A stretch of DNA of 64,000 nucleotides from Marsupella aquatica (GCA_973895155.1 OZ316898.1:1337827-1401826), one strand, 5' to 3'. Numbered from the stretch's first letter, positions 1-64,000 are shown. The notes: generated by a model from the sequence alone, not told the origin. Made by a program: numbers and translations.

Positions 1-240
1 CGAGCTAAATACTTCTGAATTTTTACATATTGGTTGTTTTGGTCCCTCTTCTACCTCGAGATCGTCTCGAGCTAAATACTTCTGAATTTTGACGTATTGG
101 TGTTTTTGTCCCTCTTCTACCTCGAGATCGTCTCGAGGTAGAAGAGCTTCTTATTTTCTCTATCACACAATTTTGTGGGATAAACTTCTACACTTGGGTT
201 TTTGTAGTCACTTTACCTCGAGATCATCTCGAGGTAACTA
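1..240. repeat. Tandem ~70-bp repeats carrying the near-palindrome CTCGAGATCGTCTCGAG (likely subterminal repeats of the transposon)
   Basis: The motif acctcgagatc(g/a)tctcgag occurs near 53, 119 and 215. cgagctaaatacttctgaattt occurs at 1 and 68. Confidence 0.7.
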
Positions 241-251
241 CATCCAACGGT

Positions 252-3200
252 TTGGGCCACGTTTTCAAAATGGGGAGTTTCTCTCGAGGGGACAAGGTGT
301 GCCTCGTAATCGACGGAGTGGAAGTTGCTTGTGGGACGGTCCTCAAGGTTGACCCGGGTGACTCAATGCGTAATGTTGATTTGGGAAGTAATCGTATAGG
401 AGTTCTCATTGAGAAGTGCTATGAGGGATCACGGGAAATTCCTTACCCTTTGCCGCCGATCAGGACCCTGTTTGATGTTGTCAACTCTTGCATTATTTGG
501 GATGCCTCTTTTGCATATTTGAAGTCACAGTCAACTCCAACGACAACGAAAATGGATGCCTCCTGTTCTACAAAGGATACGGTTCCGGGTTTTGTACCAG
601 AGAAATCGTCGGTGGAAAGTTTTGGAGACTCGATTGTATCTGGCGATGAAGTCGAGGTCTGGATCGGCAATCAGATTGTGGCTCGTGGATTTGTGTTCAA
701 GACGAATCCCGATGAGACATGTCACAATGAAAGACTTGGCACTTCTAGGATTAGTGTGAAAATATGTGAAGTTTTTCAAGGAAGGGAGAGGTTACCCTTT
801 CCTCACAATGGAGCCGATACCGTTCAGGAAGCATTGGATACTTTTGTATTGTGGAATTTAAAGGATGTTACTCGGAGGAGTTCTTCCCGGGATATGCTAA
901 ACAACCTGTCCAGACAGGATGTTTTTTCAAATTATAATTTCAAGGATTATAGTTTGCGTTCTAATTGGATGACCGAGGAGGTGGAATTGTATGCTGAGGA
1001 TAATCGGACCAAAGTGGGGGTTGGCATCATCACAGTTCCTTTCGAGTCAGGTGCAATTGATGATGATGTTCTTGGACCAGATCACATTGGGGTTGCTGTC
1101 ACACGCGTGATTGACCCTCTATTTTTCCCAAATATCTCCCCAGGAGTGCCTGGTCTTGTTAGGTGGGCCGTCCGTTCACTTTTGCTGATATCAAGGGGTA
1201 TTTTTCTTCTGGATCTCATTGAAGAGGTTTCTCCGAAACCAATTATTGATGGTCGAGATCATCTAGAGGTAGATATGAAAGGTGACACTGAGTTTTTGAA
1301 GCGCCCGTATAATTTCATCAAGAGAACGAAGGTCAACCCAGATGAAAAAAGGAAGAAGCACTTGGAGTCTCGGGCGATACTGAAAATCACAGAGGAGGAA
1401 ATCGACTCCATCCAAAGAGAAGGTTGTTGTAAGTTGAAGTGTTGCCTCAGCATGCCGAGAGAAGACCTACAGGAGATAAGGAGAGAATACCATGGGATGT
1501 CAAGTGACAACAAAACCAGTCACATTCTCACTCTTTTTGGCTGTAGGGAGAAGGAAGTGGAGACAAAAGGATATTTTGTTGTAAGAAGTAGACTTGTTTG
1601 CAAGGGTGCATTTAGTAAAATGCATGGATTCAGCACTGCCAAGTATTATGATTACAAAAATCAATATGAAGCAGGTTGCACGGTTGGATTCCACGGAAAC
1701 AAGGGTTCACACAAGACACGGGGAAGCACCTTGCATGCTTGTGCTTTGTTGGAGTCCATTCTAACCCAAAACGGAGAACCCATGCCACATCTTCCCTATG
1801 GAGGGTCTCACGGGACTGACACGGTTGAGTACAGACTTCCATCTTGTTTCACGAAGAAAGAGATTTTTGAGGAGGTATACTCAAAAATGGAATTAGATGG
1901 CTACGTGAAGGTGAGTGAAAACACTATGTATAAACTCTGGAGTGAGTCCTTCATGAATTTTGACTTTCACAAGGGAAGTGCATTTGCAAAGTGTACACTT
2001 TGCACTGAGTTCAAAGATCAGTTGATGCGGGAGAAGAGAAAGAAAGAGCGTTTAGAGATTGAGGAAAGAAGAGCTCGCCATCTTCGTGAGCAAATGTCTA
2101 GGAGATATGTTTACTATGCTCATAGGGTTCTTGCGAAGAAGGATCCTGAGAACTATCTTTGCATTATACATGACAAGATGGACCAGGCCAAGACATGGAT
2201 CCCTAGGTTGGTCCCCACTCCTAAATCATTGTCTGGTAGTGGTCAACCGCTCCCCATTGCGCTCACTGGGATGTTGACCCATGGAAGGGATCCCGGAGTG
2301 TATGCTCACTTCAGTTTTACTGGGCTTTGGCCAGGAGATGCAGACTTCACAGTGACATCATTGACCAAGTGCCTTAGAGATCTGGAGGATTACAAGGGGG
2401 ACAAATCTGGAGACCTCCTTGAAGGATTATATTGGGCTGCAACGAGGCCAATTTTTCAATCTCTTTTGGACTTTGAAGCATTTCTCGCAGGTTACTTAGA
2501 ACCCAAAAAAGTCTCAATTGCTAGATTTCAAGGAGCTGAAGATGACCAAGACGACTTTGGTGTTGATCCCAAGGCTACGTCTACCTCTTTCAAACCATTG
2601 CCAAGGCACCTGACCTTGCAAATGGATAATTCAGGGAAAGATAACAAAAACCAGTACGTGATGGCATTTTGCAGTGAGCTTGTTAGTAGAGGGGTTTTTG
2701 AAACAGTGCAGATGTCGTTTCTCATGGTTGGTCACACCCATGAGGATGTCGATGCATTGTTTTCAAAAGTATCCAACCAAGTGAAGTACAAGGAGGTTTC
2801 TACCCTCTTGGGGTTGATGGCTGAGGTTTGGGAGTGTGAAAGCATTCATCCTGTGCCACGGTTGATCCAAGAGGTTGCAGCTTACAAAGAGTTTTTGAAA
2901 AATTTCAAGGTAAAAGACATAGAGGGTCACTCAAAACCAGTGGCATTTCTTTTCTCTATGAGAGATAATGTTCCAATATATCAATACAAAGCACATGTGA
3001 AACAACCTTGGTACCCTCCAACCGGAAGGTCCATTTGGAGAACTGATTCCAGCACCAATGCTCTCATTTTACCAGAAGGTCAACCGTTTGCAAAACCCAT
3101 CTCCGGGGATGTACGAGGCAAGGTTGAAGAAATCATCCCATTCCTTAATCGTTACATTGAGTTTTTGAAGAAGAGCTGTAAGGATGAGACCTCTACAGCA

Positions 3201-3959
3201 TATCGTGAGCGGTTTCCTTTGGTGAAATATTGGGAGATGGTGGTGCAAGTATTATCTGGGGAGCTTACAATTGAAGGGGAGGCAGAAATACAGTTAGCAT
3301 TGACATATGAATTCTGGCCAAAAACCAACCACGGAACTGGTTACAAGGTTAATAGTACAGGAACCTCTGAACCATTGGGGGAGCCTAGTAGTAGTACACA
3401 GAATCCACAAATGGTGGAGCTTCAGAATGAGTACCTGGAAGAGATGGAGGATCAAGCTGCAACATTTGTTGGTGCTCGACACGAGCGAGAACTTGCACGT
3501 TGGATTCCTCTGCAGGACATTCAAGAGGGTCACTTTGTATTTCTCCGTCCAGAGGATAAATGGGAAAAGAAGAATGGGAAAGAACGTTTCTGGTTGGTGA
3601 GAGCTTTGGGTGTTGTGGACCCAAACCATGAGGTTCCTTCAGAAGACTTGCAATGCAATGAGAATTCTCCTACTAGTACACGGTATGCTCCTATGTTCCA
3701 AGTGCAATGGTGGAGGCCTAAACATGTTAAGCATGATGCACCGGATCATATGCGATATTCACGTTGCTTTCAGACCACTAAGACTTGGGAGGTGGATCCT
3801 GGGTTTGACAGTGCCACTGAACGTTGGCAATTTGCTAATTCTGCTATGTATGGATTCAAGTCACGCTCTAGAGAAGAAAATATAATTGATAGAGGTTTGA
3901 CCATTCCCAAGAATGTTTTGAAAACACTCAAAACCTACATGGAAGGGATTGTTGAGTAA
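252..3959 (+). CDS. Intact DDE/DDD-type transposase (DUF7869 / Sola-like) with three N-terminal En/Spm Tnp1-like repeats
   Basis: Uninterrupted 1235-aa ORF. Cys/His motifs CKGAFSKMHG and FAKCTLC. Acidic core motifs IIHDKMDQ, LQMDNSGKDNKN and FLMVGHTHEDVDALFS. N-terminus has three copies of a VAxGxV...P...LG..RIxV.I...LPxP...W unit. Confidence 0.8.
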   Translation: MGHVFKMGSFSRGDKVCLVIDGVEVACGTVLKVDPGDSMRNVDLGSNRIGVLIEKCYEGSREIPYPLPPIRTLFDVVNSCIIWDASFAYLKSQSTPTTTKMDASCSTKDTVPGFVPEKSSVESFGDSIVSGDEVEVWIGNQIVARGFVFKTNPDETCHNERLGTSRISVKICEVFQGRERLPFPHNGADTVQEALDTFVLWNLKDVTRRSSSRDMLNNLSRQDVFSNYNFKDYSLRSNWMTEEVELYAEDNRTKVGVGIITVPFESGAIDDDVLGPDHIGVAVTRVIDPLFFPNISPGVPGLVRWAVRSLLLISRGIFLLDLIEEVSPKPIIDGRDHLEVDMKGDTEFLKRPYNFIKRTKVNPDEKRKKHLESRAILKITEEEIDSIQREGCCKLKCCLSMPREDLQEIRREYHGMSSDNKTSHILTLFGCREKEVETKGYFVVRSRLVCKGAFSKMHGFSTAKYYDYKNQYEAGCTVGFHGNKGSHKTRGSTLHACALLESILTQNGEPMPHLPYGGSHGTDTVEYRLPSCFTKKEIFEEVYSKMELDGYVKVSENTMYKLWSESFMNFDFHKGSAFAKCTLCTEFKDQLMREKRKKERLEIEERRARHLREQMSRRYVYYAHRVLAKKDPENYLCIIHDKMDQAKTWIPRLVPTPKSLSGSGQPLPIALTGMLTHGRDPGVYAHFSFTGLWPGDADFTVTSLTKCLRDLEDYKGDKSGDLLEGLYWAATRPIFQSLLDFEAFLAGYLEPKKVSIARFQGAEDDQDDFGVDPKATSTSFKPLPRHLTLQMDNSGKDNKNQYVMAFCSELVSRGVFETVQMSFLMVGHTHEDVDALFSKVSNQVKYKEVSTLLGLMAEVWECESIHPVPRLIQEVAAYKEFLKNFKVKDIEGHSKPVAFLFSMRDNVPIYQYKAHVKQPWYPPTGRSIWRTDSSTNALILPEGQPFAKPISGDVRGKVEEIIPFLNRYIEFLKKSCKDETSTAYRERFPLVKYWEMVVQVLSGELTIEGEAEIQLALTYEFWPKTNHGTGYKVNSTGTSEPLGEPSSSTQNPQMVELQNEYLEEMEDQAATFVGARHERELARWIPLQDIQEGHFVFLRPEDKWEKKNGKERFWLVRALGVVDPNHEVPSEDLQCNENSPTSTRYAPMFQVQWWRPKHVKHDAPDHMRYSRCFQTTKTWEVDPGFDSATERWQFANSAMYGFKSRSREENIIDRGLTIPKNVLKTLKTYMEGIVE

Positions 3960-3984
3960 GTCAAATGTTTTTTAGTAGTCACTC

Positions 3985-4750
3985 TGTCAGAGTGAGGGAG
4001 TCTAGTATGTCAATTAGTTTGGAATTAGACATGTCAGAGTGAGGGAGTCTATGTCAATTAGTTTGGAATCAGACATGTCTTTAGTACTTACTGAGTGTTG
4101 GTTAGTACTAAGTACTAGTATATCTATTTAAGGAACTAATTATTATAATATTTTGGGATACTAGTTTGAATAGGTGGAGGTAATTGGACTTGGATACCTT
4201 TATAATTGCTTCAATTAATTATTATATCAATACAGACTATATATTACATGAAGTCTTAATATCCATGATAGGATGTGAGTGCCTCTTAGTACTGTCTAGT
4301 AAACCTTAGTTTCAACTCGAGTTGCTTAGAATGTACTAACAAATTACTTGTTTGAATGGATATTTAAACTAAACCCTAAGTAGAAGGTTAATTTAGCTAG
4401 CTAAGGGTAGAGATCATATTGAAGCTTTACTAGTTATATGGGTAGAGATCATATTATTTGAAGCTTTACTAGTTATATGGGTAGAGATCATATTGAAGCT
4501 TTACTAGACACTTATATTCTATTAGTCAAATTGAATCAATGTAAATAAATTCTACTTCTTATCCAACATATTTTACATTATTATCACCCAAATGTTTTTC
4601 TTTAGAATCCAAATTAATATTTCATTTTCTCCTATGTACAATCTTGATCCCCCAAATGTACAACATCTGGTGCCCAAATGTACAACTCCCACTGCCCAAA
4701 TGTACAATTCTTGTGCCCAAATATATATTTTTTGGTGCCTAAATGTCCAA
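3985..4750. repeat. Short tandem repeats downstream of the transposase
   Basis: gtcagagtgagggagtct...tgtcaattagtttggaat x2; gggtagagatcatatt...gaagctttactag x3; cccaaatgtacaa and variants x4-5. Confidence 0.65.
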
Positions 4751-7700
4751 AGATCAAAGAATTTTCCAGTTTTAATGAATAGACTGATTTGTGCCTTGCC
4801 CTCGACCACTGCCTCCAGCACATGGAGACGGGGAGGAGAGAAGGGGAGAGGAGGCAGAAAAAGGGGTAAATGGCATGACCCCGGGACAACCCTGTTTGGA
4901 CACAATGTAGCTGGCAACCCACCTTGCACAGTGTTGCCCCTGCACACTTGCCCTCCCAAACAACATCACTTTTATAATAACAGCATTAACCAAATTGATG
5001 ACATTGCTGCATGGTCAACAACCATGCACCCAACCAAAATGACACTTTTGCAACCACATTCATTTGAACATGACTACATAGATGACATGGCTGGAATGAC
5101 AACACTTTTGCAATAATCATACAACCCCAATGACAACCCAATTGAAACTGCAATTGACTTTCATAACCATGACACAATCACAGTGACAGCCATACTAGTA
5201 GCACAACATTGTTGCAATGATAACTCAGTCTGCAATGCATGGCAGGGAGCTCAAAGTATGCCTTGTCCCACAACACTCTTTTCCTCAATAATTTCCACCA
5301 GAACATCTTTTTGCAAAGACATCTTGAAGGCAATGATATCATTAATGCCTCCTCTCATGCAATGCCACCTTTTACATAATGACCACTTTTACAAGAGATA
5401 TCCGTAATGGACCTCCAAATGAAACTTCCTTACTTAACCAACCAGAACATGCATCTTTTTGTCCAGTGTAAATTGGGACCCATCACAGACCTGTACCATT
5501 TCAAGTCACTTAATCTTCTAACGGAATTTGCAGTCCTTAAAGCACAAGAATGTCACTATAAAATGCAGCATGTTCTACTATTCTTTGGTGTCACCGAATG
5601 CGATCGACTACGACCATAGTGTCGAATGAGCTAATTCATTGACATTGTACACATTGATACCAATGCATACACATCCCACAGTGTCAAATGAACCATTCGC
5701 CGTGTGACTGGGCACGACACTGGGGCACGGCACAGAGCATCGCAGTTAGATCTTGTATACGTTGACAAAATGTATGGACAGATCTCAGTGTCAAATGAAC
5801 CAGGCGTCGTGCAAACACAATACAATACAGAGCGCTGTAGTGAGATTTTGTACACACAGACATCAATGTGTACAACATGTATTAGATATGTCAGAGGACT
5901 TAGGGTTTAGTATAAACCGGAGAACACACGCATAAAATCAAAAATGATATGCATTTATTTTGATTTGTTTTCTAACTAAGTGTGAACTGTGCATACAACA
6001 TGCATCATGTTTACATCACAATCTAACTTCTATGTTGAATATGCCATGGTTTTGTCCATTTAAGCAGGCTCAAAGTCAAGTGTCTTTGTGAATTTGGGGG
6101 CATGATTATTTTTTCTTGCTATGAACATTGAATACAATGTGTACCTTGCACCCCGGAGACACATGGTTCTCTTTTCAACATTGCATGCATGGCTGGTGTA
6201 TCTTGAATAACTAGAGCTGCAATGTATTCTAAAAAGCTGAGAGGCCAGAGCACGATGGTGTAGGCTTGCTTTGATGCTGCTGCAAGCCCCTTAGTTAATA
6301 GATTTGTAGTTATAATACAATAACCTTATTGTATCTAACCAAACTAGGAAGCCCGGTGCTTCATTGCGGCCAGGGCCACGGTGCTTACGTGATCTATGCG
6401 CTGCATAGTTATCATTGGCATTACTACACATGCCCATCCACGGTATCCTACGGCTACATAGTAAGCTTGAATTGTGTGGTGAACCCTTTCACAAGAACAT
6501 TGTTGTATCAAGTGAACATTGTTGTATCGAGGTCCAGACACTGGGAGGGAATCTGCATATTTGGGTCCATTGGGCAAAATTCTGCATATTTGGGTCCAGT
6601 TAGTAAAAAATTGTGTTTGGAGGTCCATTAAGTATATCTCTCCCACTTTTACAAACAAAATGTTTTCTGAGTTCTTTTATGCAATAATATCTTTGTGTGC
6701 AACACACAAATATAAAGCTAGTTCCTTTATAGGCACCAGGGAAAATCACTAAGGGCATTAGAGCAGAAAGTACCCAACAAAACACTCTTTTAAAATGATT
6801 GGTGTGTGTTGTTTATCGAAGTATCTTATCATGTGTTATGGATTATAGGAATTTCAGTTTCGCTCAATCATGATGTGGACATAATTACGGTGAGAACTGT
6901 GGTCGTTAAAAGTCATCATTCATTCCACAATCCACAGTTCCACACCCACCACTTGCCCGGTTTAAGAAGTCCTTCTGATGAGGCTTGGAAAATGGTCATC
7001 ACTCCCTTGGCAACCTGACTTGAAGATCTAGTGCATCTTTGCACATGGGCTAATGTGTACTTGCGGCAGAAATTCTACGGCTGTTAAAACCACAGCTGGC
7101 ATAAAGGTAGTTTTTAAGATCTAGTACAGATAATTCCCTGAGGTTGCTGTAGGTGATTCCATAGTAGGGCTTTTGTTTCTCTGTTGCTGTACAGGACTCT
7201 TGGACTTTTTGGCTCTTGGCCTTCAAAGAGGGTTTGTGCTATTGGGTCTATTCTCCCCATATCCTGTGGGATTTGGCTCTTGTTGTTCTGGGCCTATACC
7301 TCTTGGTTTGGCGTTTTTTGTTCGTTGGCATCGTAATGTACTAATTTAGCACTGCTCCGGGTTTAACGCTCTTTATGCTTTGGCATTTTTGATTCATTAT
7401 CGCTGGAATTAGTCGAATGGGAACGAAGTTCCTTGTCTTTCTCTCAGTGTAGCATGTGAGCTAGACGGACGCAGAGCTCGAATGGAACGAAGTCCCTTGT
7501 CTTCTTCTCTGTGAAGCATGTGCGCGAGAGTGAATTGCGACAGAAAAAACTGAGATCTGATTTACTCTTCCACATGCATGATTCGCCTCTTTCAATCATA
7601 ACGACACTGTAGTTTGCTAGCTGAGGATCTCTACAGTTCTATCCTGTGGCAACGAACAGTTGCCACTCGCCAGCCGTCCACACCGCGATCCATGAGCAGT

Positions 7701-9849
7701 GGCGACCGACACAGCCGTGCTGCGGTGCTGGGGACGGAGAGGATAGGACTTGAGTAGGACTGGAGTCCAGGCATGCCACCGTCCTACTTTTTTAACAAAA
7801 ACAAAACGGTTGAGAAAGCGGAAGCGGCATGCAAGTTTCTTTTCGGTTCATGATCAGCTAGCTCAGCCCGGGGCTCAGCTGAAATTTAGATGCGAATTGG
7901 CAAACTGGATTTCGGTGCGCGAAGAGGATGCAAGTTCACGGCACATGCGTTAACCTCAGAGCCCCAGTTGTCAGATTCCTCCCGTCGATATTTCTTCTCT
8001 AGCGGGACTGTGGTACTTTTGTTCCTAATAATCTCTTGAAACAAACTTGAACTCCAAACGAAACGAAAGCGAGCGAACGATAATTCACTACACATCTGTC
8101 ACAGACCCCATTTGTCATTCGCTTGTGCGTCAAGTTCTCTGCCCTTTGACATTTCTGTCGATAAATTTCGGCGAAATCGCTGCTTTGGGGACAAAATTAA
8201 TGAGATTCTCGAGCTTACCAGGCTTTTCAATTGACTAGTGAGGTAGGGTTGCTAGTGTGGTCCCATATATACAGTGGGTCCGTGATAAAAGGGAAACACT
8301 CTATAGTCTAACAGTAGTGCAGTCTCTAAACGCCATTCTGGAGGACTCTCTGGTTTTTGGCTAAATTAATGGCCTTCCTGGGATTTGTGGTTGTTTTCTC
8401 CAATGTATTAGGTCCCTGCCTTTGGAATTCTATCTCCAGGTTTTACTCTTTCTGCTCTTTGGTGGTGTGACAGATATTTCCTTTCCACTTTGACACAACT
8501 AGATTGTGCAACAATTATAATCTGAAGGAGATACACTTCTCAAATCAGGACCGTCAACATCCTAGGCAAATGCAGTGTTCACTCCCTGGGGCGCTTAGAG
8601 TGTTTTGAGCTTGGATTGACAAGGGATTGCAATCCACCAAGCTTTGGAGCAAATTTCATGCTATATTGATGTAATGATGTACCTGAAACAATTGAAGCGA
8701 GATGTTGCTCTCATAGTGATTTGGAGTGTGCGAGGGTGGCTTTACAAGACTGGGGGGTCATTATTTCTTTTTATTCCCTCTCAGATTAAATCCAAATATA
8801 TGATAATTAGAAACTGTTACAGTTAGCTTTACAAGCACTCAGGGATCCAATCAGGTATGTTGTGTACAAACCCTACATGGCAAGGAGTGGGCCCAAGTAA
8901 ATATTGATGTGTCCAAGTGCTGATTTTGCCTATAATTTTACACCTTGGCTAGAACATTTTCAAATTTTGGCCCCTTCATTCAAAGGATTTGCATCTAGTG
9001 AACTACATTCCAAAAGATTCATGGTCCACATTCTATGTTTAGAACAAGACCCTCCAGTTTGCTTTGGGAAAAAGTCACGAACCAGCCTTATCCTCTAGTA
9101 GTGAAATATTGAATCTTGATCAGGTATGGACTGATGTGATCTACCCCAAATTGGCTGTATTCCCAGTTGCCACACTCGGGGGTTTCACTTCCACAAAAAT
9201 GGTATATCACGTGCGACGAAGGATAGGGTCATTTTATTGGTTGTAAGGGAAGACTTAAGAATTTTTGTAAAAGAACAATAGGGTCTTTTAAATTCAATTT
9301 TGAGACTTATAAGAACATTAGAGCCTTTGTAATCCAATTTTTGGAATATTCCAAAAATATTCTAACTTTATATGGGTTAAAAAATAATATTTTTTTCTTA
9401 CATTTTAGGGGATCCAAGGTCTAAAAACGTCGCAGGTGATGGGGAGGTCCCCATGTAGTGAGACCCCCGAGTTGCCACAGAAAACTATAGCTGTTTGAGC
9501 CGGGTGGAGATCAGGAGCCAAGTGGGTAACTAGGAATTCTCATTGGTTCCTCCCCTCATCAATTTAGGACTAGCTGCATGTCAAAAACCAGAGGAGGGTG
9601 GCTTTCACCTGACCTAATTCAGAGAGCCCACTTTGGGTGCAATTTAGCCCTTCAACCAATGTCAAATGATTGCTAGTCAGGGAATCAAGTCATGTGACAC
9701 TGTGAAATTTAGTTTGGGACATAGTTGAATATCTGAGCTGGTAATTGCTAGTTAGGGAATAGAGTCATGGGATTGGGACACTGTGAAATTTGGTTTTGAA
9801 CATAGTTGAATATCTGAGAGCTGGATTGCAATCTACAGTAGTGAATATC

Positions 9850-10600
9850 TAGTAAGCTGTCTAAGATGACAAGTAGGTTTATGTTGCAAGGTGAAGGATG
9901 ATATAAGGCTGGCTTTACACAACAAGCAGGGCAATCTGGTCATTTTTTGCCTCCAGATCAAACACGTACCAGTCAAGGAGATTGGTGGTAGACTCAAAAA
10001 TTCCTGGTTTGCTTGAGATACAAATCTGTTGAGTCAATTGAGGTTGACATCAGTCCCCACCCCAGTCCAGCTAGGACTGGGGGGTCTCAAACACGGAAGT
10101 GCCTTGCTGGTCATGTCATGCCAACTGCATCCAATTGCTCCATTTATCAGTGCTGAATTGCTGTGGTTTTTTCACCACTAAGAATGCGCAAAGTGCTCCT
10201 GCACTAGTTTATGTTACAAAGAAGCTCTAAGTAGAGCCATCTTGAATGCAAAGTTGGGTGCAAAGTCAGGCCTAATCATCAGGGTGGAACAATCAACATG
10301 TGTGTTCCCCTTTCTGTTGTCACAGCCTTCTGTAGACAGCGGGTTTTGCTTCCCTGAAGAGAACCCAGGTGCTTACCAGTATTCTTGGGGGGTGCATGCA
10401 GCAGTTGGATTTAGGACCTCTAGTCAGCTTCCTCTTCTGGACCTTTCAATTGGTTTATCTAGCCTGGAGCTTTACAAGACTTTTTGATTTGCCAATAAGT
10501 GGGGTTGTAGGTTTTTGGTTTAGGTTTTCCCTCTTCATTGGGTTTTCTGGACTTTGAGATCATGTGGTATGGCACCTCTTGTTTTCTAGTAATTGTGTGA
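9850..10600 (+). mobile_element. Degenerate LINE (L1-like) 3' remnant
   Basis: Broken coding-like sequence with a GLGG-like motif (ggactggggggtctc), followed by a T-rich 3'UTR-like tail. No intact ORF. Confidence 0.3.
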
Positions 10601-12112
10601 ATAACGTCATGATAACACATGGTAGTGTATATATATCATGATAACACCCTGAATGATGGTTATGCTCTTCATCGTTTTCTTTGTATTTGTCTTGCTCTCA
10701 ATGGTGATGCTTGAGGGCCAGGCTGGCTCGTCTTCCCAGTCACGATGATAATGTGAGACAAACAAACTTGACAAAACTTACAACAATATCCTTTTATGAT
10801 GGTTCGGGCTGACCTTACATTCGCTGCGAGCACAAATACAACAAAAACCGACTAAGAGATATTTTGATGTACATATGGGAAAAAACAAGAGACGTTTAGT
10901 CGGTTGTGAAACCTATTGCTGGACTTTAGGTTCCTTTGACCCTTTTGGAGGTTCCTAGCCTATGTGAATGATTGCCATGTATCACAGTGCAAAAGAACAA
11001 AAGCTAACGAACCCAGAGGGCCAGACACACAACAAAGAGGGGATTGTTGATTGGGTGAAACATTGTACTTTGCTTCCTTGGAGCCAATGAATTCTGACAC
11101 AATCTAAACAGGCCACCATTTGCAGGGAGAACTAGGTTCTTTTCAGCTTTTTCCAAAATGAGCCTACACCCAGTTCAAAGAGTACAGTAGCTATGAGGGA
11201 AAAGCATTTCATTGGCCTAGAATAGTGGAATCTGTAGGGCATATATCTGAACTCCCCACAAAAAGCGACTAGAACTCTTTTTGGCCAGGAGTGGGAAAAT
11301 GAGAAGCAAACACTAGGGAGTCTCAAAGCTTCACGGACCTTAACTTAGTAGTTGAGATTAGGGACAGAAAGAGCTATGAACTACCAAATTCAGATCCCAT
11401 AAATTTCGCTATTGGTAGTATGCCATGACCATAAGCCACTGTTTATAGCCAAAGTCATAGTTAGCATCTTTGAACTTTGAGACACCCTATTGTTTCTTTT
11501 GGTCCCTTAATTTTATGTTTGTATTGAAGAATTCCATCCTAAGTTCAGTTCTGTCTCGCACTGATAAAGGAGACAAGAGCTCCGTCAGGAGCTTAGATTA
11601 CTCATCGACTTCGAATGACAGTCAATTTCTACGTTGTAGGTTTGCAAAAAGGCTCACTAGTCCTTCGTGGCATGGGGGTTTGGCTGGTCTCACTGTTGTC
11701 TTCACTGCCTCCTAAATTTGCGGAAATTTCCTTCATTCACTATGCTCCGCTCCCTACATTCACATTGCGTCCACACCACACCTTTTTGGTGCAATCATGA
11801 GAAGATTTGTCAGACCTTTTCCCAGTAGATATTATCCTTCTTTCATGACTTCGTGGGTGCTCCCCAATTCATACAGTTTAGATAATATCCATTGCAACCT
11901 CATCGCCAGACTTTATCCTCATAGTCATGAAGGGACGCTCATCCAAGACGTCCAACGTTTGTCTTGTAGTGATCCATTAATCATCTACAATATCTTAGAA
12001 AGGAAAATTTTAATTCTTAAGTAATTATGGCTTGAAAAGGGTACGCCGATTGCGTGGGTGCAGCAAGACAAACTTAAAAGTCAGTCTTGTCGTGTATCAC
12101 TTGTCCTTCTGC

Positions 12113-12710
12113 TATATTGTCCCTTGTGCTATCATTATAAAATCTAATATTCGAAATAAAGTACTATTAAAATTTAAATATAACATATATGTTAATATGT
12201 ACATTGTTCACCATAATTAGTGTTATGCAAGAAAAAGTGTTAGTACAAAATTAGTGTTATTTTGATAAAAATGATTTTGAGTTCAAATAACACTAATTTT
12301 TGTCAAAACAAAATTTTGTCAGTTTAATTTAAATTTCTTGTAAAAAATGGATGATCTCTAGGTCCAAAGTAACACTAATTATTGTGGATTTTTTTAAATA
12401 GTTTTTTTCTTTGTATTTTTCCACTTTTAAGACCATAGTAACACTAATTCATGTGCGCAAAAATAGTGTTAGCACAAAATTAGTGTGACTAACACTAATT
12501 CGCGAGTAGACCCTGAAAATGGGCGCTCTTGAATTAGTGTTAGTCACACTAATTACGGTGAACAGTGTAGATACATTCCTATCTCTATGAATATTTTGTC
12601 CCTTGTGCTATCATTATAAAATCTAATATTTAAAATAAAGTACTATTAAAATTTAAATACAACGTATACATTAATACGTAGATACATTCCTGTCTCTATG
12701 AATATTTTTG
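12113..12710. repeat. Tandem duplication (~110 bp unit); the first copy is interrupted by the MITE
   Basis: ttgtcccttgtgctatcattataaaatctaatatt...gtagatacattcct.tctctatgaatatttt occurs twice. Confidence 0.85.
12202..12567. mobile_element. Tc1/mariner-type (Stowaway-like) MITE with TA TSD
   Basis: TIRs CATTGTTCACCATAATTAGTG / CACTAATTACGGTGAACAGTG (19/21 match), flanked by TA at 12200-12201 and 12568-12569. Internal aattagtgtt / aacactaatt repeats. An empty site is present in the adjacent duplicate. Confidence 0.9.
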
Positions 12711-13649
12711 AATAATATATGTATCTTCCAGTAGGTTATGGTCTGCCAGTAATCACGCATCAAATGTGATAATATAGTGTACACTTATTACATGCCAAGA
12801 ATGGAGCAAATGATCTCAAAAAATCTCAAAATTTGTGAGATAATAGATTGGACATGAGCCAACATGGTACAGAAATTTGAGATTAAAGAAACATACAAAT
12901 TTTGCCAAAACCAACAGTTGACAGTTACTCAGGGTGCCTGAAGAATACTAGAGACAAACTTAGCAAATGTGAAGTGTACTTCCAAAAGTAGTTAGTCAAT
13001 TTTCTAGTGTAAATTGACTAATGACTTTACTTATTGTGGGGGAAGCATAACAAACACCTTGGTCCATCCAGGCTTGAAATTTCAAAAAAAAAAGGAGAAC
13101 AAAAATAAAAAAAGATTATTAAAAACTGGAGGTATAACAAAACTCAAACTCATAGAAAATACAAAAGATCAATCCCAGATAAGGCACACTTCAAGTTTAA
13201 TAAGCTTTAAGTTGGATCCCTTGATCGAGCAAGTCATAAGGGATTCTCTACAAGCCAAAGCCAGACTTGTCTCATACATCCACATCATAAGCCTTCATTT
13301 ATTTCATACTTTCTTGTAGGTGTTTTCCCATCTTGTACACATTCTAGTTCTAGTTTTAATTTCATTCTGTGTGAATCCCACAGATAGGGGTACTAGTTAG
13401 CAGGCCAATGCAAGCATAACAATGCCCAGTAGGGTGAGACAGGCCAAAGCAGCTGAAAAAAGAAAAGAAAACAGGGCGGCTCAGCCAGACCCACACCCAA
13501 AGAGTGAAAACATACTTCATACACCATCTTCACAGCCTTGCATACAAGAGCAATTACGAGGGGATTGACTCCTCAACTCAATGTCATAGAAATTTGGCAG
13601 TGGGCAATTAGAAGCAAGTGTTTCAAATAAGTCACCAACTGACATCCTA

Positions 13650-14300
13650 AATGATTAAGCCTTCAAGCCAGGCCCGCATAGTGTGAAAGAGTACATTTTT
13701 TGCTTTTTAACACTTTCTCTTAATATGTCAATTTTTTTGGCTGGAGTGATTGAGTGGCCTTGGACTGCCTTGCCAAGTTGCCATCAACAAGGTCTTTGGT
13801 AGACTGTCATCACAACTGGACCTTATTCGAGATGCATGACCTTCATTTTAGGAGTTTTTGTCCCTTAGTTGGCCTTGTTTGACTTCAGGCTGACCTAGAC
13901 GGGCTATCCAGCATCCTTGCAAATGCATCTGTCATGGACCAAGTCCAAATTCTCTCTTTAGAAGGGCAAGTCACAGGGGGCTGGCTTCAAGCCAATCCAA
14001 CTTACCCTCAAATGTAACATGATCTCATTTGTGGATGTCTTTGCCGGGTCTTTAGAGTAGTTCTCAATTACTTTGAACCTCTTCACTCTGTCTAGACTCT
14101 GTTAGTATCTCTTCTAACTTCTCACCATAGAAGGTATCCAGTCAGAAGCCCAATGGGTGATTGAGTAAGGTTTGGAGTATGTTATGTAATTACTTGGGAT
14201 ACTGCTTGAGCAACCATATGGCCCAGCTATATTTGAGCTGGCTGGAGCAACAGAGTTGAACCAGCTCCTGAAATGCACTTTGGTTTAATTAGGTGTTTAA
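13650..14300 (-). mobile_element. Degenerate LINE ORF1-like remnant
   Basis: Fragmentary translations (PYSITHW, VSWIGL) resemble plant L1 ORF1. Many stops. Confidence 0.3.
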
Positions 14301-16452
14301 CTAAGAGATATGGGCACTGGTGAGCACCTCCTAGAGCAATGGAGTGATGAAATGGCTATTGTGGTTGCAAGTGTACTATCAAGTTTCACTGGCAGTGTTT
14401 CCAGCCAAAATTAGTGACTTACAAGTCATTGGAGGCGTGCCCCTCCTTCCATGGCTTGTTTAGCTGTAGTGGTAGTTTTAGAGCCAAGTTGCATGTTATG
14501 GGCCCTTGAATTTCTGGCCCTTATTATTCCAAAAGATGCTGGCAAAGAGCAGATTGCACTTGCCCAGGCCAGAAAAATTGTGTAAATGCGACTAATGTGT
14601 GTACTGCTTGTCATTTGCAACTAAAGATTATACAGGGCATTGCAACAAGTTGCTGCTCCTCTTTGCAAATTGTTTTTTGTGCCTTTGCTGAATTCAGCAG
14701 GACCGCAAGGGCCAGAAAGTTTACAGTCCTTGCCTTTGGAAATGCTAAATTTATGCCATCATGAGGGGGTTCATGCTGGTTGCTCTTGCTCAGTGATAGG
14801 GTGGTGTGTGCTCACATGCGCATGTTAGCACTACTAGTTACTTGTTTTTCATATCCTACCCCTCCTCCTGGGGCCTCCCTCTCTCTGTATTTTGTCTCTT
14901 CTTATGGCATTAAAAACCCAACCTATTAGCAAGCCTACTCGGTCACAATAGATTAAATTTGAGCACAGGGTATCGTATATGGTTTCAAATAATTTTCTAC
15001 AGTCGGATGGTTGCCCAGGGATGGTTGCCCACAATAACATTCTGGGGCCATTTTAGGGCCCCATCACTTTTATTGACCTTTGTTCTTCAAGGCAAGAACA
15101 ATCTTTCTAAAGATAGTGCCATCATTACTTTGTTTGGTTCTTTTTCTAGAACTTATGGTTTTACTTTCATTAGACTTGATCCTTCGTTTTTAATTGAGCA
15201 CTGCTCTCTATAGAGACAAACAGTACGAAAAACCTTTGTCTCAACTATAATTATCCCCAAACAAACCAATCGTCCTCAATCCTCATGGTGTATGAAGCGA
15301 GAGCCTCGAAGGGAAAAGCTCCACACTTTGGCACTCGTTCCTATTCTTAGGGTCCCTCAGCCAGGCTCCATCATTCTGAACCCGTGGCCCTCGTTAGTCA
15401 ATGAAGAAATGATCATTTTATTTCATTGGAAAGCTAATCTGAATGTGATTATCGTTTGTGTAGATTTATTACTTTGTTAGACAATACCTTTTTAGGGTGT
15501 GATTGCCCTTTTTCTCCAATTATTAGCTTTTCGACTGTGATCTGACTCGTTTCCTATCCAGGGCAGATTGGAAAGGACCATCGTACTAAAAAAAGGGACA
15601 AACAAAGTACCAGCTAGTGTTCCTGTGGCAAATCTAAGGACAGCCAGGCAGGATCATTATCCAGCAATCTTTAAGCAATCATTATTTTTTACAGCCAGAT
15701 TTTTTTGGGGATGATTGGGTGATCTGGCCAAAAATGGAATTCCAGTAGTGTCATAGGAATTTGAGGGGTCTCAGATTTGGTCACTAGGTCAATCAAAATT
15801 TCAAATGAAATAATATATCCCCAAATCTAAAGTATCTTTGGTTCCGTGCAGGTTTTCATTTCATGATCAATGCCACTTCAGCCACTTGTTCTTTGTGTGC
15901 TTTCTGCAATAAATTTTTTCGTGTCGTGGAGTGTTCATCTCAATAGGCTTTTGGGCCACTTGTTTTTGTTGTCACTGTTTTCCAAGCTACATTTGATGAG
16001 CTTTCTCTCACGCGACCTGCTGCCAGTTGCTGCTTGACTAAGGGGCCCCCTTGCATGTAGTTGGCCTCAGTTTTGTGGCTCTTGATTTTACCATAACTGT
16101 CAGGAGAAAGCCATGAGGGATACACCCCAACAATTTATGCTGCTGCTACGCGGCCAGAGACCTTGAATGGCAAGTATAAAGGGAGTCAATGTGTTTGATA
16201 CAAGTTTCACAGGTTGAGACCGGATCTCAAGGGTTAGAAAGTTTCCTGCCTTTGCCCTTCAGTCTCACTTTAACTACCGGAAAGCCTGGCTAATGAGGGC
16301 GCTCATGCATGAAATTCTCCATAGTATGACGCCAGACATTCATGACAAGACCTGTTGGATCCACCAGGTTTCACCATTAATAATAACTTGAACTGAAATA
16401 GTGGAATGACCTCACAGGGTAGAGGAAGGAGTGAGTGGAATCTGGGAAAAGG

Positions 16453-16515
16453 GCACTGGACACTTTCTCCGTGTGTGTGACCGCACTGGACACTTTCTCC
16501 GTGTGTGTGACCGCG
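16453..16515. repeat. 30-bp tandem duplication
   Basis: gcactggacactttctccgtgtgtgtgacc x2. Confidence 0.85.
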
Positions 16516-17881
16516 GTCTAAGGTCACATTCAAAGCTGAGTGCCAACTACATGCAACACAATTCTAAGGTGGAGTTTCTCATGATCAATTCAGTGAACCC
16601 CTCATGTATTATTTTCTAGCCTGGATAGGGGCTCATGAGACTTTGAGCACCAACTAGACCTGGTCAGCCTAGCTGGGGTTATGACACATATGTGAAACTG
16701 TATAGTGTCTCTAGACCATGGGCAATAGAGCAAACTAGATAATATAATTGGCAATCCAAGTCTAGTGTTCATGACTTACTGTAAAGAGTGAAACCATTTG
16801 GCCGCAACTGATGTGGTGACAGAATCATTTGATATTTAAACTATGATTGTAATTTGGAACTGGCACATCTGGTTAAGGGAGCCCTTCCTGGGCATATGCA
16901 TGGGGAGGTGGCTGGGTAGGTGGGCTACTTAGAGTTACATTCCATCTCCACGCTGTAAACCTTAGGTTAAGTAACTCCCTGTAACCTCTCCTTGCAATGT
17001 CCCCTCAAAAAACATGAAAGGTCTAATTAATCTGCAGATTTCTTGAAACTCCATATTTCTTTCTTGTGGCATGCTCTGGTTTATGCCTGACACCAGTTAC
17101 ATGGGTACCAATACCATGCCAGCAAGCAGGACATATTTTTCTTTTGCAAGGGAAAAATTCCCCGCAAAGCTATACTTTTTCTCATATGAGGAAAAAACTC
17201 TAAATATCTAGGTACAGCTTTGTTAGCAAACGTAGTATCTTGGTAGCCAAAACTTGCTTTCGAGTACCTTAAATATTGTGTCATATTTTCATGAGACCCA
17301 ATTAGAAGGCTCACTAGCCACATTCATGAAGTACGTACTAGAAATGCACTAGAAATATGCTGCCAAATTACAGAATGTGCCTAGTAAGCAGGAGACAGGA
17401 CCGAGGACAGGATTCCAAAGACTGGAGACCCTATATAGTCTGGACATAATTTACAAGTGGGAGAGAACTAGGGAAAACCCAACAAGATAGAAAAGCCAAA
17501 AAGCTCAATAGTCCCCAACCATAGCAAAAGAACTAAAGCTTTACTCGGCAACTAACTAAAATGCCTAGTATAGCTAGGAGTAAACTGCATGGAAGGGTCA
17601 GAGAGGAATTTGTCAATATTAAGCCCTAAAACCACCAAGGCTAGTGGAGCAAAGTCTAGTAGAGCTAGGGAGTAAACTGGATAGGAGGCTCTGAGAGAGG
17701 AATTTGTCAGTAAGCCCTAAAACCATCAAGCCTAATCGAGCTCAGGCCTAAATTACATAATAGGGGTCCAGAGGGGATTTTATCTAGAAGTCCTTGAACC
17801 AACTCCCCTGAGTACTACCGAAATCCAAAAACTCATCAGCCATATATAGAGAACCCCTCTTGTTTGCCATACTCGCATCTT

Positions 17882-18225
17882 AAATTCCTCTTGTCACACT
17901 GTTTTGCAACAAGTCTCGCATGGTTAAAATCCTATTGTCACACTGGTTTGCAACAAGTCTGGCATGGTTAGAATCCTATCGTCACACTGGTTTGCAACAA
18001 GTCTAGCATGGTTAAAATCCTCTTGTCACACTGGTTTGCAACAAGTCTAGCATGGTTAAAATCCTCTTGCATTGTCACGCTGGTTTGCAACAAGTCTAGC
18101 ATGCTTAAAATTCTCTTGCATTGTCACACTGGTTTGCAACAAGTCTAGCATGGCTAAAATCCTCTTGCATTGTCACACTGGTTTGCAACAAGTCTAGCAT
18201 GGTTAAAATGCTCTTGTCACACTGG
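17882..18225. repeat. Minisatellite, about 7.5 copies of a 44/49-bp unit
   Basis: Unit aaaatcctctt(gcatt)gtcacactggtttgcaacaagtctagcatggtt, head to tail with no spacers. Copies 5-7 carry a 5-bp insertion. Confidence 0.95.
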
Positions 18226-18399
18226 GGACTCGCATCGTACAATGCCTCCAGTTGCACACGAGGTTGTTGCTAAGAGTTGCATCCCCATGGGCCCAGGGCC
18301 GAAAAGGCCACCGAGCGAGCGTCACGATCGCCTGCAACGGACCAGCTCAGGCAGGTTCAACAAAATCTTTTGGAGCTCGAACGCCGGGAGCAGACGGGC

Positions 18400-18590
18400 G
18401 GGGCGGGGCCCCGCCTCTTTATCTATGGAGAGGTTACAGGCAGTTGGCCGCGCCCAGGGCCCCGCCTCTTTAATTACCCATTTCCTCGTTGTCTTCCCCT
18501 TCATCTGTGTGTGTGTGTGTGTCGCTCTCTCTCTCTCTCTCTAGCTCGCAGTCTCTCATCTCGTCTCCTCTCATCTCATCTCGCATCCAC
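18400..18590 (+). promoter_or_regulatory. Putative Pol II promoter / 5' leader
   Basis: Duplicated gggccccgcctcttt motif followed by (TG)n and (CT)n tracts, typical of plant TSS/5'UTR regions. No long ORF follows. Confidence 0.4.
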
Positions 18591-19865
18591 ACTCTACCGT
18601 CAATTGTCAAGGATGTGCTCGTGTCCACTCCGTTCGCCTCCCCTGCCAGCATGCAGCTCGCCGCATTCAGGAGGCTTGGGCTGCTCCTGCTCTAATGGTG
18701 ATTATTTGCCAATTCCCTCGGTACCGACCTTTCCAGTGGACAGCATTCCTGCATGTGGCTATTAAACCTGCTTGTAGCTTCTAGACCGGAGTTTTTCCCT
18801 TCATTTGTGTGCTACAGATTGCTAGAGTGTTCTGTAGCTCTCGCGTAGACGTTACCTGAGTCGATTCTCATTCGTTAGCTTGCGGTAATGCGTTAGAGAT
18901 GTACGGCACATTCGTACGACACTTATTCTACCGGTCACTTTTAAGCAGTGCCTTGAGTCCGGGCTCGTCTGCATGAAATCAAAGCCTCGGGGCCAGATTT
19001 CTACGGTGCGGTTGATGCTGATGCTGATGCTGATGCAAATGAATTGATCGATCAGGTACTTCTCGACCAATTTGGTTTGAGAAACTGAATGAAAAACTCG
19101 GCTGCTAATAGTGATTATTTAACCTTGGTTGAACAGTACAGCTATTATATATTATACTCAGCGTTTCCTGACTTTCAGTTTTATTTTGTTTATGATGTTT
19201 GTTACTGCATCAGAAAGATTCACTGGTACAGCCTGGTTGTCATGTCATGGCCTGGCAGCTATGTCTGATAAAGCGCGACTTCCGTGTCTCACAAGAAGCT
19301 GGCAGTTTCGGCAGGAGATACTTCCGTGGAAAGAAAGTAATTGGTCGGTAGCCGTGGGTATAAGTATACAGAGCTCCTTCTATATCGTTGTGTAGAAGCT
19401 GGTACAATGTTGCGCTTCAAGCTCTGTGGCTTCAATTTCTCACAGATATCACTGCTTCCTCAGTCTTTCCCCCTTGACTTCTCTGTGGACATTGAGTTGA
19501 TTCATCCGTTGATTCCTTCAAAGCCGGACTGGATATCCTTTTTTGGTGCATACGAACACTAGGTCGAGAGTACGTTGTGACTCTGCTAAATCAATGGTGA
19601 AAGTTCTGGTTTATCAATCCTGATCGATAGCAATCTAACTGACTTGTATAGGTTCCTTTAAACGGAGCGCGGACTTCATTCAAACGCAGAACGGACTTCA
19701 CATGGTCGATGCAGCGCAAGCTTTAGCTATCGTGTAGCGAGGCAACCGTCCACATCGAGATCAAAGGGAGCATATCTTGCACATGCAAGCGATGTGGATG
19801 CAACTAGCAGATATTGCAACTGACCAGCGATGAAACTACGACCTTATATCATCCACCGCATGTTC

Positions 19866-19951
19866 CTACTGGCAAGCTGCGTCTTGTCTCATCAATAGTC
19901 CGGGTGATTTGTGCCGTCACCCGACTGATGAGGCAAGACGTGGCTTCCTAG
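19866..19951 (+). ncRNA. Candidate pre-miRNA hairpin
   Basis: aagctgcgtcttgtctcatca (19874-19894) pairs at all 21 positions with tgatgaggcaagacgtggctt (19926-19946), using 3 G:U pairs. Upper stem cgggtga/tcacccg with a 9-nt loop. Confidence 0.6.
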
Positions 19952-22900
19952 AAGATTACACGCTCATGGCGTTTGTCAGAAATAGGGAATGAAATGTCAT
20001 GGGTACCAATTGATCGAAGTGTGTAGAGATGTACTTTGGAGTCGATCAAACCGATGCAGATCGAACATCTAGCTTAGAGGAAGGACGTCCCCGTCAGAAT
20101 TTAATTTGCTGTCAAAATCAGGTGACTTCATTTCCTTAGTTTCATTCATTCGCCATGTGCTTAGTGACCTCTCTGCAGGCACCAGTTGTCAAGAATACGT
20201 AAATTTTGTATAACTGTGTGTATGCAGGACTTCTAGCTGCTTGAAACAATTTTTCAAACCTGATTTACATTGCAAACACACATAAAGTCGTGGATAGCCG
20301 ACGATGTCCAACTGCCCATTTCGTAAGACATTTGAATACTTATTACATCAATCTCTAAGAGTCCATAATTGGCAGAAAGAAAATTGTTGTTATTTTTAAT
20401 TAATCATCATAACTATTTTACTCAAAATATGATAACAACAATAAAGATTTATTTTCCACAGTATGGTCCAGATAAAACTCGTATTGACTTGTGGGATTTG
20501 GGAATGTAGTCATATATAATAGAGGAGATATGGTGGAAAGAAACTGTAAGTGATAGTTTATCATAATAGATCTTTGAGCTCAGCTGTTTTCAAACATTCC
20601 CGGCGGCAACTTAGAGACTGTTCACTAGTGCCCTGTCTTGATTCTAGCCTTGAGTCGGTCGCTTCCTCTCAGACGTAAAAGTCTTGTCCGATTTGAAACA
20701 CATGACCAGGTCAAACAAGGAGATGAAGAAATCAACTGCCTAAGATTATACTTGGCATATTCTGAACGCTGGCAAACTGTCCGAGGAAGAATCTGATGGA
20801 ATGGTTGCTCTCTCGTTACTTTGCGATGAAAGCACGTGAATTGACGTATCGATCAGTGGCTAAATACTTGCCCGAACTGCGTGGGTGCGTCGGCATTGTC
20901 ATTCAAGCATACAACCGCAATTTAGTTAACTGCTTGCTAGTTTGCTCTGAAGAGGCCTGTCGTTGTCGTAAATTGAAATATTTGAGACGGATAGACATAC
21001 TGCACAGCTAAGTAAATCCATTTCTCGTTCAGTTGAGTGCAATTTTGCTGCAATCAGTGCAAGGAGGTCTGATCAATCTCAGGAATCACGGTGTTTGTAG
21101 GTGCCGACTTGCTCTCGAGTCACCTTCCGCTGAATCGGGAGCCTTTTCATCACGTGAACCACACGTGCATGGTGAACGGGTATAATCAAGTAGAATTTGT
21201 CATGCCGCGATTTTCTGACGTTGGCGCTTACGACGAGAATTAACATTCGGTGTCATCAGTCATCAGTTCGTCTCCCATGTGGCCATTTAGAGGAAGCGCA
21301 TGACAAGGTTTGACTGCGTTCATTTGACAGTAGTATGTTCTGTGGTGTGCTTGCGTCCTGATCCAATCGGATAGGCTCATCGGCTGCTGCCCGAGAAATT
21401 CTCGATGAGTTTTCTCGGGCTCTGAAAAATGCTGGTCCCGCCATTCATTGTTGCCTGTGTTGTATATTGCCGGCTGCCTTTTGCACATATAAATGGTGTA
21501 CCGTATGTCTTCACGTTTCTCAATGTTATGATGTGTAGATTCGCTGAAGGGTGGATCTTACTCAACTTTAGTTATCCCGGCCTGCCTCTTTCGTAGATGT
21601 AGTAATCATCATGGTGGCAAGTGAGGTTGTGGAAAACTTTGGCACAAACCCGTTCACAAAGTAAGTTCATCAAAGCCCTTGGAACACGCTAGACTTGACA
21701 CTTAGAAAACTTAAAGATCCCTCTTGAGTCTTGAGCTTATATACCAACTACCGGAAATGGGCAGGGAGCATATAATCATGGGACCGAAAAGGTTCAAAGG
21801 AACCATTGGCCTAAATCCCGAAAATGGTGCTACAATTTGGAGCTTCAGAAAATCAATCATGAATGTCACCGCCTTTAGGTCTCGTTCGTGAGTCAGAATC
21901 GACGTCATCCTTTCAGCAATCGCCATGTCTTTATGTCCGAATAGGTTGCAGTTCAATTTTTAGAGAGATCCTGTAAAGTGCCACTCCGTCAGGACTAGTA
22001 GGCCGCAATTTCATGGGACGGGTCAAACTAGTCCCGAGTCCTGCGCCAGCCGACGCGTCTCTCGGTGTGCTCTGGTGGTCTAGTTCTCCTATGGCACGCA
22101 CCCGACTCCGTGCCTGCCGGCAAAAAACAAAATCATGTTCACCAAATAGTACCAAGACCTGCACTGAGTTCTATCTTTGCAACCCTTCCTCTCCGACATT
22201 CCATGCAAAGTCACATGTTGCTGTGGGTAGTCTTGGGCTCCCCGGTTGTCTATCACTGGCTGTCTGGCTTTGGTTCATGAAAGACCGATTCTCCCTTTCT
22301 GTCATAACTATTCATCCCCGTCATCTTTTGGAACCATAGACTATTGGTCGTGCTGTTGGACGGTTTTGTGCCTCCTGCAAAATGAACGGTGTCGCATTGC
22401 TGACTCGTATTGAACTTTCTTACAGCTCATCCCTCGTCCGGTGCTACTGCTTTGTAGGTTTGGCCACGTCTAATTTTTGATATACTCAAATACATCGAGG
22501 CGTCACAATGTTGGCAACTACAACATTGCAAGCTCTTAAGTGACGACGACATAAACATAGCATCTCATCCAGTATCAAACTATCCATAAGTATCAGGTCA
22601 CAATGTTGAGTTCTGCAACACTGCAAGCTCTTCAGCTACTACCACATTAACATAATATCTCAACAAGTAACACAGGAGCAATATACATGAGTACTCACGT
22701 ACTCACGTCTCAGTTATGATCATGAGTATTAGACTAGTAGTATCCATATCCACAATTCAGTTTGATCAGTATCTATAATTTGTTTGTATCAGTGACTCAA
22801 GTTAATATCCACACTTAGCTTTTGATAAGTGATAAATGATGTTTCATGTCTCTAATATAATATTTTAATTAATATCAAAATAAATATATATATAAATATG

Positions 22901-25439
22901 TATATCTCAATATAAATATTAAAATAATATTACATATATTTTTAATAAAAAATTTAATCAATATCAAATATAATTAAATTAAATATATATATATTATAAT
23001 CATATGAGAATAAATATATTTATATAATATTATATTTTTTATTTATATTTTAAAAAATAAATTTATTTTTCAAAAAAAATATAAAAAATTATTTTCTTCT
23101 GAAAAATTAGTGAATAAAATAAAAAACCATAAGAACAAAAGACAAAATGTCATGAATAGTGTGTTTGAAGTTGCTTTTGGGCCAGTGTTATCTCTCTGAC
23201 AAGATATCTATTGAAAAGATTCACTCTGGACAAAGGAGTATTGGTAAAGGGCAAACTCCAGACTACATGGTACCTTGAACATTTGGTTCCCAAGTGAATC
23301 TTGAGACAATGGCATCCTCTCTAAGCATTCATTCAAGAGACTCATCGTTGGCAATAAATAATGGAGGAGGAAGTGACTGTAGAGATGAAAGAACAGAAAA
23401 GTCAGGGACGGCGAAGCGGATGCAGAGGTAGAGAATCGCGAGTCAGACTGATTTGGTCGCAAGCTTTTCAAAATGGGCCGCGAGCGAGGAAGAAGAAATC
23501 GGGGAGGTCGGGAATAGGCATCGGGTGCTCGAAGGTGATAAGTTGTCGACTCGATCGCGAGCTCGTAGGGAATCAAGGAGCTCGCGAGGTGTGGAGGTCG
23601 ATGATCAAGCCGCGAACGGAAGGAGTACGTCGACGATCACCTCCATGTTTAGAGTTGCCCTCACTGCCGGACCCCGTGCAGGACGTCACTCATCAACAGA
23701 ATGGCTGCGATTCTGGAAAGGGCTTAGAGCGAACGAACAAAAATGAGGCGCGAAATCGCCGACCTTGAAGTCCAATTGGCCCGACCGGAAAAAGCCAAAG
23801 CACCGTCAGAGCACCTGTCCAACGAGTTATTGGCCGTGGCGAAGCAGAGATGTTCGCCGGAGTCGCAAGAACGTAGGAAGAAACTAGAGGAGTCGGAGCA
23901 GCGAAGGTTGATGGAGTCGGAAGAAACGAGGAAGAGAGTCGAGGAGTGTGGACTGAGATCTCGGCAGTGGCCTCTTACTACTCCGGTCATAAGGGTGCTG
24001 TGTTTTTATACATGGCATTAAGTCTACACCCGCGTAGAAGCTGCAGGCCCAACAAGTAGGTTTGTGCTTCGCAACTTATACCTAGAATGCTGCAGATCTT
24101 TCAAATAAACTGCCATGGCATCTCACTCAAGAGCTGCAAGTCCAGCAAGTAGGTTGTGTCTCGCATCTGACTTATCTTATAACTAGAATGTTGCAGGCCT
24201 ACCGAAGAAACAGTGGCTTACGCAAGACCTGCGCAATGCAAATTAAACCGTCACTTTGGAATGTGACCTCGGCTACGTGGTGATAATCTTGAGTGTATAT
24301 ATTCAGAGACAGTAAAGGAATGGAAGCATTTCGAGAGGGAGTCGCTGGATGATACAGAATGAGAGCCACTTGAAATGAGAGCCACTTGATCCTGCTGATA
24401 TTCAATCGTTCTTAGCGTGCAATGAGAGCTGAGAGCCACTTGATCCTGCTGATATTCAATCGTTCTTACCGTGCAATGAGCCCACAATTAGAATGATTTT
24501 GAGGAAGTTCTACGTGCTTTTCTAGACACTCACCCATGGAAGGATTATAACTAAAGATGATGTATTTGTCCTCACTTACTACTTGCAATAACGTAAGTAA
24601 GGGTCTAACGGTGTGAGTTCAGGAGAAGCATTCCATTGTCGTATATATGGCACCCTGACCAGAACTCAAGGGAAATAAAAAAACCTATCAATTTTAGAGA
24701 GTCTGCGCAAGCCAGGTTCCTGACCTCGTGATATTATACCAGAATTGATTTGCTGCTGGATGACGTGCGTATGGAGACCGTCCCTGAGTTTGTCAAGAAC
24801 GTGGATGACTTCAAGCTTTCTTGACACCTAATATTATCGACTTTTGACGTCACATATTTCTGCGTCTGCAATAGTGTATTGAAGCTAAGTAACAGTTTTG
24901 TCCACCTCGAGAGGCTGCTGGAGGGCTCATCTTGCCTTGAGTGATTTAGGTCTACAATTTATTATAGATGTTAGTATTGTTGCGACATTCTACATCACTT
25001 TCCAATGATTTCTTTTGGAAAATATTCTAAGGGTTATTATCTACACTATCTGACTCTCTGTTGTCGTGTGATGATTGCATTCGTCACAAAAAGTAACCAC
25101 TAAGGATTCTTATCATTTATTATTATGTTCTTTTATGTTGCTAATGATTGGAGTATAAGTTAAACAATAATTCTCCAAGTTAACATAAATTATAAAAATC
25201 ATATCTCATACAAAAAGTTATTTATCCAGACTAACATAAAGTATAAAAATTATATTTCACATGAAAAAGTGATATTCATACACAAAAAATTACTTATCCA
25301 GATTAACATAAATTATAAAAATTATATCTCACATAAAAAGATGATATTCATGATATTCATGCAGTTATTTTTTGATATCTCCAGAAGAGTCTAGAACTCC
25401 AACTCTTTTTGATTTCATGCAAAAATATATGATTAATAT

Positions 25440-25970
25440 TATTAATAAGAATGTCAATCTCATAGAAAAGTTAATACTAGCAAACTTGACTCTTCATAAA
25501 AAAAATTGACGATCATAATCTTTTGATGATGAAAAATGTTTATTTTATCTCAAATATAATTATCATGAAAATATGTGTTATTACCATAAACATCAATTAT
25601 GATAAATATATTCAAAATAATATACAATTATTTCAATATTGACTTTGTTTGGGAATATTTTAAAGAAATATTTTTTGATTTGGTCCTTGCTTGAGTTTTT
25701 GGTGGTACTCATTCAACTACATCCAAGGAGTAAATTAATATTTCTTGAAAATTTCATCCAACAAAAATAATTATAGAGATATTTGTATTTTATTTTGAAT
25801 ATGTTTATTAAATATAAAGTTTATAGTAATAACTCATGCAATTTGTGATAAAAATGTTATAGATATATTAGGTGAATATTTTCCATTATCAAGAGATGTC
25901 TTGACTATTAAATTTTTTTATAAAAAACCAAATTCAATCATTAGTTTTTTTATATATTAAAATACTTATA
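25440..25970. mobile_element. AT-rich foldback / MULE-like non-autonomous element
   Basis: Long degenerate inverted arms, e.g. ttattaccataaac / gtttatagtaataa and tattcaaaataa / ttattttgaata, around a ~140-bp core. Ends are approximate. Confidence 0.5.
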
Positions 25971-26635
25971 TCATATCAAGTGAATAGTGTACCTAGTTAG
26001 CTAGACAGTTGTAAGATGGTTTTTTTGTATATTAAAATATTTATATCGCGGCAAGTGAATAGTGCACCTAGCTAGCTAGGGTGGGCTCCCCCTTTTCTCC
26101 CATAGAGCTTTGTGAACACAATGCAACCTTTATGTAAGTTCATGATGTTATTTTTCTAACTTGTATTGGCTTAACTTGTATTGGCTCAGACTAACATTCC
26201 TCTGGGATATGTTGCAATCATCACAAAAGAATCTGATACTGAAGATTGAGATAGGGAGCCTTTGTACTTCCTCCAAAAAAATCACTAGAGAATGATGTGT
26301 ACTATTCATCAATAGCAGCCAGAATAGTGAGAGAACAAATATGATGAGATCTAGATTGTTTTCGGAAATCACTGAAGGCATATTGCATAAGCCCATCAGT
26401 GGGACAAAACTGTTCTCAATTAAAGGCAAATTGCATAAGCCCTTCAGTGGGACAAAACTGTTCCTCAAGCGAACTCTCGTATATAAACAAATTGTGAGTA
26501 GATCTCAATTCTTGTCTCAATTGTGCTGGTGTGATTGAATGTGCTCTAGGCAGGGCTCTGCGTTTGGCCTGAGAAGCAGTTGTTGCGTGTCATAAAGTGG
26601 CTCATCAAACCCAAGAATAGCTTTCCAGATGGTTA

Positions 26636-26830
26636 GGTGGACTGAAGCCTAAAATGTGGCTTTCATGATTTGCAAAATTCCGATTTGGTCCCAATCTTCT
26701 CAAGACGGATTTTTTGCGTCTTTTACGAGCTTTCGGTGGACTGACGCCTAAACTGTGGCTTTCATGATTTGCAGAATTTTGATTTGGTCCCAATCTTTTT
26801 GAGAAGGGTTTTTTGCGTCTTTTACAAGCG
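26636..26830. repeat. ~100-bp tandem duplication
   Basis: ggtggactga.gcctaaa.tgtggctttcatgatttgca...gatttggtcccaatctt...ttttttgcgtcttttac x2. Confidence 0.8.
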
Positions 26831-27857
26831 TATGATGGGCTTTCTGCCCTTCATTAGCTTTCCTCTGGTCGCTATCATCATTACTTGGCAAGCTGGTGTC
26901 CGCTCGTGAGGGATCCAAAAAGAGCCCTCATAAATGAAGTAGACAAGCATGTGTCAACGTCCACACTCAACTCATAGTTTAATTTGTCAGGGGGCGGGTA
27001 TTTTGGGGATGACAAGAACTTTGCGATTAGCTACACAAAATCACGGCCGAGCAACATGGATGACGAGCACTAGCTGGGAGCAAGAGGTAGGGCTCCTTGT
27101 GATTTTGTGAAGTGATGGTGGTGGAAACCTACCTCTGCGTTCATTGTCTATCGGGCTGGAACAAGAGGAATCCCAGAAAATATGGTGAGCCGCGTACATA
27201 GAGGATTGAGAAACAAGCAGGGGAATGAGTTAGTCTGGAACAAAGCCAATCCACAAGTGAAGAACAAGAGCTCCTCACGTTGGGTTCTTGCTTGAGGTTG
27301 GTGGAGACATACGTGATTCACAAACAATCAACCTGAAAGCTAGGGCGACATTGCAAAGTACATCTGCTATAGCTAGTATGCAGATGGAGTCTCTTAGTGG
27401 AGACTCTGAATTCTTAATGGGGACTCTGAATTTTTTCATGCACAGCAACAATTTAAATTGATGTTGGAAAGGGACGTGCAATTATGAGCGAATCAAACCA
27501 CGAGGGGTCGATCCGCTGATACAAAGTTCTGCACTGTCCTAACAGTGTAACCTCACTGTCTGATGTTTGAGCTATTTGATCACAATAAAACTTACTCCAA
27601 CCTGATGTAGAACTGATCACAATCCGCAAAATCTAGTAGATTTAAGCTGGCCATTATCTTGCTCACTCAGTGCAATTGTTGTTCTCATCTCGTCTATATG
27701 CAACCGGTGCTTGATTTGCAACTTCTGCATCTGCATGCATCGCTTTTCAGTGTGACCATCATACCGTCTGTAGGTAGCAGTTTTTAGCTTTATTTCTTAT
27801 CAACACTACATACAACAGCTGGTTTAGTAATTTAAGCCATTACAGTACGTGTACCAT

Positions 27858-28033
27858 TGTCGTGACATATAGTATCGTAGCCATAGTGTATCGAAAACAT
27901 ACAAGTCACCGGCAAGGCATATGTGCAAGCTGCTAGCAACCAACATGCATAGAAAAAGTCCAATCACATTCACAAGTGCCAAGAAAAAGCAAATGAAGTG
28001 GTATGTACGTAGTGGAGGTGTAAACCTCTGTAT
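27858..28033 (-). repeat. Repeat B2 (176 bp), 3' terminus of the element
   Basis: Matches 28390-28565 with 2 substitutions by eye. Confidence 0.95.
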
Positions 28034-28387
28034 ATAAAAGGCGTAAGAGAATCGTACTGAAATCGAATCAAAAACCGGCGGGATGCCAAGATCGGCCGGG
28101 AGCATCTAACGAATCATTGTGTGAATCCCGTGTATGGAACCGACGAGCACTGTCTGAGCTCTGTCAACAGCGATTCAAGAAGAACTAAAAACCCACAAAG
28201 AAAGACATGCCCTAAGCAAGCAAAGTCCTGGCGTCACACTAACAAGCACATTTGCTTCAAGAACGGCCCAGTCTTGCTACAAGAACATGTCGCTAACTCA
28301 GGTAGTACACTAGCCCTAACTACATACCTAGCGGGCAGGCGAGGGACATGCCAATGTGCATAAGAGGCACTGTCCCTCAGCATGACA
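28034..28387 (-). repeat. Repeat A2 (354 bp)
   Basis: Matches 38105-38462 with about 8 substitutions and one 4-bp indel by eye. Confidence 0.95.
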
Positions 28388-28389
28388 GT

Positions 28390-28565
28390 TGTCGTGACAT
28401 ATAGTATCGTAGCCATAGTGTATCGAAAACATACAAGTCACCAGCAAGGCATATGTGCAAGCTGCTAGCAACCAACATGCATAGAAAAAGTCCAATCACA
28501 TTCACAAGTGCCAAGAAAAAGAAAATGAAGTGGTATGTACGTAGTGGAGGTGTAAACCTCTGTAT
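28390..28565 (-). repeat. Repeat B1 (176 bp), directly after the polypurine tract
   Basis: Second copy of B, separated from A2 by a 2-bp spacer (28388-28389). Confidence 0.95.
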
Positions 28566-28572
28566 CCCCCCC
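28566..28572 (-). other. Polypurine tract (G7 on the sense strand)
   Basis: A C7 run abuts the first base of B1, about 30 nt after the pol stop codon. Confidence 0.7.
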
Positions 28573-28604
28573 AGACCACAGCCAAAAGGAGGGCTGAAGA
28601 AAAT

Positions 28605-30100
28605 TCAGGTAGCACGTGGAGCACAGGAAGGGCAAAACCATAACCCTTCTGGCACCTAGGTAAGTTCAGGCCGAAGGCAGAAAAGATGGTACCCTCCATT
28701 GCAATTGTCACACAGCAGCATCTGGTCAGCATCATCAACTTGCAAACACACTTTGCAAGGGTAGTCCACAGGTGGAATCCAGGTAGAAGTCACAATGGTG
28801 GGATCCAGGTTAGGCAGATGACAAGGGGCGCAATTCTTGGCATTGTCAGCAATTGTGCGCCCATCTGCCCCTTGTAACTCTAGCACTCCAGACGGTCGAA
28901 TAGCTTTAACCCTGAGAATAGTACGACTGGTAGAGGTGTCGTTAGCTTGCCGTTGCAAGTACACAAAATCTCCCACTTCAAACTTCCTGACCTTTGGCTG
29001 AAAAGTGCCCCCTCGTGTGTGTGCATAACACAGTGTGTCCCTGTGCTGTGCGATGGCCAAATTCTCCATGGCCATGGGCATAACCCTCCTGAATAGGGCA
29101 GCCCTCTCAGAGATCACATCAGACCAAGTCACAGCTGAATCCAAGTCTACCACCTGAAGCATGTGAGCAGCAATAGCAGAAGGTGGAACTGGGTGACGAC
29201 CAAACAACAAGAAGTAGGGAGAAAAGTTAGACAGTGATGCATGTCTGGACATCCTATACCCCATGGCAATGTAGGGTAAGGCCAGGTCCCAATCCTCCTT
29301 GTTTTTGGTGAGGCAAATCTTCCGGAGACCCTTCTTGCATGTCTGAACCATGCGCTCTGCCAAGCCATCTGCCTGTGGGTGATCTCGTGATGTTCGGCGA
29401 TGATCAATGAGGGCCTGATCAAGCAGCTCCTGGAACTCTCCTCTAAACTCTGAGCCCTGGTCAGTGAGACATTCTGCACAAGCTCCAAACTGACTGAGAA
29501 CTTGTTGCAGGAATGCCTGGCTGGTGCTATGAGAGGTCTTATCCGGCAATGCCACAAGTTCTATCCACTTGAATGGAGAAATGCTCTATCATGATCATGA
29601 TGTAGAGATTACCCCGAGACGTGAGGGGTAATTCTCTAGCCAAATCACATGACCAGCGATAAAACATGCCCTGAATAGGGAGTGGATGAAGTGTGGGTTG
29701 CCGAGATGTGAAAGAAGTCCTCACCCTATCACACTGTTCACACCAGGCAATAACATCTCGAACCTGGCCATGCATGTCTCTCCAATGATAATGAGGGACC
29801 AAGAGGCTGTAAGTCCTCTTAACGCCTAAATGACCAAGCTCAGAATGTACCTTACGGATAAGGCCAACCCTCTCATGAATGGGTGGAACCACCACTTCCC
29901 TGTCTGGCAAGCAGCGCACGAGATGATCTCCCTTCCACGAGTAACGCTTGGACCTTTGCTGAATTCGGTCTCTCTGGGCAGCAGTAACATGTATGGGGTA
30001 CTCCCCATGCTGCAAAAATCTCAGAGTGTCGTTGTCCTCCCATATGTCCACCACAGGTTGGTCAACAACGTAGCATGGCAGCAAAGCAAGATAGGTAGAT
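28605..30100 (-). pseudogene. Integrase (HHCC + DDE) with a C-terminal PHD finger
   Basis: HSELGHLG...CEQC, WSCDL, TDQGSEF, HPQADGLAERMVQ, PYFLLFG, then CKVC...[31 protein letters not shown] (C4HC3). Frameshift near 29550 and an in-frame stop at 28656-28658. Confidence 0.9.
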
Positions 30101-30169
30101 GCATGAAATGTAGGTAGGATGGAAACCTGGTCAAAATCCTGCCGTGCATCTGAGGAATCATCAGAGGCA

Positions 30170-31560
30170 ATCAAAGGGCTGCGGGACATAGTGTCAGCAT
30201 TTTGATGTGTCACACCAGGCCTATGAATTATCTCAAAATCATACTCCCGGAGTATGAGCGCCCAACGAGCAAGCTTGCCAGTAAGCTTTCGTTGGTCATC
30301 AACCACTTCAAGGGCTGATGGTCGGTATAGAGAACAAACCTGGTCCCATAGAGGTAGGGCCTGTAATGTATGATAGCCCACACAACAGCAAGGCATTCAC
30401 CCTCATAAGAAGAATAATGACTCTCTGCCTGATTGTTGCTCCTGGATGCATAGGCAATGACGTACTCTTTACCTTCCTCATCATGTTGGCCCAGAATGGC
30501 ACCAATCCCAAGGGCACTCTAATCTGTGTGTAACACAAAGACCTTGCTGAAATCAGGTCTTCTCAGCACCGGGTATTCTGAGAGCTTCTCCTTCAAAGTG
30601 GCAAATGCTGCCTCAGCATCTGTACTCCATGTCCAAGTCACATTCTTTTTCAACAAAGCAGACAATGGGTGTGCAATGGTACTGAAATCTTTGATGTAGA
30701 TCCGGTAGTAATTGCACAACCCAATAAAACTCCTCAAAGTGTGAACATCGGTAGGAGTGGGCATTTCCAAGATGGATACCACCTTGGCCCAGTGAGCCAT
30801 GGTTCCATTTGGAAGAATGCGATGCCCAAGATATACTACTGATCTGAAAGCAAATTCACACTTCTTGGGGTGTATCTTTAGGTTCACCTTCTTAAGCCTC
30901 ATGAATAGCTCCTCAAGGTCAAGTAGATGCTGGTCAAATCCTTTGCTGTGGACCAACACATCATCAATGTAGCATTTCAGAAACTCAGCACCTTGAAGAA
31001 CCTGGTCCATGACTCTTTGAAAGAATATGGGCGCATTCTTCAAGCCAAATGGCATCACCAACCACTCCTATAGTTGGTTACTACCATGGAAAGCTGTTTT
31101 CTTGCGGTCCTTTGCAAGCAGCAAAATCTGGTTAAAGCCTTGCCTTAGATCCACAAGAGTGAAGATGTTTGAGTCTCCAATGCTGTCAAATAGCTCCTCT
31201 GACCGTGGCATGGGGTACCTGTCTTGGGGTGTGACCAGGTTTAGTGGCCTATAGTCCCCACACATGCGCTTCTCTATCCACAATCCATTGGAATCCTTCT
31301 TTGCTGGCATCACTGTAGTTGTTGCAAAATCTGATGTAGATGGCTGAATAAGACCAGCTTCATAGAGCTCTTGGCATCTCTCATCCACCAGCTGCCACTC
31401 ATGCTTACTCAAACGGTGTCTCCGCCTGAAGATAGGTGTTTCATCAGCCAACTCAATGGAGAACTGCATAGTCTTGCACTTACCCAAGTCCTTCATAGAG
31501 AAAGCAAACACATTCTCATGCTTGAGGAGAAAATTCAGCAACTGGTCCTTCTGTCTTTTA
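30170..31560 (-). pseudogene. Reverse transcriptase and RNase H (gypsy type)
   Basis: RMCGDYRPLN, DLRQGFNQI, KTAF, VMPFGLKNAP, CYIDDVLV, RSFIGLCNYYR, LARWALILREYDFEIIHRPG..H.NAD. Contains a stop and frameshifts. Confidence 0.92.
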
Positions 31561-31954
31561 CTCAGGTGGTTGCCCATGATGAATGTGTAGTTGGCAACAC
31601 TAGGAATAGGACCTGATGTACTCGTGCTTGAAGAGCCAGAAGTGCCAGCCTCTCCACTGTCCAAGCTGCTAGCATGCTGCTGATAATGTGATGAGGCCTC
31701 TCCAAGGCCTGTTGTACTTGTTGCTCTGGTTTGATCCACACCATGAAACTCAGAAATAATGTCAGCCACATTACAAGGGACCTCCCCCCCAACACTTGGA
31801 CTGAAGCGGTGAGTGTTGAATAGAGGTAAGTGCACCTGGTCTGGATGCCATGTAGCAGCACCATGGAGTGGTAGGGCTGGAACTCCTGATGCTGGATGAA
31901 TGTACATCTGAAAAAGGATGCAAGTGACCAAAAGCCAAGTGAGAGCATTAAGAT

Positions 31955-32870
31955 CCATTACCCTGCCAAGTAAAGCATTCCTGGCCAGCCTGGTGATCTT
32001 GGTGTGACCTGTAGTACCAGGTTGGAAGCCCATAGCCCGTTCTCTCTCCTCAGGACTAGGTTCATCCCATGTACCAGTAGAATGTCGATAAACCAGGCCA
32101 GGACCATAACCCTGAAAAACATGTGCACCTGGAAAGGACACAAATGTAGGCCAAGCAGCACGGGGCTGTCCAATGGTATTGGCTGGATACCAAGGTGCTG
32201 GCTCTTGCCGTGTAACTGGTTGGCAAGAACTATCAGGATCCAAAATCTGGTCCACTGTGAGGTTAGTGTCCCTGGATGTGTGGTGAAGAGCTAACTCCAG
32301 CAAGGAAGGTGGTGCAAGGTTAGTCCAAAAGTTACGAAGACGATGTGCATAAGAACCACAGTGCACTGCATCAATGAGAAGGGGTGGTCCCAAGTAGTGT
32401 TGGACCACACTGAAATCCTCTTTGACTTGTGGACGCTGGTCAAACTGAGATGGAGTATTCTCAATGCTATAACCAACAGCAAGATAAAGGGATTGAGCCA
32501 GGTGAGAATCTGAACCAATGCTGTGAAAAGGCCAGAACGAGAGTCATGCAATCCAGCACCATGACCAGCAGCTGAAAACCCTTGGCATTCCCAACCAGCT
32601 ATGATCAAATCAAGGGCACCAAGAAGGGTTAAGTGTCGGTGCTGGACAAGCTGGATATCTGGAGGGAAGAAAGAAAATGCAGACTTCCATGCACTATGTG
32701 GAAACTACTGGGGAAATCGTTCTGAAAATTCCAGCAGACGGGATTTAGCCACTTGCCTTGCACCTGGATCAATGTCCACGTAGATGTACTGCTTCACCAC
32801 CATGCCAGGTTGTAGGAGAGCTTCCAGGCCTATAGAAATGCCACCAAAAAGCACAAGCAATGTAAGGCCA
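31955..32870 (-). pseudogene. C5-cytosine DNA methyltransferase domain (DNMT3-like) inside pol
   Basis: Ordered motifs: I LVLFGGISIG; II YVDID; IV IIAGWECQGFS followed by GLHDSRSGLF; VI IENT; VIII AHRLRNFWTN; IX ERERAMGF; X LLGRVMD. One stop (32705) and one frameshift (~32490). Confidence 0.88.
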
Positions 32871-33219
32871 TCCGGAGCAGGAGTCCATGTAACTGGTGCT
32901 CTCAAGATTGGGGCTATTGGCTGTCCATTGTGCTGCCCAAGGTCTTCAAACTTGCACAATGCAGCCACCAAAGGTCCATGGGCTGCTTGGAGCCGTTGTA
33001 CCACCTATGGTTGATGATCCACGTTGCTGGAAAGTGCTACTATACGTGCAGCAGCATGTGCAGTAGCCACCTCATCATCATCCTCCTCAATCCAATCCTG
33101 CAATGGGTGGTTGACATAGGTAGCTGTGTGTACTGCTTTCAACACACAGTGGTGAGCCATAGGTGTATGGGCACCATGCAAATCAAGGGGAATGTAGCCC
33201 AAGTGTGAGCCATCAGTAT

Positions 33220-33600
33220 GCCAATCAACTCTGTAGTATGCATGCTCATGCCAGTTATCAATGGTAAAACCTGGTGGGAACAAAGTCTCCTGGCCAATGA
33301 GCACATCATACGTAGTGGCATTGGTAACCAAACATCTGACTGGGAAATGCAATTCCTGATCTGTACCTCCATTAAAAGTGAGAGTGAGTAAAGTAGAACT
33401 CTCACCCAGCACATCCTCCACAGTGCCACTAGCAGTCGAATGTGCCACCTGGATTGCTGTAAATGATCAGTCAGCAGTCCCATCTTCTTGGCAAACTGAA
33501 TGCCCAAGATCACTGGTTGAGCGCCTGTGTCTAGCATGACCACCTGAGGAGTGTGACCCTCCAACTTGACTGCTGAATTCCTGTTATCAACAATGGCAAT
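33220..33600 (-). pseudogene. Retropepsin-type aspartic protease
   Basis: VMLDTGAQPVILG and, after a frameshift near 33440, TASG...YDVLIG. Confidence 0.85.
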
Positions 33601-33625
33601 GGTGGTGGAAACTAAAGTCCTGTCA

Positions 33626-35720
33626 CTAGACACCACTTTTGTGATGAGGTACCTTGTGAAGGGAGTTAGTGGCCACGGTCTTCCCACTCAACAACATAGC
33701 CAGGAAAGATGGAGCAGCATGACCAGAATCAAGTGTAGCTCTGGTCACACAATCAGCAGCAATCGGTACTGGGGCAGCTAAACTAGTGGAAACATGTAAA
33801 GGAGAAGAAGAAGGTCCAGTATGTACATGAGATTGGACCTCCAAAACCGGTGTCACAGGGGCTGATGAAGAATGCAGTGAACCCTCTAGCGCTCTGATGA
33901 CAGCTCTAGCATCCAGCTGTAAATCATGGCAACTGAAAAGTGGAGTTGTAAGAATCCTTTGTGCCATACCGGAGGTGAAATGCTCAAGCAGCTCAGGAGA
34001 AACAACTCCCTGTGAAATGTCAGCAGCACCTGGTGGTGGAATGGATGTGGCTGCAGCTCCCTCCCCCCTCGCCAACAAGGTACGCTCTTCAGCAAGTGTG
34101 AGGGGCTGAAAAGATTGGGGCATGACAGCCCGAGCTCCCTTGGCTCTAGTCATAGGACTGGCAGCAAGACCATCAGCCTGTACAATGCGGCGTGTGGGAG
34201 CAATACGGGTGGCAGCACTGGCCTGCTGGTAAGCAAAATAGGAAGGGCAGAATGAATCTGAAAATTCTGCTGTAAGGCCAGGCTGTGGAGCAGAGGACAG
34301 CACACACTCACCCATATGAGCATCAAATGGCAAGCCATAGAAAGAGCGGGGTAGAGGTGCTGAACTGTCAGTGGTGCCTGGGCCAGGGATGGGTTGCACG
34401 TGACCAGCCGATTGAGAAGGACCAGCAGAGGCAGTTGACTTGCCTTTGATGTTGGCAAGTTGGGCACGTAGGGACTCAACCTCATGAGTCAGAGACTGGA
34501 GTTGAGTTGCTTGTGCGTTGTGAGTCTCCTTCTGAACTGGTTGCTTCTGTTGCTGCTTGGGCGGTTTGTTGGCACTGGATGTTTTGCCACTGGAAGGAGG
34601 AGCAGTTGATGCAGTAGGAGCCCTCCTAGCTGGTGGGGGAGTGGAAGTAGGAGCAGGAGGAGGGGCCTGCTGTCGTAGCTGCTTCCTCTCTGGGAATTTG
34701 GCAAAACAAATTGCCTCCAAGTGACCCACTTTCCCGCAAAAATCATAAGATAGGTCCTCAGCAACAATATCACAATCATTAGCCTTGTGATTGGGGTTAC
34801 CACAGTAGTTGCAAGATGGCAGCATGAAAGCAGCATGGGCTGGCTTGGTCTTAGAACCATACTGTGGCACACGGGAAGGGGTGGCCAGTGTAGGGGCAGC
34901 AGCCTGGTACCTGGATCGCGGTGGATGTGCAATACTGGCCTCATAATGTGCATGGGCCAACTCAAGTTTCTCAGCAGTGTCATAGACATTGAGCAGGGTG
35001 TAGCTATCTCCAAACTCTAAGAATACTTGCTGCAACACTTGCGAATGGAGAGCTGGTGTGCCCTCCAATGCGCGAAGATAGCGATGAGCAGCTTCTAGGT
35101 CAGTGATGCTCTGGGTGTCCTCCTTCAGCTTGAGAAGCCAACGATACATCATCTTCAATGTTTCATCGCGCTGCCTCACAAAGGTGGCCAACTGCATGAT
35201 TTTATCAGCACTCTTGATTGGGAATTCCAATTCAAGAACCTGGAAAAACTCAGCCACTGGACCAGCAAAGGCAGGGGAATCAATGGTGGGAGAAATGCCT
35301 GATGTAGCCTGTGCCAAGATAGTGGGAGTAACTGGCGCAGTGGTAGGAACTGGAGTAGGAGGGGAAGTGGCAGGAGCAGCAGCATGGGCTGCAATGGCAT
35401 TTTGTAATGCCAATTGTGAGGCAGCCGCAATTGCACTGGCATAGGCAGGGTTAGGCAATTGTGTGACAGCAAGCAGCCGTTGAGAGTGTTGTTCATACAC
35501 ATCCAAAGCCTCGTGGTGCACATACCTGGCGAGCTGCTTAAATGCAAAAGCATTTGTGAAATTGCTGTCGTACTTCAACTCCAATTCGTAAACGACAGTG
35601 TAGAAAGTGGATTTGAACTCACATAAAGAAACAGTGCCTGGCTGCCCGCTGAAGCGCTCAATGCGGCCAGATGAGTGGCTGGCGTCCATGTTGTATGTTG
35701 GTGAAGCAGGAACAACCATG
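33626..35720 (-). CDS. Gag-like protein with two zinc knuckles
   Basis: Long open frame with IERFSG near the N-terminus, QRDETL capsid-like motif, CNYCGNPNHKANDC and (Y)DFCGKVGHLEAIC, then a P/Q-rich linker and coiled coil. Start codon uncertain. Confidence 0.85.
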
Positions 35721-36143
35721 GATGCAGAAGGGGTAAAGGTAGAGAAGCGATAGCAGGCTTCAGGGTAGTGGGAAAGCGACCGCCAAATGTAGCAGAAGGA
35801 TTGCGTGGTGTGGGTGCTGCTGCTGTCTACTGGCGTCGTCAAAATTGCCGAGACTCCAATGAAATTGGCACCAATGGTCGTGGATCACTCCGTAAATGGT
35901 ACCTGGGTGTCGGTGGCGATGTGCTGCTACCTTCGGGCTCCTCTGCTGACATGCTATGTTGTGCTTGCCTGATCGACGGTATGATGTGTATGCCGGGCCC
36001 TTAACCTTATGTAGATGACATGTGGTGGCAGCAAAGAAATTGGGGAAATATGGGCCCTATGCAGCAGTAGTTGAATATGTGAACCGGGCCCATCTTAAGT
36101 GTATACACATTTGGGGCCCATTGTGGCCCCGAAAACTGCAGTC

Positions 36144-36781
36144 GGCCTCATTCACAATTGGAGGACCCAAAAGGAACGTCACACTCAAAAGTGACCATAG
36201 TTTATTATGCTTTAGGACATCATTTGTAAGGTGTAATGAGATGATATGCAAAATTTGATGTACTATACTTAATAAATATCCTGTAGGTTGGTAACATTCA
36301 TTAAACTATCTAGCATTTGAAACTTTGAACCTTTCCTTATATGTCCTTCAAAGATCGATAAAAGGACTTGTCACGCAACGAGTCACATCATTTCAGGACT
36401 CGAAAAGACTCTAAAACTTGCATTTTAGACAATGAAATTTTACCAAGGCATGCATACTAATATAATAATCTTATATTTCAAAACTCAAATATTGACACAC
36501 ACTAAACCTTTATGTACAGGACAAAAATAATCAGTAATTTTGGCTTATTTAGGGCCATCAATAATAGGATCCCTTAAAAAAGTTAAAAACTTGATTTATC
36601 TACATGGTGAGGTAGGTTACACCATGTAAAATATTCTTGTGAAAAAATTAAACTTAAATGTCTTGAGATAAAATCATGATAAAGCTTTTTCCATGTTACA
36701 AAAGTCATTTTTCACTAAAAAAGCATGTTTTTGAGTCCTGAAAGTGGTTCCTGTAAGGTACACCCAATTGTGAATGAGGCC
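36144..36781. mobile_element. Non-autonomous DNA transposon (MITE) with 18-bp TIR and 4-bp TSD, nested in the retroelement leader
   Basis: Perfect TIR GGCCTCATTCACAATTGG / CCAATTGTGAATGAGGCC. AGTC duplicated at 36140-36143 and 36782-36785. AT-rich interior within GC-rich flanks. Confidence 0.9.
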
Positions 36782-38092
36782 AGTCGGACCGGTCGAGTGT
36801 GTATACACACTTGTGGCACACGGCCCTATGCAGCGCTAGTTGGACGGCTATGGAAAAGTCGAGGAGTCACTATGGCCGGCGAGGGAAAGAAACGGGAGGG
36901 CACGATGCCCTATGTACATACAGGCTGCGGAGCACAAAAGGCATAAGGAGGAAAAGGCAAGACGCAGCATGGCAAGGGCGAAAAGAAAGAGATGGCAAAA
37001 AGAAAAGCATCGGGCCCCCATGGAGGGGCTACAAACTCCCCCTCCTCTCCTGCAATGTAATAATTTGGGCTCGTGCCCTAGCAAAAGCACTCCCGAGAAG
37101 GGAGTCGACTTAACTCCCCTCCCCCTTGTTAATGCTGAATGGGGCCGTGTGCCTTCTCCCTCGCATGCTTGTGGCAGGGCTTCTCCCCACTTAATGCTAC
37201 CTAGGGCTTGGTGCCCTCTCACTCGCTGTCGCTCCTCCTCCTCTTTGCTTTCGCTTGTGCTATCCTCCTTTAATGCTGTATAGGGGCTTCGTGCCCAACT
37301 CTCGCTTCACCTCCCCTCACCCTGCTTTATTCTCCATAGGGCCTCGTGCCCTCGGCTCTCACTCCCTCTCCCTTGTTTTAATTCCTCATAGGGCTTCGTG
37401 CCCTCCTTTTGCTTCCCCCTCTCCTGCGTGGCTGGTGCTCGCCCTCTCCCTCCTCTTTAATGCTGAAATGGGGCCTGGCAGCATGACTCCCGAGAGAGAG
37501 AGAGTCGTATGTACTCCCCCCCTCCTTACTACTTCAGAGGCGCGAAGCTGGCTCGGCAGCCGTGGCTGGGAGAGACAAAAAAAACATTTGAGGGGCCCTG
37601 AAGGGTCGACGCGAGCAGGGGCGCAGCTCCCTATGTACAGACTGCGAAGAGCCGGGGGTGGTAGCAAAAAATGGGCACACGGCCCTATACACTGATAGTC
37701 GGGAGGTGGCAGGGAGGGACCACGGCCGGAAACTGCAATAATCGGGCCCCAATCATTGCGCTACGGCCGGGGCAAGTTCACCAGCAGTGTGTGGCTGGGA
37801 AAATACCGAAAATGGCCCGAAAAGGTCGAACGTGCACGAGGGCGTAGCGCCCTATGCAGCAGCCGGAAGCAAGTTTGCAACAGCAGGTCGGCAATCGACG
37901 GAGGGGTCGCGGATGCACCCGGGAAGGAAAAATTGGGTTCCAATAGAAGCATTATGTGTATACATAACGTGACATTAAACCCATAATTTCAACCAGTCCC
38001 TGCTCAAAGAAATTGCATCAACTTCGACGGGAATTGTCTAAACCGACACGAGCAGCTAAGAAGCACGTCTCCGATTTCCTTCCCCTTACCAC

Positions 38093-38106
38093 AGTTCTTC
38101 TTGAAT
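38093..38106 (-). other. Putative self-priming primer-binding site
   Basis: agttcttcttgaat (38093-38106), abutting and overlapping the inner end of A1, is the exact reverse complement of attcaagaagaact (38248-38261) inside A1. No TGG-starting tRNA PBS at the boundary. Confidence 0.75.
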
Positions 38107-38462
38107 AAAAGGCGTAAGAGAAACAATCGTACTGAAATCGAATCAAAAACCGGGGGGATGCCAAGATCGGCCGGGAGCATCTAACGAATCACTGTGTGAA
38201 TCCCGTGTACGGAACCAACGAGCACTGTCTGAGCTCTGTCAACAGCGATTCAAGAAGAACTAAAAACCCACAAAGAAAGACATGCCCTAAGCAAGCAAAG
38301 TCCCGGCGTCACACTAACAAGCACATTTGCTTCAAGAACGGCCCAGACTTGCTACAAGAACATGTCGCTAACTCAGGTAGTACACTAGCCCTAACTACAT
38401 ACCTAGCGGGCAGGCGAGGGACATGCCGATGTGCATAAGAGGCACTGTCCCTCGGCATGACA
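38105..38462 (-). repeat. Repeat A1 (358 bp), 5' terminus of the element
   Basis: Matches 28034-28387 and begins TGTCATG on the sense strand. No B copy is adjacent. Confidence 0.95.
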
Positions 38463-39119
38463 CCATGCATACCTTGAAAGTAACCCCTTTTCCAGGTCCC
38501 GGTTCCAAGTTTTACTAGTGCAATGTCCCGAAGACAAACCTTAGTAGCATTAGTAACGCTATAGGCTCCTCATAACAATCACAATGAACAGCGATCGATA
38601 AATCACAATGTCGATCAGGTGAATGCCAACTCCAGAAAGAAGATTGCTTATAAGAGCCGTGGGATAGACTCAACGTCGGACATTTTATGATCATCTCAGT
38701 CTTATTCTATTGGAGGACTCAAGGAGATAGTGGACATTCTAAGTCAAAGTGCAGCGATTGCTCTCCTCTCCAAGTTTCTGAACACTGAATCCTATCTACC
38801 GTATGCAGATCATAACGTATATAAACAAGGTATACCTCAACGAATAATAAATAGATGTTAATAGTTTTTCAACCTTTTCCATGTAGAATACTTTTTGATA
38901 TTTGAGGTCAATTTGCTTGTGCATGCATGTACCTTTCAATTTCATTCTTGACATAATTCAACTAGAATGCATCACTGCATCAAAATGCAATTAGAATCGG
39001 ACACAAGTTATCTGAAACATCCACTTTTGATTGGCTCTCACCCTAAATGACAAAATAGCAGAAAAGGATATATTTCTTGGATTTCCAATTTTATTCTCAC
39101 ACATGCATCGTGGCAAAAT

Positions 39120-39260
39120 TATATAGTTTTGAAATTGAAGCGATAAATTTATCTGATGTTGGTATTGCAAAAGTGGTTCCTTCATATGGAAGTTGCAATT
39201 TTGAAATTGAAGCGATAAATTTATCTGATGTTGGTATTGCGAAAAGTTTTCTTCATATGG
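39120..39260. repeat. ~71-bp tandem duplication
   Basis: ttttgaaattgaagcgataaatttatctgatgttggtattgc...cttcatatgga x2. Confidence 0.85.
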
Positions 39261-39309
39261 ATGGGAATTTTGAAATTTAACCGATGAACCGAAGGATCTT
39301 AGTATTGTC

Positions 39310-40077
39310 GACTAGTATTTTTGTCGCCCGTAGTTTTCGCAATAATTTTATCGGACTGCGCATTGCTGTTGAAAGAATGGCATGTTGACTATGGTCACTT
39401 GCGGAGGTAACTGGTCAATTGCGGAGGTAACTGCAAGGTAAGTTTGACGAACCGTGCAGTAATTCTTATCGACTGTGATGTAAAATATTTTTGGTAAATA
39501 TCCAAAAACTGAGAAAACTGAGATTGGGTCGGAGCTTTCGTGGCTCAAATCCGGAGTTCGATACAATTATCGCACTTGGCTTGAAACGTGGATATGGATT
39601 TATAGATAAGACCTTTCATATATCTTCGGAGAGCGTGAATATGAGGTTGAGGAGAAAGTTTTTTGGATCTAATTGTTCCTTGATAATATGAATGTTTGTT
39701 AGCATGAATTTCATTGGTTTTGATCATTATTAAATTTGCTGTTTCAATCCGAACTCCGATACGAATTACATTATTTCCCCAAAAACGTGTTTTTGATGAA
39801 AAAAACTGCCGATTTCGCGAGATTCGGCGGAAAATGAAAATACACTTCTCGTTTAGAGGAAATAGTTCTCGTTCGGTCCAAAATCGTGATCAGTAACGGA
39901 TGTACCAATATTTTCAGCAACGGAAAGTCCGATGGATGTCCGATTGTCGATATCCGATGGGTGAAGTATGGGAAAGTGCGAAGTAAATGACATCGGACGC
40001 CTCATTTTTCCGCGTCAAAATTTCTGAAGGGGTCCGATGTTGTTAGGATCGGAAAAAGGGCCGAAAATGTACTAGTG
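39310..40077. mobile_element. Possible non-autonomous CACTA element
   Basis: Right end ...aaaatgtactagtg (reverse complement CACTAGTAC) and left end gactagtatttt. tccgat / atcgga subterminal repeats. No clear 3-bp TSD. Confidence 0.4.
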
Positions 40078-43018
40078 TTGCAAGTTGAAGGAATCCATCA
40101 ATCCCATCAAACGTCTGAAATTAAACAAGATTGTACTTACACATCTGCTTAGTCGACTCGAATGAAATCTGAACAGGAGATTTAGTAAGTCCAATTTGGG
40201 GGCATTGTGTTATCCAATCTGTGTTAGGGAAAGATGTGTGAGGAAGAAATGTGGACCTATGAGATTGCAAACGAAGTCAATTCCAGTAATAAATGCAAGT
40301 AGCAGTCCCTCCAAATTGCAGCTATGGTGTCTCAGTAATCTTGTCACAATTCCCTCTTAAACTCCACTCTAAATCATAAGTGAGATCTTGAATGAATTCA
40401 AAAGCCACAGTTCTGATATGATACAAAAACTCAGGGGACAAACCACAAAGGCCGGTGGATCATTACCAAAATACAGAGTAAAAGAACAAGACCTCTTTTG
40501 CAACATGGCAGCTATGATTCCTGAATCTGTCCCAAGATTAGGATCTGTTTGGCACCCAAACATGCTAAAATTTTCTCCTCAAGGTTAGAACTAAATGGGT
40601 AGATTGGCTTTAGGATAGTGATAGCGAAACAAAATTATTAGAATCTGAATTAAATGTGTCACACCGCTCATTTCAAACCAAGAATGACATTTTGGAATAA
40701 AGTTTGTCTTGGTTTCCCACTTGTTGCCAATAAGTGCAGGGGGAACTTCAAATCCGAAGACTGCATAATTCTGATGTGCCCATAATTGTCAATTTTCTCT
40801 TTTTTTTGTTGATGTGAAGAGCACAGAGCCCCAAAACATTCAAACGACTACATGTGCAACTCAAGTACTAGGCATGGCTTCCCTTACTAGTATTGGGCAA
40901 AGTTCACAGAAACTATGTTATAATTGAAGGCTACTGCAAAAGTCTAAGGTCAAAGAAATGAAAGCAAAGCAGTGTCAGTATGATAATTGCACATAACTAT
41001 GCAACTTACTTGACTTCATGGATGCTAAGTTGACTTAGTTTGTGTAAGATAGATGCTTCAATAATTTCTAATTGTCTCAGGCTAAATTGACATCTGATGG
41101 TGCCAAATATGTAGTTTGAATTGAAACATAGAATAGTTTGCACTCACTCACTCTTCATCTAGCCGAAGCAAAATCCAGCCAGATTGTCGCCAAATCACAT
41201 AAGAATGATCATGAGATTCCCATACTGCTGAACATTATGTTGAGTGGCTGGAGGAATTCTACACATACTTATTGTGAATGATGCTTACATTCTCAATAAT
41301 TAACCTCAGGACACCTCTTTCACTCTCACCCTGCCTGGCCTGGCCTAGCACTTCATGACCCGATCGGCAGGTTTTTACATCATCCTAAAAATCTGGCACC
41401 AAATCCAATGACTGGCCGAGATTTATGAACGGAATGAAACTGCCAACAAGCTTGAAATCTATCAACTTCAGTGAAGAGACAACCAACTTTGTCGTACCAA
41501 TGGTATCCAACTTGCTATGGGAACCCAGAATCAAGAGGGCCAGTGATCACATCTCTGCAAAAATATCAGAAATGGTTCCTTGTCCAAATAGTTTGCCATC
41601 GCACCACACAAGGTATCCTACTTATTTCAAAATTTGTAGGAGATTTATCAATTAGTCAGACCTTTCTTCTTCCTAAATTTGAGCAATCCTTTAGATAGAA
41701 ATACCACTAATTAAATGACTGTACTTCCTGCCTGCATTCACTGCTGATTAGTTATAGATGACTGCATATTGAGATCTAATTCCTTGAAAATTTCTTGAAT
41801 GACATGAGGAGTATCATAGGTCTCCATTGCCTAAACCTAATTAGCCATAACAAGAATTTAAGTTCTAGAGTTTTCAATGGGGTCAATCAATCAAACTTGG
41901 GTTCTGTGGAATGCAATGCCACTCATATATCAGAATTTAGGATATTTAATGAAATCGGTGCAATTTAGGGGAAGGCTAAAGCTTCACCAAGTTGCTGATG
42001 TGAGCAAACTGGAGGCAACAAAAATGTGTGGTATTCAACCAAGGGTCACAGTAGGTGGTGTGAATTATAGCCAAGGGCCTTTGTTCCACCTATGACTTCT
42101 TCTCGGCAAAGCTCAAACTGATCCTTGTCAATCAATTGAGTTCCTTGGGGTATGAATTGTCCTCAACTCAGCAGCTGCATGAGTTCAGATCGAACATCTG
42201 ATTCTTAGTATCTAGAATTCACTCTTAATTACGAAACCATGAGCTAAAACACTGCAATGAAGACTTCCTTCTGTCTTAATTTGAATGTGCAACCACAAAT
42301 TTGATGTTCCTGGATGTGGCAAACTCTTAAACTTGTGACAAAGGCCTAAGTCGGGACAAAATTAAGGCCCAACAAATGATGGGAGGGCATCCAGAGGGAA
42401 ATTTGACGAATGAAAGAAAGAAAGTTGTGGTAGTTCATTCATCGCTTGAGTGTTAACATGATTGTCTGAGATAGCCATAACGAATTCAAGTTGATGTCAA
42501 GTTCATATTTTGTACAAAATCTTTGAATATATTTCCAGAATATTTTCAGCACCCAATGAAAATTCTGCTGGGCAATTTCAGATTGTGATAAATTGCCAGC
42601 AACAACCTTTGTTCATTTTTCTACTTAGTCCCACCACCCCAATACATAATTGCATGGATTGCACGGATACTTTTTGAGGTGATATTTGTAGCTTGTGAAG
42701 GGACAAGCTAGAAATTTGAACATATGTACTTACACTCTACATGTGAACGAGAGAAAAAAAATTCTTGGGTGAAATGCTTTTAGTCAGTCTTACTTTGCTT
42801 TGGTTGGAATGGGGTAAAATTATAGACGACATCTTCTGTACACAGACATTGTACCTCTAACTATTATCCAGGCATAATGTGCTACCAAAATGTGTCACTC
42901 TCTGAATTGTTCCACACCTAAGTTTGACCAGGATCTAAAGGGAACCATTGAGGCTTCAAAATAGCAGCTTAAGATCAAGCAAGAGTCATTCAATCTCCTT
43001 TTATCAGAGTTGCCAACC

Positions 43019-46000
43019 ATGGCGGGCGACGCAGCATGGTTCAATCCTGTGGTGCTAAATCCAGATGCTTTGCCGGCTTTAGTGCACCCTCTCCCAATGG
43101 ATCACCCAGAAAGGGTGGACTATGTGGTTGATGAGGCACCATTTGCAATTCACGATGAGTTCTTGGCTGGCCCTAAACGAGACTTTCCACGCAATCTCAC
43201 CAATGTGGACATACAAGGATCTCAACCAAAATGGCACATCAAAGATCCATTGGATCCCATGGTGAATTCTCCTATTTATACTCTCTTTGTATTCCAACTC
43301 AGACGCCACTAACAGTCAGCTATACAATAAGCAAGACCATCAAGAGCTAGATTGATGTACTCGTGTCAAGGAAGTGTCATTTAGTATTGATACTTCATGT
43401 ATGTATTGCATGGCTGTATCACTCAGCTCCTATCATCCTTTGATTGATATTGGACGTGTAATTAATAAATTAATATCCAGACTATAATAGGTGACATGAT
43501 CAGATAATATCTATTCACATAATCTATATAGTAAGATCAGTGAATATTAGCCTAGTGAAAGTCGACAATATCTTTACATGCTTGACTGATAAAACATAAT
43601 CTGGGATCGAGGTTATCCACACTGGAAACCTTGGAGTTTGGTGTACAATAAATTGAAACCAGATTTATTAATTTGGTGCTCTTTATGTTCTTGACTAATC
43701 AAGGCCCGCCTTTATAATTATGACGTGATCTTAATAGAAGGCCTTACAAGATTCTACATGTTTAGTATATTTGATAGAGATGATCTATGAGATTGGAGTT
43801 GATGGAAAATGTTTGACCATACTATTTGCAGACGCTACTCAAGCCATTTCCAGAAGTTTGGTTGGGTGGTGTACCAAACAGAAATTTGAAACCCTCGAGG
43901 AACCTCTTGACCAATCGACATGTCAACCCTATTGATCCTGTTTATCAATTGCCTTCCGGACCATGTATACTTCCTGCTGGCAATGCAGATGTAAACCTCT
44001 ATTGTAAAACTAACTTGTATTAAACAAATATCAATGTAATGGTGTACATTGGTCTGGGAGAGTTACTTAGCAAATCTCATTTATGTCACAATCATGTTAC
44101 AAGTTGCTATGATATATCCTTTTGAGGATGAGCTACTAGTGCATACACAATAATCCAAGTAAATGTCCTTCAGCTAAAAAGGAATTTTAATATTTAATTT
44201 TTTGATTTGGAAATCCAAATTTTATTAAATAAATAAATAACATTTAACAGGGCATTTTTTAAGAGGACAATTTGATTCATACACTTGGTGAACTTCTTCA
44301 CTCTCCTAAATTAATATACTCATTGTTATCCTTCAAGCTCAAATTACAATTGCCAGGGACATCATATTTTTCTTTGCTTGTGACAGTTCTTTAGTAATAG
44401 AGTCACCAATCAGACCTATTGTGGAGACATTGTTGGTGCCTGTCCTGCACCCCTGTTCAAACGACCCATCAGAGAATGCTACATGCAAGAAGGGGACATT
44501 GATCAAAGGACACGACCTGCCAAGCTTACTCGAGAGTATGCTACTACTTGTGTCCTACTAACAGCTTCATTCAATCCTATAAACCTGACACTACAATAGG
44601 GCCTCTGTAAAAGGCAGGCATTCTTGCTCAATTATATTAACCAGAAAATCTGAATAGGACCTACTAATCTCAAAGAAGAAAACTGAGCTGAATCAGAAAT
44701 TAAATGAATCTTTGTTCATGCTTTACAGTAAGTTTAGTTTTTTAGTTTCATGCATTTAATTTAGAGTGGTTTGCAAGCAGAAGGGTAAGATGCATCTATG
44801 GAGGATCTTTAGATTCCTGGGATTGCAATATTGGGAAGAAGACCTTTGGTTTCATAAGATATCCTCAAAGTAATCCAGTGGAGCCATTCTATGCCACTGA
44901 AATCCATGAAACTCCACAAATGAGTAAGCGCTTTTATTCATTTTCTTGAAGCAACTTACTAAATGTAGTGAGTACTTGAAGGAACTTACTAGTTATGATG
45001 TTTAATCTCTTGAATATTTTTGGATCAAATCTTCTCTTCCAATGTGATGGATCCCATTCACAATGCTATGTACAGAACTGAAAACTAAGGTAGCATCTGA
45101 TCATAAGTTATTGTAGCATGACCTACATAGAAGAGACTTGCATCATTAAGTAATCAGACTTGCATCACTACAGATATGGCCCTGCTGGTAATCACACATC
45201 AAAATGTGACTGCATTCATTGATTGAAAGAAAAAAACTAGGATTATCACGGTATGCAGGGGTGCCGTACATAGTATATGTCATATTTTGATGTGCAATTA
45301 CCGAGACCCCAGATATGGCATGTCAAATGTTACAGTAGGTAAGACTGCATGTGGCACAGTAAGACTGTAACTCTCTATATATATAGTCAATCATGTCAAG
45401 ACCTGATTTATTATGTTGCTACTATGCTGGAGTCGCTGGTGTCCCTGGACAAAACACGTACAGTATCTGTTAGGATATGATGTTTATATACACTCAGGTT
45501 TCTCTCCTTGAAGGCTTTCATGCCTTTGGGATCTTGTTTCCCCTGGCATTTTTTGTTCTATAACACTTTGCTACAGAAAAAGGTGACCATGAGTCCGAAG
45601 ATTTTCATCACTACAGTATATGACATGGACTTGCAAGTTGTGGAAACTTAGTACATCTGGACTATGGTAATGCAGAGTACAAGAGACTGAAAAAGAGGGT
45701 GCTGCCCCCGCACAAGCCAAAATGGAATATTGCTGAGAGAGTCCTTGATTCAGTAAGTACATCATGCCTGCTCTCAAGAATTACCTTTAGAAAACTAACT
45801 GGATGAAAGTGATTGCAATATTAATGCTGTTCATTTTAATGCCACCTAACATTATTTTTTGGGTCATGGGGTGCAGATGTACTTCAGGGCAGAGCTTCTC
45901 CCTGATGCATGTAGAAGACATGGTGGTGAAACTATACCATTCACAGTAAGCGAGTTTGAGACCATTGTGTTCATTGCTAAATCTAGCCAAAGCCCTAGCT

Positions 46001-49000
46001 AGATCCCAATTACAACGTTACAAATGCCATGCACGTCTCAAACATCAATGATAGAATAGATGAGGATATTTTAGAAGAAAGTTTTTCCCATGATAACAAA
46101 GTGGTCATTCTGGTTTTGGGGGAAGTGTTAAGAAGATAGATTGCAGTCTGCACATGTTTCTTGCAATGCCCATTTCAAGTAAAAATAATTATGTCATCAT
46201 AATTCCTTAGTAGGTTTGTACATGCATTTTGTATTGCTGCCTAAATTGGTACACTAACAAGATTTCAATGGAATCTCATTTTAATGATTGTGCCATTAAA
46301 GTGGATCTAAAGCGAGATCTAAAGTAGCACTCTGACATTATGTTCATGAATATCAAATGTTTTATTGTCGCAGGGGGATGTAAATTATGAAGGTTTACGA
46401 AAAACCTTGGAGACTTTTGGGCTGAAATTTACAGATGTAGAGTACAGTAGGCTTTTGCGAGTTGTAGACAAGGAGGGTCGAGGAAAAGTGAGGTTTGTCC
46501 GTTTTTCCTAAACACTCCCCATGTGAGCAGCATTCAGGGTTTCTCTTTGCCTTGAAATCCAGACAAGTTTGGGGACACATCTACCACCAACTCAATGTAC
46601 ACGTTTCTAGATAATTGTAGGCATAGTTCAATTGATTATATGAAAGACGCACTAATTGCAATTTTTCAATATTACATGCTTGTACAGGTCAAGAATACAT
46701 CTAGGGAACCATTGTCAACAAGAGTAATTCAGGAACATTACTGTTCTACTTCCATTGTTCCATAAGATAGTTACTTGCTAGATCTAATGGTCCTCCTTAA
46801 ATCTAGAAGATCTGATGGTTCAGAAACATCTGTCAGTAGAACAATAAGCAAATTAATCTCCCTCCCCTGCCAGCGGAGGAATCTTCACTTTACCTTCTTC
46901 AAAAATCTATAAATAAAAAGGCTGTTGGAGAAATGGCCAATCTTCTGGGGTATTAGACATATATGCATTCTCTTACAATTTCTGAGCTGTTTTCTGTGCC
47001 CATTAATTGTGCAGATATCGAGACCTTGCAAATTCCTTGAGGCATTGTGATGGGTAGATTTCATTCACTCTTTGCCTTCTCCAAGATCTGTGTTTGCTTA
47101 CTTGGCCTTGATTGCCTGTAGCCATGAAGTTCATGCCAAGCACCAGTTAGTACCACCATCAAAGACTGCAGAAAAAGTGATTAAAAATAATAGTTGCAAG
47201 GAATTTATATTCTATGGGCATGCAAGTTCTTCTCTAAGTTTGAAGCAAAGGTTGAGATTGTCCACCTGGATCCAGTAAGTAGAGTAAGCTTTCAACAGCC
47301 ATGCAAATGGCATTATAACGCTAGAAAATGAGATGTGAGTGGTTTCTCTCTAGCTGATGCATGTCATTTCAACCATTAATTCCTCAGTCTGACTGCCAGC
47401 CATGTCATATTATTTATATAACATATATTGTTATCCCGATTGTTATCCTTGGATGTGTTGAACAGGCTAGAGTTAGATGTGGCAACTGAACTTTGTAATG
47501 GCTTGGGAGTAAATTGGGGACACGCTAAATATGCTGCCCAAAAGCCTGCTTGTATGGGCCAAAGTTGTGCTGTTGTTTTGGATGAAGTGAAGAGGGGCCC
47601 AAAGAAGGTTGTGTGGTATGTCCGACTACCTTCTAAGAAGATATGATTTTTTAGAGAGCTTGTGGTAGCAGTAAATTTGGTTATGTTTGCCACCAGTGGA
47701 TAAGGAAATAATATTCGTCATAGTATGATTTGATCAAACTGTCTTCTGATTCCAAATGTTGGGACCAATCAAAGCTCAGAAAGTAAGGAATCTCAGTCTA
47801 TATATATATATATATATGGAGCTCATGCACTGTAAATGACTCTCTAACTAATTAAATGAGCCTCAGCAAGACATTATGCTCTAATTTCCATGGCCTAGTC
47901 AATCTCCTAAATGTGTGCTCAATCGGGAACATTTGGATGGCTTGTAATCAAAACAAAAAAATTCCCTACAGGTACCCGTGGCCTTACTTTGTGTTTATGG
48001 GTAATAAAATGATACCATTTAAGAATTTCCTCCAAGCTTTTAAGAAGTTCCCTCCTCAGTTAACTCTCCATACAATTGTTTCTTGTGAACTCCCACTTTC
48101 TACCACTCAAAGTTGCAAATAATTATAGAAGATAATTAAGGAACATTTTAATATAATGCTCATGTGATCAAAATTTCAGGTCAGACAATGAACAGATGTA
48201 TAACCCTTTCACTGGCTTACTTCTTCCATACCAGAGGCCTGCAAAAATGTCCACAAACAATTCATTTGCTTACAAGTAAGTATCGAGCTCCATGTTAAAC
48301 ACCCTTGAGATAATAAAAGTTGTTACCGTTATGGTAGCATTGACATTAACATGCTCCTAGATTAAGCTCAAGATAAGTGTACTCATTAACTTGAATGCCT
48401 GATCTTTGCCAAAAATAGATGGTGAGTAGCATCATGCCAGGTTCCAATTCTATCCCAACTGTAGCTTCTGAGTCAAAGTCTAGTTTAGGCGTCACTCTAG
48501 ACCTAGGCTCTTACCCTAGTTAGCTTTTGATTGGGTTTCTTGATATAGGTAACGTCCAATCTTCCAGCCAAATGCTAAATTTATGGAATTTCCTGATTCA
48601 CACCATTATTGAAAGCCCAAGTCATTTCTCAACATGATATCTTGCTAAATGCCCTTTCGTAGTCAGACAAGCCCCCATATATACTAGAAATTGTATCAAC
48701 CCTCAAGATACTTTCTGTCAAAGACTATCCTATGTCACCTAGGTCCATATTAATTCCGCAACATATCTGTTGAGTTCATGTGAGAATTATAGTATATATA
48801 GACTTAGGATATATATAGTGGGATTTTCTGCAGCTTGAAAGAGAGTCAGAGCATTGTGCACAATATATAATTATAGTATACTCACAAGGACATGACATTT
48901 TGCTGCTTTGCAAACTTTGCTTCTCAGCTTGAATGAGGTCATGGCAGCAAAGGCAATCAGGGACAAGGACAAGGACCTCTATATTCCAGGAGCTTACCTT

Positions 49001-50678
49001 CCAAGGAAATCAATTCCAACAACTCATTCATGTGCAATATCAGATGCTTGCACTTTGCCACATGTTTTCATGGAAGGGACTTCACCTGAAGCTGCTTCTT
49101 CATATCAACATGATCTCTATGCACTTGGGATGTCACCAAAGGGAGCTGCACCAATTCCTGACAAACCGCCCACTACGGAATATGTTCCTTTTGCAAGTGA
49201 AGGGCGTGGTCATCAACATTTACCTGGTGAAGGGCACAGTCATCAACATGCTGCGGGTGAAGGGCATCAACATGGACCTGGTGAAGGGCATCAAGCTGCA
49301 GCTGGTGAAGGGTTTAAGGCAGTTTCTTTCCAGGTTCTACCCCAACTACCTGTTGTTGAGAATGACGGGTCATTTCACTCACTGGGGAATTTTCTGATCC
49401 TCCTATGCTTGTCATTGTCTGTTTTCCTTTCTTGGTAGAATCTGTAATATTACCTTTCCATTAATTTTCACATGAATGAGAATTAATCAAAAGGGCTATC
49501 ATGTTTATGCACTTGTGATAACCGGCCAGTTGATAAGGTAATACATATTTTCCCCAGCATAGAAAATTATTTTCTAGAACTTTGAAGGTTCTCTCATTTT
49601 GAAATCTCTACCCTTTGGCTTCAATGCTCATATCTACTAAAAGTCTTTAGAACCATTCTCTTTGGTGTTAAATTGGACCAACCTGATAGATACCTGGGCC
49701 CCCTGCTCCTAAATATGTTGGAGAGAAAGCAATGTTGATAGACTCCGCAAAGGGGGTGGGCCAAGTTGTAAGGAAGGCCTCCTTGGAAGGACGGAAGCTC
49801 TCTGAAGGTTTTATCAAGATGCCTTCCCTTACTGAGTAAGTTCACCATAGTCACCTGTCAAGGTAGCTCTAAGCTCAATATCCATTTGCTACTAGAAGCG
49901 TAATTATGCACACTATGATTCACGGCTTATGATCAATCAACCAGGACTAGTTATCCTTGCATGGCCAAAGTTAAACTCACACAACTAACAATTGAAACAA
50001 ATACAGCACAACTTCATCTGGTTAGAGGTAGTGGACTATATACAATAAATTCCAATCTCGTATAATTGAGCACCAGAAGCATATATACTACATACACAGA
50101 AGTTGGAGCCTGACATGCAAAGTGTAAGAAAAAATCCTTCACAATTATGAGCTTCTAATCTAGATGAATGAGTTTTGGTAGCTTGAGGTACACCAACGCA
50201 AAATTGAACACTCCAGCTATATATATACACCCCTCCCCACTATTGGTTTTAGCATCTGTGTGAGTGGAAAACTAGTGTCACTAACAATAAGAGGCTGATG
50301 AATATGTCTTTTCTACACTAATTCATTCATTGTTTAGAATGCATGAATCTTCTTATTAGGTTGACACTAATTCATGGATGTAGCAAACAACATGGCCGAC
50401 AATTTACTTCACCAAAATTAGACTAAGTTACACAGTTCATGGATGTGAACAGTGTAGCCTTCATGAAATTTGTCATCAATGCTAGCTCATGTGTTTTCCA
50501 CCTTTGCAGAATTCATTCAGTGCCAATTCCAGTGAACAACGCATCAGGCCAAGATGTCTTATGGAGGCGTGTTGAACCTCAAAGGCCAAGACTCCCATAC
50601 ATGTCTTATAAGGATCGCATTCAAGTTGAACATAAGTCTGCCGATGTCAGCCTTGTGAAAAGTTTAATTCTTCCCTGA
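43019..50678 (+). CDS. Multi-exon gene for an uncharacterised protein with DIxGxxP / NPxxPxY repeats and an EF-hand-like region (possibly flagellar-associated)
   Basis: Phase-compatible GT-AG exons: 43019-43261, 43832-43990, 44387-44535, 44781-44923, ~45677-45752, ~45877-45945, ~46374-46487 (GDVNYEGLRKTLETFGLKFTDVEYSRLLRVVDKEGRGK), ~48180-48275, ~48928-49333, and ~50510-50678 ending ADVSLVKSLILP*. Some internal exons are unresolved. Confidence 0.65.
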
Positions 50679-51929
50679 GTGACTGAGCAAAATGGAGTTA
50701 GCCAAAGTGATCACATCTAGCTAACTATATGATTGCAGGCAAGAGTGTCTGAAAACGGCATAGCTTGTAAGGAGATATACAGGAAACCAATTGATTAGTT
50801 AAACAAGCTTGAGTGTCCTCACCTCCTTGAGCAAGCTGTCTAGTGACTAAGTAAGTGAATACCTTCAGTACATAGACCTTGCTACTTTATGGATCATCCA
50901 TGACAGTTTTGTTTGGGTGGCATTTGCTGAATTTGAGAAATTGGAATGAAAAGGCTAGGAATAACTAGTGTAAGCTCCTTTAGTGTAAGCTAGAGCCACA
51001 AGAACATCAGTCTTGGGAAAACCGGTGAGATTTCTAATGGTTGTCAGTACTCGAACGGGTACTCGAAAGAAAGAAGAACGGCTCAATTATTGTAGCAGCT
51101 CCAAATTGATGCAAATAAAAAAAAGATTTTTCTAGATTACCAAATTTGTTTGGAATTGGATCCTCCAACAAAACATGTTGTTTCTTGCTTAAATGCACAT
51201 CAAAAGCAACATATTGTGTTTTGTTCCCTGACTGTGGCACTCCCCTACGTTAAATGGATTTTTTATACTACAATAAAACCCAATTGTTCTTTTATCTGAA
51301 TGTTGTTCTTTCTACAGACTGAGCTTGCTGCTACAATTTTGTTTACTGTGCTGTGGGGCAGTTGCCCTTACCTTGGACAAATTTAATTTTCATACCATGA
51401 TAAACCCAATTGTTCTTTTCTCTAAGCGCTCTTTCTACAGAAGTTGCTGCTACATTTTTATGTGCAGATTGCAAAGTCCCCAACCCAGAAAGCAATCCAG
51501 AATGCTCTTGTATCCCCATCATTCTACATTGATGCTCGTGCCAGTGATCACCACCCACAAATACCCACAACTTGGCACAAAGCATTAAAGAAAATAGATC
51601 TAGGGAGTCAGTGGTGATGTGGGCAACTAGGGACCTGAGATACTGTAGATCTGAATCATGGTTGGGCCACGCCTCACACACAACTCCAAGAGGGATCAAG
51701 ACACTCTCAAAACCTGTTGAGCCCCTTGTTTTTCTGGTTCAGTCTTGTGTAAAATTACAGTCTGTGACCCTAACTGAAACCCAACTTTTGGGCAAAGTTT
51801 AGGCACTCAAAGGTTTTTGGTTTGAGATGAGTCATCACACCCGCACATGGGTTATCTGAGCATCATCCAATTTTTCAACTGGGTCATTTTTCTGAAGAGC
51901 GCCAATGCATTGGCACAAATTGACTGTCG

Positions 51930-52030
51930 TGCAGACCCAAGTGCACTGACCACCCGAGATAATGGCGGTAGCATTTTTTGCAGACCCCAATGCACTGACC
52001 ACCCGAGATAGTGGTAGTAGCATTTTTGGG
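51930..52030. repeat. ~49-bp tandem duplication
   Basis: gcagaccc...tgcactgaccacccgagata.tgg..gtagcattttt x2. Confidence 0.8.
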
Positions 52031-53269
52031 GGAACCACGGATTGTGGACTCGCAAACCTCGCAGAGGACTAGGGTCATGGAAACCCTCCATGGAACCCAA
52101 CTGAAACAGCCATGACTCTCCTCCCCAACTATACATTGCACACCCTTAGTTTGATTTCCAGGGTTTAGCTGCAGTAGAGGTACACTAGTTCAATGTCTCA
52201 ACTAAGAGAAAAATTGTGGACCTTGTCAACAGAAAGTCATCTCTCACTTACCCTGATCTCCCTTAACCTCCCCGGACGACTTTGGGCCCCATAGAAAGCA
52301 AAAGGGCTGATCGAGGAGACATTCTCTTTGCGCCATCTGTCTCTTCAGCAATCACTGATTCTATTCTACCAGTACGTTCAGCCTCTAGAAAATCTTCCTT
52401 CGGAATTTTCTTTTACAGCTTTCTTGTGCCAGGGGAAGCGTAGCTCACATGTCACCCATCAGAACACAGCAAGAGTCATTGATTACAGCTTGCGAGCTTG
52501 ATGATTACAAATTTGTCTCAATGAAATGTATGATCCTTGAATTTTGAAGGTTTCAATTCACCAAAATTTTATGACATGACCGGATATGCAGGTCAACAAA
52601 TTTCCATGCACCACGATACGATACCGTATGTAAGGTATGTCACGAATCAATGCTGAACTTCATTACAGGAGAACTTTTTGACGAGGCAACTGTATAGTAT
52701 TTTAGTTTAAACTCAAGGAAGAGCTGAAACTTTCCACATGATCATAAGACCCGCCGACGGAGGTACAGTAGTTCTTAGTTTAGCCCGTTTTCCGCTGTGT
52801 ACGTTGGTCATAGTTGTGGGATTGACATTGTGGGAACTCCAGCACAGGAAAGTGTGCTGACTTAGAGCTGGTCAAGTAGAGTATAGAAAGGACTCAGGAC
52901 ACGAACCACGACTCGCCAGATATAAAGGGGAAGTGTCCATGACTTCCCTTTTGTCACATTCCAGACACTCCCTAGTCCCTTCCTACTCCCTTCGACCAGC
53001 CCAGTCTCCTCCGCGACTTCAGGGAAAAAAATACTGAATGCCCGTTCCGCGGGCCGTTCCGCAGACGTAAATTAATCGAGGTGAGAACATTGAAGCCCAT
53101 TGCCCGTTCACTGATTGGCATTCAATTGGTTTGCAGTGACTCCTCACACCCTGCCCCATTTTCAGAGACTCATCCTGCCCCCCACTTGCACCCCTAATTC
53201 AGTTATGCCCCAAGAGTCCCGGTCTGCAGGCTTTCAGTCTAGACGTACAGAAAGTAGACCCTGAACAAT

Positions 53270-53492
53270 AAGCTCACATCATGTTCACATAGCAATTCTA
53301 GTACAACAAGTTCACATAGCAATTATATAGTTAGATGCTGTTCACATCAGGTTCACATCTCAATTATGTAGTTAGATCGTAAATTATAGTTCTGTTCACG
53401 TCAGGTTCACATGTCAATTATCTAGCTAGGTGCATCGCCACTAAATAGGTCTGTTCGCATCAGGCTCACATGGCAATTGCATAGTTAGATGC
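53270..53492. repeat. Degenerate tandem repeats upstream of the BAHD gene
   Basis: Recurring tgttcacatcaggttcacat..caattat.tagttagat unit, about 4 copies. Confidence 0.65.
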
Positions 53493-54595
53493 GAGTGTCC
53501 CCCACGATTTTGGAAATATTAATGGTGAAAGAGTGGATCCAGGTCTGATGATGGACAGTGGCTTTCACCGTGAATCAGACCCTGATGATGGACACTGGTT
53601 TTCACCGCGGATCCGGTCCGATGATGAACAGCGGCGCTTTAATAAAGGATCGGTCACCAAACAGTCTAAGAATTCCATTCTACAGACTTTAGTCGTGGCG
53701 CTGAGTTTTACTAGCTTGAACCGTAGGGCGGCACTTCATAGAGCCATCCTTCCGGGAAGTGCATTATCACTCACACGATTAACCCATTTCTTGCCTGTAA
53801 TCCTTTTTCTGAAGTAGAGTACATTGTGCGGTTTCCGGTTTTCTAGTGATGGGCAGCGCTTGCGGTTGCTCCCTGCCGAGGCCTCGCTATGCGTAGAGGG
53901 GGAAGAGTCTCAAAATTCACGGATTACTTCACGGTAACTCTCGTTGATGACGTTCTTGTTGGAATCTATGATGTGCTGAGAATTATGCCTGAGTAGTTTG
54001 ACATTTGGGGCAACACGACGTTGTGGAAGCGGTCTTGAGTCTGGCTGCGGGAGTCATCGGTCCAGTCAGGATTACATGCACAGAGGAGCGGACGAAATAC
54101 CATAGGACAGTTGTGTCACGTTGGGACCTACGTTTGAGGTGGGGAATCCTTCTTCTTTACAGCCACACAGGGATATTATTTTGGTCTGTCTGTTGGTTCA
54201 TGCCCAGGCAAATTGTTGCCATGTCTCCAGGTTCGGCGTTTCTTCCCTTGGGCACTGTGATATAATTTGTGGGAGCTGCTTGTTACATTATTTTAGTTAG
54301 ACGTCTATGTACTCTGTATTCTGTTGGACTTTTGTGTGCCACGTCAAACTGTTAGATGCCGTGATTCTCGATGGCTTTGGAGAAGGGCGGATTGGTTGAG
54401 TGACGGAAGCATGTACAATGTCGTCATCTCCACTCATGATCAGGCTTCTATACTTGGTAGTGGACGCCTGATTGGCTGAGTCAAGTTGTCCAAATTTACA
54501 GCGCTTCATGACTGGAAGCTCTAATCTGTTGATGCTAACAATGTGACTCGTCATGAATGCAGAAACGCACTTCTGTTAACACTTATTTTTCCAAC

Positions 54596-56219
54596 ATGAA
54601 GATCACGTCCTACGAATCCACGCTGGTCAAGCCTGAGATTCCCACCCTGCCGCAAGTTTTATCTTGCTCGGCTTGCGACCATTTTGCCCGTCCGGTTCAC
54701 GTCCGCACCCTCTATTTCTTCGGTGAACAAAGCCCTGGAGCCAACAAGGATGCCCCCCAGGTTCTGAAGAATGCTTTGAGTAAGCTGCTGGTCACCTTTT
54801 ACCCCAACGCCGGAAGGGTGAGGCACAAGAGGGATGGATCTGGAGATCTGGAGATCGACTGTAATGATGCAGGTGTTGTCTTCATCAAAGCTTCTGTTGA
54901 TATTTCCATCGAGGACTTGGGAGGCTTTCAGCCAAACCCTCTCTTCGACAAGCTATCCCCTTATGCAGATCACTCCTTGCCCATTGAGGAACAACCTGCA
55001 CAGCTCTTGCAGGTAGCCTTTGTGAATTGGCCTCTGCTCTTTCTCTTTCTGTAGACGCGTCTCCTTTCGTCAATTAGTAGGTGGGAGGCTCTGAAATTCA
55101 AGATCCCCAGGTCATTCGGACAAATGCCATGAATCGAGGTGAACATTCGTATCGTTTCCGGTTCCCTGGATTGTAGAGATTATGGGTAAACTAATGAGGC
55201 TGGATATAGAGAGATGAAGGTTGGTGAAGCGTCGAAATAATTGGACCTTGCTGAACAACTTGCCTCATTCAATGTCAGACTTCCAATTAAACTCTTAATG
55301 TTGATGTGAATGGCAGGTGACAATATTCGCGTGTGGAGGATTCTCACTAGGAATGGCTCTGCACCATACAATAGCAGATGGAGTATCCGCCAACAACTTC
55401 ATTGTCTCATGGACCGAGGTTGTTCTTGGGAAGCCCATTTCTGTGAAGCCAATATTCGACCACACTCTGTTGAATTCCGCAGGAGCGCCAGTGCCCCCTT
55501 CGCCCCCAGCGGAGTTGATATTACGCCCAAAGGGCGTAGGTCCCGTGGCAGCTGCGAACAGACCTGTGACGAAGCGGGTCTTCACATTCACCCCCGACCA
55601 GTTGAAGAAAATTAAGGAAGAGGCCAACAGCGAGCAGGTAGCTGGGAACGATAGACCCTTCTCTACGTTCGAGGCTCTATCAGCTCACACTTGGCTGAGT
55701 ATCATCAGAGCCAAAGGCTTGGATGCGAGCGAGGAAGTGAAGTTCTTCACCACCTTGGATGCGCGAAAAAGGTTGAAGCCGGAGCTACCGGACGGGTATT
55801 ATGGAAACGCTATCATCTTCACATCGAAGAAGACCACCGCAGGAGAAATTTTGAGTAAAACGTTGTCATTTTCTGCTAGTTTAGTGAGAGAAGCTGTGGC
55901 CAAAATGACGAACGAGAATATGAGGTCGATGATCGCCTGGGCCGACGCTCAAACGGAATCCGTCATGATTGCCATCAACACTGCAGGGAATGACGTTTCT
56001 TCAGCTGGATGGTTCAGGATGTCTTTCTACGACACTGACTTTGGTTACGGCAAGGCCTTGTTCGCTGGACCGGCCGACAACCCCTACAACGGTGTGGTGC
56101 TCATGCTTCCCGGGCACATCGGTCCCGGATCAATTAACATTTTCATCAATCTATACACCGAACACATGGAGAAGCTGGAGAATGATGCGGACTTCCTTAT
56201 GCACAAGATTATTGGATAA
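54596..56219 (+). CDS. BAHD acyl-CoA acyltransferase (HCT/HHT-like superfamily), 2 exons: 54596-55012 and 55317-56219
   Basis: LVTFYPNAGR, IDCNDAGV.F, catalytic HTIAD (HxxxD) and DFGYG (DFGWG variant). The intron falls at the conserved Q|VT position with GT-AG. Confidence 0.95.
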
Positions 56220-57452
56220 CTTGATATGACGACCACAGTAGGGTACAAGCATTCCACGGGTCGCACATTGTGAGGTCAGTCAAGTGGTGCACCTGGTGAC
56301 GGTCTAGCAAGACAATTTTCATGGTCAGGTGGCTGATCTGATCCAGTGACTGGGCGCAAACGGGGATCAGTGAGTCTTCCTCTTCAGGGCTGGACCATGA
56401 TCTCCTGACTCGAGCTTTTCTCCATCGTGTCCTGGAGCTGAATTCTTTGCACTTCGAGGATTTGAATTAGCAATTCAAATCGAGGTCATTCTCTTCAAAC
56501 TTGCAAATCTTGCGACAAGCGGTTAATCTTCTATCATATCGTGTGGAGTCTCGATTGAATTGATTAGCAGATTGGTCAGTGACATGGCTTTGATAGAGAG
56601 TTGCTCAGCACTGGAATCTCGGAGCGGTAGCTTCTACTGAGGGAAGAGTTCTTGCTAAAGAAGGAGTGCAGCTACCGTTGAGCCAGTGGCAGGTGAACTA
56701 TGTACAGAACGACGCTCAATTCTGATGAATCTGTGGAGAAGGAATATGTACTTTAGGGTTTAGGGTTCCATTTAATTCTTTGTCGAACCGCATTCTTTGA
56801 AAGGAATCTCACGTTTCCTTCCGGAAGTTGAATACGCGGAATACTACCAATAAAGAAAATCACATTATCTTACAATTTTTGGTGATTGTTTTGTGGTTGA
56901 TGCCCCTTCTAATTTCGAATCAATGTTCTGATTTCGAATCAATGTAAAGTTGTAATGTCACAAATCTTATGTTCTGCTAAGCCAATCCAATCATCTGCCC
57001 AACATTTCAGTGTGCTTTAAATGTTTTCCTTGTTCACAGGTCTTTGATTTCCTAGATTTTGTTACCGTTGTGACATGATTTGGGCCTCTTGTGTCTGTTG
57101 GGTAGTCATACGGTTGGCAGGGGTTGGGGGGGGGCACATCATGGAATTGACAATTCTCTTACATGACAGTTGAGGTTCCTTTTAGGTTGAATAATTGCAT
57201 TTACAAAATATTGTTTGCAAATTGTTTGCAAATTGTTTGAACAATTCCAAGTCTCTGAATGACGTGACAAAACTCGAGTGGGAATGCATTAACTCAAGAT
57301 CAAACAGATGTATCAACTCAGCTGCAGCTGCTGGAGAACAAAAATCACAGTTTCTCAGCTACTGTAGCGGGGCCTACACTGCGGTCTTCCATCTTGTACA
57401 ACTTCCTGACAGTCACAGACGATTCAACTATTCCATCTATCTCTAATCAGCT

Positions 57453-60400
57453 CTATCTTATTCTGAATGCAGTTGTGAGCATCTCCTTGAGAGATTTGAA
57501 CCCCCCTCCAACCGGTAAAATCTCCAACGATGAATGGAGGACGAGCAATTCCACACCCCTCATACTCAGCCAGATTGCTGGATCTCTAATGTAGTCCTGG
57601 ACAAGTAACGCCACGAGAGCATGAACAAGTCTGTTCAGATAAAGCACAAATTGTCAAGCATTTCAATGCAGGAACAGAGACAACACCTGAGTCTCTACTA
57701 AAGGTCTTATGGACTAGAGTGTAAATTTGTGGTAAGGACAAAATGCGTTATGAGCGTCCGTCTATAATGCACGTTCACCCTAGAAAACAGCAATTAATCA
57801 TGTTGCGAAACTATTGGGCCTGTTCAGAAGCAAAATATCGTACCTTCTCAGTGAGGACAAGTAAAACTGAGCTGCCTGGAAACCTTTGCTGAAGCTCAAA
57901 ATACTTCACAGAAATGTCAATTAGTTCCTGAAATTCAACAAGACACTGTGTTAGTGACAGAAAGTATCTTCCCAAACAGTCACAGACCACATGAAGTCTC
58001 TGGTTTTCTAACAAGAAGGCTCACCTTGGCTTGGAAATTGTGGTGATCAAGATAGTCCATCCGCTCCACATGGAGAGTGCCCATCTAAGTATTCACAAAA
58101 AATAGAAGACAGGTTATACTCAGTGGTAGCGTCCAGTGCAGGAAAATTGGATATTCCTAGTTCAGCGGATTCCAGAGGCCAGAAAAGAAAAAGAAAATGA
58201 CGGGATCTCATAGAAGAAAAAGAATCATGCCTGCTGAAGGGCCAGCGAAACTGATTCTGGGCAGCCAACACCGGAGACACACAGCACAACTGATTCTTTG
58301 ATTATATCTAATGAAACCAGGGGCCAAGACTTGTGAATGTGCTGTGGGTACACGGCATCCATGCCAGAACTTGGTAACCTGAAGAAATAGCGTGGAGCCA
58401 TGCGGGACAAAATCACTACAGATCCAGGTCTCATCAACTGTCCCAAAGCGTCTCTCACACTATCCATTTTCTCATCGGAGACCTGACCAGAGCAGCAGAA
58501 TTAGATATGTTTTCGTTCGTCAAATGAACTTTCGAGCGTTAAAAACCAAATTCCAAATGCATTAGGACAAGATCACTCTTCAGTCTACTTTGAAGCCTTC
58601 TTTTCTACGGCTTTTTCCAAATTCGCATTACATACCAAATCTGCATGATGCAGTACAATCACATCAGCTCGCCTCAGTTCTTCGAGAGATTCTCGCAATG
58701 GACCCCTTGGGACCATTTGGCTATTGCCCCATGTCGTGATTAGATTCACCATCACAATCTCCAAGTTTCTTGTCAATTGCCAATGCTACCGCAAGACATG
58801 TCACAACATTGTGTGAAGTTCAGTCAAAGAGTACATGCAGTAGTCCAGCCGAGTAAGGAAACTAGAGAATACTGTAAGCGCAGTCAACAAGCTGGGCTCT
58901 TGGGGTCTTATGCACCCAGTAGGTGGTGAAGTAGGTGATGTACCTGCATACCATCATCCAGAATTACGACTCCGACCTTTCCATGTCTTCCCGTATGATG
59001 CCTAGGTAGCTGTTCTCTGCTCCTTGGCTCGATGCACTCAACCGACTGCTCACTCTCTGAGGTGTCCATGATGCCATGTTCCTCGAGGATTGACCTTGCA
59101 ATTGCAGCTCGATTTGGACCAACACCGACTTTTGCACAAGAGTCTTCAAAGTGCATCTGTAATAAACGGGCCTCATCTCCACCCGCATAACCCTACACGA
59201 ATGTCCGCTTACAGCAAAAACGATTTAGTAAAGAATATCAAGAAAGCACAGTGCCGTGCGAGGAGGTGACCCCTACGAACAGCATTTGTGTATCAAACCT
59301 GATTCTTGGTCTAGAACTATTAGGCAAATTAAGAACGTGTGTAACTTAAGAAATTGAGTATAATCTAAACTTCGCAACAAACTGTTCCACACAAGAAATG
59401 AAGCTGTAAGCATCATGCAGTACATCTTACCCTAGTGAGAATGAGGGGGCAAATCCCTCCATGGAGAAAACACCCAGACAAATATTCGACCATTGGAGTC
59501 TTCCCATTGCCTCCCCATGTTATATTCCCAACACTGATCACTGGAACCGGCAACCTGCAGAAAACTACATCACGATGAATCTACAATGAGCATACAATAT
59601 TGTCTGTATAGACTGTGACCTTCAGAGGAACGGAACAACGAACACATAGGCCAAGATAAACCAAGGAATATCACTTTGTTGACGAAATGGAAACTTTCCG
59701 GTTGCGTGGGTACCCATGAACGTAATGGATTGAACTCCCAATTTTTGGTAAGCTTAAAACCATTACCTTCATCTAAACGAGCAACGACACCACCACTGTA
59801 GTTGATTCACCGCTGATTTATCTCGAATGGTAGCTTAGGGATGATTCGGTTGGAGAATATTTATTTCTACTTCTTTGAGTGTAGAAACAGGTCATAGGTT
59901 TCGGGACGTCCACCGATAGCAAACGACTTTGTTGCAAAAGCTAGCTTTTTTCAACACGCAATTGGGCTTCAAAGGTACTTGTAATGGTACAGAGCTCCGT
60001 CACGTAAGAAATTATGTATGCACTATAAAAATTAGTCAGAACGCAGGAAACAATCGCAGTTCACCAAAAGAACGAAACGCTCATCATACTTGATTGACAG
60101 GCACCCATTCGATATGAACACATTGCCAAAGCAATACGAAATGACCCTCGACACTGAAAGTGCAAAAGCAACAGTCCCAACAGTTAACAACAATTCTTGC
60201 CGACATGCAAACCCTTTCACTCAGATAATACCCAAATAACTTCAGGGATAGTACCAAGCTCCTTGAGAGCAGTAGAAAGTGCACAAGAAACTGTCGCTCG
60301 CAGTCTGAGCATTCCATTAAATTAAGACGAGAAACCTACATTCATAGGTACTGGGAATGTATGGCCCTGGAACGACGAATTGATATTTGCCTAGAATTCA

Positions 60401-61867
60401 AGTGGCACTGACTCCCAACAATGACCAACACTACCACTTTTGTCATTTCTGTCAATGGCAATACCAAGTTTACACAGACCACTTTCCTTAATTCCGGTGG
60501 ATCTTTATTTCGTTTTTTAACATCTAGAATCCAGAATCAGACTGATTTTGATAATGTCGAAAAAAGTGTCCCTTGTACTAACATTCTAGTTGTGAAATAA
60601 ATCCACTTCATTGCAGATGGATGTGCAACATGGTTCGCAACTCCAGACAGATTAAACATGAGCTCCCAAAGGACAGGTCACCTAGGATATTGAATCTATA
60701 ATTCAGTTAGTTTAGATAACTGTGCTCCTGCATTAGAGTTTGCCTTCACATAACCCAAGGCTCTCAATTCTTGCAAGAGCCTCTTTTCGGCAAACGCCTC
60801 GAGTGTGGGACTATTCGATGGAAGGTTGGCTGCGAGAATTATGCTCCAGCCTATTTTTAAAGAAAGTCTTCGGGCCATGCTTGCTCCGACGCTGTCGGCA
60901 CCTCCACCGATGAGAGTTGTTAAGCTCGGTGTTTTGTCAAAAGGCGAAGGGAATGAAGCATAAAGATGGCCTAGTCGCGCGGAGTTGCAACCAACCCAAA
61001 TGTATAACTGGTCCGTGAATTTCAATATCTGGAAATGAAAGGTGGCCTCGTCAATTTCGTCTGAAAATGCAGAGAGGGGAAGGCCTCCACCATCGCCGGC
61101 AACAACAACGTCTTCCATGGGACAGAACTAATTGAATGAAGGACTCCCGTCCGTCGCAAAGCGTCCTCCACAAACGATCCACTCTTCAGCGATTCGTTCG
61201 CCCTTTCGCTCGGTCGCGCGAAGCAGATTAAGGAGCAGCTCAGCACAAAGCAAACCTACGATGCGAAAGTGAGGCTCTTCAGGGCAATGCTGGGGACAAG
61301 GGGAGGTTCCCGTAGTAGTAAGTCACAAAATCAATCCAGTGCGGTCGACAACCATCTGCTCCACAGTGTCTCTGATACGAAATGAAAATAGAGGTCACAA
61401 ACACTAACAGTTCGCTGGATATGAAACGAAAGTAAAGATGATAAACCCTGAACCCAAAATCCAGGAAAGCTTCAGCCTCGAAGACGGCGAAAGAGCAGGC
61501 ACACAGTTTCTCTGATATGAAATGAAAATAGAGGTCACAAACACCAACACTTCGCTCGATATGAAACGAAAGTAAAGATGATGACCCAGAACCCAAAATC
61601 CAGGAAAGCTTCAACCCCGAAGATTGCAAAAGAGCAGGAAGAAGGAGAGTTGCTGGGCACGGAGGACGGCGAGCGAGCTATGTACCTAGTTGGCGTGAGG
61701 AGGCCGTAGTGGTACAGGCGCCGGCGCAAGAAGGAGGTCGCAGAGTAGAGCACAGAAGCCAACGAGAGGATTGGGAGAAGCGCCTTTTCGAAGAAGGGAA
61801 GGGTGGGCACGAGATTGTCGTCCGTTTTCGCAATGCGGGCGACAGCTTCTCGAACTCGCTGCCTCAT
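57453..61867 (-). CDS. LPXK: Tetraacyldisaccharide 4'-kinase (lipid A 4'-kinase), about 8 exons
   Basis: Exon 1 61867-61686, exon 2 59554-59431 ([22 protein letters not shown]), exon 3 59192-58944 (GYAGGDE...ILDDGMQ), then HWQL..PRGPLRE, VSGVGCP, DHH, LTEK|DY, and stop at 57453. Confidence 0.93.
60696..61118 (-). CDS. PAC4: Proteasome assembly chaperone 4 (PAC4/PSMG4-like), intronless, nested in LpxK intron 1
   Basis: 140-aa ORF with FHFQIL...YIWVG...LGHLYAS...SMARRLS...LAANLP...FAEKRL, matching my recollection of the plant PAC4 family. Confidence 0.85.
   Translation of the reverse strand: MEDVVVAGDGGGLPLSAFSDEIDEATFHFQILKFTDQLYIWVGCNSARLGHLYASFPSPFDKTPSLTTLIGGGADSVGASMARRLSLKIGWSIILAANLPSNSPTLEAFAEKRLLQELRALGYVKANSNAGAQLSKLTEL
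61372..61640. repeat. ~140-bp degenerate tandem duplication in LpxK intron 1
   Basis: tctctgata.gaaatgaaaatagaggtcacaaacac...gatatgaaacgaaagtaaagatgat...aacccaaaatccaggaaagcttca...aagagcagg x2. Confidence 0.85.
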
Positions 61868-61962
61868 CGTCGTTCCCAGAGATGAAATAACACGAAATCA
61901 TGCACTTCTCGGTGCCCTTCAAAGAAGTTGATTTGCTTCACATTGTACATTTTACCTTTGTA

Positions 61963-62140
61963 CCCATTACTGAGACTGGAGGGAGGTTCAAGTGTTGCAA
62001 TCTAGCTTAATATCAATTATGGGTCATGAGTAGGTATGAATGGTTTCTGTTGGCCATTATTGAGACTGGAAATTCAAGTGTTGCAATCTAGCTTAATCTC
62101 AATTATGGGGGCATGGGTAGCTATCCATGTTTTCTATTGG
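61963..62140. repeat. ~90-bp tandem duplication in the LpxK upstream region
   Basis: ccatta.tgagactgga...ttcaagtgttgcaatctagcttaat.tcaattatggg x2. Confidence 0.8.
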
Positions 62141-62743
62141 GGAGTCTCAAAGCTAGGCCATGCCAGGTTATTGCCTTTCCATAACTCTTGAATTCAAGAG
62201 TTATGCAACTCCAACTCCAATTAACGTATGTTGTGGGAGCCCATCGTTAGCTACTCTAAGAAAAAGCTTACGGGCTCAACACTTAAACTATAACCTTGAT
62301 AATGTTTTTGTAACTTTAGACATGAATCCATAAATTCAAAAATCTGGGAAGATATGATTGAAGGCATATGGGCTTTGGGGCTGACCTGGTAGTGGCTCCT
62401 GCATTCAGGGTGGCAGCTGACCGAGAATTAAATAAAATTGATATCTGCCATCACATTCAGGTGAGATCCTAATCCCTGCCTTATGGGGCTGATCAATTCT
62501 GCCTCCCCTTGTTTTACAAAATCCTTAGTTGGGTCCCATAACCCAAGTTATGGGATGAACTGTAAATCCGTAACTTATGGTTAGTTGTTTGCTTATACCT
62601 CATAAGTAGTGGTGGCAGGTGGCAGGTGGCAGGTATTGATCACTCCCCTTTTTCATTGCATGTTGAACCTCCCTATGCCCATTGAGACTGGAGGCTCTAC
62701 TTGGAGCTACATTGAAGTTGAATCAGACAAGTGTCACAGCCTT

Positions 62744-62907
62744 TTTTCTTTTCTTTCTTTGTGAAAGGAGGCAACGGAAGCCGGTTGCAACATTTGAACC
62801 CAAGACTAATGACTCCCTACTCAAGTGAGCTAGAAGCCAGTTGCAACATTTGTACCCAAGAGGTATGAGTGCCTATTCAAGTGAGCTACCACTCAACCAT
62901 TCCTGCT
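62744..62907 (-). mobile_element. tRNA-derived SINE with internal duplication and ~21-bp TSD
   Basis: Sense strand shows an A-box-like TGGTTGAGTGG, a B-box-like GGTTCAAAT and an A-rich tail. TSD tcagacaagtgtcaca(g/a)cctt at 62723-62743 and 62908-62928. Confidence 0.75.
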
Positions 62908-64000
62908 TCAGACAAGTGTCACAACCTTATTAGTAACTATCAATTGTTGGTGTGAAGTATAGGTCACTCCCATTAGTCAAATGGAAACTTCCCATTTGGC
63001 AGCAGCCCATTTGAAAAAGTGACTAAGCAAGATTATGTAGGTGAGATAATTTTCCCCTAGAATTTTTCATTTGACAAGGCAATTGAGTGAAAAAGTGAGT
63101 CAAAAAGGTTACCCAAGTAGAAGTCTCCAACTCGGCCAGGTGTCAAGACAAAATTGCGCTGATGGGACTGCCTGATCTCAGGAGGGTCACTTCCACGGAA
63201 GTGGCACATCACGTGCGACAAAGTATAGGCCCATTTAAATGGGTGTGGCAAAAGACTTCCAACGTTTGGTGGAAGAACACATAAGGCATTTTCTATTGAT
63301 TGGTCGACCTTAAAGAAAATATAGCCCTATTTAATTGTAAAAAATACTTTCTTTAAGATTTTAGGGGTTTTTTTAGTAAAAAATGACAAAATTTAAAGAA
63401 AGAAAGGGTTTTGCAAAAAAATATTTTTCACTTATAAGTTAGGGAGGTCAAACCCTAAAACGCCGCACGCGATGTATGGCCCTCCATATAGTGAAAACCC
63501 CCCCTCCCCCCCCCCCCCCCCCCCCCACCCACACGCGAGTGCCTGATGAGAGTACTTGATACAGTTTCTAAGTCAAACCATATCTCTCAGAGCAACTCAT
63601 GGGAGTACCTGATGATTTATGGGGTTAACAGCATTTGGTTGAGAGTGTTAAGACCTTGATGGCAGTTTCAACTTTTTTGTGGCCTCCAATTGTGCCAAGG
63701 GTCATTCATTGGGGAGACACAGTTGCATTGCACTTTACAAAATCTTGGGGCAGTTTCTTTATATAAGGTTGCCAATCCTACATGGGATGGAGTGGGGCCC
63801 AAATTTTACTCATGGGAGCACATTTTAGTCCTAGGTTTCAGACCACCTCTCTTGGAAGTCTCTTCATTAGGCTCCTTTGATACATTCCTATTTTGAGTCA
63901 TTTGCATTAAAAGTGGACCTACAAGTCCTTCATCAGATCTTCTATTGGGCTTTAGCCAAAGAATTCAGTGACTTTTAGATGGAATAGTCTCCAGCTTGCC

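Follow-up and report, generated by a model that had tools for sequence, protein, structure and literature searches.

The retrotransposon of Marsupella aquatica described here is degenerate and belongs to a Ty3/gypsy-type lineage of streptophytes, the terminal repeats of which are split into two parts, A and B, and this split-repeat layout is a real feature of the whole family. We consider the chances about even that replication in this ancient gypsy lineage of streptophytes passes obligatorily through a form in which the U5 and U3 ends are joined, be it a 2-LTR circle or something equivalent, and which would be re-opened by a DDE integrase at an att palindrome built into the LTR. The window analysed is a stretch of 64,000 nucleotides (GCA_973895155.1 OZ316898.1:1337827-1401826), and positions are counted from its first letter. 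Read along the minus strand, the parts follow one another as ATGG, A1, gag-PR-DNMT-RT-RNaseH-IN-PHD, G7, B1, AC, A2, B2 and ATGG, and the outer ends of the element are TGTCATG...CACGACA, with ATGG on each flank. The coordinates of the four repeat parts, the G7 tract, the fused CACGACA-AC-TGTCATG, the blunt A2/B2 fusion and the CCAT duplication, all of them given in a first-pass annotation, were re-derived and matched to the base. Features are detailed in Table 1.

Table 1. Positions of the features of the split-repeat element in the window of Marsupella aquatica, in sense order.
Feature	Position	Strand	Remarks
TSD, 5' side, ATGG in sense	38463..38466	-	Identical 4 nt at both element ends (CCAT on + strand)
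A1, sole repeat at the 5' end	38105..38462	-	96.6% identical to A2, with a single 4-nt indel
AGTTCTTCTTGA in A1 (A positions 202-213)	38250..38261	-	Putative transcript 5' end and self-primer
Primer-binding site (PBS) TCAAGAAGAACT	38093..38104	-	Adjoins A1; from complementarity and folding; putative, Tf1-like self-priming
5' leader, ~2.4 kb	35690..38092	-	Start of gag placed near 35689
gag ORF piece with CCHC zinc knuckle (PF00098)	33626..35842	-	Pfam; homologues 52-69% identical
Aspartic protease piece	33139..33687	-	Asp_protease_2 below curated cut-off; collinear with intact relative P0146
C5 cytosine DNA methyltransferase (DNMT) module within pol	31902..32872	-	PF00145 on 32291-32608; frameshift near 32500
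Reverse transcriptase and RNase H	30282..31610	-	RVT_1 1.4e-19, RT_RNaseH_2; broken near 31065 by a stop or frameshift
Integrase: H2C2 zinc finger, rve core, C-terminal PHD finger	28656..30396	-	Pfam; frameshift near 29555-29570 in rve
Polypurine tract (PPT) G7	28566..28572	-	Adjoins B1 without gap
B1, start of the reverse-transcription-defined LTR	28390..28565	-	98.9% identical to B2
Internal att site GTCACGACA-AC-TGTCATG	28381..28398	-	Two integrase ends back to back; 2-nt spacer 28389-28388
A2, remainder of the 3' LTR (U3 end, R, U5)	28034..28387	-	Compared with A1
A2/B2 joint TTAT/ATAC	28030..28037	-	Blunt fusion of U5 end to U3 start
B2, terminal B copy	27858..28033	-	Compared with B1; source of the right-hand CA end
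TSD, 3' side, ATGG in sense	27854..27857	-	Same 4 nt as 5' side (CCAT on + strand)

A1 starts with TGTCATG, the integrase TG end, and terminates in CCTTTTAT, the U5 end; it probably contains the promoter and R-U5. B1 starts with ATACAGAGG, the beginning of U3, and terminates in GTCACGACA, the integrase CA end. At the A2/B2 joint, CCTTTTAT is followed directly by ATACAGAGG, that is, the end of A1 by the start of B1. Further copies of A or B were not present in the window. The PPT and the PBS bound a B-NN-A unit, which starts with ATAC and ends in TAT or AAT. Domain order, H2C2-DDE integrase, PPT, TG...CA ends and a short duplication are shared with conventional Ty3/gypsy elements (Metaviridae), whereas the window copy does not end in a pair of complete LTRs with the integrase ends outermost; it has A only at the 5' end and B-NN-A-B at the 3' end, and the integrase ends lie mid-LTR.

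The pol order PR-RT-RNaseH-IN, with gag upstream, was that of Ty3/gypsy elements and collinear with P0146. The DNMT module aligned with the corresponding regions of P0001, P0140 and P0146, and a DNMT domain within a Gypsy pol was detected in the window (PF00145) as well as in the intact relatives P0146, P0140 and P0138. The integrase combines an H2C2 zinc finger with a DDE (rve) core; the window gene is frameshifted, and the triad was read in the 87%-identical relative P0015, in which D, D and E aligned with those of the Ty3 (7q5b) and PFV integrases, Ty3 being the best solved match. The nearest integrase relatives, in the liverwort Calypogeia fissa, were 85-88% identical to that of the window. 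A chromodomain, the chromovirus mark, was absent from the integrase C-terminus, and a PHD finger was found in its place. No recognisable ORF or domain was detected in the 5' leader (no Pfam match, ORFs of at least 50 aa, both strands).

The first-pass annotation had expected no tyrosine recombinase, and no match to this domain (Phage_integrase) was obtained in the element ORFs of at least 50-80 aa or in the relatives, the integrase being of the Ty3-like DDE type. Mobilisation in the manner of PAT, Ngaro or DIRS, by a tyrosine recombinase from the element or in trans, would agree with the layout A1-B1A2B2, which is that of PAT and Ngaro (PMC4157794), but it is highly improbable: the domain is absent from all element ORFs and from the intact relatives, the DDE triad is conserved among the latter, and TG...CA ends together with 4-bp duplications are characteristic of a DDE integrase.

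The PPT-B-CA-NN-TG-A-B layout was found in about 31 independent insertions, located in plant contigs of metagenomes, in Calypogeia fissa (L007) and in Klebsormidium nitens (L008); most relatives were taken from short-read metagenome assemblies. They span three taxa, from Klebsormidium to liverworts, and A-int-B-NN-A-B is the majority form. Nine complete copies start with TGTCATG, end in ACA and carry perfect 4-bp duplications, all of them different (ATGG, ACCT, GTGT, CCTT, ACAA, TTTA, ATCC, CATG and TCCC). With a perfect duplication in 9 of the 11 complete copies (expected, 1 in 256 per copy) and about 31 independent recurrences, chance is far insufficient to explain the arrangement. The spacer of the att site was exactly 2 nt in 30 of 30 unique related copies (GC in 13, AC in 9, GT in 4, AT in 3 and TC in 1), and its ancestral state is GC, making the palindrome ACAGCTGT. 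All copies found were old and broken, the longest ORF being of at most 466 aa for the loci from metagenomes, while Calypogeia (L007) had one of 623 aa.

As a rival explanation, a conventional gypsy element could have been altered by a one-off rearrangement, by tandem-LTR recombination or by misassembly; the first and the last had been named beforehand as outcomes that would speak against the annotation. In favour of this reading were the prior expectation and the single copy in the window. It is refuted, with a practically negligible probability left to it, since the insertions have different flanks and duplications, come from three taxa and several assemblies and share a layout identical to the base. 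Besides, the PPT abuts B and the PBS abuts A, neither of them at the TG/CA ends.

AGTTCTTCTTGA is a perfect complement of the 12 nt right after A1. The PBS pairs, TCAAGAAGAACT/AGTTCTTCTTGA in the window and AATTCTAGAAAAACT/AGTTTTTCTAGAATT in relatives, differ by compensating changes between families and close the minimum-free-energy folds. In all cases, 12-15 nt after A1 were complementary to a site inside A, with an offset of 0 from U5. On the other side of the unit, nearly all of the related class I loci listed, 45 in number, have a run of G7-G10 directly 5' of B1, and in a few, for example L054, the run is interrupted. Tf1/sushi-type LTR retrotransposons self-prime, as described by Levin and colleagues, and the pairing between PBS and A is a predicted self-primer of this type; as in those elements, the PBS would follow directly on U5 and pair with an LTR stretch taken as the transcript 5' end. 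Such a primer after A1 would make B-NN-A the LTR defined by reverse transcription, and transcription would start inside A, judging from the complementarity. The LTRs of Tf1 are conventional, and its integrase carries a chromodomain, while that of the window family ends in a PHD finger.

The A1/PBS boundary was constant among copies, and the length of the A2/B2 joint varied (-2, 0 or +1 nt, or deletions, with a 6-nt loss in L034 and A2 shortened to 92 nt in L029 and L031). On the family tree, the state of the joint took 15-16 changes in comparison with about 14.3 for shuffled labels, that is, no signal, while 43% of the common LTR polymorphisms (indels included) do cluster on it. A joint variable in length and not inherited indicates, from these comparisons of sequence, de novo formation at each insertion.

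We regard as rather probable an integration from a reverse transcript with joined U5/U3 ends, cut at the internal att site by the DDE integrase, according to the following cycle. Firstly, with the transcript's own 5' end priming on the PBS after A and the G-run PPT before B, reverse transcription would yield a linear (B-NN-A)-internal-(B-NN-A) product, the termini of which (ATAC... and ...AAT/TAT) would not be integrase substrates. Secondly, inside each LTR the CA end meets the TG end in the palindrome ..ACA-GC-TGT... Thirdly, the U5 and U3 termini would join, either as a 2-LTR circle or when the host end-joins the outer termini of a complex that the integrase keeps together. Fourthly, the integrase would nick 3' of CA on both strands at the att site of the upstream LTR, the nicks, 2 bp apart, amounting to a double-strand break with ends resembling 3'-processed ones. 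Finally, A-internal-B-NN-A/B would enter the target with a stagger of 4 bp. This product alone would retain the downstream R (in A2) and hence be able to replicate again, the A-internal-B copies being dead-end by-products or later B1 x B2 deletions. We infer the physical form of the joined intermediate, a circle included, from the integrated copies. Within most copies, divergence between A1 and A2 was about equal to that between B1 and B2, which was counted as age evidence for the joined-end model.

About one third of the copies (about 17 unique) were of the A-int-B form, which the first-pass annotation had allowed for, and two of them (L070 and L078) had perfect duplications; the sequence comparisons which it had proposed all turned out favourably. 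These copies may arise as primary insertions or by B1 x B2 deletion. Their frequency and the two perfect duplications could also be read as A-int-B being the normal product, with two internal att sites cut on linear or one-LTR cDNA, and A-int-B-NN-A-B being secondary and non-replicative. This is very unlikely, however, because A-int-B is without a downstream R, so its transcript would be unable to complete first-strand transfer and the lineage could not persist; moreover, A-int-B-NN-A-B is in the majority and conserved from Klebsormidium to liverworts, and A1/A2 and B1/B2 are of the same age within copies.

With respect to the joined-end cycle itself, the two att sites of a closed 2-LTR circle are identical, and A-B-NN-A-int-B copies would therefore be expected too. 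None of the 16 5' ends sampled had this arrangement, which leaves the simple circle model incomplete: either a bias, as yet unexplained, or a different route to the joint has to be assumed. The earlier proposal of a 2-LTR circle cut at the internal att site gained from the putative self-priming PBS, the de novo joint and the fixed 2-nt spacer and was weakened as to the circle, the presumed part of it. Possible, although rather unlikely, is that the same anatomy and internal att site operate with no closed circle, by one of two routes. In the first, the integrase would act on linear cDNA, cut it at the att site of the upstream LTR and hold both att ends, and host end-joining would close the free U5/U3 ends before or after strand transfer. 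In the second, the reverse transcriptase would jump end to end from U5 to U3, resulting in a three-LTR linear molecule of which the integrase uses the outermost TG/CA. The lack of A-B-NN-A-int-B is predicted by this second route and not by a symmetric circle; the blunt, 2-nt-overlap, +1 and resection-like joints follow the pattern of end-joining or template switching, and A-int-B copies with perfect duplications fit a linear molecule of which two att sites are used. Nevertheless, the first route shares the symmetry of the circle, except where one of the LTRs is not available, and both routes and the circle look alike in integrated copies. We know of no precedent in LTR elements for an end-to-end jump giving a three-LTR molecule.

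The joined-end route has counterparts in retroviruses. In the first-pass annotation, 2-LTR circles were said to be regarded as dead ends. Cleavage of the palindromic junction of two LTRs by integrase is published for PFV and HIV-1 (PMC1180852, PMC1905944), and such circles can supply DNA for integration (PMC4372172). Common to both is a retroviral-type integrase cutting an internal CA..TG palindrome to give 3'-processed ends. In contrast, the retroviral palindrome forms only on ligation of the LTR ends, as an accessory route, whereas that of the window family is permanent in each LTR, its att spacer is of 2 nt instead of 4 nt, and its ligated A/B junction differs from the cut site. The joined-end route appears to be obligatory in the window family.

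To our knowledge, PAT, Ngaro and TOC elements (DIRS order) insert with no target duplication. They have a tyrosine recombinase, unlike the window element with its DDE integrase, TG...CA ends, gag, protease and 4-bp duplications (9 of 11 copies); the split direct repeats, defined in PAT and Ngaro as A1-internal-B1A2B2 (PMC4157794), are shared and imply a replicative form with the repeat halves joined. If replication through the joined form is indeed obligatory, the supposed dead-end form elsewhere would be the required integration substrate here, the PAT/Ngaro split-direct-repeat architecture would exist with an integrase, and, as regards the origin of tyrosine-recombinase retroelements, the lineage would plausibly be a stepping stone or else a convergent twin.

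The first-pass annotation knew of no described gypsy lineage working in this way; the layout itself is in print. KnitGypsy-Dnmt3 of Klebsormidium nitens has a Gypsy-type pol carrying a C5 DNA methyltransferase (de Mendoza et al. 2018, PMC5890265) and DIRS-like repeats (A-coding-B-A-B) with Gypsy domains (Fig. 4c legend, PMC5890265), so that the layout was noted already in 2018 for Klebsormidium, without a mechanism. The window polyprotein gag-PR-DNMT-RT-RNaseH-IN-PHD is of the kind reported as KnitGypsy-Dnmt3, with the DNMT in a Gypsy pol and the A-coding-B-A-B layout common to both. The window copy, in contrast, belongs to a land-plant genome, and ends, duplications, primer sites and mechanism are not part of that report (PMC5890265). 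The K. nitens homologue KFL_010570010 was 51% identical over the IN-PHD region, and PPT-B-GC-A-B follows the gene.

The retroelement at 27854-38466 was re-read on the minus strand of the window, and the layout, coordinates, junctions, ends and target duplication described in the first-pass annotation were all correct. The two copies of repeat half A showed 96.6% identity with a single 4-nt indel and those of half B 98.9% identity, and the A2/B2 joint was exactly the end of A1 followed by the start of B1. Neither further copies of A, B or the element elsewhere in the 64-kb window nor tandem repeats within it were found. Two 46-nt direct repeats (39127-39244), 98% identical and 72 nt apart, are located about 660 nt beyond the 5' end of the element.

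Table. Features of the window copy, 4-bp target duplications and repeat arrangement of relatives (int, internal region; NN, 2-nt spacer between B and A).
Copy	Feature or layout	Position	Strand	Details
Window	Target duplication	both outer flanks of element	-	ATGG (minus-strand sense)
Window	A1	38462-38105	-	start TGTCATG
Window	Internal region	between A1 and G7	-	
Window	G7	28572-28566	-	adjoins B1
Window	B1	28565-28390	-	start ATACAGAGG, end GTCACGACA
Window	Spacer	between B1 and A2	-	AC
Window	A2	28387-28034	-	start TGTCATG, end CCTTTTAT
Window	B2	28033-27858	-	end CACGACA, then ATGG
Window	A-int-B-NN-A-B			duplication ATGG
L011	A-int-B-NN-A-B			duplication ACCT
L054	A-int-B-NN-A-B			duplication GTGT
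L075	A-int-B-NN-A-B			duplication CCTT
L080	A-int-B-NN-A-B			duplication ACAA
L082	A-int-B-NN-A-B			duplication TTTA
L089	A-int-B-NN-A-B			duplication ATCC
L070	A-int-B			duplication CATG
L078	A-int-B			duplication TCCC
L007 (Calypogeia)	G7/B1/GC/A2/B2			att ..GTCACGATA-GC-TGTCATGCG..
L008 (Klebsormidium)	purine tract/B1-GC-A2/B2/flank			B1 ..GCGACA-GC-TGTCACGCC.. A2; B2 ..GCGACA/flank
L011-L013 (one plant contig, several metagenomes)	complete A1-int-B1-GC-A2-B2			flanks ACCT

The domain order of the window element was gag with a CCHC knuckle (start near 35689), aspartic protease, C5 DNA methyltransferase (DNMT), reverse transcriptase with RNase H, and H2C2 zinc finger with rve integrase and a C-terminal PHD finger (IN-PHD). 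It was obtained from Pfam searches of the broken ORF pieces, one by one, and tblastn with intact relatives, the window ORF being interrupted by several frameshifts and stops. The search for a tyrosine recombinase suggested in the first-pass annotation gave no Pfam match in any element ORF. The 2.4-kb leader from the primer-binding site (PBS) to gag (35690-38092, minus strand) was unusually long and contained no Pfam-recognisable ORF on either strand. Protein P0015 of Calypogeia fissa, 87% identical to the window over the IN-PHD piece, had Ty3 Gag-Pol (7q5b) and PFV integrase as best solved matches, with D, D and E aligned. The intact relative P0146 showed the identical domain order within one 2188-aa ORF. 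In P0140, an intact 2499-aa polyprotein (L010:1368-8867), the DNMT was placed between RNase H and integrase (RT-RH-DNMT-IN-PHD), whereas in the window it was placed between protease and reverse transcriptase; the module thus occupies two different places within the lineage. A kinase gene model of Sphagnum troendelagicum (P0013) showed 70% identity to the gag ORF over 8% of it, which suggests that the model has taken in a piece of the element and that mosses also harbour the family.

The nearest relatives matched by the IN-PHD piece were in the liverwort Calypogeia fissa (85-88%), with a further one at 51% in Klebsormidium nitens. JGI metagenome contigs were scanned with an IN-PHD alignment, giving 80 loci on which the A and B segments were mapped by BLAST; once redundant loci had been recognised by their flanks and dropped, there remained about 31 unique insertions of the form IN-PPT-B-NN-A-B (PPT, polypurine tract) and about 17 of the form IN-PPT-B-flank, all copies being integrated and degenerate and most relatives coming from short-read metagenome assemblies. 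The independent copies anticipated earlier thus exist in these contigs, and the layout is also present in Calypogeia and Klebsormidium, ruling out a one-off rearrangement. A G7-G10 run adjoined B, which starts with ATACATGAG, in nearly all unique loci. The att site, with the CA and TG integrase ends back to back, consisted in the metagenome loci of the B end ..GTCACGACA, exactly 2 nt, and the A start TGTCATGCCC; the spacer was GC in 13, AC in 9, GT in 4, AT in 3 and TC in 1, that is, GC and its transition derivatives.

Several loci were incomplete. The gag-anchored contigs L001-L005 all stopped within the element, yielding 5' ends only, and those reached in the representative search from the long intact polyproteins P0146 (L009) and P0140 (L010) were too short for repeats. 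Among the Calypogeia loci, B1 of L006 was broken by nested insertions and its 3' end was missing, A1 was not found in L007, and L095 (family at 57% identity) was uninformative, with no repeats within 10 kb on either side. In L067 and L088, B1 was split by an insertion of about 0.8-1 kb, followed by full B-A-B. In L035 and L036/L038, unrelated sequence followed B1 and the GC spacer in place of A2; breakage or targeting precisely at the att site may explain these copies. An isolated, inverted A/B unit (L007:1660-2236, minus strand), 99% identical to A2-B2 of the neighbouring copy, had no target duplication and adjoined on its upstream side another repeat (2234-3040, matching 20208-21014).

Complete copies started with TGTCATG and ended with ..ACA. 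Such common ends with differing 4-bp duplications had been predicted, and nine copies carried perfect duplications, all different; the flanks of L034 matched at three of four positions and L037 had no duplication. Read from the sequence, these ends and duplications are what a DDE integrase leaves when inserting with a 4-bp stagger. They are not the mark of a tyrosine recombinase, mobilisation by which was rejected on the duplications and on the lack of a recombinase in any ORF. Insertion of an A-int-B element beside a solo A-B was also rejected, given the 2-nt spacer and a duplication that encloses the whole unit.

In the window, the 12 nt right after A1 (TCAAGAAGAACT) were fully complementary to positions 202-213 of A (AGTTCTTCTTGA). 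For the metagenome family, the corresponding sequences are AATTCTAGAAAAACT in the PBS region and AGTTTTTCTAGAATT within A; complementarity there extends over 15 nt in both L034 and L075, over 13 nt in L082 and over shorter stretches in more decayed copies. Where one side of the pairing differs between the two families, the other side differs at the matching position, so the pairing has been maintained. When RNA from the pairing site in A to the PBS was folded, the helix closed both the minimum-free-energy structure and the centroid (z = -4.3 for L075); with boundaries chosen by the analyst, the fold shows only the absence of competitors to the helix. Self-priming of this kind would be of the Tf1 type. 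We infer that the transcription start and R lie inside A and that the end of A is the U5 end. With the PPT adjoining B, the LTR in the reverse-transcription sense would then be B-NN-A and the linear product must be [B-NN-A]-int-[B-NN-A], in agreement with the [BA]-internal-[BA] form of the first-pass annotation. The reading as a conventional A-B LTR, in which PBS and PPT would adjoin the TG/CA ends, was rejected.

Before the PBS, A1 ended in ..TT(C/T)AAT in all complete copies. The A2 end before B2 varied, being ..TTCAAT in 10 unique copies, ..TTCA in another 10 (either 2 nt lost or the AT shared at the join), ..TTCAATT in three and in other states in five, including a 6-nt loss in L034. In L029/L031, A2 was shortened to 92 nt at the joint, before B2, and the two A/B units of L007 differed by one indel in 577 nt, exactly at the joint. 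On the tree of 28 unique copies the joint state required 16 changes (shuffled mean 14.4) and on an integrase-only tree 15 (14.35 shuffled, p = 0.8), while 43% of the common LTR polymorphisms, including indels, clustered at p <= 0.05 on the latter. These polymorphisms replaced the NN spacer as positive control for phylogenetic signal, which failed because its variants are transitions dating from after insertion. The joint is therefore not inherited from a parent copy; it has the character of newly fused cDNA termini, the U5 end being slightly variable and the U3 start constant. Divergence of A1/A2 and of B1/B2 was about equal within most copies, as expected if both repeat pairs originate at insertion. 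The spacer variants GC, AC, GT and AT, together with many common LTR polymorphisms, were C/T or G/A transitions without phylogenetic signal, a pattern that heavy post-insertion deamination of methylated cytosines could explain.

The palindrome ..ACA-GC-TGT.. offers one CA per strand, so that nicks 3' of both CAs, 2 bp apart, would produce a double-strand break whose ends each carry a recessed CA-OH and a 2-nt 5' overhang; by their geometry, such ends would have the structure of 3'-processed ends. Once U5 had been joined to U3, a cut at the att site in the upstream LTR would yield A-int-B-NN-A/B, the sole product keeping a downstream R for the next cycle, and its insertion with a 4-bp stagger would give exactly the layout seen. 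According to published work, 2-LTR circles can serve as a source for integration, and their palindromic junction is cleaved by the integrases of PFV and HIV-1 (PMC1180852, PMC1905944, PMC4372172).

The 2-LTR circle of the first-pass annotation would account for the layout, the 4-bp duplications and the fresh joint, but not for the absence of one product. Of the two identical att sites in a closed 2-LTR circle, the downstream one, when cut, would yield A-B-NN-A-int-B. None of the 16 5' ends (12 complete copies and the gag-sampled ends of L001, L002/3, L004 and L005) was A-B-A, all being A-only, which points either to a strong bias between the two att sites or to a different origin of the joint. 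The integrase might retain both ends produced by the cut in the upstream LTR, leaving the outer ends to be closed by host end-joining, or the joint may arise by an end-to-end jump of the reverse transcriptase.

The A-int-B form, also foreseen earlier, represented about one third of copies, two of them with perfect duplications (L070 and L078). Assembly collapse as its source was considered unlikely and rejected, since the A-int-B copies match the remainder in age and decay. They may have been inserted as such from a linear or one-LTR form, or have lost sequence later by B1xB2 deletion, and the sequence fits either origin. Taken together, the dozens of separate insertions, in hosts ranging from a charophyte alga to liverworts, bear the hallmarks of a DDE integrase and are readable only as products of joined cDNA ends cut internally.

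The repeat layout is already in the literature and hence not new: KnitGypsy-Dnmt3 of Klebsormidium has a DIRS-like repeat arrangement with Gypsy domains (de Mendoza et al. 2018, Fig. 4c legend; PMC5890265), described there without ends, duplications, primer sites or mechanism, and the literature search gave no other paper taking up the layout. PAT and Ngaro share it (PMC4157794), but the window element differs from their defining features in having target duplications and no tyrosine recombinase. Its protein and end features are those of Ty3/gypsy, except for the rule of two complete LTRs, and it was classified as a liverwort-type member of the DNMT-carrying gypsy lineage. In the textbook view, LTR retrotransposons and retroviruses integrate linear cDNA ends and 2-LTR circles are by-products; integrase cleavage of an internal palindrome is debated for PFV and HIV-1. 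If confirmed, the integration route would be a new variant of LTR retrotransposition, providing, once established at the bench, a natural system with obligatory internal-palindrome cleavage by integrase. The A1-B1A2B2 architecture would then be independent of tyrosine recombinase, which bears on the origin of DIRS-like elements. LTR-finding software expecting two full LTRs will miss or misannotate the family in bryophyte and algal genomes.

With respect to neighbouring features, an ORF with a DDE_1 transposase domain (L005:4680-6584), located about 0.8 kb upstream of A1 of a family copy, corresponds to an unrelated DNA transposon. In the window, an unbroken 1235-aa ORF at 252-3959 (plus strand) showed a strong DUF7869 match (2.7e-44) and probably belongs to another mobile element or represents a transposase-like gene. 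A 300-aa ORF at 55317-56219 (plus strand) matched the BAHD acyltransferases of plants (PF02458, 2.5e-55, profile positions 139-433), indicating a land-plant origin of the window, and is probably one exon of a host gene.
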